Source: a virus (lineage: Duplodnaviria; Caudoviricetes). From it: a stretch of DNA of 57,670 nt. The position numbers and the translations under genes were made by a program. Of this stretch, positions 1 to 57,670 are shown piece by piece (the first letter of the stretch is position 1; every line of letters begins with the position of its first letter). Under the pieces are notes generated by a model. The model saw nothing but the letters and a program-made list of their open reading frames with translations. It searched no databases and was not told where the DNA came from. The stretch is taken from positions 1 through 57,670 of IMG/VR virus record IMGVR_UViG_3300011338_000368, one strand, 5' to 3'.

Positions 1-1
1 G

Positions 2-178
2 CAACCTGCTAAAGATAAACCAACACTAGACATCAGCAGTGACCATTGGGCAGTTACAGAAAAATGGGTAGCGAGTAACCTATCTAAGGGTGCACCTAAG
101 TTAATCGAATTATTGTCAACCAAGAGTATGCTTACAGACTCAGCTAAAAACAAAATAATAGAGCTATGCAATCAGTAA
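2..178 (+). CDS. 3' end of a CDS truncated by the window edge (possibly a single-strand annealing protein)
   Basis: Open frame QPAKDKPTLDISSDHW...IIELCNQ* ends at TAA 176-178 and overlaps the next ATG. Function is guessed only from its position before a RecE-like exonuclease. Confidence 0.5.
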   Translation, partial: QPAKDKPTLDISSDHWAVTEKWVASNLSKGAPKLIELLSTKSMLTDSAKNKIIELCNQ

Positions 179-894
179 TCGAAAAACTAAGGGATGACAA
201 CGAGTACTACAATGGGATAGGAAAGACCTACCTTAGTAACTCAGACATTGGGGACTTGTTGAAGAACCCTAGAATGTTTAAACAAGAGCAAGAGACTACA
301 ACAGCGATGGCTATTGGTAGTTACTTCCACAAGCTTATACTAGAGCCTGAGAAAGCAAAAGAATGCTTAATTGTATATTCATCTACTAGGACTACCAACA
401 TCTATAAGGATGCTACGAATGGTGGCAAAGTAATAGGCATACTAAACAAAGAGGCAGAAGAAGCTGAGTCAATGAAGGATGCGCTGATGGGCAACATGGA
501 CTTCTATAATCTAATCTATGCAGACGGCAACCAATACGAGGTGCCAAGTGTAGGTGAGTTGTTTGGTCTACCGTGGAAGGGTAAGGCTGACATTGTTGGT
601 ACCAAATGTTTATACGACATCAAGACAACGACCAACATTGATAAGTTCAAGTGGAGTGCTAAGGAGTACAACTATGACTCTCAGGCATACATCTATGGTG
701 AGCTATTTAAGAAACCATTAGTCTTCCTAGTCATCGAGAAGGTAACAAACAGAATGGGGATGTTTACCCCTAGCGAAGATTTTCTATCTGCTGGTAAGCA
801 GAAGGTTTTAGAAGCGATGACTGTGTATGAGCGTTTCTTCGGAGACAACAGAACAGATGATGTTGAACAATATTATATCAACGAAATACTTTAA
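166..894 (+). CDS. PD-(D/E)XK exonuclease, RecE/exonuclease VIII-like (DUF3799-type)
   Basis: Motifs LSNSDI, GSYFHKLILEP, KGKADIV..LYDIKTT, YNYDSQAYIY, FLVIEK. Confidence 0.85.
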   Translation: MQSVIEKLRDDNEYYNGIGKTYLSNSDIGDLLKNPRMFKQEQETTTAMAIGSYFHKLILEPEKAKECLIVYSSTRTTNIYKDATNGGKVIGILNKEAEEAESMKDALMGNMDFYNLIYADGNQYEVPSVGELFGLPWKGKADIVGTKCLYDIKTTTNIDKFKWSAKEYNYDSQAYIYGELFKKPLVFLVIEKVTNRMGMFTPSEDFLSAGKQKVLEAMTVYERFFGDNRTDDVEQYYINEIL

Positions 895-904
895 AACAAA
901 TAAG

Positions 905-1105
905 ATGAAAATTACAGCAGTAGAGTGGTTGACTACACAACTTGAAAGGTACTATGGTCATGCAGACATTAAAAACACCACTGCCTTTCTAAGAGCAATG
1001 GAAATGGAGAAAGACCAGATAATGGATGCCTATAACTATGGACAACAAATACCACCATTTGCATACGCAGAACAATATTATAACAAACAATTTAAACAAA
1101 AATAA
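905..1105 (+). CDS. hypothetical phage protein (TAVEWL...EMEKDQI family)
   Basis: ATG 905 follows an A-rich leader. This small-protein motif is frequent in Bacteroidota phages. Confidence 0.7.
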   Translation: MKITAVEWLTTQLERYYGHADIKNTTAFLRAMEMEKDQIMDAYNYGQQIPPFAYAEQYYNKQFKQK

Positions 1106-1107
1106 AA

Positions 1108-1365
1108 ATGATAAAAGATAAAATAATAGAGCAGTACGAGCAAGGTAATATCGTACTAGTACAAAACTGGGGAGACCTAAGAACAGTAAAGTTAGATGAC
1201 TTTATAAACCAAGACGCTGATTCAATGCTATACGACCTGAACATGAATGAAAGGATAGCAATAGAATTAGAGAACATAAACGACCCTAGATGGGTATATG
1301 ATTATGCTGTGACTAAAACTATTAGAGCACTAAAAGCTAGAATAGAACAGCTAGAGAAACAATAA
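1108..1365 (+). CDS. hypothetical protein
   Basis: 85-aa ORF in a tightly packed operon. Confidence 0.7.
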   Translation: MIKDKIIEQYEQGNIVLVQNWGDLRTVKLDDFINQDADSMLYDLNMNERIAIELENINDPRWVYDYAVTKTIRALKARIEQLEKQ

Positions 1366-1380
1366 AATAACATAATTTAA

Positions 1381-1410
1381 TTTGTTATAAAGAAAAAACA
1401 ATTAATTTTA
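1381..1410 (+). promoter_or_regulatory. putative Bacteroidota sigma70-type promoter upstream of SSB
   Basis: TTTG (1381-1384), 18-nt spacer, then TAATTTTA (1403-1410), a variant of TAnnTTTG, in an intergenic gap. Confidence 0.4.
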
Positions 1411-1452
1411 CAACCCTTAAAAGTTCGGCTACTTTAAAAAGCCATAAATATT

Positions 1453-1755
1453 ATGTCAAGTTTAATTTCATTTTCAATCGATTGCTCTAAGATAGACAGA
1501 CAATCATTAAAAGACGGAAAGTACTTAGCCCTAACCATGTCTGTAAACGATGCGCCTTTAAATGGGAATAACGTATCAGTTTTCCAGAAGCAATCAGCAG
1601 AAGAGTCTAAGGCGAAAGAGCCTAGAAAGTACTATGGTAATGGTCGAGTATTTTGGACTGACGGCAAGATAAGCAAGTACGAAGAGACGCAAGGCTCTAG
1701 TGCACCTGCTAGCAATAATCAGCAAGGTAATGATGACGCAGACTTACCATTCTAG
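1453..1755 (+). CDS. single-stranded DNA-binding protein
   Basis: Small OB-fold-like protein with an S/N/Q-rich linker and acidic C-terminal tip DDADLPF, in replication context. Confidence 0.75.
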   Translation: MSSLISFSIDCSKIDRQSLKDGKYLALTMSVNDAPLNGNNVSVFQKQSAEESKAKEPRKYYGNGRVFWTDGKISKYEETQGSSAPASNNQQGNDDADLPF

Positions 1756-2029
1756 GAGGAAATTGCTAAACGTATATTGGGAGTCTATACCTGACGATAA
1801 GAAGGGTATAGACTACTCAACATACAGCTCCGAGCAGTTCGAGAGGATTCTAACATGGGCAATGGATAAGCAGATTGATAGTAGAGAAAAGCTATTAATA
1901 AAAAATGGGCTTACATTTAAGCAAAACAAAATATTTAAAGGAGATGTTGATACTGGTGTTATTATAGACTTTGATACCATAAACAATGAGTCCTTGTTAA
2001 CAATAATAAAATTGATAAACAATGATTAG
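1730..2029 (+). CDS. hypothetical protein
   Basis: ATG at 1730 preferred over GTG 1700; coupled to the next ORF. Confidence 0.6.
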   Translation: MMTQTYHSRRKLLNVYWESIPDDKKGIDYSTYSSEQFERILTWAMDKQIDSREKLLIKNGLTFKQNKIFKGDVDTGVIIDFDTINNESLLTIIKLINND

Positions 2030-2366
2030 TTTAAATGATATAGACAGCAACATTGCTGAGGTAGAAAAGAATGCGGCAGATGATAAAAAGTCTTATAGAA
2101 TACTAATGCTACTGCGAGAGCTCAGGATGTATCTACTAACGGAGCCGTCTGCTGATACGTTGCAGTATAACATTGACAAGCTTAATAGGAAGCTGGATGC
2201 AGAGCTACTAGGTTATGACTATTGGCTAAAACATATATGCAATCCTGCTGTAAAATTAGAGAATAGGAAATCTAAATTCATGTCTGAAAGTGGCATACCT
2301 AAAATAAGAAAGCAGATAAAGAACATGAGGTATTTGCTTGGAGAAATTAACTATGGTAAGCTATAA
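2022..2366 (+). CDS. hypothetical protein
   Basis: 114-aa ORF overlapping its neighbours. Confidence 0.65.
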   Translation: MISLNDIDSNIAEVEKNAADDKKSYRILMLLRELRMYLLTEPSADTLQYNIDKLNRKLDAELLGYDYWLKHICNPAVKLENRKSKFMSESGIPKIRKQIKNMRYLLGEINYGKL

Positions 2367-2661
2367 GGACATTGATAGCATCTTGATTGTCGACTACATA
2401 AACGATAACGGATACCACACTTACATCTATCAGGATGGATTTATGAAGTGTCCAATCATAGGGCTATCAACAAATAGGCGATTAGCCAAGATGGAGCTGG
2501 CTGTAAAAATTAACTTATTAAACAACAGAATTAAAAATGAGTTTAGAATTAAAAATAAAGAGAATATCAGCAAAGAGGTCTCAGCAGGTAGTTTGCATCG
2601 TAGAAAGATTAGCACAAGAGTTAAACCTAGAAGTGTGCGCTACGAAGATAAGTACTACTAA
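2353..2661 (+). CDS. hypothetical protein
   Basis: ATG 2353; overlaps the next ORF by about 125 nt. Confidence 0.5.
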   Translation: MVSYKDIDSILIVDYINDNGYHTYIYQDGFMKCPIIGLSTNRRLAKMELAVKINLLNNRIKNEFRIKNKENISKEVSAGSLHRRKISTRVKPRSVRYEDKYY

Positions 2662-2755
2662 CTACATCCTATTTAAAGTTGATGAATATGCATTCATTAT
2701 AAAAGGCAATTACGCAGAAATTTTAATAAACAAAATAAACGAACTACAATGGTAA
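2537..2755 (+). CDS. hypothetical protein
   Basis: 72-aa ORF whose stop overlaps the primase start. Confidence 0.5.
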   Translation: MSLELKIKRISAKRSQQVVCIVERLAQELNLEVCATKISTTNYILFKVDEYAFIIKGNYAEILINKINELQW

Positions 2756-5106
2756 CAATATTCAAAACATTAAGTGACACGTCTACGCCTTTTTACAGAA
2801 ATGTCGAGGATGTTTTGGATAGAATCAAGTCTGGTAAGTCGAAAGATTTAGTAGAAAAAATTAGAGCCGAAGCAGACAAAGAAGTCAGGGACTTATTAAA
2901 AAAAGGTTTGCCTGCTATTTGCTTCTGCGGAGAGTTTACTAAGCGTAACGATAAATCAATTACGGCTCATAGTGGATTTGTATGTCTCGACTTCGATAAC
3001 TTTGAGTCTACACTAGCATTGGAAATGTACATGGAGGAACTAAAAGAGGATGCATATACATTCTCTGTATTCATGTCTCCAAGTGGTGATGGGCTCAAGG
3101 TTCTCGTTAGGATACCAAAAGACATAGAGAACCACAAACTATATTTTAATGCGCTAAAACGACACTATAATAGCAATAACTTTGATGTGTCTAGCTGTAA
3201 TATATCTAGGGTGTGTTACGAGTCGTATGACCCAAACATTCACATAAACCAAAACAGCAGTGTATGGGAAGAGCAAGCAGAAAAAGAATACGCAATCCAT
3301 ACAAATGATAGCCAGTCAATCAGGCTTAACGACTCCTCAGAGATTATTAGAAGACTAAAGATATGGTGGGAGAGAGACTACGGATTAGTTAAAGGAGAGC
3401 GCAATAAGAACATCTACATCCTAGCGATGGCATTTAATGAGTTTGGTATTGACAAGAACTTGGCGGAGTATGCGATGAGTAACTACTCACAGCAAGATTT
3501 TTCTACTGCTGAGATAAACAATACAATCACTAGTGCTTATAGAAAAACAGATGCATACAATACTAAATTTTTTGAGGACACCAAAAAGATAAACGAGGTA
3601 AAAGCTATCTTAGATAGTGGTGCCCCAAAAAAAGAAGTAAGAGCTAAGTTGCAAGACGCAGACATCTCTGACGATGAAATCAATAATGCAATCGAAACGG
3701 CTGAGAAGGAATGTAATGTCTTCTGGTCGAAGACAGATAAGGGTGTACTAAAGATAACGCATAACTTATTCAAGAGCTTCATCGAGGAGCATGGCTTCTT
3801 TAAATACTATCCTGATGGTAGCAACAACTATGTGTACGTTAGGTTAATCAATAACATATTGTATAACTCTAGTGAAGATGAAATTAAAGATTACATATTA
3901 GCCTATCTAATGAATAGAAAAGATATGTCAATCTATAACTACTTTGCTGATAACACTAGGTTTTTTAAGGATGACTTCCTTAATATGATTGCTACGATTA
4001 AACCAGAGTTTGCTAAGGATACTAAGGACTATGCATTCCTATACTTCAAGAACTGTGTTACAAAAATCAATAAAAACTCAATTGATATTATTGACTACAT
4101 AGACTTGGGTAGCCATGTATGGAAGGAACAAATAATTGATAGAGACTTCTTCATAAGCGAAGATGTTGACTGTGATTATAAAAAGTTTATTTCAAACATA
4201 TCAGGTGGAGACGATAGAGAGTCATCTATAAAGTCAACCATAGGATTTTTATTGCATAGTCATAAGAGTCTAGGGTATTGCCCTGCTGTGATAATCAACG
4301 ATGAGGTTATCAGCGAGCATCCAGAAGGCGGTACTGGTAAGGGTATCTTTGTTTCTGCATTAAACAAGATGAAGAAGGGTGTGGTTATTGATGGTAAAGC
4401 GTTTGCGTTTGATAAAACATTCCCATATCAATTAGTGAGTGCTGACACACAGCTACTAATATTTGACGATGTAAGAAAAAACTTTGAGTTTGAAAGATTG
4501 TTTAGTATTGTTACAGAGGGTATTACGTTGGAGAAGAAAAATAAAGATGCCATTAAGATACCAATGGATAAATCTCCAAAAATAATCATCACAACAAACT
4601 ATGCTATCAAGGGTAATGGTAATTCTAATAATCGTAGGAGATGGGAGCTAGAGTTTAAGCAGTTCTATAATATGTCATTCACTCCTGAGCAAGACTTCGG
4701 CAGGATGCTATTTGCTAGCTGGGATAAAGAAGACTGGATTAAGTTTGATAACTACATGATTTGTTGTTTACAATTATTCTTAGGCAGAGGTCTTATCACA
4801 AGTAGCTTCAATAACATCGAGACTAGAAAGTTTATATCAGAGACAGACCATTCATTTTACGAGTGGATTATGGATAAATTAAGAGACGATGCCCTAGACC
4901 CAATCATACCTAATATAAAAATTAGTAAGTCACAACTATTCAATAACTTCGTTGAAGAGTATCCAGACTTTTCTGTTAGAGGTAGACAAAGTTTATCTCA
5001 ACAAAAATTCTATAAGTGGCTTAGTGTATTCGCTGTATTCAAGTATAAGAAAGAGCCTACAGAGTCAAGAGACCATCTAGGTAGACACATAATATTCAAT
5101 AGTTAA
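2749..5106 (+). CDS. primase-helicase (VirE-N/BT4734-like primase domain, PriCT-like domain, P-loop helicase)
   Basis: KKGLPAICFCGEF..R, HSGFVCLDFD, SPSGDGLKVLV, SRVCYESYDP; GERNKNIY; Walker A GGTGKG, Walker B LLIFDD, IIITTNY. Confidence 0.9.
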   Translation: MVTIFKTLSDTSTPFYRNVEDVLDRIKSGKSKDLVEKIRAEADKEVRDLLKKGLPAICFCGEFTKRNDKSITAHSGFVCLDFDNFESTLALEMYMEELKEDAYTFSVFMSPSGDGLKVLVRIPKDIENHKLYFNALKRHYNSNNFDVSSCNISRVCYESYDPNIHINQNSSVWEEQAEKEYAIHTNDSQSIRLNDSSEIIRRLKIWWERDYGLVKGERNKNIYILAMAFNEFGIDKNLAEYAMSNYSQQDFSTAEINNTITSAYRKTDAYNTKFFEDTKKINEVKAILDSGAPKKEVRAKLQDADISDDEINNAIETAEKECNVFWSKTDKGVLKITHNLFKSFIEEHGFFKYYPDGSNNYVYVRLINNILYNSSEDEIKDYILAYLMNRKDMSIYNYFADNTRFFKDDFLNMIATIKPEFAKDTKDYAFLYFKNCVTKINKNSIDIIDYIDLGSHVWKEQIIDRDFFISEDVDCDYKKFISNISGGDDRESSIKSTIGFLLHSHKSLGYCPAVIINDEVISEHPEGGTGKGIFVSALNKMKKGVVIDGKAFAFDKTFPYQLVSADTQLLIFDDVRKNFEFERLFSIVTEGITLEKKNKDAIKIPMDKSPKIIITTNYAIKGNGNSNNRRRWELEFKQFYNMSFTPEQDFGRMLFASWDKEDWIKFDNYMICCLQLFLGRGLITSSFNNIETRKFISETDHSFYEWIMDKLRDDALDPIIPNIKISKSQLFNNFVEEYPDFSVRGRQSLSQQKFYKWLSVFAVFKYKKEPTESRDHLGRHIIFNS

Positions 5107-5109
5107 TAT

Positions 5110-6717
5110 ATGTATAATTTAAGAGAACCGCAGGTAGATATCCTGAACCTAATAAGAGAAAGGATATCTGCTGGCGATAAAAAAATATTAGTACACGCAC
5201 CAACTGGGTTCGGTAAAACTGTCATAAGTTACTCTATGATAGATGGTGCCGTTAAGAAAGGTAAGCGAGTGTTGTTTACTAACCATAGAATACAATTAGC
5301 ACAGCAGTCAAGAGATGTATTCGGTAGTTTGCCAGTATCTTACCTGCAAGGTTCAACTAAGGAGCATGAAAATTATAAATGCTTAGTTGCCACACTACAG
5401 ACGGTGATTGATACGGATATAGATGCCCCAGATATTGTAATCATAGACGAGGTTCACTATTCATACGAAGGCAATTTAACGCAGTCGTTATTTGATAGGT
5501 TCCCGAATGCTATATTTATTGGTCTATCTGCAACACCAGTTACATCTGATGGATATTTGTTAGAAGGCTTTGACTCGATTGTAAGTAAGTACCAAACAGG
5601 AGACTTAATATCTCTGGGCTGGCTTACACCATTCGTTGTACTAGCGCCATTTAGGATTGATTTAAGCAGTGTTAAGGTAAGCGGCTCAGATTATAACGCA
5701 GAAGAGTTAGAGGGCGTTATCAATAAGGATGACATCAACAATAGCATACTTTCAAACTATCTGGAATACGCATCAGGTAGAAAGTTTGTTGGCTTCGGTG
5801 TTAATAAAAAACATTGCATTGATTTATGTTCTATGTTTAATTCATTTGGGGTTCCATCGGCTATTATAACATCTGAAACCACAGATACAGATAGAGCATT
5901 AATATTAAAACATCTGAAGCAAGGAAAGCTAAAGGGTGTGTTCAGTATTGAGATACTTACTGCTGGATTTGATGAGCCAACGATATCATGCGTCATCCTA
6001 GCGATGGGGACTAAATCATGGCGTAAATACATTCAATGCGCTGGTAGAGGTATCAGGTTAAGCGATGGGAAGAAAGACTGCATTCTGTTAGATTTCTGCG
6101 GGAATGTTGAAGAGCATGACATGCCAGACAAGCGTAAGGAGTTTAAACATAAGAAGCAGATAGGTAGAGTCATAGACAGAGAGATTGGGATTAAAAGTAT
6201 AGAAGACAATGTAGCTGAAATAAAAAACAGTATAACAAAAGAAAAACTTATATATCTAAAAAAGATTTCATCTTTGCTGGACTTATATGAAGGTAAGGTT
6301 TACCGAGACGAGTCAGAGCTTCAGGAGGATGTAAACAACTTCCTTAAAAAGACTGGGTACTATTGGTGGAGACAGAATAGTGGTAAGATGTTTAAGGATG
6401 GCAGATGGATACATTTTGCATCTAAGAATGGATTGCCAGACAATTCTGTTTTCTTTGATAACACATCTTTCTTTTTTGGCTTAGAGTTGAAGATGAACAA
6501 TGGAAGACTTACTGAATACCAAAAAGTAACACTACCAGAGATGGCAAGTCATAATATTGTTTACTTTATATGCTATAGCGTATACCATGTTTACTTGGCA
6601 ATAGAACACATATCTAAACATGTAACCAGAACAAATGACTCAGTGACAGTAGACATGGGAGTGTATAACTATCCAGACTGGCAAAAAGAATTAAGAACTA
6701 AATATAAATTAAACTAA
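5110..6717 (+). CDS. SF2 (DEAD/DEAH-like) helicase with C-terminal VRR-NUC nuclease domain
   Basis: APTGFGKT, IIDEVH, LSATP, LTAGFDEP, YIQCAGRGIR; C-terminal ESELQ..WRQNSG..GLPD..LELK..GRLTEYQK. Confidence 0.9.
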   Translation: MYNLREPQVDILNLIRERISAGDKKILVHAPTGFGKTVISYSMIDGAVKKGKRVLFTNHRIQLAQQSRDVFGSLPVSYLQGSTKEHENYKCLVATLQTVIDTDIDAPDIVIIDEVHYSYEGNLTQSLFDRFPNAIFIGLSATPVTSDGYLLEGFDSIVSKYQTGDLISLGWLTPFVVLAPFRIDLSSVKVSGSDYNAEELEGVINKDDINNSILSNYLEYASGRKFVGFGVNKKHCIDLCSMFNSFGVPSAIITSETTDTDRALILKHLKQGKLKGVFSIEILTAGFDEPTISCVILAMGTKSWRKYIQCAGRGIRLSDGKKDCILLDFCGNVEEHDMPDKRKEFKHKKQIGRVIDREIGIKSIEDNVAEIKNSITKEKLIYLKKISSLLDLYEGKVYRDESELQEDVNNFLKKTGYYWWRQNSGKMFKDGRWIHFASKNGLPDNSVFFDNTSFFFGLELKMNNGRLTEYQKVTLPEMASHNIVYFICYSVYHVYLAIEHISKHVTRTNDSVTVDMGVYNYPDWQKELRTKYKLN

Positions 6718-6718
6718 T

Positions 6719-7018
6719 ATGGAAACAATAAATAGTATTGAACAAAAAATATGTGACCACTTGGGTGTTGTTCCTGAGTTATTAAAAGAAATGGATGGGA
6801 CAACAACTCCTGTTATGATAAGGACTGTTATTTCTAAAATAGCTAAAGACTTATGTGGGGCTACATGCCTACAATTAAGAGACCATTTTAATAAAAAATG
6901 TCATACTACAATTCTAAGCTACTGGAAGCGGATGAGAAGCATTGAAGACGTAGAGAAGTACGACCCAGTAATGTTTAAAATGTACACAGAATGCATTAAC
7001 CTTTTTAAAAATAAATAA
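6719..7018 (+). CDS. divergent DnaA C-terminal (domain IV)-like HTH protein
   Basis: I..KICDHLGV..ELL ... IRTVISKIAKD...LQLRDHFNKKCHTTILS resembles the DnaA RDHTTV helix. Confidence 0.55.
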   Translation: METINSIEQKICDHLGVVPELLKEMDGTTTPVMIRTVISKIAKDLCGATCLQLRDHFNKKCHTTILSYWKRMRSIEDVEKYDPVMFKMYTECINLFKNK

Positions 7019-7019
7019 G

Positions 7020-7223
7020 ATGACAGCAAAAGAAAAAGCAAAAGAGTTAGTTGATAAAATGTATATGCCTGAAAATATATATCAAGGGCATGAACTTGCC
7101 AAACAATGCGCAATTATAGCAGTAGATGAAATAATTGAACAAAATAATATTTGGATTAATCATACAGGTAAGGGTACTAATAATTATTATGAACAAGTAA
7201 AAACAGAAATTGAAAACTTATGA
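7020..7223 (+). CDS. hypothetical phage protein (MTAKEKAKELVDK...AKQCAIIAVDEI family)
   Basis: Common small Bacteroidota-phage protein pattern. Confidence 0.7.
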   Translation: MTAKEKAKELVDKMYMPENIYQGHELAKQCAIIAVDEIIEQNNIWINHTGKGTNNYYEQVKTEIENL

Positions 7224-7315
7224 AAAACCATAGAGCAGCAATAATTATAGTCGTGACATTGCTATTAATGTCAGCATGTAGCCACATTATAAGTATAAAC
7301 TTAAATATAAATTAA
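7220..7315 (+). CDS. 31-aa putative lipoprotein-signal peptide
   Basis: MKNHRAAIIIVVTLLLMSAC-SHII...: basic N-region, hydrophobic core, lipobox-like Cys; start overlaps the previous stop. Confidence 0.4.
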   Translation: MKNHRAAIIIVVTLLLMSACSHIISINLNIN

Positions 7316-7385
7316 AAAATGGCATATAACGGTTGGGTATAAACCATCGTTTTAATGTGGTTTATACCTTGTTATAAGCCGTTTT
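7316..7385. mobile_element. attC-like recombination site (integron-cassette type)
   Basis: TATAAC-GGTTG-GGTATAAACCA-loop-TGGTTTATACC-TT-GTTATA: AAC...GTT outer boxes, an 11-bp perfect inner stem and an asymmetric unpaired spacer. Confidence 0.65.
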
Positions 7386-7420
7386 ACTTAAAATAAATTT
7401 AATAACTAAAAATAAATAAT

Positions 7421-7843
7421 ATGGGAAGCGTAATTGATTACATTGAATGTCCAAGATGCAAACAAGAAAATTGCATAGACGATTTTTACTACAAAACAGG
7501 TGAAGAATATATTAACTGTCCTGATTGTGGTTTTCACAGAGTATTTCATTATAAAAGAGATACTGATGGTAATTTTTTAAGAAAAGACGAAACAAAGGGA
7601 TATGAGTTTAATAACTTAATACCCGAAGAAATCCATCTTGAAAATCCTTATGGAGCATATAGGGTTGAAACAACTCTCGGAGGTGCTACTTGTGGAACAT
7701 TAGAAAGTGATGATGATTACCAAAAATTTGTTTCTGAAATAGTATCATTAACAAATCAAGAACACAATATAAAAGAGGCGGTAATTAGCAAATTAGTCGG
7801 AGATAAAATCGAGAAAGAGATTGTGTTCCAAAATGGCTTATAA
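7421..7843 (+). CDS. double Zn-ribbon hypothetical protein, cassette-borne
   Basis: CPRC and CPDCG motifs; flanked by GTTATAAGCCGTTTT and AAAATGGCTTATAAC. Confidence 0.75.
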   Translation: MGSVIDYIECPRCKQENCIDDFYYKTGEEYINCPDCGFHRVFHYKRDTDGNFLRKDETKGYEFNNLIPEEIHLENPYGAYRVETTLGGATCGTLESDDDYQKFVSEIVSLTNQEHNIKEAVISKLVGDKIEKEIVFQNGL

Positions 7844-7879
7844 CTCACTTATAGACGCAATAAAAAAACATAACTAACT

Positions 7880-8053
7880 ATGTATCAATTTGTAAAGATA
7901 ACCATTGATGACCGTATCTATTTTTTTAGTAAACCGCATCATCTATACCACGAAGGGAAACTTTATAAAGCATTTGTACATGGTAGCCAATTAGCATGGA
8001 AAATAAAAAATAAATTAATCACTTATAATAAACTAAAGCATGATAGCATATAA
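7880..8053 (+). CDS. hypothetical 57-aa protein
   Basis: MYQFVKITIDDRIYFF...HDSI*, below the ORF-track cutoff; fills the gap and overlaps the next start. Confidence 0.55.
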   Translation: MYQFVKITIDDRIYFFSKPHHLYHEGKLYKAFVHGSQLAWKIKNKLITYNKLKHDSI

Positions 8054-8339
8054 GTTAATCAGGAAGCTAAAAGATGGCAGCCTATCACCACTATTCATAA
8101 ATAAAAAAAGCAGGATACCAATTGGTATTTGGTTAGATGCAGAAGAACATCCAACTAAAGGTTTTGCATTAAGAAAGGGTTGGCATTGCGTACTAACCCC
8201 AATTGCCCCACATCTTTCAACTAAGAATAGAGTTTGGGTAAAAGTTAAATTAGAAGACACTGAGTTATACAATAGACCAGAATCACAGGGTGGCACTTGG
8301 GTGTTAGCACAAAGGATGAAAGTTATTTGTGAAATCTAA
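8040..8339 (+). CDS. conserved hypothetical phage protein
   Basis: YKLIRK..DGSL.PLFIN, HPTKGFA.R.GWHC, RPESQGG.W motifs. Confidence 0.7.
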   Translation: MIAYKLIRKLKDGSLSPLFINKKSRIPIGIWLDAEEHPTKGFALRKGWHCVLTPIAPHLSTKNRVWVKVKLEDTELYNRPESQGGTWVLAQRMKVICEI

Positions 8340-8364
8340 AATGAAAATAAATAAAAACTAAAAT

Positions 8365-8724
8365 ATGATAACGATAGAAGAGATAGTAAAAATAGTATGT
8401 GAAGTAACGCATACTCCAGTAGATAGAATACTATCTAAGTCAAGAGAAAGGGTCTATGTATTGCCTAGACAAATAGCACAAACAATTGCGACAATCAGAA
8501 CTGGAATGCCCCTAGTGAAGATAGGTGAATACTTTGATAGAGACCACTCAACTATAATCCACTCTAAGCAGTCGGTAGAAAATTGGATAAGTCAAAGGCA
8601 CCTACCTATTGAAGCTAGTGTGTATATTGAATGCCTAAACAAAGTTACCAACTATGAGAGGGATAATTACAATATAATAAGCGCAAGTATATTATTAACA
8701 CCACATACAGTACCAACATGTTAA
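8365..8724 (+). CDS. DnaA C-terminal domain IV-like DNA-binding protein
   Basis: ITIEEIVKIVCE...ILSKSRER..VLPRQIA...PLVKIGEYFDRDHSTIIHS matches the DnaA domain IV signature; no AAA+ domain. Confidence 0.85.
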   Translation: MITIEEIVKIVCEVTHTPVDRILSKSRERVYVLPRQIAQTIATIRTGMPLVKIGEYFDRDHSTIIHSKQSVENWISQRHLPIEASVYIECLNKVTNYERDNYNIISASILLTPHTVPTC

Positions 8725-9137
8725 GAGAAGTCGAAATACCAGAAGCACAATTTGACGAAACAAATAGAGACAAGATTTTACAGCTGGCCTACATCCAAGC
8801 GTTAGCGCTAGAGGCAACGCTAGACCTAATGGGCGATGAAAGGGTTACAGTATTTGGTAAGCCATTGGTTCAAAAAGAATTGAAGGTAAAACTAAAACAG
8901 CTCAGACCAATCTTAGAATCATTCTATTTAAAGTTTAATAAGTATGGCCAATCGCAAGTAAACTTGATAGACGCTGTAAGTAACTGTCAAGATTTATTTA
9001 AAGCAATGGTAATAGTTGGCATAGATAGTCTAAGTACAATTGGTGCATGTATTAATCTAAGGCACTTCAATAAACCACTATGGAATACGCTTACAACAAA
9101 TATTTTTAAATCAGATTTAATCAGCAGGGAGGTATGA
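8718..9137 (+). CDS. hypothetical protein
   Basis: 139-aa ORF, coupled on both sides. Confidence 0.7.
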   Translation: MLREVEIPEAQFDETNRDKILQLAYIQALALEATLDLMGDERVTVFGKPLVQKELKVKLKQLRPILESFYLKFNKYGQSQVNLIDAVSNCQDLFKAMVIVGIDSLSTIGACINLRHFNKPLWNTLTTNIFKSDLISREV

Positions 9138-9559
9138 TAATACCAGCAAACAGAATACTTCCGAAAGAAATCAGAAGACTTAAAAACTCTGAGGTGCTAG
9201 TATTCGAGACAGACAATGATGGCAACCATGACCTGCCACAAGGTAGGAAGGCTATACTATACGGAACAGCATACGGAGCTATAAACAAACTATCAGGCAG
9301 AGGATATGGCATACCTACATACTCTACTCATAGGTTCCACAGGTTACATCCTATGATTGTGAAGAAGCATGTCAAAAGATTTATTTCTTTCGCTAAAAAA
9401 CATCCGCATATAACATTCCTATTGTCTCCATTCGGAACGTCAAGGAAGACGTATGATAGGAGATACTTTGCTTATCTATTCAAGGAAGCAATAAGGATTA
9501 ATAACATAATTTTACCAAAAGGATATGCAAATATATACAATAAAGAAATAATTTTGTAG
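9134..9559 (+). CDS. A1S_2505-like phage non-structural protein (degenerate, macro-like fold)
   Basis: LKNSEVLVF..N.GNH...GA....GRGYGIPT...V.RFI.FAK.HP.ITFLL..G. Confidence 0.6.
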   Translation: MIIPANRILPKEIRRLKNSEVLVFETDNDGNHDLPQGRKAILYGTAYGAINKLSGRGYGIPTYSTHRFHRLHPMIVKKHVKRFISFAKKHPHITFLLSPFGTSRKTYDRRYFAYLFKEAIRINNIILPKGYANIYNKEIIL

Positions 9560-9560
9560 T

Positions 9561-9749
9561 ATGGATAAGCAGTTAGAAAAATTTATAAATTGGGTGAACG
9601 CAGAAATGGCAGAAATTAATGCAGCCACGGATTCTATCTACGAGTCATTGGCGGATAGAGATGACAAGTTAGTCACCAAATCTGTGATTACACTACAGAA
9701 AAAAATAGCTACATTAGCTGAACGATATCAAGCAAAGAAGCCTATCTAA
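9561..9749 (+). CDS. hypothetical coiled-coil protein
   Basis: 62 aa; TAATTTTG lies 4 nt before the ATG; stop overlaps the convergent giant gene's stop. Confidence 0.65.
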   Translation: MDKQLEKFINWVNAEMAEINAATDSIYESLADRDDKLVTKSVITLQKKIATLAERYQAKKPI

Positions 9750-12700
9750 GGCTTCTTCGCTGGTATTTTTCTACCTTGAAGTATATAATTTGTATACACT
9801 TCTGGGTAATCTAAAACTTTATCATTGTCTTTAGGATTCTCTAATCTAACTGGTTCTCCTCCACTATAATTTCTTGCATTTTCTATATTCTTAATAATAT
9901 TATCCATATCAGAAGGAGATAGTATTTTGTCTTGTAGAGTTTTATCTGCAATAGCATCAATAGTTTTCCCTGAAGGTAACACACCCGTTACAGTAAGTGC
10001 TGCGATTATTATATTCTTTGCCATCATTGCTTTTACAGGTTTTTGTTTTTCTAATAAAGCATCCCTCTCGTTTAATAGTTCATAATATTTTGATTGCGAA
10101 GACTCTTCTCTTGGAACCTTAACACCCTTCTCGTGGTTTTCAATCTTCTTATTAACCTCTCTTAATCTATCGCCATATTTATTATCAAACATTCTATATC
10201 CAGTTACAGCTGCTTTAAAGAATGGATTAAAAACACCAGTATTATCTATAATGAAATTTAACTCTGGGTCTTTCCTAGTCCTATCAATCATTTTTGAGTA
10301 CATTATACCATCCCTATACTTATTGTATGGGTCAGATGAGATTGCAGGATGAATAAATTTCTCGTTAGCATACTCAACGGCTGGTGCCATAAATAAATTA
10401 CTAAATATAGCTCCAGAATTTCTACCTAAGATAATACCTACAGCTGATTGAGCTGCCCCTTTGTTAAATGAATGTGACATTGTTTCCTCTGGCGCTGCTG
10501 CTTTTGTTGCCTTCTCTATAAACTCTTTATCATAAGTTCTCAAAGAAGTGCCCATACTTACATTGTCTTTTATACCTGTAATACTTCCTTGTATTCTAGG
10601 CATAGTACCAACCCATTTATACTTAGCGGTTCCATCGGTTATAATTTTACCTGATGTATCCGAAGGAGGATTGGTAGATGTTACACCACCTGTTACAACT
10701 TCATATATGTTACCTGCGGATATAATTTTCTTGCCAGCAGTTACTGTTGATTTTTCAGCCCAATCATCACCCTCTATATTCATATAGTCAAGTTGCAACC
10801 TTGCTCTTCTTCTTCTTTTCTCTTCTGAGTCATCACCACCTGTTATGCCGTTTACAATAGCAAATCCTAATCCTGTTAAAAGTAATAATACCTTTGCTCT
10901 AACAGAGTTATATACCCCTCCTCTCGCTAAGATAGCTGCCAATAGTCTAACACCTCTTGCTCTATCTATCTTCCCACTCTTTATAAGCGCATACGCTGCA
11001 TCCATACCTACCTGATTTTCATTTTTAGAAAACGACCTTAAAAATCCATCAATACTAGTCATGAAGCTATTGTAATCTCTTCTAACGGATTCTTTAGCCA
11101 TACCTACAAATGGATTTTTACTACTTGCTATATCAACAATAACCCTATCTGCTTCTGTTGTAGCTTTCTCTAATGCATCTTTATATTCTTCTAAATAATC
11201 ATAATCTTTTTTTATTATTTTTTCTAAATCAATTTCAGTACCAGTTTCTTTTTTAAATTCTAATCTCAATGTCCCTTCCCAAGCCATTCTTCCAACAGCT
11301 AAATCTGGTGCAGTAACTAAAAAGTCTGATACTGCTTCGCCACCTTTTTGTGCTTGTAAAAGTGAATTATAATACACTACTTGTGCGACATTACTAGCGC
11401 CATCAATAAAGTGCTTCTTGTCTCTTACATCTATATCAAAACTATTCGGGTCTAAGAATGCTCCAGATTGGCCTTTGTGTGGGTATAATCTATCAATACT
11501 ATAGCTATCAAGAGCTTCCATAGCTTGTGATAATTCAAAGTTTCTTTGGTATGCATTATTTTTTATACCTTCTAATATGTTTTCAGTATATGCAATACCA
11601 GCAAAAATTGCGTTACCTGCAAACTCGGCTGGGGCTTTATCTATCTTAGCAAGCATATATCTAGCACCAACTTTCTTTATATAATTAAATACATCAGTCC
11701 ATACTTTATCGGACATTACAAAACTTCTATTTATAATAGAATCTGTTATCTCTTTAAAAACAAACTGTAGTGATTTCGCAACATCATTAGCCTTCTCATC
11801 ATCAGCCGTGTCTTCTACTAATTTATCAAATATAGCCTCAACAGTTTTGATTGGATTTAACAAACAATAATCCATCATAACATCTCTGTTCGCAGCATTA
11901 AATGTATTGTATGGGTCAAGGGATACTGCATGAGCCGTACCATCTCTTTCTATAATAGTCCCAGCTTTGGTAGTTCCTTTAGCGAATACTTGTGAAGCAC
12001 TTGGAGGTGTAGCAGATAAAGATGTTTGTTGATTTATTACGTTTAACATCATGTAGTTTGCTCTTGGATTAAATGGAACTCCTCTAAGAGATACCGCAAC
12101 ATGTTGAGCGTATGGTGTTAGCTTTTCATAATAACTAGCTAACATCTCAGCTGCATTCTTTTCAACCTCACTAAAGCTATCCCATATTTTAGCCGTGTCT
12201 ATTTTTACTTCTCCAGTAGTCGCATCTGTTATAGAAAATTCTTCAATTAATTTTCTTAATTCAGCTTTATCTTTTTTAGTTAAATTACCATCTTTCAATG
12301 TTTTTTCAAGATGCATCATTGCAGGTATTACTTCTCTATTTCCAATATTTGACTCATACTCTAGTTGTAATTTGTACATTGTCATCTTATAGCAATGCTG
12401 TACTGCTTTATACATATTACCATTAAATGATGCTAATACTTTTTGGAAGATAACATCGGCATCCATTGAGTTTATTTTAAACAAGTATTTTGCATAACCA
12501 CTGGCCAATGCTTTAAACGTATTGTTAAATACATCATTGTTTTTAAAGTTGCCAATTAGATTATCTATCCTTCTAATTGATTGGTTCATGAAGTAAGCCA
12601 ATGTTTTACTAAAGTCTTTCGGGCTGTCTCTATACCAAGTCTTATTGTCAAACCACCCTCTTAACTTAGCCTTCTGTTCACTAAACCACATTAAACTAAC

Positions 12701-15700
12701 GCTTGTTAGCTTAGGCATGATGGCCTTAACCCCCTTATTAATGTTAGACTTTACCTGTTGATTATTTAAAAGGAATGGTATCTTGCCCATATCAGCATTT
12801 TTTACAAAGTTGTCAAGTGCCTCCACAGCTGCTATCTTCTCAGCCATAGTCTCAAAGTCATCAATAGATAACTTTAAAAAGTTTTTCAATTGAGCCATCT
12901 CTGCATCTGTTAAAACAGCACTAGGAGCTACCGCCTTTGCAGCCTGTAATAAACTATCGTGCTCAGATGCTAAGTACTCTAAAGCTTTTTCTTCATCTAA
13001 TGGCTCTACAACTCTAGTTGTTGTAGGATTATTCGCATCATAAGTTTCTTGCTCTGCCATAGCTCTATTAAGATAGTCTAGCATCTCATTAACATCTATT
13101 GCTTTTCTTATCTTTACTCCATTTTCTTTTACACCAACTAAAGCATCTTTTATTTTCTTTGCTGCTTCTAAGTGTGCATCAATATCAGAAATAGCCTCTG
13201 GGTTTATTTTGGCAAAACTTAAAGCTATAGACCTTGTATCTGGTGGTATAGCATTATTGCTAGCCGCTCTCTTCATTGCTGCATTTAGGGCTCTTGCTTG
13301 AGCTACTTTATCTGCGTATTCTGCATCGTTAAATATCTTGCTAGCATAGTCCAATACGCTATTAACTGAGTCTTTATTAGCAGTGTTCATGTTACTGAAC
13401 TTGTTAATCAATGCCTTTGCAGATGTTATAGATATCTTCTTACCTTTAGCTAAACCTTTTATTATTTCTCCAATTTTTTTAACTGCATCTTCGATAGACT
13501 TAGCTCCATCATTGGCGGCTTTTATCTCTAGTCTTATCTGGTCTTTTAATGCCGTAACTTCGTTTACAGAAATTATATTTTTATTTCTAGGCTCAATGAC
13601 TCTCTTCTGAACAATACCCTTAGTCTTTAAGAAATCAATAATTGCATTCTCTCTTTCGATGTCATCTGTTTGTTCATATAGCTTACTAGATTTAATTATA
13701 TCAACAACTTTTCTAGCTAATGCTTTTACATCTAGTTTATCTATTTTTGTTTTCTTAGCTTCTTGATTAAACGTATCGTTTAATATGTCAGATACTCTTG
13801 ACTGTTTAGATTTAATCGTTACTGCATTTTCATCAAACACCACATAGTTAAATCCTCTAGCTGTTTCTGACGTTGCACCTTTTGATACGCTTTCAGCAGG
13901 ATATTTTATACCATCAATGCCTGCTCTAAGCATAAATAATGATGCCTCTTTCATGGCTGCATTCAAAAAAGAAATTGATTGGCTGAATTTAATTCCTTTA
14001 TTTTGAGATATTATTGTACCTATCTCTCTATATATATCTTTTGATAATGGATTATTTTTCTTAATTAAATCTTTATTTATATTAACATTTTCTTTATTTG
14101 CCTGCTCTGATATTTTATTAAGTTGACTATCAGTTAACGGCTTATCCCACTCTAACCAAGTATATTGTTCAGGTGTTTTACCTTCGTGAATAGTAACTTC
14201 ATAAAGTTTTTCTTTATTTTTCCCATCATTATATGTTTCTATTAAAGATAAGGCTTCATCCCTTTGTTTATCTAAACCTTTAATAGTATTGTCGTTTACA
14301 TAATTTATTAAATCTTGTTTTGTAGGGGCTCCTTTTGTACTTGAAATTGCATCCTGCAAAAGACCTAAAGTCTTAGCTGAAATATTATTTTTACCAAACT
14401 TTTTTTCTATTGACAGTATATTTAATGTTTTACCATTAAAATTAGGTAATTTTTTTGTCAATGCTTTTGCATATCCTTCTGCAATAGCTTTTAAATCAGT
14501 AAAATATAATCCCCAACCAAATGCTTGTGCACCTTCTCCAGTACCTATTGCATCTGTAGTAAACTTATCAAAACTATGTGGACTCCCATGCCAAGCTGTT
14601 ACAGACTGTTTAGATTTAATAACCTCTTTGCTTGGTATTAAAGATGCTGTTGGCTCTTTAGCAATAGATATATTTCTAGCTTCTTTAATAGCCCCTTCGT
14701 AATCATCAGTATATTCTCCATCAGATTTATTGTACTCAGGGAATTTACCATAGTTCTTACCTATGTTTTCTCTGCTTCCCCCATCCCAATATAAAACAAC
14801 AATATCAGGTTTTGATTTCAATATAGTATTTTCCCATCCTGCTTCTGCGTATTCTGGATTAAACTTAATACGTTTATAAGGTTTAAACCCAAACTTAGAA
14901 TAGTATTCAGGAAGGAATGTATCATAAGCATCTGCATATCTAGCCCCAAGCTTTATAGAAGTTAGCAATAATGGTTTCAATAAGTTCTTACCTTCAGCAG
15001 ATGTATTCTTAAACCCACCCCCAGCATTACCATCAGCATAAACCATCATCCCAACTTTACCATCTTTTGTGATTAAAAGTCTTCCTCCTTTATCTATTAT
15101 TTCTTGGATTTTTTCTACTGGTTTAAGTTCAACTTGAATACCTGCTAGCGTATCGCTTTCTTTAGCATTTTTCATTGCTGTATAGAACGCTGAAGCATCA
15201 TCTATTTCATACACTTCACTTCCTTCAACTACATATTTATTTACTGGCTTAACTGATTTACCTTCAATAGTTACGACATCGCCATAAGCATTTTCTGTTG
15301 CCCAGTCTGGTAAGAATCCTATTTTTTGTTCTGCAAATGGTCTTTCATTAGCTGACAAATATCCTTTATCACCTTTCTTCTTAATAGAACCATCTGAGTT
15401 TCTCATGTGCTTCCCAAAATTAACCCATGAGTTTTGACCTCTAGTAGTAGCAGTCAAAGCTTTTTGTGCTAATCCAGTAAACATACTCATGTGATTACGC
15501 CAAGCATTCTCTTCCCCTGTGGCTCCAAAACCATTACCAAATTCATTATGGCCAAATAGGTCATGTACACCTCTTATCAACTCAACATTTGTCATAGGTA
15601 TGCCATTCGCATCTTTATACCCACTATCTTGTAATCCAATGTTTTCTTTGTCAAAAGTTCTGTCAGTCCCAAAACTTTTTGAAGATGGGTCTATGAATAT

Positions 15701-18700
15701 TCTTTTAGTTTTGCGAACATCATCAACCATTGCTTTACTATTACTATTGTAACCTTCCCCTTCATTCGCAATTTGGAACTTATATCCTTTTGACATCAAT
15801 GCATCTGCCTGACTCTTAATTTGTGTTATAAGGTCTGCAAACCCTTTCTTTACAGAAGGGTCATTTGGAGAATGCTTCATTTGGTCATAAGCATCAGCAA
15901 TTCTTTTACCATCTTTATCAGATACTGCAAATGTCATATTTGGAGTATTTGTACTAAGATTATTCTTACGCTTATAGCTATCAGAAATTTCCGAAATACT
16001 ATTATCTCTACCAATAAATATATTAGTACTTATTAAATTATCTTCATTACTTCTTGACTGCTTAGATTTAATTTCACCACCATTATACTTATCTGCTAAC
16101 TTTTTAGGAACACCTCTTGACAAAATAGGATGCTCCATAATGTCTTTAGCAGTAATATCTTTTATACCATAAAATGCGCTTCTGTATTTCTCACTGTTTC
16201 CATTTGCTTTAGATGCAGCTGCATTGTATATGTCTTGGTTTAATTTTTCATCTACAGCAGCAGTTGATAGGCTTCCATTGGTTCTCATCTGCTTAGTCAA
16301 TGCAGCATCGATAGTAAGCGCCTTAGGAGACTCAGCACGGTACCCATTACCCCACTTAGCGACAACCATATCAAAACCATTCTTAGCTGCTAATTGAGCA
16401 ATAAAATCGGCTTGTCTGTTAGGAGAAAATGCTTGACCTTTTGAGTGAGCTTCTGAGTTTTTCTTAGCCTCATCAAACAATCCTAAAACATCTTTATTGA
16501 AACTATATACTTTATCGGCTGGAACTCTTACAACATTTACTTTTCCGCCAACCATTCCTTCTCTATCGCTCTCGTTAGTGTAGTAGTAGTTAGCTGTATA
16601 TACACGCTTATCGGTTGTATATGCCTTTGGTGTTCCTTTCCTTGCGTCTATTTTAGAACCCTTAATATCACCATAATGGAAGAATAATAAATCACCATTA
16701 TCAGCAACCGTCATAGACTTCATGTCAGTTGCAGTAAGACCCCCTCTTGACTGCTTAGAACCCATCTCTGGAGCTCCAGATTTTTGTGACTGTGAACGTA
16801 GTTTTGTATTACCTAAGTTACCAGTTCTAATAGCATCTACTAGAGAAGAGAAGTATCTAACTGTATCATTACTATTTTTAACATTTTCAAATGGCTTTAA
16901 TTTCCCATTGGTAATTTTTAGCACTATTTTATTGATAGCTTCAGCAATGCGTCTGAATACATTAGGTTCTATTTTCTCGCTATCTTTTAATATTGCCCCT
17001 AATTGTACGAGATACTCTTCTGGCTGCTCTGTATCATCATAAGCCTTTATAAATTCTTTTAATTTTGCATTTTTAGTGAAACCAACACTTTTAGCTACCT
17101 GATTTTTTAAGTCTTCAAATGTTTCAGGTTTATCTCCAAGTTCAGAGAGTAAAATAGGGTGTATAGCTTCATGGATAACTGTTGTAACTGAAGCATTTGG
17201 ATGTGATAAGTTAATATCTATACGAACAGTATACTTTCCATTGCTATCTTTTATATATGCAAAATTTCCATCTGTCGTGGAAGCTTCTTTCCCATTTGCT
17301 GTAGCATCTAAAACTTTTTGGAAGTCATTACTATTTTCATGGAAGTGAATTTCTAAGTCAGGGAATAATTTATTTAATACTTTTAATGCTGTTTTTGCAG
17401 CCGTAAATAAAGGAACATGAACTTTGCTGGTAGGCGCTCCCTCTGAAGCTTTTATACCAACTGGTAAAGAGTCAAATACTGTTCTAGTCTTAGGTGTTTC
17501 TTTGATGGATTGTTCTGTTACTTTTTTCAAATTACGATTATCCCACAACGCTTTAGCTTCTTTTGATTGTTTATTTGGCGAAGGCTCTAATTCAATACCT
17601 TTTCGTAATTCTATGAAATCATATACCTTACTTGCAAGTCCTCTTCTTCTATGCTTTTCATTAATTCTTATATTCTCCAAAAAATTAGCATCGGCACTTA
17701 GTTGTGCTTTGCCAATTTCATTTCCATTTGCATCTTCAATTACAAATGTGTTAGTATTTCCATTCTCATTTATTTGAGACAAAGTGTATTTAGTGCCATT
17801 TGCATCCACTACTTGCCTTGCTACATAAATATCTACACCTGCTTCTTTGTTAACCCTCTGTGCATCTAATTCTTGCTGCTTCACATCTCCCACTACACCA
17901 ACACTACCTTCTTTTTCTTTTTCTAACAACGGAGTAATTAACTTATCATATTTAGCATAAACCTCATCAAATGCTTTTCTATCTGCATTGTTTGTAAGCT
18001 TAGTCCTATCTACCTTACCATATACTCTATATTGGTCTGCATTTGGTATTTTTTCATCAAGTTCTGCTTGCTCTTCAGTTCTTAGTCTTTCTACTTCAGT
18101 AATAGAAGTGCTATTGTCTTTTTGGTTGTCTTTACCATTTTCCTCTGTTGTTTGTTGAGTAGTTACATTATTACCATTATTTGTTGATTTTAACACTGGT
18201 AATCGTATTGCTACACTTTCTATAGTAATCTGACCTGAATCATCTGTTTTCCTAATAACATCATTTTCAGTAAGGCCTAATTTGCTCAATAGAGGAGCAA
18301 GTTGTTTCTTTATTTTTTCAAAATTTTGTTGTCTTTTAGCTTCTGTATTGCCTAAGTCTACAACATTAAAATCTTTCTTATCTTGCTCATTATTATTTAC
18401 AGCTGATAGTTCAACTTTATTCCCTGATACATTTATAAATACTTCTTCTGTCACAGGATTCCCTGATTCGTCAGTCAATATCTCATATCCTCTATTTAGC
18501 TGTTCTGCATAAACACCTAAACCATCTGTAGATATATTTGTTTTTTCAGTATATTCATGTCCTGCTGGCAATAATCTCTGGGCTTCAGAAATCATTGTTT
18601 TAAAGTTTTTGGTATTGCCTGATTTATTCTCCATTTTAGAAGTCCATCTTTCAGTAGCCTTACCATTTTCATATACTCTAACATACCCAACAAAATCGTT

Positions 18701-21700
18701 ATTAGACGTGCCTGTCATAATAACATCTACTATACCACTAGTAGGGTTTGTATACTCAGTTATTCCAATGCCATTTACTTCTCTATATGATGATATTTTA
18801 GATTTTTCATTACTACCACCAACCTCCATTGAGTTTTTAGTTTCATCAGGGAATAATTCAGTGTTTGGCCTGCTATCTATTGCCTCTTTACTATTAGCAT
18901 TTTGTGTGGTAAATATTCCTTCCTTCTTAATCTTATCAATAGTCTTCTGGTCTGTAACAGAAGTGCCATCCTCTAGTTTTATGTTACCATCTTTATCTTC
19001 AACATATAACTTGCCTTCAAACTCATAAGTACCAACGCCATCTATCGTTTTAGCAGGTGTTGTTGTTACAGTACCATCTGCGTTAGTAGTTACTACTTGA
19101 CCATTGTCGACAGCCGCTACTGTTTCTAAACTAATAGCTTGAAGCTGCTTGTTAATTTCAGTTATTCTTTGTTTTTTTGCTAATGTTAAATTCTCATCCT
19201 TACCCTTTACCTCTTGCTCAATAGCCATTCTTTCTTTAATTAAATCGAATGACTTCTTTTGATTCTCAACAGATATATCGGTAGGTATTTTACTCGCTAT
19301 ATATCCAAATTCCTTTACACCAGCTAAATATGCCTTACCCTCATCTAAAGTTATTTCTTTGTTGGCTATTTTTAATTTAATATCTGTAACCCAACTTTTC
19401 ATAACAGCAGGGTATTGTAATGCTTGTCTAACTAATTCAAACTGTTTATTGTTTATTGACTCAACCTTAATCTTATTAACAATCGTATGTCCAGCAGTTG
19501 ATACAGCCCCAAAAACAAATCCACCAACCATACCAGATTTTAAACTTTCCCAATATGCATTTACACTATTATTTACATCAAAATGTTTTTCTTTTAATAT
19601 GTTATTAACTATACTATTGTTTACATTATTTGTTACATCTTGTAGTACATTCTCAAACCCTTCAATGGTAGTTTGCTCTAATAATATTCCAGCTGTTTTT
19701 ACAAAGTTTTCAGAAATATATTTATTTAGCCCTACCTTATTTACCCCACTTTGGATAAAGTCTGAAAACATTTTAGCTGATATTAATTCCTTTGCAGCAA
19801 TTTCACTACCTGCTTTTTTAGTAAGGCCTACCCATGCCATTGATTTACCAAAAGCTTTCATGCTAATGTTTTCAATATACCCCTGAACCATAGCATTAGG
19901 CAATGTTGTTGCTAATAATTGATTTATAGTTAGGTTTGCATTCCTTGGGTCATTTAAAGCTGCTGGAATTTTTTCTCCAAGTATTTGAAGTGCAAATATT
20001 TCAGCTGCAACTGGTTGCAATGCTGGAACCATACCTAATGCCATAGCAGGAACAGACCTAGGAAGTTGCATTAGTATACTACCAATACTCCCTTCTTCTA
20101 TTTTTTTCTGAACGTACTCATCGGATACATTTGCTTTAAATATGCTAGAAGCAGATTTTAATTGGCTGGCAAATTCTATTATATCTTTCTTCTGTTGCTC
20201 ATCAATATTTCTAACTACCTCATCTCCTTGGAATAACCCTTTAATATTCTTATTTACAAAATTATATCCGAATGGTTTCAGTGGGTTTGAGAATCCAAGC
20301 CCAATAGTTTTCTCTAAAGAATAAAGACCATTTAATATGTCTTCCCCTCCAGCTACGAAATTGTTCCATGCTGCACCAGTAAGACTTCCTCTTGTTGCTT
20401 TTGCATCAAATACATGCCCAGCATATACTTTATTTATTGTACTAAGTGCTGATACTGTATTATTTTCTTTAGATAAATTATCCCTTAATGCATCTAGTCT
20501 ATCTAGCTCTTTGTTATTTTCTTCGGTATAACCCTCTTTAGATATTTTATTTTTTAAATTATCATAGCTTAAAGTATAGTCATTAACCTTTTTCTCTAAA
20601 TCTCTAATAGATATGTTCACAAGATTTCCTTGTTCTTCAAGGTCTTTTGTATATTTTTCAGATAACACATAAGATAAATTCCTGTCTACTTGGTAGGATG
20701 GTTGCTCTTGGTAAGGTCTATTTGCATCTGTTGCAGTTACTGTATATGTCTGAGCAGGTGCAGTAAATGGCTTAGACTTAACATTAGCAGTTGGAGGTGT
20801 AGGAACTAATGAAGGGTCTAACTGCTTTAAGTTCTCTATAATTAATTTACCTTTTGGATTTTTATCTAAATCAGATATACTTGCTCTAATTGCATCTCTT
20901 GCTGCTTTTTCTTCTGCTGGAGTTATTTTTTTTGCAGGATAAACTATTTCGTTGCCGCTTACTCTAGCACCCAATACCTCGTATGGTTTGTATTGCGCAT
21001 CTACAGGCCTAGGAAGCCCTAGTGAAGCGTATGGATTCCCTGTAGGGTTAGCATTCCAATCCTCAACAGCTTTCTTTTTTGACTTGTATGTTGATATTTC
21101 TTTGTTTATTTTCTCTAAAACTAACTTAGCTTCACCTTTTGTTTTTGGTAGTGTGTATCTACTACCAGTAGCCCTGTTATATTCAGCTACAGATTTAGAT
21201 GCTTCTTTAACTTGCTTTGCCTCAAACTTTTTAACTTCTTCCGCCTGCACTTTAGCAGCAGCAGCTTTTAATTTCGGGAAAATAAACTGATACTCTTCAT
21301 TCGTCTTTACTATTGGAAACCTTTCCTTTTCTGGAAGCTTACTATTTAACTCAGCTATAGTAGAGTTGTTTTTCTTTAATTGCTTTTCATTGTATGCATC
21401 CCATTTTGCTACATGCGTTTGGTCGTAGTCCTCAACTGACTTAAATGGAGCTATACCATACTGTTTGGCTAATTTATTTGTATTAGCTAACCACTCGTCT
21501 TCATTCTTTTTATTAATTGCATTATCAATAGGGTCTGTTATACCACTATTAAAATCCCATAACTTTTCTACTGGGGTAAACTTTATTCCAGTACTTTTCG
21601 ATTTTTCAGCATATTCTTTGTTTAGCTTATTTTTAAGTTTTTCTTCTAAGAAATCCTCTTCTTTAGGGGATACAATGTCATCATATTTTTTTGGTTTGTA

Positions 21701-22381
21701 TCCTAGTGCGATAACTTCTGGGTTATCCTTCACTTGTTCAAATATTGAGTTCCAAGTTTTAGCCGCCATAGCAACCTGCAACTTTGCCATGTGCTCTGGA
21801 GTAATATCTTCAGAGGATGCTACATCTGGTAACTCTGGAATAGATTGCCTTTGCTTCTTGTACTGTACATAACTAAGCTTTTTAGGGTCTACCTCATCTA
21901 TGCTATTGGCAATGGTAAGACTTGGGTCGTTTAACTCTGTTACTGCGGTATTGTATTGGGTTAAAGTTTCTTTATTATTATTTTCAACTATTTTATTCTC
22001 TATCTGGTCTCCTAGCTCGTAGTTTATGGAAGCAAATGGACTATTGTTCCCAGCTACATCAAGTGGCTTGTATGTAATTCCAACTAGCTTACCCTTTGTA
22101 TATTTATCCTTGTTATAAATATCTGCATATTGATAGCCTAATCCAGCTAACTCATCGTCTGTTACGATGTCGGTGTCTGCCTTTGGTTTTAGGTTAAACT
22201 TAGCGACTTCTGGGGTGTCTTTAACAGCGTTTAATAGCTCATTGTAGTACCGAGCTCTTTTAGCCGTTTCATCTATCTCCTCAGTTGGGGTAATAGCCGT
22301 TGGCTCACTATAAGGCAATGCATTGCTCTCGCTGTATGTTGTGTTTCCTTTAGGGATAACTTCTCCGTCTTGTAATTCCAT
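9746..22381 (-). CDS. giant virion-injected polyvalent protein (GNAT, zincin HExxH, ADP-ribosyltransferase-like modules)
   Basis: 4211 aa, last gene of the virion operon; IRINEKHRRRGLASKVY (GNAT), VIHEAIH (zincin), AWHGS..F..F..GLYFT..GIDGIKY..NYVVFD (ART-PolyVal-like), HDLFGH, DAYDTFLPEYYSKFGF (GNAT-like). Confidence 0.8.
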   Translation of the reverse strand: MELQDGEVIPKGNTTYSESNALPYSEPTAITPTEEIDETAKRARYYNELLNAVKDTPEVAKFNLKPKADTDIVTDDELAGLGYQYADIYNKDKYTKGKLVGITYKPLDVAGNNSPFASINYELGDQIENKIVENNNKETLTQYNTAVTELNDPSLTIANSIDEVDPKKLSYVQYKKQRQSIPELPDVASSEDITPEHMAKLQVAMAAKTWNSIFEQVKDNPEVIALGYKPKKYDDIVSPKEEDFLEEKLKNKLNKEYAEKSKSTGIKFTPVEKLWDFNSGITDPIDNAINKKNEDEWLANTNKLAKQYGIAPFKSVEDYDQTHVAKWDAYNEKQLKKNNSTIAELNSKLPEKERFPIVKTNEEYQFIFPKLKAAAAKVQAEEVKKFEAKQVKEASKSVAEYNRATGSRYTLPKTKGEAKLVLEKINKEISTYKSKKKAVEDWNANPTGNPYASLGLPRPVDAQYKPYEVLGARVSGNEIVYPAKKITPAEEKAARDAIRASISDLDKNPKGKLIIENLKQLDPSLVPTPPTANVKSKPFTAPAQTYTVTATDANRPYQEQPSYQVDRNLSYVLSEKYTKDLEEQGNLVNISIRDLEKKVNDYTLSYDNLKNKISKEGYTEENNKELDRLDALRDNLSKENNTVSALSTINKVYAGHVFDAKATRGSLTGAAWNNFVAGGEDILNGLYSLEKTIGLGFSNPLKPFGYNFVNKNIKGLFQGDEVVRNIDEQQKKDIIEFASQLKSASSIFKANVSDEYVQKKIEEGSIGSILMQLPRSVPAMALGMVPALQPVAAEIFALQILGEKIPAALNDPRNANLTINQLLATTLPNAMVQGYIENISMKAFGKSMAWVGLTKKAGSEIAAKELISAKMFSDFIQSGVNKVGLNKYISENFVKTAGILLEQTTIEGFENVLQDVTNNVNNSIVNNILKEKHFDVNNSVNAYWESLKSGMVGGFVFGAVSTAGHTIVNKIKVESINNKQFELVRQALQYPAVMKSWVTDIKLKIANKEITLDEGKAYLAGVKEFGYIASKIPTDISVENQKKSFDLIKERMAIEQEVKGKDENLTLAKKQRITEINKQLQAISLETVAAVDNGQVVTTNADGTVTTTPAKTIDGVGTYEFEGKLYVEDKDGNIKLEDGTSVTDQKTIDKIKKEGIFTTQNANSKEAIDSRPNTELFPDETKNSMEVGGSNEKSKISSYREVNGIGITEYTNPTSGIVDVIMTGTSNNDFVGYVRVYENGKATERWTSKMENKSGNTKNFKTMISEAQRLLPAGHEYTEKTNISTDGLGVYAEQLNRGYEILTDESGNPVTEEVFINVSGNKVELSAVNNNEQDKKDFNVVDLGNTEAKRQQNFEKIKKQLAPLLSKLGLTENDVIRKTDDSGQITIESVAIRLPVLKSTNNGNNVTTQQTTEENGKDNQKDNSTSITEVERLRTEEQAELDEKIPNADQYRVYGKVDRTKLTNNADRKAFDEVYAKYDKLITPLLEKEKEGSVGVVGDVKQQELDAQRVNKEAGVDIYVARQVVDANGTKYTLSQINENGNTNTFVIEDANGNEIGKAQLSADANFLENIRINEKHRRRGLASKVYDFIELRKGIELEPSPNKQSKEAKALWDNRNLKKVTEQSIKETPKTRTVFDSLPVGIKASEGAPTSKVHVPLFTAAKTALKVLNKLFPDLEIHFHENSNDFQKVLDATANGKEASTTDGNFAYIKDSNGKYTVRIDINLSHPNASVTTVIHEAIHPILLSELGDKPETFEDLKNQVAKSVGFTKNAKLKEFIKAYDDTEQPEEYLVQLGAILKDSEKIEPNVFRRIAEAINKIVLKITNGKLKPFENVKNSNDTVRYFSSLVDAIRTGNLGNTKLRSQSQKSGAPEMGSKQSRGGLTATDMKSMTVADNGDLLFFHYGDIKGSKIDARKGTPKAYTTDKRVYTANYYYTNESDREGMVGGKVNVVRVPADKVYSFNKDVLGLFDEAKKNSEAHSKGQAFSPNRQADFIAQLAAKNGFDMVVAKWGNGYRAESPKALTIDAALTKQMRTNGSLSTAAVDEKLNQDIYNAAASKANGNSEKYRSAFYGIKDITAKDIMEHPILSRGVPKKLADKYNGGEIKSKQSRSNEDNLISTNIFIGRDNSISEISDSYKRKNNLSTNTPNMTFAVSDKDGKRIADAYDQMKHSPNDPSVKKGFADLITQIKSQADALMSKGYKFQIANEGEGYNSNSKAMVDDVRKTKRIFIDPSSKSFGTDRTFDKENIGLQDSGYKDANGIPMTNVELIRGVHDLFGHNEFGNGFGATGEENAWRNHMSMFTGLAQKALTATTRGQNSWVNFGKHMRNSDGSIKKKGDKGYLSANERPFAEQKIGFLPDWATENAYGDVVTIEGKSVKPVNKYVVEGSEVYEIDDASAFYTAMKNAKESDTLAGIQVELKPVEKIQEIIDKGGRLLITKDGKVGMMVYADGNAGGGFKNTSAEGKNLLKPLLLTSIKLGARYADAYDTFLPEYYSKFGFKPYKRIKFNPEYAEAGWENTILKSKPDIVVLYWDGGSRENIGKNYGKFPEYNKSDGEYTDDYEGAIKEARNISIAKEPTASLIPSKEVIKSKQSVTAWHGSPHSFDKFTTDAIGTGEGAQAFGWGLYFTDLKAIAEGYAKALTKKLPNFNGKTLNILSIEKKFGKNNISAKTLGLLQDAISSTKGAPTKQDLINYVNDNTIKGLDKQRDEALSLIETYNDGKNKEKLYEVTIHEGKTPEQYTWLEWDKPLTDSQLNKISEQANKENVNINKDLIKKNNPLSKDIYREIGTIISQNKGIKFSQSISFLNAAMKEASLFMLRAGIDGIKYPAESVSKGATSETARGFNYVVFDENAVTIKSKQSRVSDILNDTFNQEAKKTKIDKLDVKALARKVVDIIKSSKLYEQTDDIERENAIIDFLKTKGIVQKRVIEPRNKNIISVNEVTALKDQIRLEIKAANDGAKSIEDAVKKIGEIIKGLAKGKKISITSAKALINKFSNMNTANKDSVNSVLDYASKIFNDAEYADKVAQARALNAAMKRAASNNAIPPDTRSIALSFAKINPEAISDIDAHLEAAKKIKDALVGVKENGVKIRKAIDVNEMLDYLNRAMAEQETYDANNPTTTRVVEPLDEEKALEYLASEHDSLLQAAKAVAPSAVLTDAEMAQLKNFLKLSIDDFETMAEKIAAVEALDNFVKNADMGKIPFLLNNQQVKSNINKGVKAIMPKLTSVSLMWFSEQKAKLRGWFDNKTWYRDSPKDFSKTLAYFMNQSIRRIDNLIGNFKNNDVFNNTFKALASGYAKYLFKINSMDADVIFQKVLASFNGNMYKAVQHCYKMTMYKLQLEYESNIGNREVIPAMMHLEKTLKDGNLTKKDKAELRKLIEEFSITDATTGEVKIDTAKIWDSFSEVEKNAAEMLASYYEKLTPYAQHVAVSLRGVPFNPRANYMMLNVINQQTSLSATPPSASQVFAKGTTKAGTIIERDGTAHAVSLDPYNTFNAANRDVMMDYCLLNPIKTVEAIFDKLVEDTADDEKANDVAKSLQFVFKEITDSIINRSFVMSDKVWTDVFNYIKKVGARYMLAKIDKAPAEFAGNAIFAGIAYTENILEGIKNNAYQRNFELSQAMEALDSYSIDRLYPHKGQSGAFLDPNSFDIDVRDKKHFIDGASNVAQVVYYNSLLQAQKGGEAVSDFLVTAPDLAVGRMAWEGTLRLEFKKETGTEIDLEKIIKKDYDYLEEYKDALEKATTEADRVIVDIASSKNPFVGMAKESVRRDYNSFMTSIDGFLRSFSKNENQVGMDAAYALIKSGKIDRARGVRLLAAILARGGVYNSVRAKVLLLLTGLGFAIVNGITGGDDSEEKRRRRARLQLDYMNIEGDDWAEKSTVTAGKKIISAGNIYEVVTGGVTSTNPPSDTSGKIITDGTAKYKWVGTMPRIQGSITGIKDNVSMGTSLRTYDKEFIEKATKAAAPEETMSHSFNKGAAQSAVGIILGRNSGAIFSNLFMAPAVEYANEKFIHPAISSDPYNKYRDGIMYSKMIDRTRKDPELNFIIDNTGVFNPFFKAAVTGYRMFDNKYGDRLREVNKKIENHEKGVKVPREESSQSKYYELLNERDALLEKQKPVKAMMAKNIIIAALTVTGVLPSGKTIDAIADKTLQDKILSPSDMDNIIKNIENARNYSGGEPVRLENPKDNDKVLDYPEVYTNYILQGRKIPAKKP
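13795..16759 (-). repeat. four dispersed copies of a 16-22 nt junction repeat encoding (I)KSKQS(R)
   Basis: + strand: CTCTTGACTGTTTAGATTTAAT 13795-13816; GACTGTTTAGATTTAAT 14604-14620; TCTTGACTGCTTAGATTTAAT 16052-16072; CTCTTGACTGCTTAGA 16744-16759. Confidence 0.85.
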
Positions 22382-22399
22382 TATTTATTGTTTGTTTTA

Positions 22400-23830
22400 T
22401 TATTTCTTTTTTGACCTAGATTTAGCTGCTAACGCCCCAGCTTCTCCTATTGATTTAACTGTTGCAGGACTTAAATCCGTTGATAATAATTGAGCAGCCT
22501 GTACCGTATTCAAGCCCTTTGTATCTATTTCTCTCCGTTTAACAACTCCTTTACTGTTTCTATATAGATATTTAATTACTCCATCTGTATATTGAAATAC
22601 TGGGTGGCTTTGATTATCGGCTTCTCCTTCCTTATTAGGGAATGGATGCGTTACTTCATCAAGCATGTCTCCATTTTTCTGTGCTGCTTGTTTGAATACG
22701 TTTATATAGTGTTTTTTATTATTAATTACACCTCTATATATTTCTCCAGCTTCACCAAGTGTTTCATTTTTAATCTCGGCAGTAAGGCTAAAATTATTAA
22801 CGCTAGGCTCTGCCTTTGTAACTATTTTTACATTTACCCTTGACGCTATTTCTGACTCTATATGAGCCTCTAATTTCTTTTTCTGGGATTCCGTTAATTC
22901 GGCCATACCAACTCCGTTTTTTATTACCATTTTTATAAAATCAGCATTATCTTCAAGCACACCAGCTTTAGCTGCCAACTCTTTTTGGTCATCTCCTTCC
23001 AGATAATATATTGGGGTCTTTCCTAGTTTTTGAGATACTAAATAATATCTATTTCCTAATTTTTCTGTGTCTGCAAAAAACATATTTTTTGCCTGCTTAA
23101 CTTGAGCTTTATAGTTATCTTGATTTTTTACATCAGTCGTAGTAGTCCTACCCTCTACATTTGGAATTTCTCCTATTTGCGTAACAATACTATTAAATGT
23201 TCCATTTACGCCATATAGGTCAGGCATTGTATTGGTTACATTTTGTCCAGACATATCATACCCCTCTAATGTTGTAATCTGTCCATTTTCTATATTTTTT
23301 AAAACTAACTGAGCACTTTTACCATCAGGGGTTAATTGAGCTATAGGCTCTAGTTTATTGCTCTTTAACATTTCTACATTTCTCCCAAATACAAATGCAT
23401 CCTGCATTGATGGATTTGTATTTTTAGCTAAAGCCTCTGAGTGCCCATCAATGTTAGCTTGCGTTTGCTTTAGGCCATTCCAACCAATAGTTAAAGCATT
23501 TTGAAATTGTTTTTCTGGATGTGCGCCTAAAAAAGTAGTCATATTTTCTCCCCCTTTTTGAATCAAATTAATACTAGATTCAGTTTTTCCTGTATTCTCT
23601 CTAAATTTAGCCTTTGTAGCCTCTAAATCCTTTCCCTCGTCTTCTTTCTTTTTTGCAGCTTCCTTTTGAGCCTCTAGTGCAGCTTTATAGTTTAACTCAT
23701 CTTGTTTAATCTTTTTCTTTGCATCTAGCTTTTCTCTCTCTAAATTTATTTTAGTAATAGCGTCAATACCAGTTGCAGTTATTGCTCCGAGACTTGCTGT
23801 TTCATTTGGTTTATATCCTGCGTATGTCAT
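22400..23830 (-). CDS. putative internal virion/ejection protein
   Basis: 476 aa, coiled-coil N-terminus, located between the small ejection protein and the giant protein. Confidence 0.6.
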   Translation of the reverse strand: MTYAGYKPNETASLGAITATGIDAITKINLEREKLDAKKKIKQDELNYKAALEAQKEAAKKKEDEGKDLEATKAKFRENTGKTESSINLIQKGGENMTTFLGAHPEKQFQNALTIGWNGLKQTQANIDGHSEALAKNTNPSMQDAFVFGRNVEMLKSNKLEPIAQLTPDGKSAQLVLKNIENGQITTLEGYDMSGQNVTNTMPDLYGVNGTFNSIVTQIGEIPNVEGRTTTTDVKNQDNYKAQVKQAKNMFFADTEKLGNRYYLVSQKLGKTPIYYLEGDDQKELAAKAGVLEDNADFIKMVIKNGVGMAELTESQKKKLEAHIESEIASRVNVKIVTKAEPSVNNFSLTAEIKNETLGEAGEIYRGVINNKKHYINVFKQAAQKNGDMLDEVTHPFPNKEGEADNQSHPVFQYTDGVIKYLYRNSKGVVKRREIDTKGLNTVQAAQLLSTDLSPATVKSIGEAGALAAKSRSKKK

Positions 23831-23842
23831 GTTATATTATTA

Positions 23843-24505
23843 TTATTTCTTCTTTTTACCACTATATCCCATCCCAGTGAAACCATCCAATAGATTAGTT
23901 CCACCAAGACCAAAACCTTCCTTAGGGTCAGAAAGTGCCAAACTAGATGGAGTATATGAACCACCAGAGCCTGTTCCAGCTGCTTTATATTTAGCAACAC
24001 CTAAAGACGTTAGGTTTTGAGTAGCTCCACCAAGAGCTTGTTGGAACTGAGTAGCTCCCTGAGCTGCGGCTAACTGAGCGCCTTCCATTTGAGAAGCCTC
24101 TAGCTGTCTTTGGAAGTTATAGTAATCGTTATCTATTTGCTGCTGAGTCTTTTGCTTTTCTAAACTTAAATTAAGCGCATCTTGTGCCTTCCTAGTTGTT
24201 AAGTCCATCTCAGCATTTTTTATACCACCCTGAATAGTTCCAACACTACCCAACACAGCAGCAGAACCAGCCTCTCTAGCAGCATCAACCATGTTAGCTG
24301 ATTGCTGGTTGATATTGGCCTGTGCTTGGTCGTACATGTTTACAGGAACACCAACTGCATTCATAGCGTTGGCTTGTTTCGGCATATTTTTTAACTTATT
24401 GTATGATGCTTCTGCGGCTTGTCTAGCTTTCTTTTCTTGGACTAATCCAGCTACTCCTTGTATTGCGCTTAGTCCTAGCCCTACGGCTGCTAATTCTACT
24501 CCCAT
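23843..24505 (-). CDS. putative ejection (pilot-type) protein
   Basis: Hydrophobic G/A-rich N-terminus and Q/A-rich helices, typical of podovirus internal proteins. Confidence 0.6.
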   Translation of the reverse strand: MGVELAAVGLGLSAIQGVAGLVQEKKARQAAEASYNKLKNMPKQANAMNAVGVPVNMYDQAQANINQQSANMVDAAREAGSAAVLGSVGTIQGGIKNAEMDLTTRKAQDALNLSLEKQKTQQQIDNDYYNFQRQLEASQMEGAQLAAAQGATQFQQALGGATQNLTSLGVAKYKAAGTGSGGSYTPSSLALSDPKEGFGLGGTNLLDGFTGMGYSGKKKK

Positions 24506-24506
24506 T

Positions 24507-24911
24507 TTAATTTACTTTTTTTATTAATTCTGTGTGATTTATTCCGCCTTCTGAAAACCCTAGCTGTTTTTGTAATGTTATCATATTTGGATTTCTAATA
24601 CTACTGTAAATATAAGCAAATCCTAGTTCTCTAGCTAATTCCTCACAGGCTATTATTAAATGACGTACTCCGCTCTTTCTCCTGAACCCTCTGATTGATG
24701 GGTCTGATATAGGAAATGTAAACCAACAAAACGCTGAATTAGTTTCATAAACAAACCCTGCACAGATACAGCCATCCTCGTCACATATCATTACGCCATG
24801 TGTGTTCAACGGAGGAAGCATTTCAAGAGATGGCGCTACTGTCCATCCCCACTCTTTCCACCATTTAACCAACACCTCGTAATCTTCAAGCTGTAATTTT
24901 CTGGAGTACAT
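24507..24911 (-). CDS. GNAT-fold acetyltransferase-like virion-operon protein
   Basis: ICAGFVYETNS..CW..FPISDP..R...R..G...LI...EELARELGF; usual position before ejection genes. Confidence 0.7.
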   Translation of the reverse strand: MYSRKLQLEDYEVLVKWWKEWGWTVAPSLEMLPPLNTHGVMICDEDGCICAGFVYETNSAFCWFTFPISDPSIRGFRRKSGVRHLIIACEELARELGFAYIYSSIRNPNMITLQKQLGFSEGGINHTELIKKVN

Positions 24912-24921
24912 TCCTGCAAAT

Positions 24922-25704
24922 TTAAGGAAAAGATTTGATTATATTTGACTGAACAGAAAATAATTCCACTGCATTTGTGGAGTTGATATTTATATCTAAT
25001 ATATTGTAGTTACCTCTAAGCCCGTAGCTTTCAATCTTTGAACTTACCCGTGTTCCGATAATGCTTCCTACCGTTGGGGTTGATGCAGATGCGTAAGTGT
25101 TTATTATATAGCCGCTATTTGTTTTTTCCATACTAGATATATACCCTATGACATTAAGCGTTGTTCCGCTATAGTAAAATAGTGTAGTGCCAGAAGTGGA
25201 GTTGATACCAGTTATAATAGTCAGCGACTCATTGGTAATAATCTCGTATGAGTTAGTTGCTTTTATTGCAGCCAGTACACCGACACCCTTATCAATCATC
25301 GTTGAACCAGTTTCCGCTGTGCCTTCAGAGTTGTTTCTAATACTACAAAACAGCTCACCTTCTTTATTAACAAACTCATTTGCCGATATAGACCCTGTGT
25401 ATGCCCTATCACCAAGATATGCGGTCATTAACGATGACGATATTTCGCCCTCTGTAATATCCCCTGTAAAAGATATAGTCTTAAAAATCTTTACCTCGTT
25501 TGGTGAATTATTTTGAGATATCCTGATAGAGCTTCCGTACTGAGTTCCATAATAGTTTCCTCTTATGCCCATATACTCTTTCCATATTTGTCCGTTCTTA
25601 AAGGTATAAAAATAATTATTCATACCAATCATCATCTCTGGTATGCCGCTATAGAATGAAGTAAATCCATCTACTGAGGGCTGATATGCTACTGTATATG
25701 CCAT
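24922..25704 (-). CDS. tail stabilisation/nozzle protein, C-terminal part encoded as a separate gene
   Basis: GFTSFYS.IPEMMIGMNNYFYTFKNGQIW...RGNYYG...KIFKTI...KEG. Confidence 0.65.
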   Translation of the reverse strand: MAYTVAYQPSVDGFTSFYSGIPEMMIGMNNYFYTFKNGQIWKEYMGIRGNYYGTQYGSSIRISQNNSPNEVKIFKTISFTGDITEGEISSSLMTAYLGDRAYTGSISANEFVNKEGELFCSIRNNSEGTAETGSTMIDKGVGVLAAIKATNSYEIITNESLTIITGINSTSGTTLFYYSGTTLNVIGYISSMEKTNSGYIINTYASASTPTVGSIIGTRVSSKIESYGLRGNYNILDININSTNAVELFSVQSNIIKSFP

Positions 25705-25729
25705 TTTACAAAGATACTATAAAAGCAAT

Positions 25730-25993
25730 TTAGATACTATTTATTAGTTCAATTAACTTTACCCATCTTAATTCAAAGAAAGCATCTGCGCAAATAAAAG
25801 CATCTTTGATTGATACTGATTGCGTTGCTGAAAAAACTAAATAATCATTTAATTCTTTTTCGCTTGTAAAGGTCAATGCTGCATTCTTAAATTCGTTTCT
25901 CGAAATGCTTTTTTCTGGGCAATCCTTTTGCAATTTAATTACAAGATTATCGATGTAATTTTCTACTTCTTTTTGGTATTGTAATGTTTCCAT
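25730..25993 (-). CDS. hypothetical protein
   Basis: 87-aa ORF with A-rich leader. Confidence 0.55.
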   Translation of the reverse strand: METLQYQKEVENYIDNLVIKLQKDCPEKSISRNEFKNAALTFTSEKELNDYLVFSATQSVSIKDAFICADAFFELRWVKLIELINSI

Positions 25994-26015
25994 TTTTGTA
26001 TATTTATTTTTTATT

Positions 26016-26891
26016 TTAAAACCATGTTATAACCACTCTGCCATTGCCACCACGACCACCTGCGCCACCAGTAACACCTGCGCCACCGCCACCGCCACCG
26101 CATCCAATAGCACCATCTCCACCTTTGCCACCTACTCCACTATTATTAGAGCCGCCACCAGAACCACCATAGCAAGTAAATGGCTCTTCAAATTGCAATC
26201 CATCCAAGCCATTACCACCACCTGCTGCACCACCTGCCAATGTAATCCCTAATTGTTGTTGAGCGTTACTTGCTGGGATGATACTACCACCTGCAAAGTC
26301 AGTTGTAGTACACCCTGCGCCACCTGCGCCACCTGAAAATGGCATACCAAACGTAAATGCTGGATTTTTACTAGCACCAACCGCACCAGTTATTGCACCA
26401 CCTAACTCTCCTGCTTGCCCTGCTGTTATCGTTAAAGTTCCTAAGCCTGCATAAGCATTATTTTGTAGTGAGTAACCTGTAATTGTTCCTGCCGAACCCG
26501 CATTTCCACTAGTACCAGCTGTTCCATTATTACCTGTATTAGCTAGTAATAAACTATCTGCTACTACGGAATTTAAACCATCGCCTCTCCGAAACATTAC
26601 TTTAGTAAATCCATCGGTAGTAGTGCCTCCCCCTTTTCCAACTTGAATATATAATATTTGGGGTAAAAATCTTGTAGGAATTAACATAGTAACTATTGCA
26701 CCAGTAGCACCGCCACCACCGCCACCGCCTGCTGTTCCTGCGGCTCTTGATGCACCTGCGCCACCATTACCACCTGCACCAATTGCCCATATATGCAACA
26801 TGGTTGCATTTTTAGGAATTACAAAGGCTTCAACATCCCCTGTATAGTCAAAAACCCTACTAAAATTATCTTTATAAGTTAGTCCCGTCAT
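26016..26891 (-). CDS. glycine-rich tail-fibre-associated protein
   Basis: F.IP..ATML.IWAIGAGG.GG...GGGGGG...GG.GG.GRVVITW glycine-rich domain. Confidence 0.75.
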   Translation of the reverse strand: MTGLTYKDNFSRVFDYTGDVEAFVIPKNATMLHIWAIGAGGNGGAGASRAAGTAGGGGGGGATGAIVTMLIPTRFLPQILYIQVGKGGGTTTDGFTKVMFRRGDGLNSVVADSLLLANTGNNGTAGTSGNAGSAGTITGYSLQNNAYAGLGTLTITAGQAGELGGAITGAVGASKNPAFTFGMPFSGGAGGAGCTTTDFAGGSIIPASNAQQQLGITLAGGAAGGGNGLDGLQFEEPFTCYGGSGGGSNNSGVGGKGGDGAIGCGGGGGGAGVTGGAGGRGGNGRVVITWF

Positions 26892-26893
26892 AA

Positions 26894-27304
26894 TTAATAA
26901 TCTCCGTATATTGTGGTTAATGCTAATCCTGCTGCTATTGTAGTTCCATTAGTTGCTAATAATGAATATCCAGCTTGCAATGGAATATTAATAGGAATAT
27001 CAGTTGCTAAACTTGCAGCCGTTTGACTCAATGTATTAGCTGGTACTGTAATCTCTCTTATCAATCTATTATTTGCAGCCGTTGAATTAGCACCACCGTT
27101 ATTAATAAATATTCTAACTACGGTTTGCACATTAGTACCTAAGTGCCTTACTAATACTTTTTCAACAAAAGCCCCGTTTGTCCCTGCGGTCATCAAAGTT
27201 GATACCGTTCCTGTGCCATCTGTTGCTGTATTCGCTGTGGTTAAGTTTGTTCCAAACCCTATCTTGGGGGTTGCTACATATATTGGGTCTATTCCTGCTG
27301 CCAT
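26894..27304 (-). CDS. small virion (tail fibre accessory) protein
   Basis: MAAGIDPIY...ANTATDGTGTV...VVRIFIN...GDY family pattern, next to the fibre gene. Confidence 0.65.
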   Translation of the reverse strand: MAAGIDPIYVATPKIGFGTNLTTANTATDGTGTVSTLMTAGTNGAFVEKVLVRHLGTNVQTVVRIFINNGGANSTAANNRLIREITVPANTLSQTAASLATDIPINIPLQAGYSLLATNGTTIAAGLALTTIYGDY

Positions 27305-27317
27305 TGTTTAATTTTTT

Positions 27318-30300
27318 TTAATAATAAGTTTCTCTAGTTATTCGTGGTTGTGCTTTTCTAATTGCTGGTTCACCGCCACCTGCGCCACCGCTTGCGCTTA
27401 TAACGTAAGGGGATGCAACATCGCCACTTCCTGTTATTGTTATATTTGTGCCCTGCGAAATTAATGCATTTATGTTAGAAATGTAACCACTTGGATTAGT
27501 TGCATCATATTTTAGTCCAATTGCTGTTGCTTGAGCTGTGCTTACTGGCTTATTAGCATCAGATGTATTGTCTACATTTGCAAGTCCAACGACTGTCTTA
27601 TCAAGCGTTTGGAATGTTTTATCACCTCTATAATATTGAGATGTTGTACCTGCTGTTATTGTAGGCTCTTTAGTAGCCAATCCTGTATTCACTGCATCTA
27701 CAGTTGGAAACTTAGTAGCACTTGCAGTTAAATCTGTTTGTTTATTTGCCGTATCTTCTTTACTTGCAGCTAGCCCACTATATAAACTATTCACCGCATT
27801 ATCACCGCTATTAGTTCCGCTAGTATTAGTTAACTTAGTTCTTTCAGCACTTGTCAAAAATAAATTAGTAGTACCCTGCGTAATGCTATCACTATTTGTA
27901 ATAGTATTTTGCTTGGCGTTTAATGCTGTTTGCAAATCTGTTTGGCTAGAAAGCGTACCTGTAATACTGCCCCAAGTGCCACCACCGCCACCGCTATATT
28001 GTGGGATGTTCAATGTCGCACCAACTAATGTAGCTGCTCCGCTTGTTCCTGTTGTTGTTAATGTTAATTGTTGTTGTGGTGTAAATCCTAACCAGCCTGC
28101 AATAGTTTTATTCACCCATAAAGTGCCATCAAATCCTAATAGATGACCATTTATAGGAGTTGTAGTAATTAAATCCACATCGTGAATTTCTTTTAACTCA
28201 AATCCGTTCTGTGGCTTTACAAATATCTCACCATTGCTAGAGTTTACACGAGTAACTATTCCTATAAAAACTAAATGCGCTGGTGCGTATGGTTTGTTTA
28301 CAAGTCCATAAATTAATGCCCCACCAACCCCTAACCATACAGGGTCTCCAATAGTTGCAGAAGATGTATTTAGCCCAGTAAGTAAACCTTCTGTAATTAC
28401 GTTTACTAGCGCATTGGTACTTCCTCCTGTTTCAAGTAGTCCCATTGTTTTACTTGATGTGGCTTCCGAAGTATTAGATGCTTTACCCACAACCATATTA
28501 GTTCCATCCGCACCCGTTACATACACCGCTTGCCCTTTAACTATTGCTAACCCTAGTTTCACCTGATGCTTAACTGTCGATGTGAAAGACGCTGCTGGTG
28601 CTTCGTCAATCCATTGAGTATTATAATCAGTGGCATCTATCTTAGAAAGTATTTGCCCTGCTGTACCTCCTATTGGAATACCTGAAGTACAACATACATC
28701 AGTAGGCGGTATTACTGGTGGAGCGCTAACAATAAACGTAAATGTCCTGTTAGCACTATTCCCTACGCAGTTTGTTGCAACCACAACAGCGCTAAATGTC
28801 CCTCCTACATCTGAGCCTATTTTTATTACACCATCATCTGTCACAAATATCCCATCTAATGCTGCTTGGCCTCCATTTACTATCGTTGAGTCGCTTCCCC
28901 TAGTTCGAGTAAACGTACTGTAGTTACCCGCAACGATAACGGTCTCTCCTATTCCAACATTAACTATACTAGTAGCCCCCTCTGTATCTGTATAGTTCCA
29001 ACTTCCACCTGTCGTTCCACCCAATACAGATACATCGGTATATACGCTTGTTATCCTATATTTGTATGGATTATTCGTTGCTGCTATTTTAAACTCAACA
29101 TCACTTCCATTTTCTATATTAAATGTTTCTGCTGTTAGTACAGGTACTCCAGCTTCTGAACAAGCTAGTAGTCTTCTTTCTATAACTACTCCTGCTGAGT
29201 TTAAGTTGAATGCGTAAGTTGAATTTCTATACCATCCTGCTGTAAATGTTACTGGCTTGTATGTAGTACTGTTTAATAATTGAGTACCTACATCTGGAGT
29301 TGCTGAATAATAATTTGTATGACGATAACTATTTACTGGCGTATCAGGTAAACAATCGTAGTAGTAATCTCTTTTGGTGTTACTAATTGTGGTTGTACTG
29401 CATGGATATGTGTTTAATACTATCCTAGGAGTCCATCCATTAAAAGAAGTCCCAGTTGGCGGAGATATTGATAAGGTAGAATAAGGATTTTCCGTATTTA
29501 TGTTAGTAAGTATAATTGTATTGTCTAAATCACTCTCTTCTTTAAATACCTGTTGCCCATCATAGTTTACTTCTTTAATAGATTCAGTCGTAAATGAGGT
29601 TATTGCTATGCTGCTGAATACTACAGCTCCGCTATTGTTTTGCCCTAGTCTAAAATTAGTAACAAGTGATGCGCTTAAATTGTCTATATTTAAAGTTGAA
29701 TTAGCTATTATATTTCTGTAGTCTAAAATAAAATATGCATAATCATTTTCTGCATTAAATTCAGCATTTCCAGAATATCCATCTATACCATTATCCGTTA
29801 ATGTTACAGCGGTTGCACCTTCAGCAATAGCATCTATATAGTCATTGCATTGCACATTTGTTTCTACAAATAATACTGAATTTAATTGATGGAGGAATGG
29901 TTTATATCCATTGTCCCCCATATAGTATAGTGTTATTGTAAGGTTTTCTCCGTCTGATGGGATTGTCTGGCTGCCCATAAACCCACTGATATCTAATTCT
30001 GTATTACAATTTGGGGAGAATATATTTTGATACTCACCAACAGTTGTTTTTATTCTTACAGGAAGTTCGCTGTCTTCTTCTAGCCCTACTACAAATACTT
30101 TAGCATTACGATATCCACCTACCCCAGTTTGGGTAACTGGGATAACCTCAATTGTTGGCGTTGGAGTATAGTACGTTATAGTTATATTGCCACTCCTAAT
30201 AGCACCCGCATTCTCGGTAAAAATTGGAGTGTATTCAAAATACCCAGTGCCTACCTTTGGCAGCCCTGTCACCCAAGCAACGTCAGTTTCTATTTTCCAC

Positions 30301-30332
30301 GATACATCAGTATCTAATATTATTTTACTCAT
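27318..30332 (-). CDS. tail fibre/appendage protein with N-terminal BACON-like domain
   Basis: SWKIETDVAWV...EN.GAIRSGNITI...VTQ (BACON-like); fibre motifs GGTAGQILSKID.TDYNTQW, WGSITGTLSSQTDLQTALNAKQ, VGLANVDNTSDANKPVSTAQ. Confidence 0.75.
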   Translation of the reverse strand: MSKIILDTDVSWKIETDVAWVTGLPKVGTGYFEYTPIFTENAGAIRSGNITITYYTPTPTIEVIPVTQTGVGGYRNAKVFVVGLEEDSELPVRIKTTVGEYQNIFSPNCNTELDISGFMGSQTIPSDGENLTITLYYMGDNGYKPFLHQLNSVLFVETNVQCNDYIDAIAEGATAVTLTDNGIDGYSGNAEFNAENDYAYFILDYRNIIANSTLNIDNLSASLVTNFRLGQNNSGAVVFSSIAITSFTTESIKEVNYDGQQVFKEESDLDNTIILTNINTENPYSTLSISPPTGTSFNGWTPRIVLNTYPCSTTTISNTKRDYYYDCLPDTPVNSYRHTNYYSATPDVGTQLLNSTTYKPVTFTAGWYRNSTYAFNLNSAGVVIERRLLACSEAGVPVLTAETFNIENGSDVEFKIAATNNPYKYRITSVYTDVSVLGGTTGGSWNYTDTEGATSIVNVGIGETVIVAGNYSTFTRTRGSDSTIVNGGQAALDGIFVTDDGVIKIGSDVGGTFSAVVVATNCVGNSANRTFTFIVSAPPVIPPTDVCCTSGIPIGGTAGQILSKIDATDYNTQWIDEAPAASFTSTVKHQVKLGLAIVKGQAVYVTGADGTNMVVGKASNTSEATSSKTMGLLETGGSTNALVNVITEGLLTGLNTSSATIGDPVWLGVGGALIYGLVNKPYAPAHLVFIGIVTRVNSSNGEIFVKPQNGFELKEIHDVDLITTTPINGHLLGFDGTLWVNKTIAGWLGFTPQQQLTLTTTGTSGAATLVGATLNIPQYSGGGGGTWGSITGTLSSQTDLQTALNAKQNTITNSDSITQGTTNLFLTSAERTKLTNTSGTNSGDNAVNSLYSGLAASKEDTANKQTDLTASATKFPTVDAVNTGLATKEPTITAGTTSQYYRGDKTFQTLDKTVVGLANVDNTSDANKPVSTAQATAIGLKYDATNPSGYISNINALISQGTNITITGSGDVASPYVISASGGAGGGEPAIRKAQPRITRETYY

Positions 30333-33300
30333 TACGGAATTGGATTGTTGTTTGAAGATAATAGTATTGGGTCATTCAAAAAGCTAGGCAATGAACTTCC
30401 CATAGCGTCAACTACAGGTAAATTAATAATTATAGTGTTTGGTTGCTTAGTTATTTTTACAGATGTATCGGTGTACATGTATCTTTTATTTACTGGGTCA
30501 AACGCCCCGATTTTCTTAGTAGAGAAATCAGCAGCAAATCTAGTATTGAAAAATGATTGCATACCATTTTTACTTATTGGGAACAACCCTTGATTGTTTA
30601 GTCTTAATAATACACCTCTCTGAACGTCACTAAACCACATATCCCCTGCGTATTCAGTAAATGTCATTGGGTCTCGGCTTATCCCGTAGTTGCCTTCGTA
30701 TGATATTTGCGTTCCTAAAACTTCTGGAACTGAAGATACGGTTCCACCGCCTGTTGAGTCGCTTAGTAAGTTTTTACCATATAATACCTTTGTTATCTTG
30801 TCTTCATGTATTACAATCAAATCATTGTCTCTTGATTTAATTTTCTGAATGGAGCCGAATGATTTCTCTAGGTTTTTAAAGTTGCCAATAGATAAATTAA
30901 ACTCATTCAAATTATTTACATTACTATCGGCTCTATATACACCGCTGTAGGTTAAACTTTCAGATTGTACCTGTTGGCCATAATCTTCAGATACGCCATT
31001 AACCCTAGGAGACCACTCCATAGTTGGGGCGTTAAAGTCATCTCTAATTCTATTTGACTCAACTCCATTGTCAAATGCAAAACAGTTAAATGTCAATGGT
31101 AAGGTTAATCTAGCGTGTTGCATTGTTGTTTGGTTCTGGATGTCCCCTGTATGACATCTGTTATTCCCATTCTGATATATTTGAAAATCTTCACTACACT
31201 CATGGAATATTTTGCTATCAGTATCTTTCGGTGCAGTTTCTAAACATAATACATTTTTTTGGTATGTTATTTTAACACTAATTTGCATCGAGCCATTTAC
31301 TGAAGCTGAAAATGTCCCAGCGCCACCACTGCTTACTATCATAAATACATTTGTATTTGAAGTTGCCCCTGAAGCTGCAAATATTTGATTACCATCTATT
31401 GGTGAAATAAAATTATTTATATTAGGAAATGCATTCCTAAAAAATACATTTTTATATCCTAATGATATATTATTTAGATATAAATGGTTAAATGTTAAAT
31501 ATGCCCCATCTTCCCAAAACCACTCTTGAATATCTACATACGTTTTAGTAGCTATAAAAGATTGTGGAGGAGTAATAACTGACCCATTCGCTGCTGTATT
31601 CCCATCTCTTAAAAATGGAAACTCTATTAAAGTTCCCCCTGTTATTTCTTGTTTTACTGTGTCTGTTTTTACTACAGATGCTAGTCTATTAATACTATTA
31701 CCTCCAATAGTTGTTCCTAAGAATAATGAATATACATTAACCCTCCAAGAGTCACCAACTTGTAATTGATGCGTTGGGAGAATATCTAATTGGCCTACTG
31801 TTCCAGACATGAATGATGAAAATAAAGAAACAGCTACAGGCGCACCTGTTGAAACATGTCTAAAATGTATTGGAGTTGAATTTATATTTGTTTGACTTGG
31901 GAACTCTCTATAATTCAAACAATGATATGCCCCAACTATCCCAACGTATTCTATTATATATCTTATGTCTTTAGATGGAGAACTTATCTTTGAATATACA
32001 GCTCCACTTGAAGCTCCCTTAAACGATGTCCCATTAGCCCTATATAGTACACATGGTGAATAGTCCATATTGGGCTTAGTACTAGCCACAATCCACGAAG
32101 ACCCAACTTGATTGTTACCTGATGTGGCAGATGGACTCATGCTATTAAACATAAATCCAGTATTAGTGAAGCTATACAAATTAGCAGCTGTTATCGCTTG
32201 TGTATAATTTAATTTTAAATACGTACCTGCAATACTAGTATTTGCTACTATTTCTCCAAAGTTTTTTGCAGCTATTTCTAGTACTTTATATTCCTTACTA
32301 TCTCCACTAACTCCTGTATACAATGTTTTTATTACTACATAATCACCCACTGCTACTTTATTTACATCACTATTGCTTACCTTAAACCAAGTACCAGTGC
32401 CAACATTGTATGAAACAGTTGGATATATGTTATAGTATGAGTCTTTGGACTGCTTAATTGCAACCCTATATTTAGTAGCCCATTTCGGAGGGAAATGTGC
32501 AATATCAAGAATTAATGAGTTTTTATTTCCAGCCTTACTATATGGTAAATGGATTGTATTCTTTGGCGATGTTAAAACAGTACTCATGCGCCCATAGTCA
32601 TCTAAATACATTAGTCCTATTTCGTAATCTCTACCCGTCTTCAAGCTCGGTTGAGGAGTAGCAGCAGTTGCTATAGGAGTAGAGTTTATAGATACGGTAT
32701 AGTTAGGCAATACCATACTATTAAAATCTGTTTTTAAATCATAGAATTGAGTATAGTTGCCATAGATTAATCTGCCACCTATAATGTCCTGTGCTAATGC
32801 TTTTATCGGAACATTATCAAACAATCTAGTCAGTTGTCTACTTGGTAGTGCAGTATATATTTTGTTATTATCAAAAGACTTATATGTAAACGTAGAGTCA
32901 TCTAGTATTGTGCTTGTTTGTAGTATTGGATGAGCTTTATTTATCGTCTCAATTATGTAAACATTATTTGATGATGTATCTCTAAACAATATCTGTATAT
33001 CCGTTACTTGTCTGCTACCAGTGTTTACAGTTATGTCAACAGAGTTGTATATATTCTGCATCCCAACATTAGCTTCCGCATTTTGGTCGTAAGCAAACGC
33101 AGATGGGAAGAACCCAACCTTGCTAAATGGTGCCATAGAACTCCATCGACTGTTTGCATATTTATATCTATAAGAAAAATATAAGAACTTATTCTTTGTA
33201 TTAGTTTTTATATTTGTATCATTCTTTAAAAACAATGAAGGTGCGCTTACAGGAGGCTTGACAATAACAATAATGTCATCTATGTTCCAAGCAAAGGGGG

Positions 33301-33856
33301 GGATTGCTGAAGTCCAGTTTTTAGCATCTGCAATATTTACCATTTTTGGCGCAGATAGATTATCTGTCCACAATAGGAACCCGTTAAAATAGTTTATGCC
33401 CGATATTAAATAGCTTTTATTAAACCCCAATAAACTAGGTGTTGTAGGTGTTAATTTAACAGCACGGAGTATCACAGTCATATCCCCCACAACGCCATAC
33501 AGCCCAGCAGTGACACTACTTACGGTGTCTGGCCTGTCTATGTACTCCACAACTATGTCCTCTGTATCAGAAGCTATGAGCCAATAAATAGCGTTATTCG
33601 GCTCATACTTGCAGACTCCTATTACTACAGGATTTGTTAGAGGCATACCCGATGCTGTTCTTACATCTATTGTTACCCCAAGGGGCGTTTCTAGTCTTCT
33701 ATTTCCTTTTGAGTTTCGTAAAACTCCATTCTTATTACCATCAGTAGAATTTATAACATCTACGTTCAGTGCATCTATATACTCTGTTGAAGGAATTAAC
33801 CTAGCGTCAATATCCTTGTTCATTCTTGCTCCTGTAAATGTATTTACTATATTCAT
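30332..33856 (-). CDS. tail stabilisation/muzzle protein (crAss-like/P22 gp10-like)
   Basis: NTFTGARMNKDIDARLIP..EYIDALN, LLWTDN..PK..N, FSYRYKY, GRLIYGNY, NGVESNRIRDDFN, N.LNEFN. Confidence 0.75.
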   Translation of the reverse strand: MNIVNTFTGARMNKDIDARLIPSTEYIDALNVDVINSTDGNKNGVLRNSKGNRRLETPLGVTIDVRTASGMPLTNPVVIGVCKYEPNNAIYWLIASDTEDIVVEYIDRPDTVSSVTAGLYGVVGDMTVILRAVKLTPTTPSLLGFNKSYLISGINYFNGFLLWTDNLSAPKMVNIADAKNWTSAIPPFAWNIDDIIVIVKPPVSAPSLFLKNDTNIKTNTKNKFLYFSYRYKYANSRWSSMAPFSKVGFFPSAFAYDQNAEANVGMQNIYNSVDITVNTGSRQVTDIQILFRDTSSNNVYIIETINKAHPILQTSTILDDSTFTYKSFDNNKIYTALPSRQLTRLFDNVPIKALAQDIIGGRLIYGNYTQFYDLKTDFNSMVLPNYTVSINSTPIATAATPQPSLKTGRDYEIGLMYLDDYGRMSTVLTSPKNTIHLPYSKAGNKNSLILDIAHFPPKWATKYRVAIKQSKDSYYNIYPTVSYNVGTGTWFKVSNSDVNKVAVGDYVVIKTLYTGVSGDSKEYKVLEIAAKNFGEIVANTSIAGTYLKLNYTQAITAANLYSFTNTGFMFNSMSPSATSGNNQVGSSWIVASTKPNMDYSPCVLYRANGTSFKGASSGAVYSKISSPSKDIRYIIEYVGIVGAYHCLNYREFPSQTNINSTPIHFRHVSTGAPVAVSLFSSFMSGTVGQLDILPTHQLQVGDSWRVNVYSLFLGTTIGGNSINRLASVVKTDTVKQEITGGTLIEFPFLRDGNTAANGSVITPPQSFIATKTYVDIQEWFWEDGAYLTFNHLYLNNISLGYKNVFFRNAFPNINNFISPIDGNQIFAASGATSNTNVFMIVSSGGAGTFSASVNGSMQISVKITYQKNVLCLETAPKDTDSKIFHECSEDFQIYQNGNNRCHTGDIQNQTTMQHARLTLPLTFNCFAFDNGVESNRIRDDFNAPTMEWSPRVNGVSEDYGQQVQSESLTYSGVYRADSNVNNLNEFNLSIGNFKNLEKSFGSIQKIKSRDNDLIVIHEDKITKVLYGKNLLSDSTGGGTVSSVPEVLGTQISYEGNYGISRDPMTFTEYAGDMWFSDVQRGVLLRLNNQGLFPISKNGMQSFFNTRFAADFSTKKIGAFDPVNKRYMYTDTSVKITKQPNTIIINLPVVDAMGSSLPSFLNDPILLSSNNNPIP

Positions 33857-33857
33857 A

Positions 33858-34727
33858 CTACTTTATCCAATTTAAAGCACCTCTTAAAGCTTTTTTCAAC
33901 TTACTAGGGCTATTGTTACCTAATCTTATTTTAGTGTTTCTTAATGCGGCCATCTTATCTCTTCTAGCTCTATTTACAACATACTCAGGAATGCCACTCT
34001 TCCCGTTTAATAATGCCCACTTAATATACATGTACAGATATTCCTCTGCCATTTTATGTATCATTATGTCTGCATCATCTGCCTTCATCCCATCGCTAAA
34101 GTATTCTATCACTACTTTTTCTCCAGACATTCCACTAGAGAAATTAATTACTCCAGCTTTTTTATCTAGTCTAAATGTAGGGTTAAAGTCAATCTTAGCC
34201 ATGTCTATGCCAAGCAAAGGATAGTTGTATGGGTAATACCACTCATCATTAATGAACCACCCTAAATAGCCTTCTGGAGACATCTGTTGAGCGTCACCAT
34301 TAATCCTAGCTAAGTCTAAGTCACTGTCTACTAAAACAGCGTTACCATTTGAGTCGTAAACTGTGTCTCCTGCGGAGTCTTTCAGCATTGCTCTAGCGCT
34401 TATCACTGAATTAGACTCTTCAAGTTGTATTAGGTTACCATTTACTTCTCTATAAACCTTTATATAATTTACAAAATCAGATGGCATAACCATTTTCAAT
34501 GAAGAAGATACCTCACCCTCAAATGACAATGTTTCTTTTGCTGCATCGTAGTGCAACTCTTGTATCCCTCTTTTTGCACAAAATACTACGCTAAATCTGC
34601 TCGTATTATTAATGATGAAGTTATCTCCTGTACTTTGCAACAGGAAGTTAGAAACTATTTCGGTTAGTGGTAGGTATTGATAGCTCCCAAAATTTGAACT
34701 ATCTCCATAATATACTGAATCTTGCAT
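33858..34727 (-). CDS. tail ring/tubular structural protein
   Basis: GSYQY..L.EIV.NF, AKRGIQELHYD, MPSDFVNY, VIEYFSDG, HKMAEE. Confidence 0.7.
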   Translation of the reverse strand: MQDSVYYGDSSNFGSYQYLPLTEIVSNFLLQSTGDNFIINNTSRFSVVFCAKRGIQELHYDAAKETLSFEGEVSSSLKMVMPSDFVNYIKVYREVNGNLIQLEESNSVISARAMLKDSAGDTVYDSNGNAVLVDSDLDLARINGDAQQMSPEGYLGWFINDEWYYPYNYPLLGIDMAKIDFNPTFRLDKKAGVINFSSGMSGEKVVIEYFSDGMKADDADIMIHKMAEEYLYMYIKWALLNGKSGIPEYVVNRARRDKMAALRNTKIRLGNNSPSKLKKALRGALNWIK

Positions 34728-34732
34728 TTTCT

Positions 34733-35836
34733 TTATTTTTTGTTTAACATTGCTTCACGCTGCGCTTCTAGTTGTACAACCTGTGTTTCTCTTATTTGAA
34801 CACCTGCATACTGCAATATAATTGTAACCAACTTAGTAAACTCTTCATCGTATAATTCAAAATCTTGGAACCCTGAAATAGATGGATTATATATAGGTTC
34901 TCCGTTTGCAATAGAGGTGTAAGTCCAGTTTGGATACTTTGGATACCTAATGTAGTTTAACTCTATGTCGGATACTATAGAACTAGGATAAACCTCCACT
35001 AAAGATGCCTTCTGGTTATACACTGGAAACTCAAGCGATGGGTACACACTTGGAGACTTTAACAATAAAGCTAATTCTCTAGTGCTAACCTTTTGGATTT
35101 CGTTATTGCCTATAAATATGTTGTCAATAAAAAACCAGTCAGAAGGTAATGCATACCCTTTGCCTACACTTGTTGCTGCAATAGTAACCGTAGGAACCGA
35201 TGTGTAACCAGAACCAGCATTTGTTATTATAATATTTGAAATATTTCCTTTTGTATCAATACTTGCAGTTGCCAACGCTCCTGAACCAGCACCATTTGAA
35301 ACCGTGACATATTTCAATACTGCTGAACCATTTGTGAAGTTGTTATTCCTATCAAAACTTGTAATATTGGCTCCTGTAGTTCCTGCTGTAATTACGATGA
35401 AATAATTCGTTCCACTAGACAACATTGCACCCTTTGAAACACTTGTATTTGCAGCAAACGCCACTGAGCCAGAACTACCAATAAATACATTTGGAGCTGA
35501 AGAGTATCCGCCACCGCTATTTGCTAAAGCTATACTTGATACTGTACCTGCATTTATTGCAGCAATCGCAGTGGCTGTATCTGACTCTTTACTTATAAGT
35601 ATATTTTCTAAAAAAACATTTATGTTATACTCTATCTTTCTAACAGTATCAGCATAGTTATCGCTGGCCTTGCCATTCTTTAATAACTGCTTTGCTTCTT
35701 CATAGTCAACAAAATATTTATTAAAAATATCCAATTGTGCCATGCCTGCATATTGATTGAACTCCTGTGGAGTAATATACCCGTTATTGTCCTTGTTTAG
35801 GATATACAATACGGACTGTCTAACTTTATCAATCAT
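34733..35836 (-). CDS. head-tail adaptor/ring protein with internal insertion
   Basis: IDKVRQSVL.ILNKDN.GYITPQEFN..A..AQ..IF; YIRYPK.PNW. ATG 35836 is preferred because TATCTTTG lies just upstream. Confidence 0.7.
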   Translation of the reverse strand: MIDKVRQSVLYILNKDNNGYITPQEFNQYAGMAQLDIFNKYFVDYEEAKQLLKNGKASDNYADTVRKIEYNINVFLENILISKESDTATAIAAINAGTVSSIALANSGGGYSSAPNVFIGSSGSVAFAANTSVSKGAMLSSGTNYFIVITAGTTGANITSFDRNNNFTNGSAVLKYVTVSNGAGSGALATASIDTKGNISNIIITNAGSGYTSVPTVTIAATSVGKGYALPSDWFFIDNIFIGNNEIQKVSTRELALLLKSPSVYPSLEFPVYNQKASLVEVYPSSIVSDIELNYIRYPKYPNWTYTSIANGEPIYNPSISGFQDFELYDEEFTKLVTIILQYAGVQIRETQVVQLEAQREAMLNKK

Positions 35837-35852
35837 AGACAGCAAAGATAAC

Positions 35853-35889
35853 AAAAAAAAATCGCATAAAGATTATGCGATTTTTTTTT
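35853..35889. terminator. intrinsic terminator, bidirectional geometry
   Basis: A8-ATCGCATAA-AGA-TTATGCGAT-T8 downstream of ORF 35908-36228. Confidence 0.8.
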
Positions 35890-35907
35890 AAATTTGTTGT
35901 GTTACTA

Positions 35908-36228
35908 TTAAGCGTAAGCTACAGAAGTAAGAACCTGTTGTGTTGTACCACCTACTATAGGTAATGTAGGAAGTTCATAAACTGCAAAGTTATCTTTACT
36001 AATTGCACCAATAGCAAAAGCATCACTAATTGCTTTTACTACAGCATTGTGAGATGCATAAGTTGCGTCAGCTGTTGTAAACGTAATAGTTGTTTTTAAG
36101 GTAGCACTACCAACATAGAATATAAACATTGTAGATGTTGTAGGGAATGTAATTGTTGCAATATTATCTACCCCGACAATCACTTTATTCCCTGCTGTAC
36201 CTATAGGGAAACTAATTAATCTTTTCAT
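35908..36228 (-). CDS. putative virion protein
   Basis: 106-aa T/A-rich ORF in the head operon. Confidence 0.65.
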   Translation of the reverse strand: MKRLISFPIGTAGNKVIVGVDNIATITFPTTSTMFIFYVGSATLKTTITFTTADATYASHNAVVKAISDAFAIGAISKDNFAVYELPTLPIVGGTTQQVLTSVAYA

Positions 36229-36275
36229 TTTTTTTTATTTTTTTTTAAAATTGTTAAGTTGTTAAGCAAAGATAA

Positions 36276-37031
36276 TTAATTCAACTTACTTTCAACCATC
36301 TTCATTACTTCAAGTCCCTTTGTAGTTAAGAAGAACGCACTTAATGCTTGCTCTGCTGTTTCTCCAGAAGGTATTGTCAATAACTTCAACTTGTTGTTTT
36401 CTAAGTTGTAATAGATATCTCTACCATTGTTTTTTGTTATAAATATGCCTTCAGTGAACGACCTAGCTACAGTATTGTCTAATGTTAGCGTTGGGTCTTC
36501 TAAGGCTTCTAAGAACTCTCTAGGGCTTTTCTTGGCGTATATCAATATGTCCCTTTTTATTTCACTTGTAGTCATGCTGTCTACATTTGCCCCAGCATAT
36601 ACTCTTAAAATAGACTCTGCCACTGATACTTCTAATCCCTTAGCTGTTACCAATGCATCTATCTCTTTCAATAAAGCATCTTTTTCATCCTTTGCTATAG
36701 CCTCGTGGTCTAACTCTTTAAAGATAGTACCGTTGGCTGGATGGATGTCTAAGAACTTTTGTAGTGTTGGGTTTGTGTATGGAACATGAAGCGAACCGTC
36801 TTCAAACATTACATGCTCTAATATTGCGTTCCCATCTTGCTCATCTTCAAATGGACTCTTCTGATTTTTAGCATACCTTAATGCTCTGTTTTCGTTAGTC
36901 TCTTCATCGAAGTATAGCAACGGAGAACTCCTACTATTTTTTGATTGTAACATGAAACATATTGGCGAGCTATTGCCTGTCAATACATACGTTTTGTCTT
37001 TCCCTACTTGTGTTTTTTTTGTCGATTTCAT
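36276..37031 (-). CDS. conserved protein downstream of the major capsid gene
   Basis: LLYFDEE..NRALRYA.NQKSPF.DEQ...FEDG.L.V...LQKFL..HP. Confidence 0.7.
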   Translation of the reverse strand: MKSTKKTQVGKDKTYVLTGNSSPICFMLQSKNSRSSPLLYFDEETNENRALRYAKNQKSPFEDEQDGNAILEHVMFEDGSLHVPYTNPTLQKFLDIHPANGTIFKELDHEAIAKDEKDALLKEIDALVTAKGLEVSVAESILRVYAGANVDSMTTSEIKRDILIYAKKSPREFLEALEDPTLTLDNTVARSFTEGIFITKNNGRDIYYNLENNKLKLLTIPSGETAEQALSAFFLTTKGLEVMKMVESKLN

Positions 37032-37048
37032 TTTATTTAATTTAATTT

Positions 37049-37084
37049 AATAATGAGTGACAGAATCACCTGTCACTCATTATT
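37049..37084 (-). terminator. terminator/stabilising hairpin after the major capsid gene
   Basis: AATAATGAGTGACAG-AATCAC-CTGTCACTCATTATT, a 15-bp perfect stem. Confidence 0.75.
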
Positions 37085-37093
37085 TGTTATTTA

Positions 37094-38545
37094 TTAGTTT
37101 TTAAAGATAAAGAAGTTATTAGCTCCTAATACGCAAAGTGCTCTTTCAGATAAGAAATTAACTTTCATGCTATCTACATCGCTATTAGATGCGCCACCTG
37201 CTCCGCCTGTAACCCATGATTTATACTTTCTATCTTCAACTTCACTCTTACGATATCTAACGTGTAAGAATGGGCGTTTAGCATTTTTGCCTAAAACTTG
37301 GTCGTAAACATTAGTTGAACCTGCTGGAACTAATACTCCATTCACGGCTCCTGCTACTAAGTCGCCACGAGTTTGAGCGTCATTTAAGTATTTCCAGTCT
37401 GTTTTGTAGAAATCATAACCTCTACGGAAACCAGAGAACCCTAAATTTAAAGCCATATCCTTATCGTTATCGAACAATCCGAAGCTAGAACCACCCATAG
37501 CGCTTGCGCTTTGAGCTGCTAACATATCATCAATGTCAAAGCTAAACTGACGGTTTAAGAAAATTGCATTCTCTTGAATCGCACCTTGCTTATCTAATCT
37601 TTGAATAACTGCATCGAAGTCATTTAATGTGTTCGGATTACCACCGCTCCACACGTTACCTCTACTCTCTACTTCAGAGAATAAACCTTTAGTACCAACG
37701 CTAGTTGCACCAGTGCCACCACCTGTAATAATGTTTGACCCAGCTGCATTAACTGACTGAGTATTTAATGCTCCAGAGTTTGCTTCTGCTATCTTACCTT
37801 CAACCATACTCATTTCCAAGTAGTCTTCAAAACGAGTACGAGTTTCATGAGATGATTTTAAATACCACAAGTAGCCTCCGCCACCTGTTTCGTCAGATAC
37901 TTCTACCCATCCAATTTGAGCCATATCAGAACCACTAACTTCATAGTTTTCCTTAATTATAATTGGTTTGTTGTCGAAGAATACAGATTGAGCCTCTAAG
38001 CTACCCTCCATCCCAGCAGTACCTTTTCTGAACTCTGAACCATAAACAAATACAGTACACAAGTTTGTAGTTGCAGTACCTGCTATAATAGCTTGGGTTG
38101 CTTCATAAAAAGCTACATCAAATGTCAAACCACTTGAAGCAACATCTGTAATAATACCTTTGTTTGTTGCTGTCCCTGCGTTTTGAGAAATCAAAACTGT
38201 TTGACCTTTTCTGAAATTAACAGGCTTGCCAGCTTGTGCACTGAATTGTACAGCAGCAGTTTTTGCACCTGCTACTGAAGCAGTGTAAACGTCAGTGTAT
38301 TTTGTGTGTAATCTACCTTGCTCTGACCATTTAATTAAATCTGATGCAAATGGAATTTCTGCGCTTAACATTCTCAAGAATGATGCTACGCTTCTATTAC
38401 CATAACGCTCAAATTCTTTTTGATACTGCTCTGGTAAATATTGATTAAGGAAGTTAAAATCCTTAATATAGTTTGTTGATACTGGGATTTTCTGCGCTGT
38501 TGGCGTTAATCCGTAAGTAGGGGTTAATGATAATGTACCTGCCAT
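37094..38545 (-). CDS. major capsid protein
   Basis: QYLPE.Y.KEFERYGNRS, WSEQGRLH, NKPIIIK..YEVSGSDMAQIGWVE, RGYDFYKTDWKYLND, LSERALC..GANNF; follows scaffold and portal; hairpin downstream. Confidence 0.85.
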   Translation of the reverse strand: MAGTLSLTPTYGLTPTAQKIPVSTNYIKDFNFLNQYLPEQYQKEFERYGNRSVASFLRMLSAEIPFASDLIKWSEQGRLHTKYTDVYTASVAGAKTAAVQFSAQAGKPVNFRKGQTVLISQNAGTATNKGIITDVASSGLTFDVAFYEATQAIIAGTATTNLCTVFVYGSEFRKGTAGMEGSLEAQSVFFDNKPIIIKENYEVSGSDMAQIGWVEVSDETGGGGYLWYLKSSHETRTRFEDYLEMSMVEGKIAEANSGALNTQSVNAAGSNIITGGGTGATSVGTKGLFSEVESRGNVWSGGNPNTLNDFDAVIQRLDKQGAIQENAIFLNRQFSFDIDDMLAAQSASAMGGSSFGLFDNDKDMALNLGFSGFRRGYDFYKTDWKYLNDAQTRGDLVAGAVNGVLVPAGSTNVYDQVLGKNAKRPFLHVRYRKSEVEDRKYKSWVTGGAGGASNSDVDSMKVNFLSERALCVLGANNFFIFKN

Positions 38546-38574
38546 TTTTTTGGTTTTTTGTTTTTAATTGTTAA

Positions 38575-39651
38575 TTATTTTCTGTTTCTGCTTATTTTCA
38601 GAGAATAATCATCGTCATCTTCAACCATTTTAACACTTAGGCCACCCTTTGAAATTGATTGCGGTGAACTTCTAGTTCCTGACATATCTATATTTTTACT
38701 ATCTTTTGCAAAGTTTGTGGTAGCATCTGCTGCCCCTTGCTCATAGAAAAATTTAGCCATCATGTCTGGGTTAGAAGCCATCACCATCGCTTTATGGTAA
38801 GCCTCTGCATTTTTAAGCAATCCGTTTTCTCCAACATGGCTACTAATAAATGTGCCAATGTTAGACTGTTGCTCTTTGATTTTAGAAATATCTGAAGGCT
38901 TATATACTAAATTTTTGCCATCAATTTGAAATTCAAAACCTTTAAATTTCTCATTAAGCAACTCGTCAGTTTTCCGCTTAAAATATTCAACTTTTGCATT
39001 ATTCTCTTCCTCGTAGGCTGCCACCTGCGATTGTGTCCGCTTAAACAATTCATACGCTTCTTTTTCCTCTTCTTGCAATCCAGTTCCAACAGACGCTGCT
39101 GGTATTTTGTACTGCTCCTTTTGTTTATTAAAGTAATCAATTGCTTCCGCAAGGTCTTTTTTGTAAGCTACTTTTTTAGCAGCTATTTCTCTTTTTTCAT
39201 CAAATTCGTCATACTCGTATTTCTCCATCTCGAACTCCATGTCTTCATCATCAAGTTCTGGGTTCATGATAGCCAAGTATTCTCTAAGTAAGGTTGTAGG
39301 TTCTTCTTTTGTAAAGTCCCTATTCGCTTTTATAAAGTCTTCAAAACCACGCCCTGTTTCTTTATTGTACTTCATGTACATCGAAACGTCTTCTGGTAGG
39401 TCTACTGCTTCTTTTTTCTCGTTAAATAAATCCTCTAAAGAATTTACTTCTTTATTAAACTTATTCTTAATAAATGAAAGAACACTTGTTTCGCTGAGTT
39501 CTGACTCTGCTTCTGCCTCAGTTTCTTCTGTTGCTTCAGACTCTGCCTCTATGGCAACTTCTTCTTCTTTTGCAGCAGCTATTACATCAGCTTCTTTTTC
39601 TGATAATGATTTTTCTTCATCATCAACTAGTTTTACATTAGTAAATTCCAT
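38575..39651 (-). CDS. putative capsid scaffolding protein
   Basis: Very acidic N-terminus, coiled coils, A.FFYEQG.ADA...KNIDM; located between portal and MCP. Confidence 0.7.
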   Translation of the reverse strand: MEFTNVKLVDDEEKSLSEKEADVIAAAKEEEVAIEAESEATEETEAEAESELSETSVLSFIKNKFNKEVNSLEDLFNEKKEAVDLPEDVSMYMKYNKETGRGFEDFIKANRDFTKEEPTTLLREYLAIMNPELDDEDMEFEMEKYEYDEFDEKREIAAKKVAYKKDLAEAIDYFNKQKEQYKIPAASVGTGLQEEEKEAYELFKRTQSQVAAYEEENNAKVEYFKRKTDELLNEKFKGFEFQIDGKNLVYKPSDISKIKEQQSNIGTFISSHVGENGLLKNAEAYHKAMVMASNPDMMAKFFYEQGAADATTNFAKDSKNIDMSGTRSSPQSISKGGLSVKMVEDDDDYSLKISRNRK

Positions 39652-39699
39652 ATTATATTAAATTTTAGCAAATATATGACTAATATCATACATAAACAA

Positions 39700-42120
39700 C
39701 TACCTCGGTTCAAACTCTCCAAGACTAAATCCGTCTAAAGAATCCTCGTTTGACTCAAAGTCTACAGCAGATGCTTTGTTTTGTCTTTGCTCTATTAATT
39801 TTGATTGCTGTGTTGCTTGTATCTTTGTTCTATTATCTTTAGCTTCCTCCTTCTTCATGTCTCTGCCATTAACTAACTCTATCTCTGCCTGCTTTAATCT
39901 CATCTGCATTTCAAACTCTTGGTTCATTAACTCAAGTTTTAATTGAGCTTCTCTTTCCATCTTGGCCATGTCTGCTTGAGATTGAGCTTGAATTACCTGC
40001 ATTTTAACCTGTGCTTCAATCTGTAGAGACTGAGCTTTTGCTTGGCTAGATGCTTGTGCTGATTGGATATTGCCTTGAGTTTGCTGCTCCATAGCCTGCT
40101 TCTGCTCATCCATTCGCTGCTTATCCCTTGACTTTCTTCTTTGCTTCAACAATTCGTTAGCAAGCTTTATATTTTTCATGTTTCGGATGTCAATAGCATC
40201 CTCAAGATTAATCTGCCCTACTTTCAATGCAACACCGATATTATTCTCTAATTGATTTTCTTGCTCTGAGTCTGGTGATACCTCTAAGAAAATTCCGAAG
40301 CTATGCAATGGCAATGATTTTATCTCGTCTAGCATGTCGTAATTATACTTACCAATCTGCATTGCGAACTCTTCTCTATTGTCAGAGTACTCTAACACAT
40401 CAGCAATCCTGTATGATATAGCCTCACTTAACATCTTTGTAATATATACGCTGGCATTTAGAATATGCCTAGTCGCTGTGTTACTATTTGCAGCAGCTAA
40501 CTTTTGAAGCCCAACCAAGCTATTTGGGTCAGGAGTACTTGCATCTCTTGCTTCGTTTAACCCTGTCACATCTCTAATCATACCTAAGTAGTGATTATAG
40601 GTGCTAGTTAAGCTATTTATTTTACCTTGTCCATTGTTACTGTTTAACTCTTGGATAGGTATTTTACCATGATTCAATTCGCCATCCTGAGTATATGAAC
40701 GACCAATAACGCTACCCGTTGTGAAGTACATGTTTAATGCATCCTCTGGAGTATATGAGCCACCGTTACCTAAGTCAACTTCATTAATACCATCTGCATC
40801 TATAAACACACCATCTGGAACAATTCTGCTTAATACCTGCTGCAACTTTAAATGCGTCATCTGTATTAAGTCTGCAAAAGGAATCATTCGCTTAGTCAAA
40901 GACTCAATCTCTCCCTTATAAATTCTTGGTGCACATGCTACATAGTTTGAATAGGTCTTTTGAATTGCGGCATCTGGTCTTACCATATTCTTACAAAGCT
41001 CCCATTTGATAAGCATATTTGACCCTAGCGTCATTACGCCTTCATACCACACCTCAATCTTCTTATCTAGCTTTTCAAAATTCTCATTTGGCTCTGGATT
41101 AAAACTATCATCTTTCTTAACTACCTTCTCTCCTCCATTGTTTAATTTCTTTTTCTTATGGACAATGCTGTTAGTTGTTTTATAATTAAAGTATAGTAAT
41201 GTTACAGTATCTTTTTGGAACATGCTATCTCTATATTTTGCCATTCCTATGTAGTAATCACCAAATTCTTGTCCGCCTCTTACCGCTTCCTCTAACTCTT
41301 CTTCATCCATATCTGGGTCTAACTTCAATAACTCGCTTACATGTACAGTCTTAACTTCTCCCCAATAAAAACAATCAGAGAATGTAGGAGACTCTGTATA
41401 TGAATGAACGACTGTTGCTGGGTCAACATATTCAATCCTAATTCCATCATTAATATTAAATGAATGTTTAGCTATCCCAATTCCAAGGGTTGTTAAGTCG
41501 TAGTGAAACTTATCTCTTAGATTTTCATAGTTGTTTAATTCAAAAATTGTATCAATAGCTGTCTCCTCAGCTATTTCTATTCTTGGCTTATATTTCATTT
41601 GCATGAATAAAGAAAGCTCATCATTTGTTTCTGGCAACTCGTCTGGTGGAACCTTAAAAGTATCAACACCAAAATTCTCCTTTATAGCCATTAATACAGG
41701 CTTTGCTATCATTTGAGACTTAATCATTTGCTGATACTTGTTTCTTTCATCAGCAGACATAGCGTCAACAGCTCTAGCCTTTGTACTAAAAGTTCTATCA
41801 GACATCCCATTTACAACAATATCAACAAACTTTGGAATAATAGGAACTGGAGTCCAGTCCATGTTTATATGTGACAAGTCTTCCCCAAACCCTTTTTTAT
41901 ATTTCTGAATAGGCTGCTCGCCTCTAGCATATAATCTAGTATTATGGAAATCTGTCCATCTAGTAAAAAATTTGCAAGTACCTCCGCCTTCCTGAAACCA
42001 TTCGTGCTGTATTGCTTTACCTATTTTTAATCCGTATTCTTCAGTAGCTTTTACTGAGTCTTTTGTATTTACACTTGGGAATGGTTGTTTCGGAATTGAT
42101 ATATTTTTTTTATCTCTCAT
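39700..42120 (-). CDS. portal protein
   Basis: RLYARGEQPIQKYK, DWTPVPIIPKFVDIVVNGM, IRDVTGLNEARD; Q-rich C-terminal coiled coil; follows terminase. Confidence 0.85.
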   Translation of the reverse strand: MRDKKNISIPKQPFPSVNTKDSVKATEEYGLKIGKAIQHEWFQEGGGTCKFFTRWTDFHNTRLYARGEQPIQKYKKGFGEDLSHINMDWTPVPIIPKFVDIVVNGMSDRTFSTKARAVDAMSADERNKYQQMIKSQMIAKPVLMAIKENFGVDTFKVPPDELPETNDELSLFMQMKYKPRIEIAEETAIDTIFELNNYENLRDKFHYDLTTLGIGIAKHSFNINDGIRIEYVDPATVVHSYTESPTFSDCFYWGEVKTVHVSELLKLDPDMDEEELEEAVRGGQEFGDYYIGMAKYRDSMFQKDTVTLLYFNYKTTNSIVHKKKKLNNGGEKVVKKDDSFNPEPNENFEKLDKKIEVWYEGVMTLGSNMLIKWELCKNMVRPDAAIQKTYSNYVACAPRIYKGEIESLTKRMIPFADLIQMTHLKLQQVLSRIVPDGVFIDADGINEVDLGNGGSYTPEDALNMYFTTGSVIGRSYTQDGELNHGKIPIQELNSNNGQGKINSLTSTYNHYLGMIRDVTGLNEARDASTPDPNSLVGLQKLAAANSNTATRHILNASVYITKMLSEAISYRIADVLEYSDNREEFAMQIGKYNYDMLDEIKSLPLHSFGIFLEVSPDSEQENQLENNIGVALKVGQINLEDAIDIRNMKNIKLANELLKQRRKSRDKQRMDEQKQAMEQQTQGNIQSAQASSQAKAQSLQIEAQVKMQVIQAQSQADMAKMEREAQLKLELMNQEFEMQMRLKQAEIELVNGRDMKKEEAKDNRTKIQATQQSKLIEQRQNKASAVDFESNEDSLDGFSLGEFEPR

Positions 42121-45100
42121 TATTTAATATCTGACTTGTTCTACCAGAATTGTCATACTTCGCAAATTTAATACTTATTTTTGTATTCTCAGTCTTAGGA
42201 ACATATAAATGGCGCTGTCCAGCCATTATTGCAAGCCCACTACTTATCGAAGCATCAAATTTAGTTCTGTTATTTATATCAAACTTAGCCCAAGACTGTA
42301 ACGTCTTATTAAAAAACATATCTCCAATATCTTCTGAGTTTCTGTATGTTCCATCTAGGTCGTATCCAACATATTTTTCTATATATGTTTGGATGGCATC
42401 TGCGTGTGCCTGCTTCACGTCTTCACTCGTGTTCGGTATTCCCCCAAGCTCTCTTTCTGTTACTGACAGTTTTGCTAGTGGCTTATCTGGCCTATTCATG
42501 CTGAATGGCCTATATCCTCTATTCTTTAAGTGGTATAGCAATCTAGGTTTATTATTCTCTGCCAAAATTTGCATTCCATAAAAATGAATTGCCATTATTA
42601 CATCCTCGTAAAATATCTCCGCTGTTTGTGGCCTAGATATGTATTCAAGGAAGAAATGGTTCGTAGGAACTTGTTCCATGTGAAACTTAGTAAGCCCGTG
42701 TAACGCTCCATTTGAACCACCACCACCAACTACTCCAGATATGTCGTAGCTATCGCATCCAAAAATACCTAGATGCTCATTCAGTGGGTATCTTAAATTA
42801 TTTCTTACAGCTACATTGTTTTGCAGGTGTGCTGGAGGAATCCATGATACTAAAAATCTTCCTTTATTATCAGGAGTCCAAATAACTTTTGTATCTTTCT
42901 CGCCATTATACCAGCTGAAATATCCTCTAGTTAAAGTCCTACCCTCTATCATCCCTTCGTTATAGTCTATCTGCTGATATATTTTTGTAAGGTTAAATAG
43001 GCTACTTATGCTCTCGTCTCTAAAAGCATGGCTCTCCGTTCTTGGGAACTGCCTATAGTGTTCGTTTAGTGCGTCTGAGTCATTCTTTAGTGACTCTACC
43101 TCATTGTTCCAATGCTCTATTACGCCAATAGAAACAAATTCACCATCTGAAGTTTCAACAGATTTTCCTTTCTCTACCTCTAGTATAGGGAACCCCCATT
43201 TATCGATATATCCCTCAAAGTTCCATTCCATCGGGATAAACAATGCATATAACCCACTGGTAGTTTGTCCATTATTGTTTCTTACCCTTGGATTTGACTT
43301 CTCGAATAACTCTTTAAATTCAGCTCCACCTTTTGATAATGCATTACTAGTACTACCCATCATACACTTACCGACAATGTTCTTACCTAGTCTTAAACAT
43401 GTTTTTGTTACCTTCCAGTTATTTAATATATTTTCAGGCTTTACCCATTTTCCGCTATTTAAACTTACGGTAAAGTCTTCAAGTATTAACTTTCTCTCAT
43501 TATCATTTTCCCCATCAACTTGTATTCCTACATAATTACCTTTCCCTATATACTCTACATCAACTTTATTCCTTCTTCCCTTTGTCTTAGGCTTATAGTT
43601 ATCGAAAGATTTCTTTTCTGTTAGTATAGGTATTATAGATAAGTCTCCAGATATACAAATTCTATAGACATCAGTATTGAAATTACTTATTTTATGCTTA
43701 ATATTAGAGCATGATAACCCACAAGATAAAGCTAGAAATCTTATTTGCTCTATCAAATCCTTACGACTCATGCCTAATTCAATAGAACCTTTTTTATGGT
43801 CAGAATATCCATCAGTATCAACTAATCCTGCTAGTAACTGAAGCCTTGCCTCTATAGATGACTGCATGTAAATATCAGGTATATGCTTATTATTATACAC
43901 CCCTATATCTCTTAGCTCTTTATTTATTCCTTTAAAAGCAAATTCAACTATTTTTTTTGAAGTTGATTTTTTAAGCTCAAAATCTATATTTCGCATTTCA
44001 GCTATTCTTCCAAGATAAGCCAATAACTCAGGCTCTTCATCTTTATTTACTAATATTGTAAATGCGCTTTGTCTTCCATCCCCTAGCCACATACCTAGTA
44101 GGTATGGAGGTATAGTTATATTTTTATCGTCAGACTCTATCCCGTTTGAAGTAACTCTAGTTAAGTGCTGTTTTTTAAATCTAGAAGAAGACATGTACTC
44201 TTTTGGAGTCATTATAACTTCCTTATGTCCTTTATTATAGTAGTGATTTAAAACTAATCTATGATTTTCTGTTACAACATAATCTTTCCCATAAGGTTGT
44301 TTAATCCTATAAGTGTCAGTAATACCTTCCGTTTTATTTACTATAATTTTTTCTATCCCACCTTCAACAAATACTTTGTCCCCAATTTTTAAATCTTTTA
44401 TCTTTTTAAAAGTCCAATCACTAGCTAGTATTAATGTCTCTGGGTCATAGCACTCATCCTGAAGCAAAAATTTAAGCTTGGCACCATCATAACTATTGTC
44501 CGTAGTGGACTGCCAGTCAATTACTGTATTCAATCCATCCAACTCTTCTTCGTCTGTACTAAACATTGTTTTCCTAGTCAACCTACTAGCTGGAACCCTA
44601 TACGATATCTCCATTTTAGGTCTGTCCATACCATCCTGAATTGGCCTGAAGAAAAACGGATAGTTAAGCCCCATAGGTACTACTTTTTCAGTAAATAACT
44701 TCTTCGCATCGGCACCAGTTTTACTTAATATCCCTAGCCTAGCATCTCTGGTAATTGTCCCAATGTTACTGCATTCACTACCTGACATAAACGAGAACCC
44801 ACTTCTTCTGTTCTTTAGGTAGCATATCCCATAGCATCTATTGTCAGCCTTACACGCCTCCCAGAAAATGTAAAATATCCTATTACTTTCCCTAAACTCT
44901 GGCAATCCAACATCTATCTTAGTCCACTGCAAGTACATGTAGTGGCTCCCTGTTAAATAGGTAGGTATTCCTTTATTTAAAAACCAGTGCCCGTTAGCTC
45001 TCTTGTCAAACTCGCCTTCTATATAGTCTATGTACTTTGATTTAAACTCATTTGTTCTAACATTCCATTCTGCTTGAGACTTTATTGATGCTAATTCTTT

Positions 45101-45325
45101 TGGTATTTCATGAGGAACCCATATACCTTCTTCGTTAGCTTCACATTTTTTTTCTTTTGGCAAAGCTATCAATAAATCATTTATATTATAGATATCTCCA
45201 ATTGTTCCATCCTTAGATATTACAATTATGTCAAACTCTTTATTGTACCCATAAGTCCACATGCTCCTAGAATTTCTGGAAGCTTTTACGCTTGATGGTA
45301 CTATATCTTTTTCTATCTTGTACAT
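42110..45325 (-). CDS. terL: terminase large subunit (intein-containing)
   Basis: Walker A KNRRSGFS, Walker B LLQDE|SGKW split by an intein, MGSTSN coupling motif, RNase H-like GCDSYD ... DASISSG. Confidence 0.92.
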   Translation of the reverse strand: MYKIEKDIVPSSVKASRNSRSMWTYGYNKEFDIIVISKDGTIGDIYNINDLLIALPKEKKCEANEEGIWVPHEIPKELASIKSQAEWNVRTNEFKSKYIDYIEGEFDKRANGHWFLNKGIPTYLTGSHYMYLQWTKIDVGLPEFRESNRIFYIFWEACKADNRCYGICYLKNRRSGFSFMSGSECSNIGTITRDARLGILSKTGADAKKLFTEKVVPMGLNYPFFFRPIQDGMDRPKMEISYRVPASRLTRKTMFSTDEEELDGLNTVIDWQSTTDNSYDGAKLKFLLQDECYDPETLILASDWTFKKIKDLKIGDKVFVEGGIEKIIVNKTEGITDTYRIKQPYGKDYVVTENHRLVLNHYYNKGHKEVIMTPKEYMSSSRFKKQHLTRVTSNGIESDDKNITIPPYLLGMWLGDGRQSAFTILVNKDEEPELLAYLGRIAEMRNIDFELKKSTSKKIVEFAFKGINKELRDIGVYNNKHIPDIYMQSSIEARLQLLAGLVDTDGYSDHKKGSIELGMSRKDLIEQIRFLALSCGLSCSNIKHKISNFNTDVYRICISGDLSIIPILTEKKSFDNYKPKTKGRRNKVDVEYIGKGNYVGIQVDGENDNERKLILEDFTVSLNSGKWVKPENILNNWKVTKTCLRLGKNIVGKCMMGSTSNALSKGGAEFKELFEKSNPRVRNNNGQTTSGLYALFIPMEWNFEGYIDKWGFPILEVEKGKSVETSDGEFVSIGVIEHWNNEVESLKNDSDALNEHYRQFPRTESHAFRDESISSLFNLTKIYQQIDYNEGMIEGRTLTRGYFSWYNGEKDTKVIWTPDNKGRFLVSWIPPAHLQNNVAVRNNLRYPLNEHLGIFGCDSYDISGVVGGGGSNGALHGLTKFHMEQVPTNHFFLEYISRPQTAEIFYEDVIMAIHFYGMQILAENNKPRLLYHLKNRGYRPFSMNRPDKPLAKLSVTERELGGIPNTSEDVKQAHADAIQTYIEKYVGYDLDGTYRNSEDIGDMFFNKTLQSWAKFDINNRTKFDASISSGLAIMAGQRHLYVPKTENTKISIKFAKYDNSGRTSQILNNER
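43457..44452 (-). mobile_element. intein (332 aa) with LAGLIDADG homing endonuclease
   Basis: Starts CYDPETLI, block B VTENHRL, LAGLIDADG motifs YLLGMWLGDG and LLAGLVDTDG, ends EDFTVSLN followed by Ser +1. Confidence 0.92.
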
Positions 45326-45609
45326 TATTTAGATGACCTCTTTTCTGCAAATCCCTTAGTATCAACTATTCTGATATCGGCAGTATTATTACTTAATCCA
45401 ATAGCGCTTTCTTGCGCATCTATCTTATCTAGTATGGCAAATGCATCCTCTATTGCTATTCTTTTGGCCTGTGCAGCGCTCTTTAGCTTATCGGCTGATA
45501 GATTATCTTCATCGTTGGTTATAATGGCTTCCTTTGCCACTTTTATCAATTCCTTTACAGCTATTCTTCCAGCTTTTATAATCTCTTCTCTTAGGTCAGT
45601 TGTATGCAT
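45325..45609 (-). CDS. putative terminase small subunit
   Basis: Helical 94-aa protein directly upstream of terL, ending GFAEKRS. Confidence 0.5.
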   Translation of the reverse strand: MHTTDLREEIIKAGRIAVKELIKVAKEAIITNDEDNLSADKLKSAAQAKRIAIEDAFAILDKIDAQESAIGLSNNTADIRIVDTKGFAEKRSSK

Positions 45610-46112
45610 ATATTTCGATTAAACATTCTGTACAATTTCTTATCGTCTATTCTGAACTCGTAGTCAGAGTCTGGTTGATACACCACCTTGTCACCTTTCA
45701 GTATTCCTGAATTTATCATGTCTATGTTTGGATACTCAACTATAGCCGTCAATGGCTCATCGCATAACGACATAAAGCAGTAAGGGCTTGGCGCATACCA
45801 AACTCCATCCCGACTATACATAAAGTATTGGTCTGGGAATATTAAAAACAAATCGTCTTTGAAAAATGAAGGAGAGCTTTTTTCTCTTCCCTTCATATCA
45901 AAATATTTTCTAAAGGTATTATGGTGCACAAGAAGGATGTCTCCAACTTGTATCTCCCCAGAATAGTTTAGTGGCAGTGAGATTATCTCCGCCTGTCTAT
46001 TAGTGGTAGTATGGTCTTCTAAAGATGCGCTTAAAACAAGGCCGCTTTTGTTTACCGAATCATATCTAACTCCACCAACAGGCCTGCACATGAAGCAGTA
46101 TGGTGAACGCAT
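45591..46112 (-). CDS. tandem (double-domain) GroES-like co-chaperonin
   Basis: Internal repeat SPYCFM x2; SGLVL mobile-loop-like segment, IQVGDILLV and LKGDKVVY...EFRIDDKKLYRM. Confidence 0.6.
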   Translation of the reverse strand: MRSPYCFMCRPVGGVRYDSVNKSGLVLSASLEDHTTTNRQAEIISLPLNYSGEIQVGDILLVHHNTFRKYFDMKGREKSSPSFFKDDLFLIFPDQYFMYSRDGVWYAPSPYCFMSLCDEPLTAIVEYPNIDMINSGILKGDKVVYQPDSDYEFRIDDKKLYRMFNRNICIQLT

Positions 46113-46115
46113 ATT

Positions 46116-46340
46116 TTAAAAATTTATATTATATTCAATTGATATTGGCATGTTTATGTTGAATGACTTCCATTGCATTACCTCTTTATGGTCATTTTCA
46201 ATCCAAATTACAATACACCCGTACTCATCCATTTTTATCAAATGTATTTTATGGGTTCCATTTAATATAGATTGCCCGTGGATGTAATGCATGGCACCAT
46301 CTTTACAATCTAAACCTACAGATATTTTCCTAATTTCCAT
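46116..46340 (-). CDS. conserved hypothetical phage protein
   Basis: IRKISVG.D.K..AMHY..GQ...WK.FN.NMPISIEYNI. Confidence 0.7.
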   Translation of the reverse strand: MEIRKISVGLDCKDGAMHYIHGQSILNGTHKIHLIKMDEYGCIVIWIENDHKEVMQWKSFNINMPISIEYNINF

Positions 46341-46560
46341 CTCTGATAATATCTCCTGTGTTTAAATTTAATTCAAAATCACCATACTTGTCGTACAATG
46401 TTTTTTGAATAGACTCTATGTCTGTTGCGTATTTCTGAAACTCCATAGTAGCTAAATGCACTTTGTACTGCGCATCGCCTAGCTTCATTTGTGAAACATA
46501 TAGTGACTCTCTAGCTTCTACTAATTGAGCCAATTCTTCTTCTGTAAGTTTTTCGTTCAT
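46330..46560 (-). CDS. hypothetical coiled-coil protein
   Basis: KLTEEEL..L...KYG...LNL.TG pattern. Confidence 0.7.
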   Translation of the reverse strand: MNEKLTEEELAQLVEARESLYVSQMKLGDAQYKVHLATMEFQKYATDIESIQKTLYDKYGDFELNLNTGDIIRDGN

Positions 46561-46586
46561 GATATTTTATTTAATTTATTTATTTA

Positions 46587-47012
46587 TTATAATAATTGAG
46601 ATAGCATCCATACATCTGTTCCAACCTTTGTTAAAACAATATACGCTTGTGAAGTTGTTGTAGTTATAGCAGATGTACCACCGTTTAGTGTTACTCCAAC
46701 AGCAGGAGATATAGACAATGTAAATACATTTGTTTTTACAATTACTACCTCAGAACCTACTGGTATTGCAGCTGTTGCATTTGAGTTTAAGTTTAATACT
46801 GAATTACTTGCTAGAGTGCAATATATTATATTATTTGCATCTGACAATGATACTTCATTTGAAGCATTTATTGTTTTTACAGATTTTGTATTTACAGTTG
46901 ATGCAACATCAGAAAGTAAAAAGTTTTTAGTACTACCATCCACATCAGAGCCTAATAGCTTAGATAACTTACTTACATTCGTACTGGCTTGATAATCTTG
47001 TATTTCTTTCAT
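46587..47012 (-). CDS. putative virion protein
   Basis: KLLGSD..G.TKNF..., AIPVGSEV.I..., LTKVGTDVW fibre-tip-like domain. Confidence 0.65.
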   Translation of the reverse strand: MKEIQDYQASTNVSKLSKLLGSDVDGSTKNFLLSDVASTVNTKSVKTINASNEVSLSDANNIIYCTLASNSVLNLNSNATAAIPVGSEVVIVKTNVFTLSISPAVGVTLNGGTSAITTTTSQAYIVLTKVGTDVWMLSQLL

Positions 47013-47030
47013 GCTACAAATATATGACTA

Positions 47031-47225
47031 TTATCTTAATTGTAATATAGTTCTGTATTTTCTGAAGTCTTTTTTAAATGTAATAATGCTATCACATCTG
47101 AAGTTTTCAGAATCATTAATTTCTGGTTCTATCTCCATAACAATAGACTTACTATTCTTTTCTTCTATAAACCTCATGCAAACATTCTTCTTTTTGCATT
47201 TTTTATTATTACACCTAACTACCAT
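47031..47225 (-). CDS. small Cys-rich hypothetical protein
   Basis: C....C.....C.RF pattern; coupled to the upstream ORF. Confidence 0.55.
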   Translation of the reverse strand: MVVRCNNKKCKKKNVCMRFIEEKNSKSIVMEIEPEINDSENFRCDSIITFKKDFRKYRTILQLR

Positions 47226-47416
47226 TACCCTATACTATCTATCTCGCAAATTAAACTATACAATTGCTCAATGTAACTATGGTTTTCGCCAAAGTCAAGT
47301 TCTTTTAAACCAAATCTTAGTTTTTGCCTTAGTTCCGATACTGCTATTGATTTTTCTACTGCGTGTAAAAGTACCTTAGCTTCATCCTTGCAGTCTGTTG
47401 TAAATGTCATCTCCAT
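47225..47416 (-). CDS. hypothetical protein
   Basis: 63-aa ORF in operon. Confidence 0.6.
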   Translation of the reverse strand: MEMTFTTDCKDEAKVLLHAVEKSIAVSELRQKLRFGLKELDFGENHSYIEQLYSLICEIDSIG

Positions 47417-47426
47417 AATATTAAAA

Positions 47427-47834
47427 TTAATTTTGTTTATCTATATATGCTATTGCGTTTTCAAGTATTGCTACACTATCCTTAAACATCCCAAGAGCTC
47501 TGTTGCATGTATCGCATAATAACCCTCTAACTTTTCCACTAACATGGCAGTGGTCTACACATAAATACTTTTTCCTATTATTTGATAATTCTGATGCATT
47601 TTTACTACAAATCGCACACATATTATTCTGAGCTTCAAGTAGCATATTATATTCTTCTGTTGTTATTTTGTAGGATTTCATCAAATCACTAGCTCTTGCT
47701 GTAGCTGCATTTCTTCTGCTCGGATAAACCTTGTTACACTCTTTGCATATATTCTTTACACCGCATGGCCTATTGCTTCTTTTATAGTACTCGCTTTTAG
47801 GCTTGTTAACCTTGCACTTACTGCATACCTTCAT
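47427..47834 (-). CDS. endonuclease VII-like HNH nuclease
   Basis: CSKC...CKEC N-terminus; Q...CAIC...LCVDHCH.SGKVRGLLC..CN..LG...D. Confidence 0.9.
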   Translation of the reverse strand: MKVCSKCKVNKPKSEYYKRSNRPCGVKNICKECNKVYPSRRNAATARASDLMKSYKITTEEYNMLLEAQNNMCAICSKNASELSNNRKKYLCVDHCHVSGKVRGLLCDTCNRALGMFKDSVAILENAIAYIDKQN

Positions 47835-47878
47835 ACTGCAAATATACTAATAATATTTATTATTGGCATCATTTGGCA

Positions 47879-49036
47879 TCAAAAAATATTCGTAATCCGT
47901 GCTATCTGGCCATTTCGTTTGCAGTGTAAAAATGCCTCTACTGCTTTGATACTTAAATACCCATTTCTATAATGCCAACTATCTGTTCCTGATGGACTTC
48001 TAAGGCTTTCGATTGTTATTCCCGCATAATCCTTACTAGTCTTATGGTGAACGTGATGGGTATATACATACCTATGCTTAGTCTCAGACCAGAGATTGCT
48101 AAATTCAACTGCCATTAATAATGGCAAATCAGCTATTTTAGCTCCATCCCCATGAGTGGTGCCTATCAGATTGTCATAATATTTAAAAGCTTTTCGATGA
48201 GCTATTGAACAATCAAAAGTTATATTTTCACAATTTTTAAAATAAGTTTCAATCACTTGGGCTAGAAAGAATCCATTTGTATAATCGTGATTAGATGGGT
48301 TGAAAGTAAAGTGCACATCTGCTACTGATAAAAGCATTTCTAATATATCAATATAAAGCTGTTTTGCTATTAAAAAATTATCATACCACATCCCATCGCA
48401 GTCCTGATGCGTACCTGCTGTCGTTGTATTTTTCGGATTATCAACATGCAGGATATCATTCCCTCCTATAAATAATATTTTATCAATATTGAATGATGAT
48501 ATTTTTTGCAATATCCCCTTCACTCCTTCCAATACTCTAGTTACTGCTATTTGATTATTGTATGTCTCTCCTGTCTCAAACGCAGAGCATAACTTCCCGA
48601 TGTGAATATCTGCTGGGTCTATTACAAGCAAGTAACTATCTGAATCTACCTCTCTTTCTATTTTACTAAACTTTGGAGCGTATGCTTGTAGGTCTATTAT
48701 TAATTCATTCTTTAAATTAGATAAATTTACTTCTGCGTTTTCGATATAGTCTGGATTTTTTACAAACAATGATGTATTCTTAGTTTTAACCCACAGATGC
48801 TTTACCTTACTATTCGGAACATCTAACTCTTCTGTAGCGTTATAAATTCCCTCGTTTTTATCTAGCAATTCAGCCCTATGTCTTCTAATGTGCTGGGTGA
48901 GACTATTTACATCTACGCTTTCATCCTTTGACTTATCTGTCTTTAAAATTATCTGTGCGCACTGATGATTACTCATGGCTTCGTTTTCTTGAAGCAATGA
49001 AATTATATCGTTGTTAAACGATGACCATTTACCCAT
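47879..49036 (-). CDS. calcineurin-like metallophosphoesterase
   Basis: DIHIGK, GNDILHVD, SNHD, THGD, HHVHH motifs; ATG 49036 preferred over 49063. Confidence 0.8.
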   Translation of the reverse strand: MGKWSSFNNDIISLLQENEAMSNHQCAQIILKTDKSKDESVDVNSLTQHIRRHRAELLDKNEGIYNATEELDVPNSKVKHLWVKTKNTSLFVKNPDYIENAEVNLSNLKNELIIDLQAYAPKFSKIEREVDSDSYLLVIDPADIHIGKLCSAFETGETYNNQIAVTRVLEGVKGILQKISSFNIDKILFIGGNDILHVDNPKNTTTAGTHQDCDGMWYDNFLIAKQLYIDILEMLLSVADVHFTFNPSNHDYTNGFFLAQVIETYFKNCENITFDCSIAHRKAFKYYDNLIGTTHGDGAKIADLPLLMAVEFSNLWSETKHRYVYTHHVHHKTSKDYAGITIESLRSPSGTDSWHYRNGYLSIKAVEAFLHCKRNGQIARITNIF

Positions 49037-49052
49037 ATTATTTAATTTTTTA

Positions 49053-49529
49053 TTAAAATGCAAGTCTTATAAATCCTTTGCAAGAACTTATAAGTCTACC
49101 GTTAGGCTTTCTGCAAACTTCAAAACCTTCACGGCTTCCTTCGTCATTAGAGTTCCCTTCAATAGTATTTATTCTACTTCCTTTTACCGATGAAACAAAT
49201 CCTGTGTGCCCATGTCCTGAGCCAAAGTCCATGATAAATATATCACCAGCTTTAGGAGTGCTTACCTTCATTGCTGCTGGGATTTTATTCCACTGCGCTA
49301 ACACTCCACCTGTTTTCACTAATGGATTTTTAGTTTTGTTTTGCTTGCAGTATTCGTTAACGCACCAGTATACGAATGACATGCACCAGCTCGCTGGGAA
49401 TGTAATCCCTACTGAAGCTAGGTATTTTTTTACAGCTTCACCCCAATTGCTTCCTTTTGGTACCTCTGACACGCCAAGTTGCGAAACTGCTATATCTAAA
49501 ACGCTATTGAATTTTAATTGCTGTTGCAT
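49053..49529 (-). CDS. CHAP-domain endolysin
   Basis: WCMSFVYWC (catalytic Cys), GHTGFV (His), TIEGNS. Confidence 0.88.
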   Translation of the reverse strand: MQQQLKFNSVLDIAVSQLGVSEVPKGSNWGEAVKKYLASVGITFPASWCMSFVYWCVNEYCKQNKTKNPLVKTGGVLAQWNKIPAAMKVSTPKAGDIFIMDFGSGHGHTGFVSSVKGSRINTIEGNSNDEGSREGFEVCRKPNGRLISSCKGFIRLAF

Positions 49530-49530
49530 A

Positions 49531-49815
49531 TTATTTAATTTTTATTTTGAAATTCTTTAAAAACGGGAATACTGCAACCTCTATCTTTGCCATTAGTCTT
49601 CCAAACTTACCAGCCTTTGTATTTGGTTTGCTGTTTGAATAGTCTTTCAGCATATTCTGCATGCTGTATAAAACTGAATACAGAATAGAGTCCTCATTTT
49701 CATTTGGTTTTACTCTTCGTATTGCAATATTGAAGTGTTTTGCAAATAAATCCTTGTCATCATACTTGTCACCGATTGCTTCAGTGACGATGTAATGTAT
49801 TCTTTCTAAGTCCAT
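49531..49815 (-). CDS. hypothetical lysis-region protein
   Basis: 94 aa with amphipathic basic C-terminus. Confidence 0.6.
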   Translation of the reverse strand: MDLERIHYIVTEAIGDKYDDKDLFAKHFNIAIRRVKPNENEDSILYSVLYSMQNMLKDYSNSKPNTKAGKFGRLMAKIEVAVFPFLKNFKIKIK

Positions 49816-49851
49816 GCCAACAAATATAATACATTGATTTGTAATAAAATG

Positions 49852-50211
49852 TTATTTTGATATTATTTTTTTAAGTCTAGTAATAAATGCATCAATTAAG
49901 TCACCAGCTTTCAATGTAAAATAGTGCATCCAGCTTGCTTGGTTCTCTATTGCTTGCACTACAATTGAGTAACCAAACATCCCACTAGCGTACCCAACAA
50001 CTGCCGTTATCGCTGTAGATACATGGTAGTGTTCGCATAGCATACCAGTTAGATAACTCGTAGCAACACCGTTAAATATTATTATGAACTTTTGGCCTAT
50101 TGTAAACGCATTCTTAGAGCCAAATATATATATGTTTGCTCCTATTAATCCCCACATAACACCTATTGGAAGTGTGATATTCTTAATCTTCTCAATAACT
50201 ACATCAATCAT
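49852..50211 (-). CDS. putative holin
   Basis: Three hydrophobic segments and a basic C-terminus, near the endolysin. Confidence 0.65.
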   Translation of the reverse strand: MIDVVIEKIKNITLPIGVMWGLIGANIYIFGSKNAFTIGQKFIIIFNGVATSYLTGMLCEHYHVSTAITAVVGYASGMFGYSIVVQAIENQASWMHYFTLKAGDLIDAFITRLKKIISK

Positions 50212-50441
50212 TTTGCTTCCTCTGGTGATTTATAAAAAATACTTAACCCAGCAAGGACTACCGTAGCCATTTTGAAAATCCAAAAAATCCAATTATCAAC
50301 CTCTGTGCTTATTGTAAATGGAGCTTCGTGTAGTACGCTTAAAAATTGAGGCATAAATGCCGTTAAAGATGCTATCACACCACCTAACACAACCAGTGTC
50401 GTGTGTGATTCCTTGTTCCAGTTTGAAAATTTTATATCCAT
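50208..50441 (-). CDS. small membrane protein (holin/antiholin-like)
   Basis: Two transmembrane segments; coupled to the holin. Confidence 0.55.
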   Translation of the reverse strand: MDIKFSNWNKESHTTLVVLGGVIASLTAFMPQFLSVLHEAPFTISTEVDNWIFWIFKMATVVLAGLSIFYKSPEEAK

Positions 50442-50442
50442 A

Positions 50443-51177
50443 TTACCACATTGCGATTATTTCTGTTGCTGTTGTTGTTCCTGTCCCTGATGCACCGCCA
50501 GCCCCATCCGTGTCCCATACTTTTGTTACTAATACTGGTAAAGTTTGGTTCCCAGCAGAAAGTTTAAATACTACAGGCTCATCGTTCGCTAATGTAGTTA
50601 CTCTTACTTGATATGTAGCTACATTGAAACACTGAATAAACGCTCCTTCAGTAGGGGTTCCTTTATCGAATGTTCCTCCAACAACTGTAAGTGCTGGAGC
50701 TGCACTGTATCCACTTCCTTTATTCTCTATAACAAGCGTTAATTCCCCATTTATAGAATTATTTCCTCCTATTACAGCTTTTACTATTGCAACTGTTCCC
50801 ACCCATCTGTATCTTGCTGTTCCATCAAATATAGTATTACTTGATGTGTCAGTTGGAGGGGTTGTTGATGTAGTGCCGCTACCAGTAACTGTATATAAAT
50901 TAGCACCGTAAAATATTTGGCTACCAGATGTAATTGCAGTATTTGCTGCCCATTCAGTCCCTACAACAATCTGTGGAGGGTATATGTACCCTCTACCAGC
51001 TGTCCCGATAGTTATACTTGTTAAAGAGTTTTCTGTTAATGTTGCCGTTAACCCTGCTAATACTTGTTTTTTATATGGGTCTTTATTTTCTAAATAAGAT
51101 ATAAACTCAGTATCTGAAGGATTCCATGCCCTAGCTCTTGAATATACGTTTGTTAATTGCTGTTTATTTACTGCCAT
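50443..51177 (-). CDS. putative virion protein with inserted glycan-binding-like module
   Basis: C-terminal LPVLVTKVW..GT.TTAT.IIAMW core; internal G.GY...P repeats flank WAANT...G..Y...DGTARYRWVG. Confidence 0.65.
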   Translation of the reverse strand: MAVNKQQLTNVYSRARAWNPSDTEFISYLENKDPYKKQVLAGLTATLTENSLTSITIGTAGRGYIYPPQIVVGTEWAANTAITSGSQIFYGANLYTVTGSGTTSTTPPTDTSSNTIFDGTARYRWVGTVAIVKAVIGGNNSINGELTLVIENKGSGYSAAPALTVVGGTFDKGTPTEGAFIQCFNVATYQVRVTTLANDEPVVFKLSAGNQTLPVLVTKVWDTDGAGGASGTGTTTATEIIAMW

Positions 51178-51197
51178 TTTATGTTTTTGTTTTTAAG

Positions 51198-51476
51198 TTA
51201 TTTTTTACCACCCCTAGCTCTTCTATCCCCAGCGCTATCATTTTTATCTCCCCTATTTGCAGACGCACTCTTAAACCCGACTATTTTAGAATTTTTATGA
51301 ACCGCATCTTTACCATCGCCATTGCCATACGTTCCCTTCTCTCTATTAAATTTATTCAACTCAACTCTCTTCGCTACTTGAGATGGTGACTTTTGGTATT
51401 CTGCCTGATATTCCCTATGGCGTTTCCTTGCATCTGGATTATCTCTGTAAAACTTAGCTGTTCTTCCTATAGACAT
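51198..51476 (-). CDS. small basic protein (degenerate HNH-like)
   Basis: TAKFYRDNP.AR...GNGDGKDAVH...ANR. Confidence 0.65.
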   Translation of the reverse strand: MSIGRTAKFYRDNPDARKRHREYQAEYQKSPSQVAKRVELNKFNREKGTYGNGDGKDAVHKNSKIVGFKSASANRGDKNDSAGDRRARGGKK

Positions 51477-51480
51477 TTTG

Positions 51481-51499
51481 CAAATATAAGCTATCTTTG
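51481..51499. promoter_or_regulatory. back-to-back divergent TAnnTTTG promoter boxes
   Basis: Minus-strand TATATTTG (51488-51481) is 4 nt before ATG 51476; plus-strand TATCTTTG (51492-51499) is 6 nt before ATG 51506. Confidence 0.7.
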
Positions 51500-51505
51500 T
51501 GAAAT

Positions 51506-51955
51506 ATGAGATACGATAAAGAAAAACACAATTTCTTAAAGTACATAATTTTAATTAAATCCACAATAAAAGCAAAACACGACTTAAATGAAGATGATTT
51601 AGGCTTAATTTGCTTCTTATTCCACGAGTCTTACTTCACCGAAGACACGTTTAACCAAGCACAAAAAATCCTTCCATATAGGTTCGGAAGGCTAAAATGG
51701 CTCCTAAAAAACGGACTTCTTTATGTTTTTAAGGATACCGACTCTAAAAGGACTAGGATATATGGACTTTCCCCAAAAGCAAAAGAAATCGTTACCGATT
51801 TCTATAGAATGCTTCTTGGTGAGACCCCAATAAATGATTTCTACCAAAAGAATAGTGTGTTTCCAAACTTTACCCCATTGAGAGCTAAGGGTTATAAGCA
51901 TAATTTCTCTCTAATTAATCAGGAGTACAAACTACGACATCGTTCTCCTTTATAA
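51506..51955 (+). CDS. winged-helix (MarR-like) transcriptional regulator
   Basis: HDL...DL.L.CFL....F...F...RL..LLKNGLL.VF......RIYGLSPKAKEIV; the only + strand gene in the late arm. Confidence 0.65.
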   Translation: MRYDKEKHNFLKYIILIKSTIKAKHDLNEDDLGLICFLFHESYFTEDTFNQAQKILPYRFGRLKWLLKNGLLYVFKDTDSKRTRIYGLSPKAKEIVTDFYRMLLGETPINDFYQKNSVFPNFTPLRAKGYKHNFSLINQEYKLRHRSPL

Positions 51956-52178
51956 TCGACTGCATTACACCATCTAGTCTGATATCAAATGCTGCTACTT
52001 TATCGTAGTAAACTATATCTCCTTCGTTGATGTGCTTAATTTCTGTTCCTACAAGTTGAACCTTTCCCTTAGAGTACCTCAAGTCGGCCAAGTCTGATGC
52101 TGTTAAAACCAACCCAGACTTACTCGTCTTCTCCTCTACTATTTTTTTTATCACTATGTACTTACCTAATGCTTTCAT
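51915..52178 (-). CDS. groS: co-chaperonin GroES (Cpn10)
   Basis: MKALGKYIVIKK..EE..SKSGLVL...GKV..VG....EGDIVYY...IIKENDVV. Confidence 0.88.
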   Translation of the reverse strand: MKALGKYIVIKKIVEEKTSKSGLVLTASDLADLRYSKGKVQLVGTEIKHINEGDIVYYDKVAAFDIRLDGVMQSIIKENDVVVCTPD

Positions 52179-52342
52179 TTACTTAAAATTTCATTTTTAC
52201 TGTTTATAAAATATTCTATACACTCTCCAATTCCGTTTGCTATACTTGCTAGTACAACAATTGTCCAAAGTAACGGGTTGTACTTATAGAACCCGTTACC
52301 GTCAGGCTTTACGCCTATGAATTTAAAAAAAAACTTACTCAT
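52175..52342 (-). CDS. 55-aa putative membrane protein between groEL and groES
   Basis: MSKFFFKFIGVKPDGNGFYKYNPLLWTIVVLASIANGIGECIEYFINSKNEILSK*; ATG overlaps the groEL end and TGA overlaps the groES ATG. Confidence 0.55.
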   Translation of the reverse strand: MSKFFFKFIGVKPDGNGFYKYNPLLWTIVVLASIANGIGECIEYFINSKNEILSK

Positions 52343-53924
52343 TTATTGCTCTTACGTTTGTTACAATGCAGTTTGTTGACAATATAGTCGTTGCAACACT
52401 AACAGCATTCTCTAGTGCGCTCTTTGTTACTTTTGTTGGGTCGATAATCCCGAACTCCATCATGTTCCCAAACCTCTCTTCTTTCACATCGTATCCAAAT
52501 CCTAAGTCTCTAAGAACCATTTCTTCCTCAGCCTTCTTCACATCCTTCCCTGCGTTTATCAGTATCTGCCTGAATGGGTACTGCATAGCCTCGCTTAGTA
52601 TCGCCCAAGCAATTCTGCCATCTTCATCGTCTCCGTAGGTCATCTCTTTACTGATGTCATACAAGGCTATTCCACCACCAGACAGGATACCGTCTTCTAT
52701 CGCTGCCTTTGTTGCACACACCGCATCATCAACCCTGTCTCTCTTCTCCTTTAGCTCGATGTCTGAGTTTGCACCAACCGTAATCACTGCAACACCACCC
52801 TTTAGGTTTGCAATCCTTGATGCGATGTAGTTCTTCTCGTCTATGTTATCCTTCTCTGCCATCTCGATTTCTAACCCCTCTATTCTTTCTGGTAACGACT
52901 TCTCATTGGCTTCATCGTCTGTCATGATAATCGTATGCTTCAATCCAACGATAACTCTCTTAGCCTTACCTAAGTCTGTTGTCTTTACCAACTCCAAGTT
53001 ATCCCCAGTTCCTTCGCTGATGTACTTACCGCCAACGTATGCTGCGATGTCGGCCATCTCTTCTCCCTTTTTGTAACCAAAGTTAGGTGGTATGATTGAA
53101 CAGATTTTAATTATACCTCTTTGCACGTTTGTGTTCAATGCGTTAAGAACCTGCTCGCTTACCTCACCGATGATTAGTATTGGTCTGTTCTCGCTCATGG
53201 CATGCATCAACAGGTGCTCTATTGAAGCCACTAGGTTAATTTCTAGGTCTGCAACCAAGATGTAAGGGTTTTCAAGGATGCACTCCTGTGTCTTTTGACT
53301 GTTGATGAAGTACTTACTTGCCCATCCCCTGTCAACCTTCATTCCTTTTATCGTTGTGCTGTACGTCTTGGCACCAGTGCTGTTCTCTACGGTAACAACA
53401 CCACCGTCACCAACGCTTTCGTATGCAGCTGATATAATACCCCCTATTTCTTCATCGTTATTCGCACTAATGGCGGCAACGTATTTTAACGTATCCCCAC
53501 TAACCTTTACAGATGTTTCGTCTAGTTTTTTCTCAACTTCTTTGGCTGCCTTACGGATGTGTCTCATTACCTCCGTCTTGTTCATGTGTGGTTTTAGTTT
53601 AGCCTCAGATTCCAGTACTATCCCTTGTGTTAAGACGATACTCGTTGTTGTTCCATCTCCAGCTGTTACTGCGGTCTTATCGGCAGCCTGTTTCATCATG
53701 ATTACAGCTAGGTTCTCTGTAGGGTTCATCAGGTTGATGCTGTTTGCAACAGTTACACCATCCTTTGTTATTGTTAACCCGCCTACATGAAACTCTGATT
53801 CAATCAACACAGTGTTACCCCTTGCTCCTAGTGTGCTTTTTACTGCGTCTGCTATTGTGTTTATCCCTTTTAATAAAGAGTTCTTTGCTTCCTGTCCAAA
53901 GTGGACTTGTTTTACTATTGCCAT
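52335..53924 (-). CDS. groL: chaperonin GroEL (Cpn60)
   Basis: ADAVKSTLG, ITKDGVTVA, AGDGTTTS, GGVAVI.VGA, E.K.RVDDA..AT.AA.EDGI..GGG, GIIDP.KVT.SALENA.SVA; no GGM tail. Confidence 0.95.
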   Translation of the reverse strand: MAIVKQVHFGQEAKNSLLKGINTIADAVKSTLGARGNTVLIESEFHVGGLTITKDGVTVANSINLMNPTENLAVIMMKQAADKTAVTAGDGTTTSIVLTQGIVLESEAKLKPHMNKTEVMRHIRKAAKEVEKKLDETSVKVSGDTLKYVAAISANNDEEIGGIISAAYESVGDGGVVTVENSTGAKTYSTTIKGMKVDRGWASKYFINSQKTQECILENPYILVADLEINLVASIEHLLMHAMSENRPILIIGEVSEQVLNALNTNVQRGIIKICSIIPPNFGYKKGEEMADIAAYVGGKYISEGTGDNLELVKTTDLGKAKRVIVGLKHTIIMTDDEANEKSLPERIEGLEIEMAEKDNIDEKNYIASRIANLKGGVAVITVGANSDIELKEKRDRVDDAVCATKAAIEDGILSGGGIALYDISKEMTYGDDEDGRIAWAILSEAMQYPFRQILINAGKDVKKAEEEMVLRDLGFGYDVKEERFGNMMEFGIIDPTKVTKSALENAVSVATTILSTNCIVTNVRAINE

Positions 53925-53925
53925 A

Positions 53926-54288
53926 TTAGAATACTTTTTTTTCGTCTTCGACTACTGTCTTTGTTTTTTTAAATACTTGTACGTTTTCTATCTTGGTTCC
54001 ATCCCCAGAGAAGTCTAGTGATACCATATATGGTGAGTACTCAGACTCTAAAGCTACCCAACTACCACTTCCATCTGAGAACATGTCGTATCTTACTTCG
54101 TGTTCACAACTATCGCTTCCCATAAGGTTTCTCCATACTTGTCTTAGTAGCAACTCTGGTTCAACAACCTCGTCATCGTCTAGTCCTTCAACTAGTTCTA
54201 GTGCTTTCTTTAGACCTGCACGGTGAAGCATCTTACCGTTTTCGATTTCTAGTTTCAGTCTTACTGATAATTTTTCTCTGTTTATCAT
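53926..54288 (-). CDS. hypothetical protein
   Basis: 120-aa ORF directly upstream of groEL. Confidence 0.65.
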   Translation of the reverse strand: MINREKLSVRLKLEIENGKMLHRAGLKKALELVEGLDDDEVVEPELLLRQVWRNLMGSDSCEHEVRYDMFSDGSGSWVALESEYSPYMVSLDFSGDGTKIENVQVFKKTKTVVEDEKKVF

Positions 54289-54310
54289 ATTGTTTTAATT
54301 TAATTTAATT

Positions 54311-54583
54311 TTATTTAACCATGTCAAAATATTCTAGCACTTCATTAAAAGCCATTGTTATATCCTTTGATGTGTATTTAATGTCATCCTCTGTTCCTAT
54401 TCTCCATTTCTGGTAGTGGGATAATACATTTATCGCATCTATCGGCTTTTTATTTCCGAGATATGATTCGGATATCTGTTCGTAGTCAAACTCCATTATG
54501 TATCCATTATCATTTAACCACTCCAAAAACTTAACTATATTTTTCTTTGTATTTAATTCTTTTACTGCTGTCATCTTATCCAT
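54311..54583 (-). CDS. hypothetical protein
   Basis: 90 aa, AI.VL..YQKWR.G motif. Confidence 0.65.
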   Translation of the reverse strand: MDKMTAVKELNTKKNIVKFLEWLNDNGYIMEFDYEQISESYLGNKKPIDAINVLSHYQKWRIGTEDDIKYTSKDITMAFNEVLEYFDMVK

Positions 54584-55097
54584 TTATCCAGTGATTGTTT
54601 TCTTTCTCCCACCAAAATGTTAAGTCTTCCGTTTCGTTGTCATAGAACTCCCCAACAAAGTCAGACTTGAACGCTGAGTGCTCGTTCTCAAACAAAGCAA
54701 GCGTATATATTACATTCGGTAGGTTTAACTTTGTTTTAAGGCATTCTATTACAAACTTATAGTTTGAACCTCGAATAACACCAGCCTCAACTAAAAGTAT
54801 CTTCTTGTTGTTCAGCTTGTAGTGATACAGGCTTAATAAAGACGATAGCTCATATAGATACTTTACATCCCATGTTTCATCGGGGTATGGAACGTCTATT
54901 CCAAAACCATCGCAAACCTCTCCATCCTTTGTCAGTGCGTGTCGTAACAGCTGGCCAACGTTGGATGAATAGTCTGTCGATACGGTTACTATTACCGTAT
55001 TGCTTGCATTAAAGTTTCCTGTCATTAGTCTCTCTGCTAAGTCTAGTGTTAATGCGGTTTCTCGCTCCTGCGAAATAAGGTATTCTTTTCTATCCAT
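54576..55097 (-). CDS. phosphoribosyltransferase-fold protein
   Basis: KKILLVEAGVIRGSNY resembles a type I PRTase PRPP-binding loop; C-terminal SDFVGEFY...LTFWWE. Confidence 0.55.
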   Translation of the reverse strand: MDRKEYLISQERETALTLDLAERLMTGNFNASNTVIVTVSTDYSSNVGQLLRHALTKDGEVCDGFGIDVPYPDETWDVKYLYELSSLLSLYHYKLNNKKILLVEAGVIRGSNYKFVIECLKTKLNLPNVIYTLALFENEHSAFKSDFVGEFYDNETEDLTFWWEKENNHWING

Positions 55098-55103
55098 TTT
55101 ATT

Positions 55104-55271
55104 TTATTTAATTGAAATGTTTTTGTGGTACCTTAGTTTATCGTCGATTATCTTTAAGGTATCTTTAATCAACTCATCCGAAAACTGCTTTCTATCTCCT
55201 TCGGAGTTTAAGTTACGCCACCCATAATCTTTTTCTAGTATTATCTTAATGTTTGCTACTGTAATCTTCAT
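55104..55271 (-). CDS. hypothetical 55-aa protein
   Basis: MKITVANIKIILEKDYGWRNL...NISIK*, below the ORF-track cutoff; fills the gap. Confidence 0.55.
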   Translation of the reverse strand: MKITVANIKIILEKDYGWRNLNSEGDRKQFSDELIKDTLKIIDDKLRYHKNISIK

Positions 55272-55291
55272 AGTTTACCACTTTACTTTTA

Positions 55292-55579
55292 CTACCATTT
55301 GACCTCCGATGACCAATAAGCCGCACTCATTTTTCCTTTTGCTATATTTGCTGCGTGTCTAGCTTTAAATGCTTCCCTCCTGTTCTTATACGCCTCTGAC
55401 TCTCCTTCCTTCTTTGGAGACCCAGTAACACCCTGCTGGCCAAATCGTATTGTCTTAATCTTGTCTCCTTCCTTTGCAACAACGATGTGTGACTTCGTTG
55501 GATGAGACGGTGTCTTCTTTGGTTTATTGTAACCCTCCACCTTTGCTCTTACTAGTCGTGAATCCTTTTTACTATCCAT
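55292..55579 (-). CDS. conserved basic phage protein
   Basis: GYNKPK.TPSHPTKSHIVVAKEGDKIK.IRFGQQG...RR.AFKARH...SAAYWS..KW. Confidence 0.75.
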   Translation of the reverse strand: MDSKKDSRLVRAKVEGYNKPKKTPSHPTKSHIVVAKEGDKIKTIRFGQQGVTGSPKKEGESEAYKNRREAFKARHAANIAKGKMSAAYWSSEVKW

Positions 55580-55583
55580 ATTA

Positions 55584-55802
55584 CTATTTGATTTGATTGT
55601 CTACGTATACTTCCCAGTCTGTTGCTAGGATATCTGTCGCTGGTATGCTATAGTCCCTGCGTAGCCTAAACTCTTTCGAGTGGTACCTAAACCTTGAGTT
55701 TAACTTTTCTATCTCTAAGCAAATATAGTCATCTTGCTTCCAACACGCTCTGCGTATCCTACCGCCATTCTTTATACTCGAAAAGATTAAATTAAATTCC
55801 AC
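55584..55802 (-). CDS. DUF2829/Tad2-like protein (candidate anti-defence nucleotide sponge)
   Basis: (M)EFNLIFSSIKNGGRIRRACW...YI...DILATDWEV; GTG 55802 lies 4 nt after TATATTTG. Confidence 0.65.
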   Translation of the reverse strand: MEFNLIFSSIKNGGRIRRACWKQDDYICLEIEKLNSRFRYHSKEFRLRRDYSIPATDILATDWEVYVDNQIK

Positions 55803-55820
55803 ATGGCAAATATACACAAA

Positions 55821-56135
55821 CTATTCATTCTGTAAAATATGATTTTCGTCATACTGTACAACGTGCATCTTCACTCCTTGGTTTTTGTGTTTAAACCATA
55901 GGCCGAATTTATACATCCTGTCATCGAATATCTCACTCTCCGACCAGTACTCATACGAACCGTCTGGGACAACATAGAATGTCGATTGGCAGTTCATTAT
56001 CGATGGATAGATTTTAGTAACCAACTTTTGCATCCTAATCGGTTGTAGGAATGCTTTCAGTTTCTCCCTGATTAAGCGGAGCGTATCGTAGTCTAAACCA
56101 GTGAAAATATATGTCTTATTTATGATGATTCCCAT
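55821..56135 (-). CDS. hypothetical protein
   Basis: 104 aa, N...TF.V.PDGS.E.W.ES...D motif; first gene of the minus arm. Confidence 0.65.
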   Translation of the reverse strand: MGIIINKTYIFTGLDYDTLRLIREKLKAFLQPIRMQKLVTKIYPSIMNCQSTFYVVPDGSYEYWSESEIFDDRMYKFGLWFKHKNQGVKMHVVQYDENHILQNE

Positions 56136-56162
56136 GATGCAAAATTACACCAAAAAAACACT

Positions 56163-56269
56163 CTGCGTCGAAATGTCGACTTTTTTCCCATATACCGTAT
56201 AATATTTTTTATATATTTATATTTTTTTTTAAAATGATTTAGTAGTTAAAACTCGACATTTCGACGCAG
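56163..56269. repeat. 17-bp perfect inverted repeat around an AT-rich core (candidate origin)
   Basis: CTGCGTCGAAATGTCGA (56163-56179) / TCGACATTTCGACGCAG (56253-56269). Confidence 0.8.
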
Positions 56270-57610
56270 CCTTAGGGAGAGTAAGCGTTAACTAAAAATT
56301 AATCGACATTTGCCTGTCATTTTTTGTCATTTTTGCCAGTCATTAACATAATTATTGGTTAATACACCCACGCCAACGACCGACCTCGTTAACGAAATGC
56401 AAATTAAAACAGCCACGGGGGTTCTGTTAACGAACCGTTATGTTAAAAAAAACCTAAAAATGTCAACTTTGCGTCGATATTTTTGAGATTTGTGTCGAGA
56501 TTTTTTCCGACAACAACCGACAACAAACGGCTAATTATCCGACAACAAACGGTTATTTTACCCCACCAAAAATGACATATGTCATTCCACATTTCAGTAC
56601 GAATATCCGTACACAATTTGCATCGAACCACCAAGATATTTATGCTGAGATATATCATATCGTAACATGATTTATATCACAACAAAATGTTTGGTTATAT
56701 CATATTACAATAAATTAACATAGGTTATGAAATTTGAAACCGTGACAAAAATCACTGAAATAGATTTGTTTGTGTAATAGATTATGTGTAGTCGTACTGA
56801 ATTTACTCTTACAAATGATTATTGTTACACATGATGAATATCATTACAAATTATTTTTTTCTATGGATGCTTTCCCTTATTGTGGGCAAAACCTCCAAAA
56901 AAACACTAAAAATAAGTTTGAAAAATTAAAAATTCAATACTATATTAATCAATTATTACAACTAACTACAAATTAAATAGTTAACATTTGTTAAGGAAAA
57001 ATATTTTTGTTCACCATAAATTAACTAAATATTACCTAACATTTGTTATCTTTTCTTTCGTGGTCTAAAAAACTTCGTACCTTGAAACGCCTATAAACAC
57101 TACGTTTCGTACTCATTAACAATTCATTTACCAAAATAAATGTGTGCAATTGATTGCAATATGAAAAATGTTTGCATCTTTACATCGCATTCAAGCAAAC
57201 AACGAATAAAAAAAAGAAGCTCTTACCCACGATTGAATGCATCTTATAATAATAGCCTACTTTAGCAATAGCCTACTACCTTATATAAGATTAATAATAA
57301 CGCTAGCAATACACGAAACAAAGTAATGTAGTATAATAGTTTACTAGCTATATATATCAAAGCAAAAAAAATCTAGTAATGGTTAGGTAAGTTAACCAAT
57401 GTAAAACTTTCCACCTCCGCAATACAGGCATTATAAAGAATGAGGTAAAAATACGCATCGTAACGCAAGTGAGGTGTGCAAGTAGTTAAAAAAGTACACA
57501 TATATAAGTAGCATCTATATATGTGTATAAAACAATACAATCCACATTCATAGAATATCGTTGTAGCATCGAATGCAAATGTGGATTCTAACTAATAAAA
57601 TAATAATAAT

Positions 57611-57670
57611 ATGAAATCAAAAGGTTTAACAAAGTACGAAAAATTTGCCATCAATAAACGCCTAGATAAT
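57611..57670 (+). CDS. 5' end of a CDS truncated by the window edge
   Basis: ATG after an A-rich leader; MKSKGLTKYEKFAINKRLDN is open to the window end. Confidence 0.5.
   Translation, partial: MKSKGLTKYEKFAINKRLDN

Follow-up and report, generated by a model that had tools for sequence, protein, structure and literature searches.

Cassette exchange at a short in-frame peptide of a giant phage protein and its possible cleavage by an adjacent zincin

A short peptide, IKSKQS, recurs in frame within a 4211-aa protein (P0001) encoded on the minus strand of the window, the 57,670-bp record of an uncultured virus that was analyzed here at its full length. The locus thus raises the question whether this repeat marks the borders of modules that are exchanged between phages, is a cleavage site for the metallopeptidase domain of the same protein, or combines both roles. 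The reading that we favor, with a probability of roughly 60%, is that P0001 is a 'polyvalent' protein encoded in the virion operon of an uncultured podovirus-like phage of ~58 kb and contains an array of cassettes that is fenced by the junction peptide, swapped at the junction, and cut at this peptide by the gluzincin located upstream.

The giant protein, its cassettes and its junctions

The features of P0001 are listed below in coding order.

9746-22381, minus strand: giant ORF P0001, 4211 aa, holding a constant N-terminal part, the zincin, the cassette array and a constant C-terminal part
17585-17755, minus strand: weak GNAT-like stretch, aa 1543-1599, upstream of the zincin
16802-17464, minus strand: zincin metallopeptidase domain, aa ~1640-1860, with HEAIH at aa 1737-1741 (17159-17173), Y1781 and E1788/E1789
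16748-16759, minus strand: junction J1, partial, MG-SKQS-RGG, aa 1875-1878, between the zincin and cassette m00
16073-16747, minus strand: cassette m00, 225-227 aa, FFHYG...YYYT, candidate ART-PolyVal-like
16055-16072, minus strand: junction J2, E-IKSKQS-RSN, aa 2104-2109 (EIKSKQSRSN, aa 2106)
14621-16054, minus strand: cassette m06, 478-480 aa, HDLFGH domain and a second domain (DAYDTFLPEYYSKFGF)
14603-14620, minus strand: junction J3, V-IKSKQS-VTA, aa 2588-2593 (VIKSKQSVTA, aa 2590)
13817-14602, minus strand: cassette m09, 262-264 aa, ART-PolyVal-like, WHGS...GLYFT...NYVVFD
13799-13816, minus strand: junction J4, T-IKSKQS-RVS, aa 2856-2861 (TIKSKQSRVS, aa 2858), between the last cassette and the constant C-terminal part
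9749-13798, minus strand: constant C-terminal part m01, 1350 aa, 58-94% identical among relatives

Comparison of the neighboring ORFs with PHROGs and Pfam places P0001 as the last gene of a terminase-portal-structural-tail operon. Nearby ORFs include one weakly similar to T7_gp14 and one of the crAss muzzle-C type. The constant C-terminal part weakly matches phrog_6005 ('virion structural protein') and, distantly, an Elemovirus protein annotated 'structural protein'; aa 1543-1599 match Pfam Acetyltransf_7 with an E-value of 0.004 and 17.9 bits (cut-off 27). The gene context, taken alone, suggests that P0001 is injected with the DNA, and the cassettes are probably counter-defence payloads. No interleaved small ORFs or cognate immunity genes were seen between the cassettes of the array.

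The 17-mer ATTAAATCTAARCAGTC is present in three copies (13800-13816, 14604-14620 and 16056-16072), all on the minus (coding) strand, with no fourth full copy in the whole 57,670-bp virus record; DNA shuffles contained 0.07 copies on average, and none of 100 reached three. At the protein level, the four in-frame SKQS junctions of the original prediction, three with the full IKSKQS and one partial, were all recovered, their coordinates having been correct to within 1-5 nt. These four copies compare with 0.06 expected, and none of 20,000 residue shuffles reached four. Among the other ORFs of the window of at least 50 aa, SKQS is found only once, at 8563 on the plus strand in a 120-aa ORF, and this lone copy looks like a chance occurrence.

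The segments between the junctions (16073-16747, 14621-16054 and 13817-14602) agree with the three self-contained modules originally proposed, and the domain labels attached to these modules fared unevenly. For m09, the ART-PolyVal assignment has a match to PF18760 (E-value 6e-06, profile positions 10-66 of 140) that, at 27.5 bits, falls below the gathering cut-off of 31.2 and so supports the label weakly. The ART-like label of m00, a cassette found in all nine arrays with an amino acid identity of 94-100%, has no Pfam match and stands as a language-model lead from the ESM Atlas (0.92; 178/256 features; 25/30 matches ART-PolyVal). The GNAT-like and HDLFGH labels given to 14621-16051 were not confirmed by Pfam, to which m06 has no match; this cassette matches phrog_3170 and phrog_2563, and consists of two domains without a junction between them, the two halves matching separately in unrelated phages.

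Exchange of cassettes among nine related arrays

The array of P0001 was compared with those of eight related proteins. Altogether, these nine proteins contain 46 copies of SKQS, which are confined to the array and lie at cassette borders, with the consensus x-[EQ]-[IV]-[KR]-S-K-Q-S-[RKL] and a flank rich in Gly/Asn/Ser/Glu/Gln. Cutting the arrays at SKQS yields 17 segment families in nine different arrangements, with 3-8 junctions per ORF and a constant C-terminus of 1219-1473 aa behind the array. Cassettes keep their length across contexts: m02 has 196 aa in five proteins, m03 351 aa in five, m06 480 aa in three and m00 227 aa in all nine. Domains identified in the proteins of the relatives include DUF3293/SAM-lyase-like and DUF7178 (Pfam) and PF01817 (precomputed). 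In two of the nine arrays the last junction is degenerate (DKSKVYR in P0003 and GKVLY in P0006), so the junction is not indispensable.

The alignments show that cassettes behave as units delimited by the junction, the point at which they are acquired, deleted, substituted and rearranged with the reading frame preserved. All seven protein pairs with C-termini at least 90% identical differ in the array. The relative L004, the C-terminal part of which is 92% identical to that of the window protein, carries an unrelated 551-aa cassette in place of m06 and m09; homology between the two stops ~6 aa past SKQS and restarts at IKSKQS. At J2, homology to L004, L005 and L007 stops within or just past the SKQS codons. 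Cassette m09 is missing or replaced in P0003, and P0004 has a version with 41% identity. In a motif-independent test, 149 of the 152 trimmed BLAST HSP ends inside arrays lie no more than 10 aa from SKQS (119 no more than 5 aa), compared with 9.8% of random positions, these ends coming from 72 ordered pairs of nine related proteins and hence not being independent. The proposal that the repeat is a recombination junction for payload swapping is thus strongly supported, as the cassette sets of the relatives differ and the breakpoints map to the repeat.

Cassettes that are 94-99% identical are found in phages with backbones only 58-63% identical. The copies of m06 in P0003 and P0007 match that of the window at 99% identity, the backbone identity between the window and P0007 being 59-60%, and m02 and m03 reach 87-99% identity against backbones of 58-85%. 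From J1 on, the nucleotide identity of the window to L005 is 0.95-0.97, up from ~0.72 before it, and drops again after J2; over the J1-J2 stretch third-position identity among identical residues rises from ~0.55-0.65 to 0.85-0.90. Cassettes far closer than their backbones, together with this synonymous jump at the junction, point to recent DNA exchange: as judged from these sequence comparisons, cassettes were recently transferred at the DNA level among phages whose backbones are far more diverged. A replacement variant is also found in two further metagenome studies, in a 9841-nt contig of run X15 and a 6593-nt contig of run X17, both of which diverge from the window exactly at 14603, the last base of the J3 SKQS; position 14603 is joined there to 13782 through 295 other letters instead of the 820-nt ART cassette.

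The conservation of codon choice that had been noted in the junctions holds inside the window and breaks down across relatives. Pairwise comparison of the three IKSKQS copies of the window gives identical nucleotides in 50 of 54 cases (P = 0.004 given the codon usage of P0001 itself), and the Gln codon is CAG at four of four junctions (P = 0.006), CAG being the minor codon with 28% of Gln codons. In 19 DNA copies, the SKQS residues are invariant and every codon varies: the first Ser is TCT in 14, TCC in 3 and TCA in 2; Lys is AAG in 12 and AAA in 7; Gln is CAG in 12 and CAA in 7; and the second Ser is TCA in 10, TCT in 4, TCG in 3 and AGC in 2, which includes a switch between TCN and AGC. Residues that stay fixed while their codons vary argue that the peptide itself is under selection.

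The zincin and its wider family

Among 146 aligned homologues of the zincin domain, the H, E and H of the HExxH motif and E1789 are conserved in 100%, Y1781 in 99% and E1788 in 96%. Lethal factor and Pro-Pro endopeptidases (PPEP) are linear-motif-specific endopeptidases. The HExxH...Y-x6-E spacing of the P0001 zincin resembles that of such M34-type zincins, including anthrax lethal factor. At the sequence level, searches of Pfam (including the MPTase-PolyVal model), PHROG and PDB sequences returned no match. In an AF2 model of the domain (pLDDT 71.7), J1 falls in the tail with pLDDT <50, ~20 aa past the last helix. The best VIA fold matches of this model are the catalytic domain of lethal factor (1yqy_A; Z 7.0, rmsd 4.2, 158 aligned), PPEP-2 (6fpc_A; Z 5.8, rmsd 4.0, 144 aligned) and 9g0j_A (Z 5.1); a Z of 7.0 is in the range that the tool calls possibly generic, and with all Z below 8 homology to M34-type zincins is not established. 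Foldseek gave no match at E <= 0.001.

The zincin has 227 homologues at E <= 0.001, mostly in proteins of 2000-4900 aa. With regular expressions that were derived post hoc from the very proteins counted, S[KR][SQA][QS] or [KR][SG][KR][QSA][SQ] is found no more than 100 aa after the zincin in 72 of 140 testable homologues (random windows, 8.2%) and is missing there in 68; in the 72, the median distance from the zincin to the motif is 26 aa (IQR 20-34). Likewise, KSK[QSA][SQ] has 107 sites in 144 giant proteins (shuffles, 0.044 per protein), with 104 of 106 sites located downstream of the first HExxH, and is lacking from 88 of the 144. Many homologues repeat a version of the motif that is particular to their lineage farther downstream; such repeats include MKSKSQ, KSKAQ, SKSQ[IL], GSRSQ and QASAG. 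The junction core adjacent to the zincin recurs in the same protein in 56 cases, compared with 29.2 +/- 6.1 under permuted labels (0 of 2000 permutations). No 5-mer in at least three spaced copies was detected in 8 of 10 distant relatives, the cultured Elemovirus protein among them.

The role of the junction peptide and related systems

The junctions of any one gene have 17-33 nt of near-identical DNA in common and for this reason could provide a portable stretch of homology when relatives that infect the same cell recombine. The conserved peptide, in turn, would be the recognition or cleavage site of the gluzincin directly upstream, and the array would be cut, in the capsid or in the host cell, into separate effectors, as happens in viral polyproteins, in MARTX toxins and, at VENN, in CdiA. 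That the zincin cleaves at the junction is what we infer, with good motivation. Circumstantial support comes from the selection on the SKQS peptide, the invariant HExxH/Y/E residues of the homologues, the junction-type motif at a median of 26 aa from the zincin in 72 of 140 of them and the position of J1 in the low-confidence tail of the model. On the other side stand the modest fold matches of the zincin and its lack of sequence matches, the degenerate last junctions, the two-domain cassette m06, which has no internal junction, and the incomplete spread of the motif in the wider family.

The foremost alternative, which we consider rather improbable, is that the junction is only a recombination scar or linker, a flexible spacer that guides exchange, its DNA kept uniform by gene conversion or repeated recombination, while the multi-enzyme polypeptide stays uncut. 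In its favor, the nucleotide identity of the window copies exceeds the prediction from codon usage (P = 0.004; CAG 4/4), which also fits a purely recombinational origin; the junctions of L005 have 33 nt in common with one mismatch, crossovers lie inside SKQS codons, and two arrays tolerate a degenerate last junction; furthermore, N4 vRNAP, ArdC and TraC1 contain an MPTase and yet are packaged or transferred uncut, as described by Iyer et al. 2017 (PMC5512222). A mere spacer does not account for the invariance of SKQS in 19 DNA copies with all codons varying and a TCN-to-AGC serine switch, for the related S-K-x-Q/S peptide kept beside zincins just 25-43% identical, where DNA homology is gone, or for the conserved spacing behind the zincin (IQR 20-34 aa).

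Slightly less probable still is cleavage of the junction by another protease, of phage maturation or of the host, with the zincin being an effector or a cell-wall or ejection enzyme. Effector roles for MPTases have been considered (Iyer et al. 2017, PMC5512222), the metallopeptidase of the 2811-aa polyvalent virion protein of phi24B has been proposed to degrade peptidoglycan (10.64898/2026.04.10.717836), and the evidence that links zincin and junction in P0001 is one of sequence and position rather than physical. Against this assignment, no peptidase family appears in 20 neighboring ORFs by PHROGs or in 10 by Pfam (8 in both), of 67 ORFs of at least 90 aa; SKQS is absent from the other virion proteins, its sole other copy in the window being that in the 120-aa plus-strand ORF; and the position of the motif is tied to the zincin family-wide. 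A non-proteolytic role of SKQS, be it in docking or threading the unfolded chain during packaging and ejection or as a Lys/Gln cross-linking site, appears very unlikely: Lys and Gln are invariant in a flexible context and the protein must pass through the tail channel, but no result of the analysis favors this role, which leaves unexplained the motif at every cassette border and directly behind the protease domain. A chance or low-complexity repeat, conceivable for a short Lys/Ser-rich motif within a Lys-rich protein, is ruled out by 0 of 100 DNA shuffles, 0 of 20,000 protein shuffles and 46 copies in nine proteins, all at borders.

A more far-reaching form of cleavage by the zincin, which we advance tentatively and at somewhat less than even odds, is a self-processing 'effector magazine': the array would be headed by a lethal-factor/PPEP-like zincin that recognizes a lineage-specific cut peptide at every cassette border, and the DNA encoding this peptide would be the homology for exchange. 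If so, the cut peptide would be SKQS here and SKSQ, SKAQ, GSRSQ or QASAG elsewhere; cassettes would be exchanged in frame among phages with backbones only ~60% identical; and an integron-like cassette system inside a single ORF, with protease and site co-evolving, would recur widely across a family that comprises >200 giant proteins from uncultured phages.

Several known systems share parts of this organization. The capsid targeting sequence of T-even internal proteins is removed by the prohead protease gp21. These diverse injected anti-defence proteins, like the cassettes, have only a short conserved sequence in common, but are encoded by separate small genes rather than one polyprotein-like ORF (PMC3012670, citing Repoila et al. 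1994). Gp47 of phi24B is likewise a polyvalent protein, of 2811 aa, and includes a metallopeptidase domain; proteomics detected it in podovirus virions, and a function as an ejection protein has been proposed. It was not detected as a homologue of P0001, and no junction motif or processing is reported for it in 10.64898/2026.04.10.717836.

In MARTX toxins, too, a central modular effector array lies between conserved N- and C-terminal regions, its repertoire varies by exchange, and the effector domains are freed by processing (PMC5218395, PMC6731672, PMC5555677). These, however, are toxins that bacteria secrete and that contain RTX repeats together with a cysteine protease domain, whereas P0001 is a phage virion-operon protein with a zincin, in which no Pfam family of either kind was found across the 4211 aa at E <= 0.1, and with a strict short consensus at every border of its array. 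In CdiA and other polymorphic toxins, a short conserved peptide, VENN, similarly demarcates the variable payload; VENN is an autoproteolytic release site as well, and payload diversity arises via recombination with cassettes (PMC11630599, PMC3482391). CdiA differs in its peptide and protease and carries only one toxin, at its C-terminus and paired with a cognate immunity gene, in contrast to the internal tandem cassettes seen here, with up to 8 junctions and no immunity genes.

A parallel in domain content is with polyvalent proteins, giant phage proteins in which a zincin-like metallopeptidase occurs together with ART, GNAT and further conflict domains and for which autoproteolytic release by embedded MPTases was proposed, an analogy to RNA-virus polyproteins drawn, and mosaicism and possible cassette recombination noted (Iyer et al. 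2017, PMC5512222). In the main text of that study no description of a conserved motif at junctions or cleavage sites was found; the word 'linker' is absent from it, and 'cleavage site' appears just among the references. New beyond it are the defined junction peptide, the breakpoints mapped onto this peptide, the evidence of cassette DNA transfer and the family-wide zincin-adjacent copy; the P0001 array can be seen as a further variation on the polyvalent-protein, MARTX-like and VENN-like architectures. P0001 itself combines several unrelated conflict-type domains in one polypeptide, namely the zincin, the ART-PolyVal-like m09, the lead for m00 and the weak GNAT-like stretch.

The junction repeat and its gene

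The sequence ATTAAATCTAARCAGTC occurs in three copies in the window, all on the minus strand and in frame in the ORF of the giant protein; in shuffled sequences the mean count was 0.07, with 0 of 100 shuffles reaching three, and no further copies were found in the 57,670-bp virus record, which is listed as 94% complete. The encoded peptides are TIKSKQSRVS, VIKSKQSVTA and EIKSKQSRSN, and a fourth, partial copy reads MGSKQSRGG (aa 1875). For the SKQS core, contained in the junction stretch GGEIKSKQSRSNED, chance predicts 0.06 occurrences in this protein; four were reached in 0 of 20,000 residue shuffles. The DNA of the three full copies is more alike than predicted from the codon usage of the gene (P = 0.004), and the minor glutamine codon CAG is used in all four copies (P = 0.006). 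Given the in-frame copies, the shuffle results and the likeness beyond codon usage, the repeat described in the original prediction is confirmed, with coordinates correct within a few bases.

Features of the window discussed in the text
9746-22381, minus strand: giant ORF, 4211 aa
13800-13816, minus strand: ATTAAATCTAARCAGTC
14604-14620, minus strand: ATTAAATCTAARCAGTC
16056-16072, minus strand: ATTAAATCTAARCAGTC
23846-24505, minus strand: weak T7 gp14 internal-virion-protein-like ORF, just upstream of the giant gene (E 0.003, below cut-off)
24925-25704, minus strand: ORF with the crAss-virus muzzle protein C-terminal domain, just upstream of the giant gene (42 bits, cut-off 27)
39703-42120, minus strand: portal
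42113-45325, minus strand: terminase

The window represents a phage with its virion genes on the minus strand, among them genes for tail proteins and for several families that PHROGs label 'virion structural', and the giant gene is the last of the structural operon. From this gene context, we infer that the giant protein is virion-borne and injected. Among cultured phages, the nearest relatives are 68 Flavobacterium Elemovirus records, whose 3667-aa 'structural protein' shows partial matches to the window protein at 22-41% identity. When compared with 50,697 phage records, a 3.1-kb region had no blastn matches, and the zincin, the metallopeptidase domain with the HEAIH motif, had no tblastn matches at E <= 1e-5. 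No peptidase family was found among the 20 window ORFs compared with PHROGs and the 10 compared with Pfam (8 in both), out of 67 ORFs of at least 90 aa.

The terminase large subunit is unusually long (1071 aa), matching mainly over aa 292-1065, with the N-terminal ~290 aa left unassigned. The phage also encodes a chaperonin pair, GroEL (52338-53924, minus strand; phrog_5725, E 3e-128) and a GroES-like protein (45594-46112, minus strand; phrog_13932). The sequences L006 and L008 lie on one IMG/VR contig (62,470 bp) in which the giant gene spans both contig ends, which suggests assembly of a circularly permuted or terminally redundant genome.

Cassette arrays bounded by the junction

Relatives comprised four contigs from IMG/VR, six close and five distant proteins retrieved by a protein search anchored at aa 1600-2120, and three further distant proteins from a C-terminal anchor search. 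SKQS occurs 46 times (41 distinct 20-mers) in nine distinct close proteins, all within one central region, with the consensus x-[EQ]-[IV]-[KR]-S-K-Q-S-[RKL] and a G/N/S/E/Q-rich flank upstream. The nine proteins were cut at SKQS and the pieces clustered. All nine arrays share a constant N-terminal part of 1456-1909 aa with the zincin at its end, followed by the cassette m00 (9 of 9), by between one and six variable cassettes and finally by a C-terminal part, also constant, of 1219-1473 aa.

Variable cassettes following m00 in the nine arrays
Window: m06, m09
L004: m12
L005: m02, m07, m03, m11
P0003: m06
P0004: m13, m02, m09, m14, m03, m08
P0005: m15, m02
P0006: m02, m07, m03, m11
P0007: m06, m16, m03, m08
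P0008: m02, m07, m03, m08

Cassette length is unchanged beside different neighbours (m02, 196 aa in 5 proteins; m03, 351 aa in 5; m06, 480 aa in 3). Breakpoints were located independently of the motif, as the ends inside the arrays of BLASTP high-scoring segments (HSPs) between all ordered pairs of the nine proteins. Raw ends overshot into non-homologous flanks (e.g., window versus L004): of 84 ends, 44 were no more than 10 aa from SKQS and 37 were more than 25 aa away. The test was therefore redone with each end trimmed to the first stretch of 12 alignment columns that contained 9 or more identities. After trimming, 149 of 152 ends, which are non-independent events because the protein pairs are related, fell within 10 aa of SKQS (119 within 5) and the other three at 11 aa, compared with 9.8% for random positions. 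In DNA, the switch from identity to non-homology lies inside the SKQS codons, or immediately next to them, at J1 (the window junction between the zincin and m00), at J2 and at the last junction. The claim that module breakpoints map to the repeat is thus borne out.

Cassettes resemble each other much more closely than do the backbones around them. Between the window and P0007, m06 is 99% identical whereas the zincin and the C-terminus of the same pair are 59% and 60% identical. For m02 and m03, identities are 87-99%, with backbones at 58-85%, and the copies of m00 share 94-100% in every pair. In the comparison of the window with L005, nucleotide identity climbs at J1 from ~0.72 to 0.95-0.97 and drops after J2. 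Third-position identity, counted over identical residues only, rises at the same point from ~0.55-0.65 to 0.85-0.90, again dropping after J2, so that the likeness of the cassette reflects more than stronger constraint. The seven protein pairs with C-termini at least 90% identical all have different arrays.

Metagenomes from two further studies, freshwater and lake, lend independent support through an additional replacement. Contigs of 9841 nt (run X15) and 6593 nt (run X17) track the window from 17492 to 14603, the last base of the SKQS codons of J3, continue with 295 other letters and rejoin the window at 13782. Contigs from runs X11 and X13 bridge J3 as the window does. In length, the 295-letter insert fits the 97-aa 'adaptor-only' segment of P0003. 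Further short joints within the ART cassette (sides <62 nt, likeness threshold 85) were disregarded because they probably belong to ART homologues of other organisms, and a scan of metagenome contigs for m00 gave 80 pattern matches, of which 0 were confirmed.

As read from these alignments, cassettes have been exchanged, inserted and lost with the junction as the boundary, and have spread as DNA among diverged phages. The recombinational role of the repeat in swapping payloads, proposed in the original prediction, is well supported by the differing arrays, by cassettes that outmatch their backbones and by the X15/X17 replacement.

Both the peptide and the DNA of the junction are conserved, at different depths. 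SKQS is invariant in the 19 copies with available DNA, and all four of its codons vary: first serine, TCT 14, TCC 3, TCA 2; lysine, AAG 12, AAA 7; glutamine, CAG 12, CAA 7; second serine, TCA 10, TCT 4, TCG 3, AGC 2. A switch between TCN and AGC requires a non-serine codon in between or a double change, so that its occurrence at an invariant serine argues for selection on the residue and, more broadly, the pattern argues for a SKQS peptide under selection. CAG is over-used in the junctions (12/19 versus 28-31% in the gene). Within one genome, junction copies are near-identical in DNA; in L005, two junctions have 33 nt in common with one mismatch. DNA-level codon conservation, as originally proposed, therefore holds within the window but not across relatives, where every codon varies. 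The within-genome likeness is compatible with common descent or gene conversion, and it provides homology that recombination can use.

Several features of individual cassettes were recorded. The cassette m02 (L005:6428-7009), absent from the window, matches DUF3293 above the cut-off (37.7 bits) and an S-adenosylmethionine lyase family just below it, and is a candidate anti-restriction payload. The N-terminal half of m06 matched only unnamed viral clusters in the ESM Atlas. Mini-cassettes of 16-23 aa (LNIKQKESFE...) flanked by junctions are present in L005 (aa 3311-3326), P0004 (aa 3177-3199), P0007 and P0008, and may be leftovers of deleted cassettes or released peptides. In some cassettes, the junction is framed by conserved segments, here called 'adaptors' (...SEAYHKAKADGSNPELVKAVEEA-[junction]-RTEDALKDVESTAKALE...), as in P0004 (aa 2567-2817), P0003 (aa 2387-2480), P0006 (aa 3259-3441), P0134, P0021, P0141 and P0101. 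The 'empty' cassette of P0003, which consists of adaptors only, measures 93 aa, and distant family members contain adaptor-like strings (LVKAVDEAIG followed by MKSKS and QMPSVNEVSKAL; ...SVEETAKAL).

The zincin and the junction across the family

The region upstream of J1 had no matches in Pfam, PHROGs or PDB sequences, and searches of PDB sequences with two profiles gave nothing meaningful. A phmmer search of 1.84 billion representatives identified 227 zincin homologues at E <= 0.001 (128 at E <= 1e-10), and nearly all of the best 150 of the 227 have lengths of 2000-4900 aa. Across 146 aligned domains, H1737, E1738, H1741 and E1789 are 100% conserved, Y1781 99% and E1788 96%, a predicted complete gluzincin catalytic set. 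An AF2 model from 25 sequences reached pLDDT 71.7 and pTM 0.69, with the tail from model residue 221, including J1, below 50. Foldseek found no PDB match to this model at E <= 0.001, and an exhaustive VIA-align search placed zincins on top: the lethal-factor catalytic domain (Z 7.0, rmsd 4.2, 158 aligned), PPEP-2 (Z 5.8) and PPEP-3 (Z 5.1), with YbeY, HtpX and collagenases also among the matches. Because Z below 8 can be generic, according to the tool's own warning, the model is consistent with an M34-like peptidase rather than proof of one. A model of the zincin, J1, m00 and J2 from a 4-sequence alignment was unusable (mean pLDDT 39.7), and a predicted complex between the zincin domain and a J2 peptide of 36 aa, run without controls, scored 0.01 ('no answer'), which is evidence neither way.

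Of the 144 family proteins that are 1500 aa or longer, 34 contain one 5-mer in at least three spaced copies (shuffles, 1.0%). Four of these represent tandem-repeat domains (SISLP, YYENG, TTVGN), about seven apparent chance, low complexity or LRR-like repeats, and four carry the window clade's own junction, SKQS; P0006, which belongs to this clade too, scores only by the non-junction 5-mer DKDGN. About 18 have junction-like motifs of their own: MKSKSQ, PKSKQ[QS]L, KSKAQ[IM], LKSKSQ, SKSQ[IL], KSKSQ, GSRSQ, VKGKAS, AKGRKA, TTRARR, IKFQK, QASAG(GR) and EVGFQ. One ART-type cassette end carries a lineage-dependent junction: VVFDENAVTI-KSKQS in the window, VVFDENAVTI-KSKSQ in P0054 and VFDDNAITIE-MKSKS in P0134. 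The 22-aa-period tandem repeats (SISLP, TTVGN, YYENG) or LRR-like NIDLP repeats of P0043, P0056, P0039, P0086 and P0110 are located downstream of the zincin and are distinct from the junction motifs.

Across the 144 proteins, the expression KSK[QSA][SQ], derived post hoc, has 107 matches (0.74 per protein versus 0.044 in shuffles), with 104 of 106 sites downstream of the first HExxH. A motif of the S[KR][SQA][QS] type follows the last conserved Gly of the zincin within 100 aa in 72 of 140 proteins (random windows, 8.2%), at a median distance of 26 aa (IQR 20-34). The 4-mer core of the junction next to the zincin reappears elsewhere in its own protein more often than after permutation of the cores among proteins (56 versus 29.2 +/- 6.1; 0 of 2000 permutations). 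KSK[QSA][SQ] is absent from 88 of the 144 proteins, the post-zincin motif from 68 of 140, and a 5-mer in at least three copies from 8 of 10 distant relatives tested; the Elemovirus giant protein has no S-K-x-Q motif after the zincin and only QEDAVQKQ, twice. On this sequence evidence, the junction is a trait tied to the zincin that is real and general but non-universal in the family.

Putative roles of the junction and known systems

Polyvalent proteins are regarded as a major route by which phages deliver counter-defence enzymes together with their DNA, and to our knowledge domain release and repertoire diversification in these proteins have so far been conjecture. The giant protein is best classed among the polyvalent proteins, as one whose organising element is new and defined. 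Positional analysis shows a junction-related peptide linked to a conserved, apparently active zincin, which gives both a candidate cleavage consensus and a candidate protease for it. The junction peptide might be the cleavage site of this zincin, or of another protease, in which case the array would be processed into separate effectors; such a proteolytic role is plausible. The coding DNA shared by the junctions would provide homology for in-frame cassette exchange. Exonucleases resembling RecE/exonuclease VIII and SbcD, and a resolvase-like domain, are also encoded by the phage; a part for them in cassette exchange is speculation.

Several points stand against a strict need for junctions. In two of nine arrays, the junction that borders the constant C-terminus is degenerate and has no SKQS (P0003, ...DKSKVYRILNDTF; P0006, ...ILGKVLYILNDTF), and the two domains of m06 have no junction between them. 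Furthermore, some MPTase-bearing polyvalent proteins stay uncut, according to Iyer et al. (2017; PMC5512222). Autoproteolysis of polyvalent proteins was proposed in the same paper, where a word search of the main text found no linker or site named for it; the junction and the zincin make this idea concrete. A literature search by string (KSKQS/KSKSQ/KSKAQ/IKSKQS) and keyword, with supplements outside its scope, found no prior description of the junction.

Three known systems work in a comparable way, but the giant protein belongs to none of them. The giant protein resembles MARTX in its effector array but lacks RTX repeats and a cysteine protease domain (PMC5218395, PMC6731672, PMC5555677). 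The junction bounds payloads as does VENN of CdiA, which both marks off its payload and releases it, although immunity genes and a single C-terminal toxin are absent here (PMC11630599). T-even internal proteins, which have in common only a capsid-targeting sequence, are similar but encoded by separate genes rather than one ORF (PMC3012670).

The comparative evidence that whole payloads cross between diverged phages at a defined junction is direct. The finding also offers a parsing rule for hundreds of giant 'hypothetical' phage proteins, which may be cut at the junction motif of the lineage into functional cassettes, and the architecture could inform modular phage cargo delivery in laboratory strains. 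The N-terminal third of the window protein (aa 1-1480; 17951-22381, minus strand) is itself mosaic: compared with L004, the C-terminal part is 92% identical and aa 1037-1567 only 35%, and the N-termini form three clusters (m04, m05, m10). A KQS-containing string, PSPNKQSKEAKAL, follows a GNAT-like stretch of the window protein at aa 1604.
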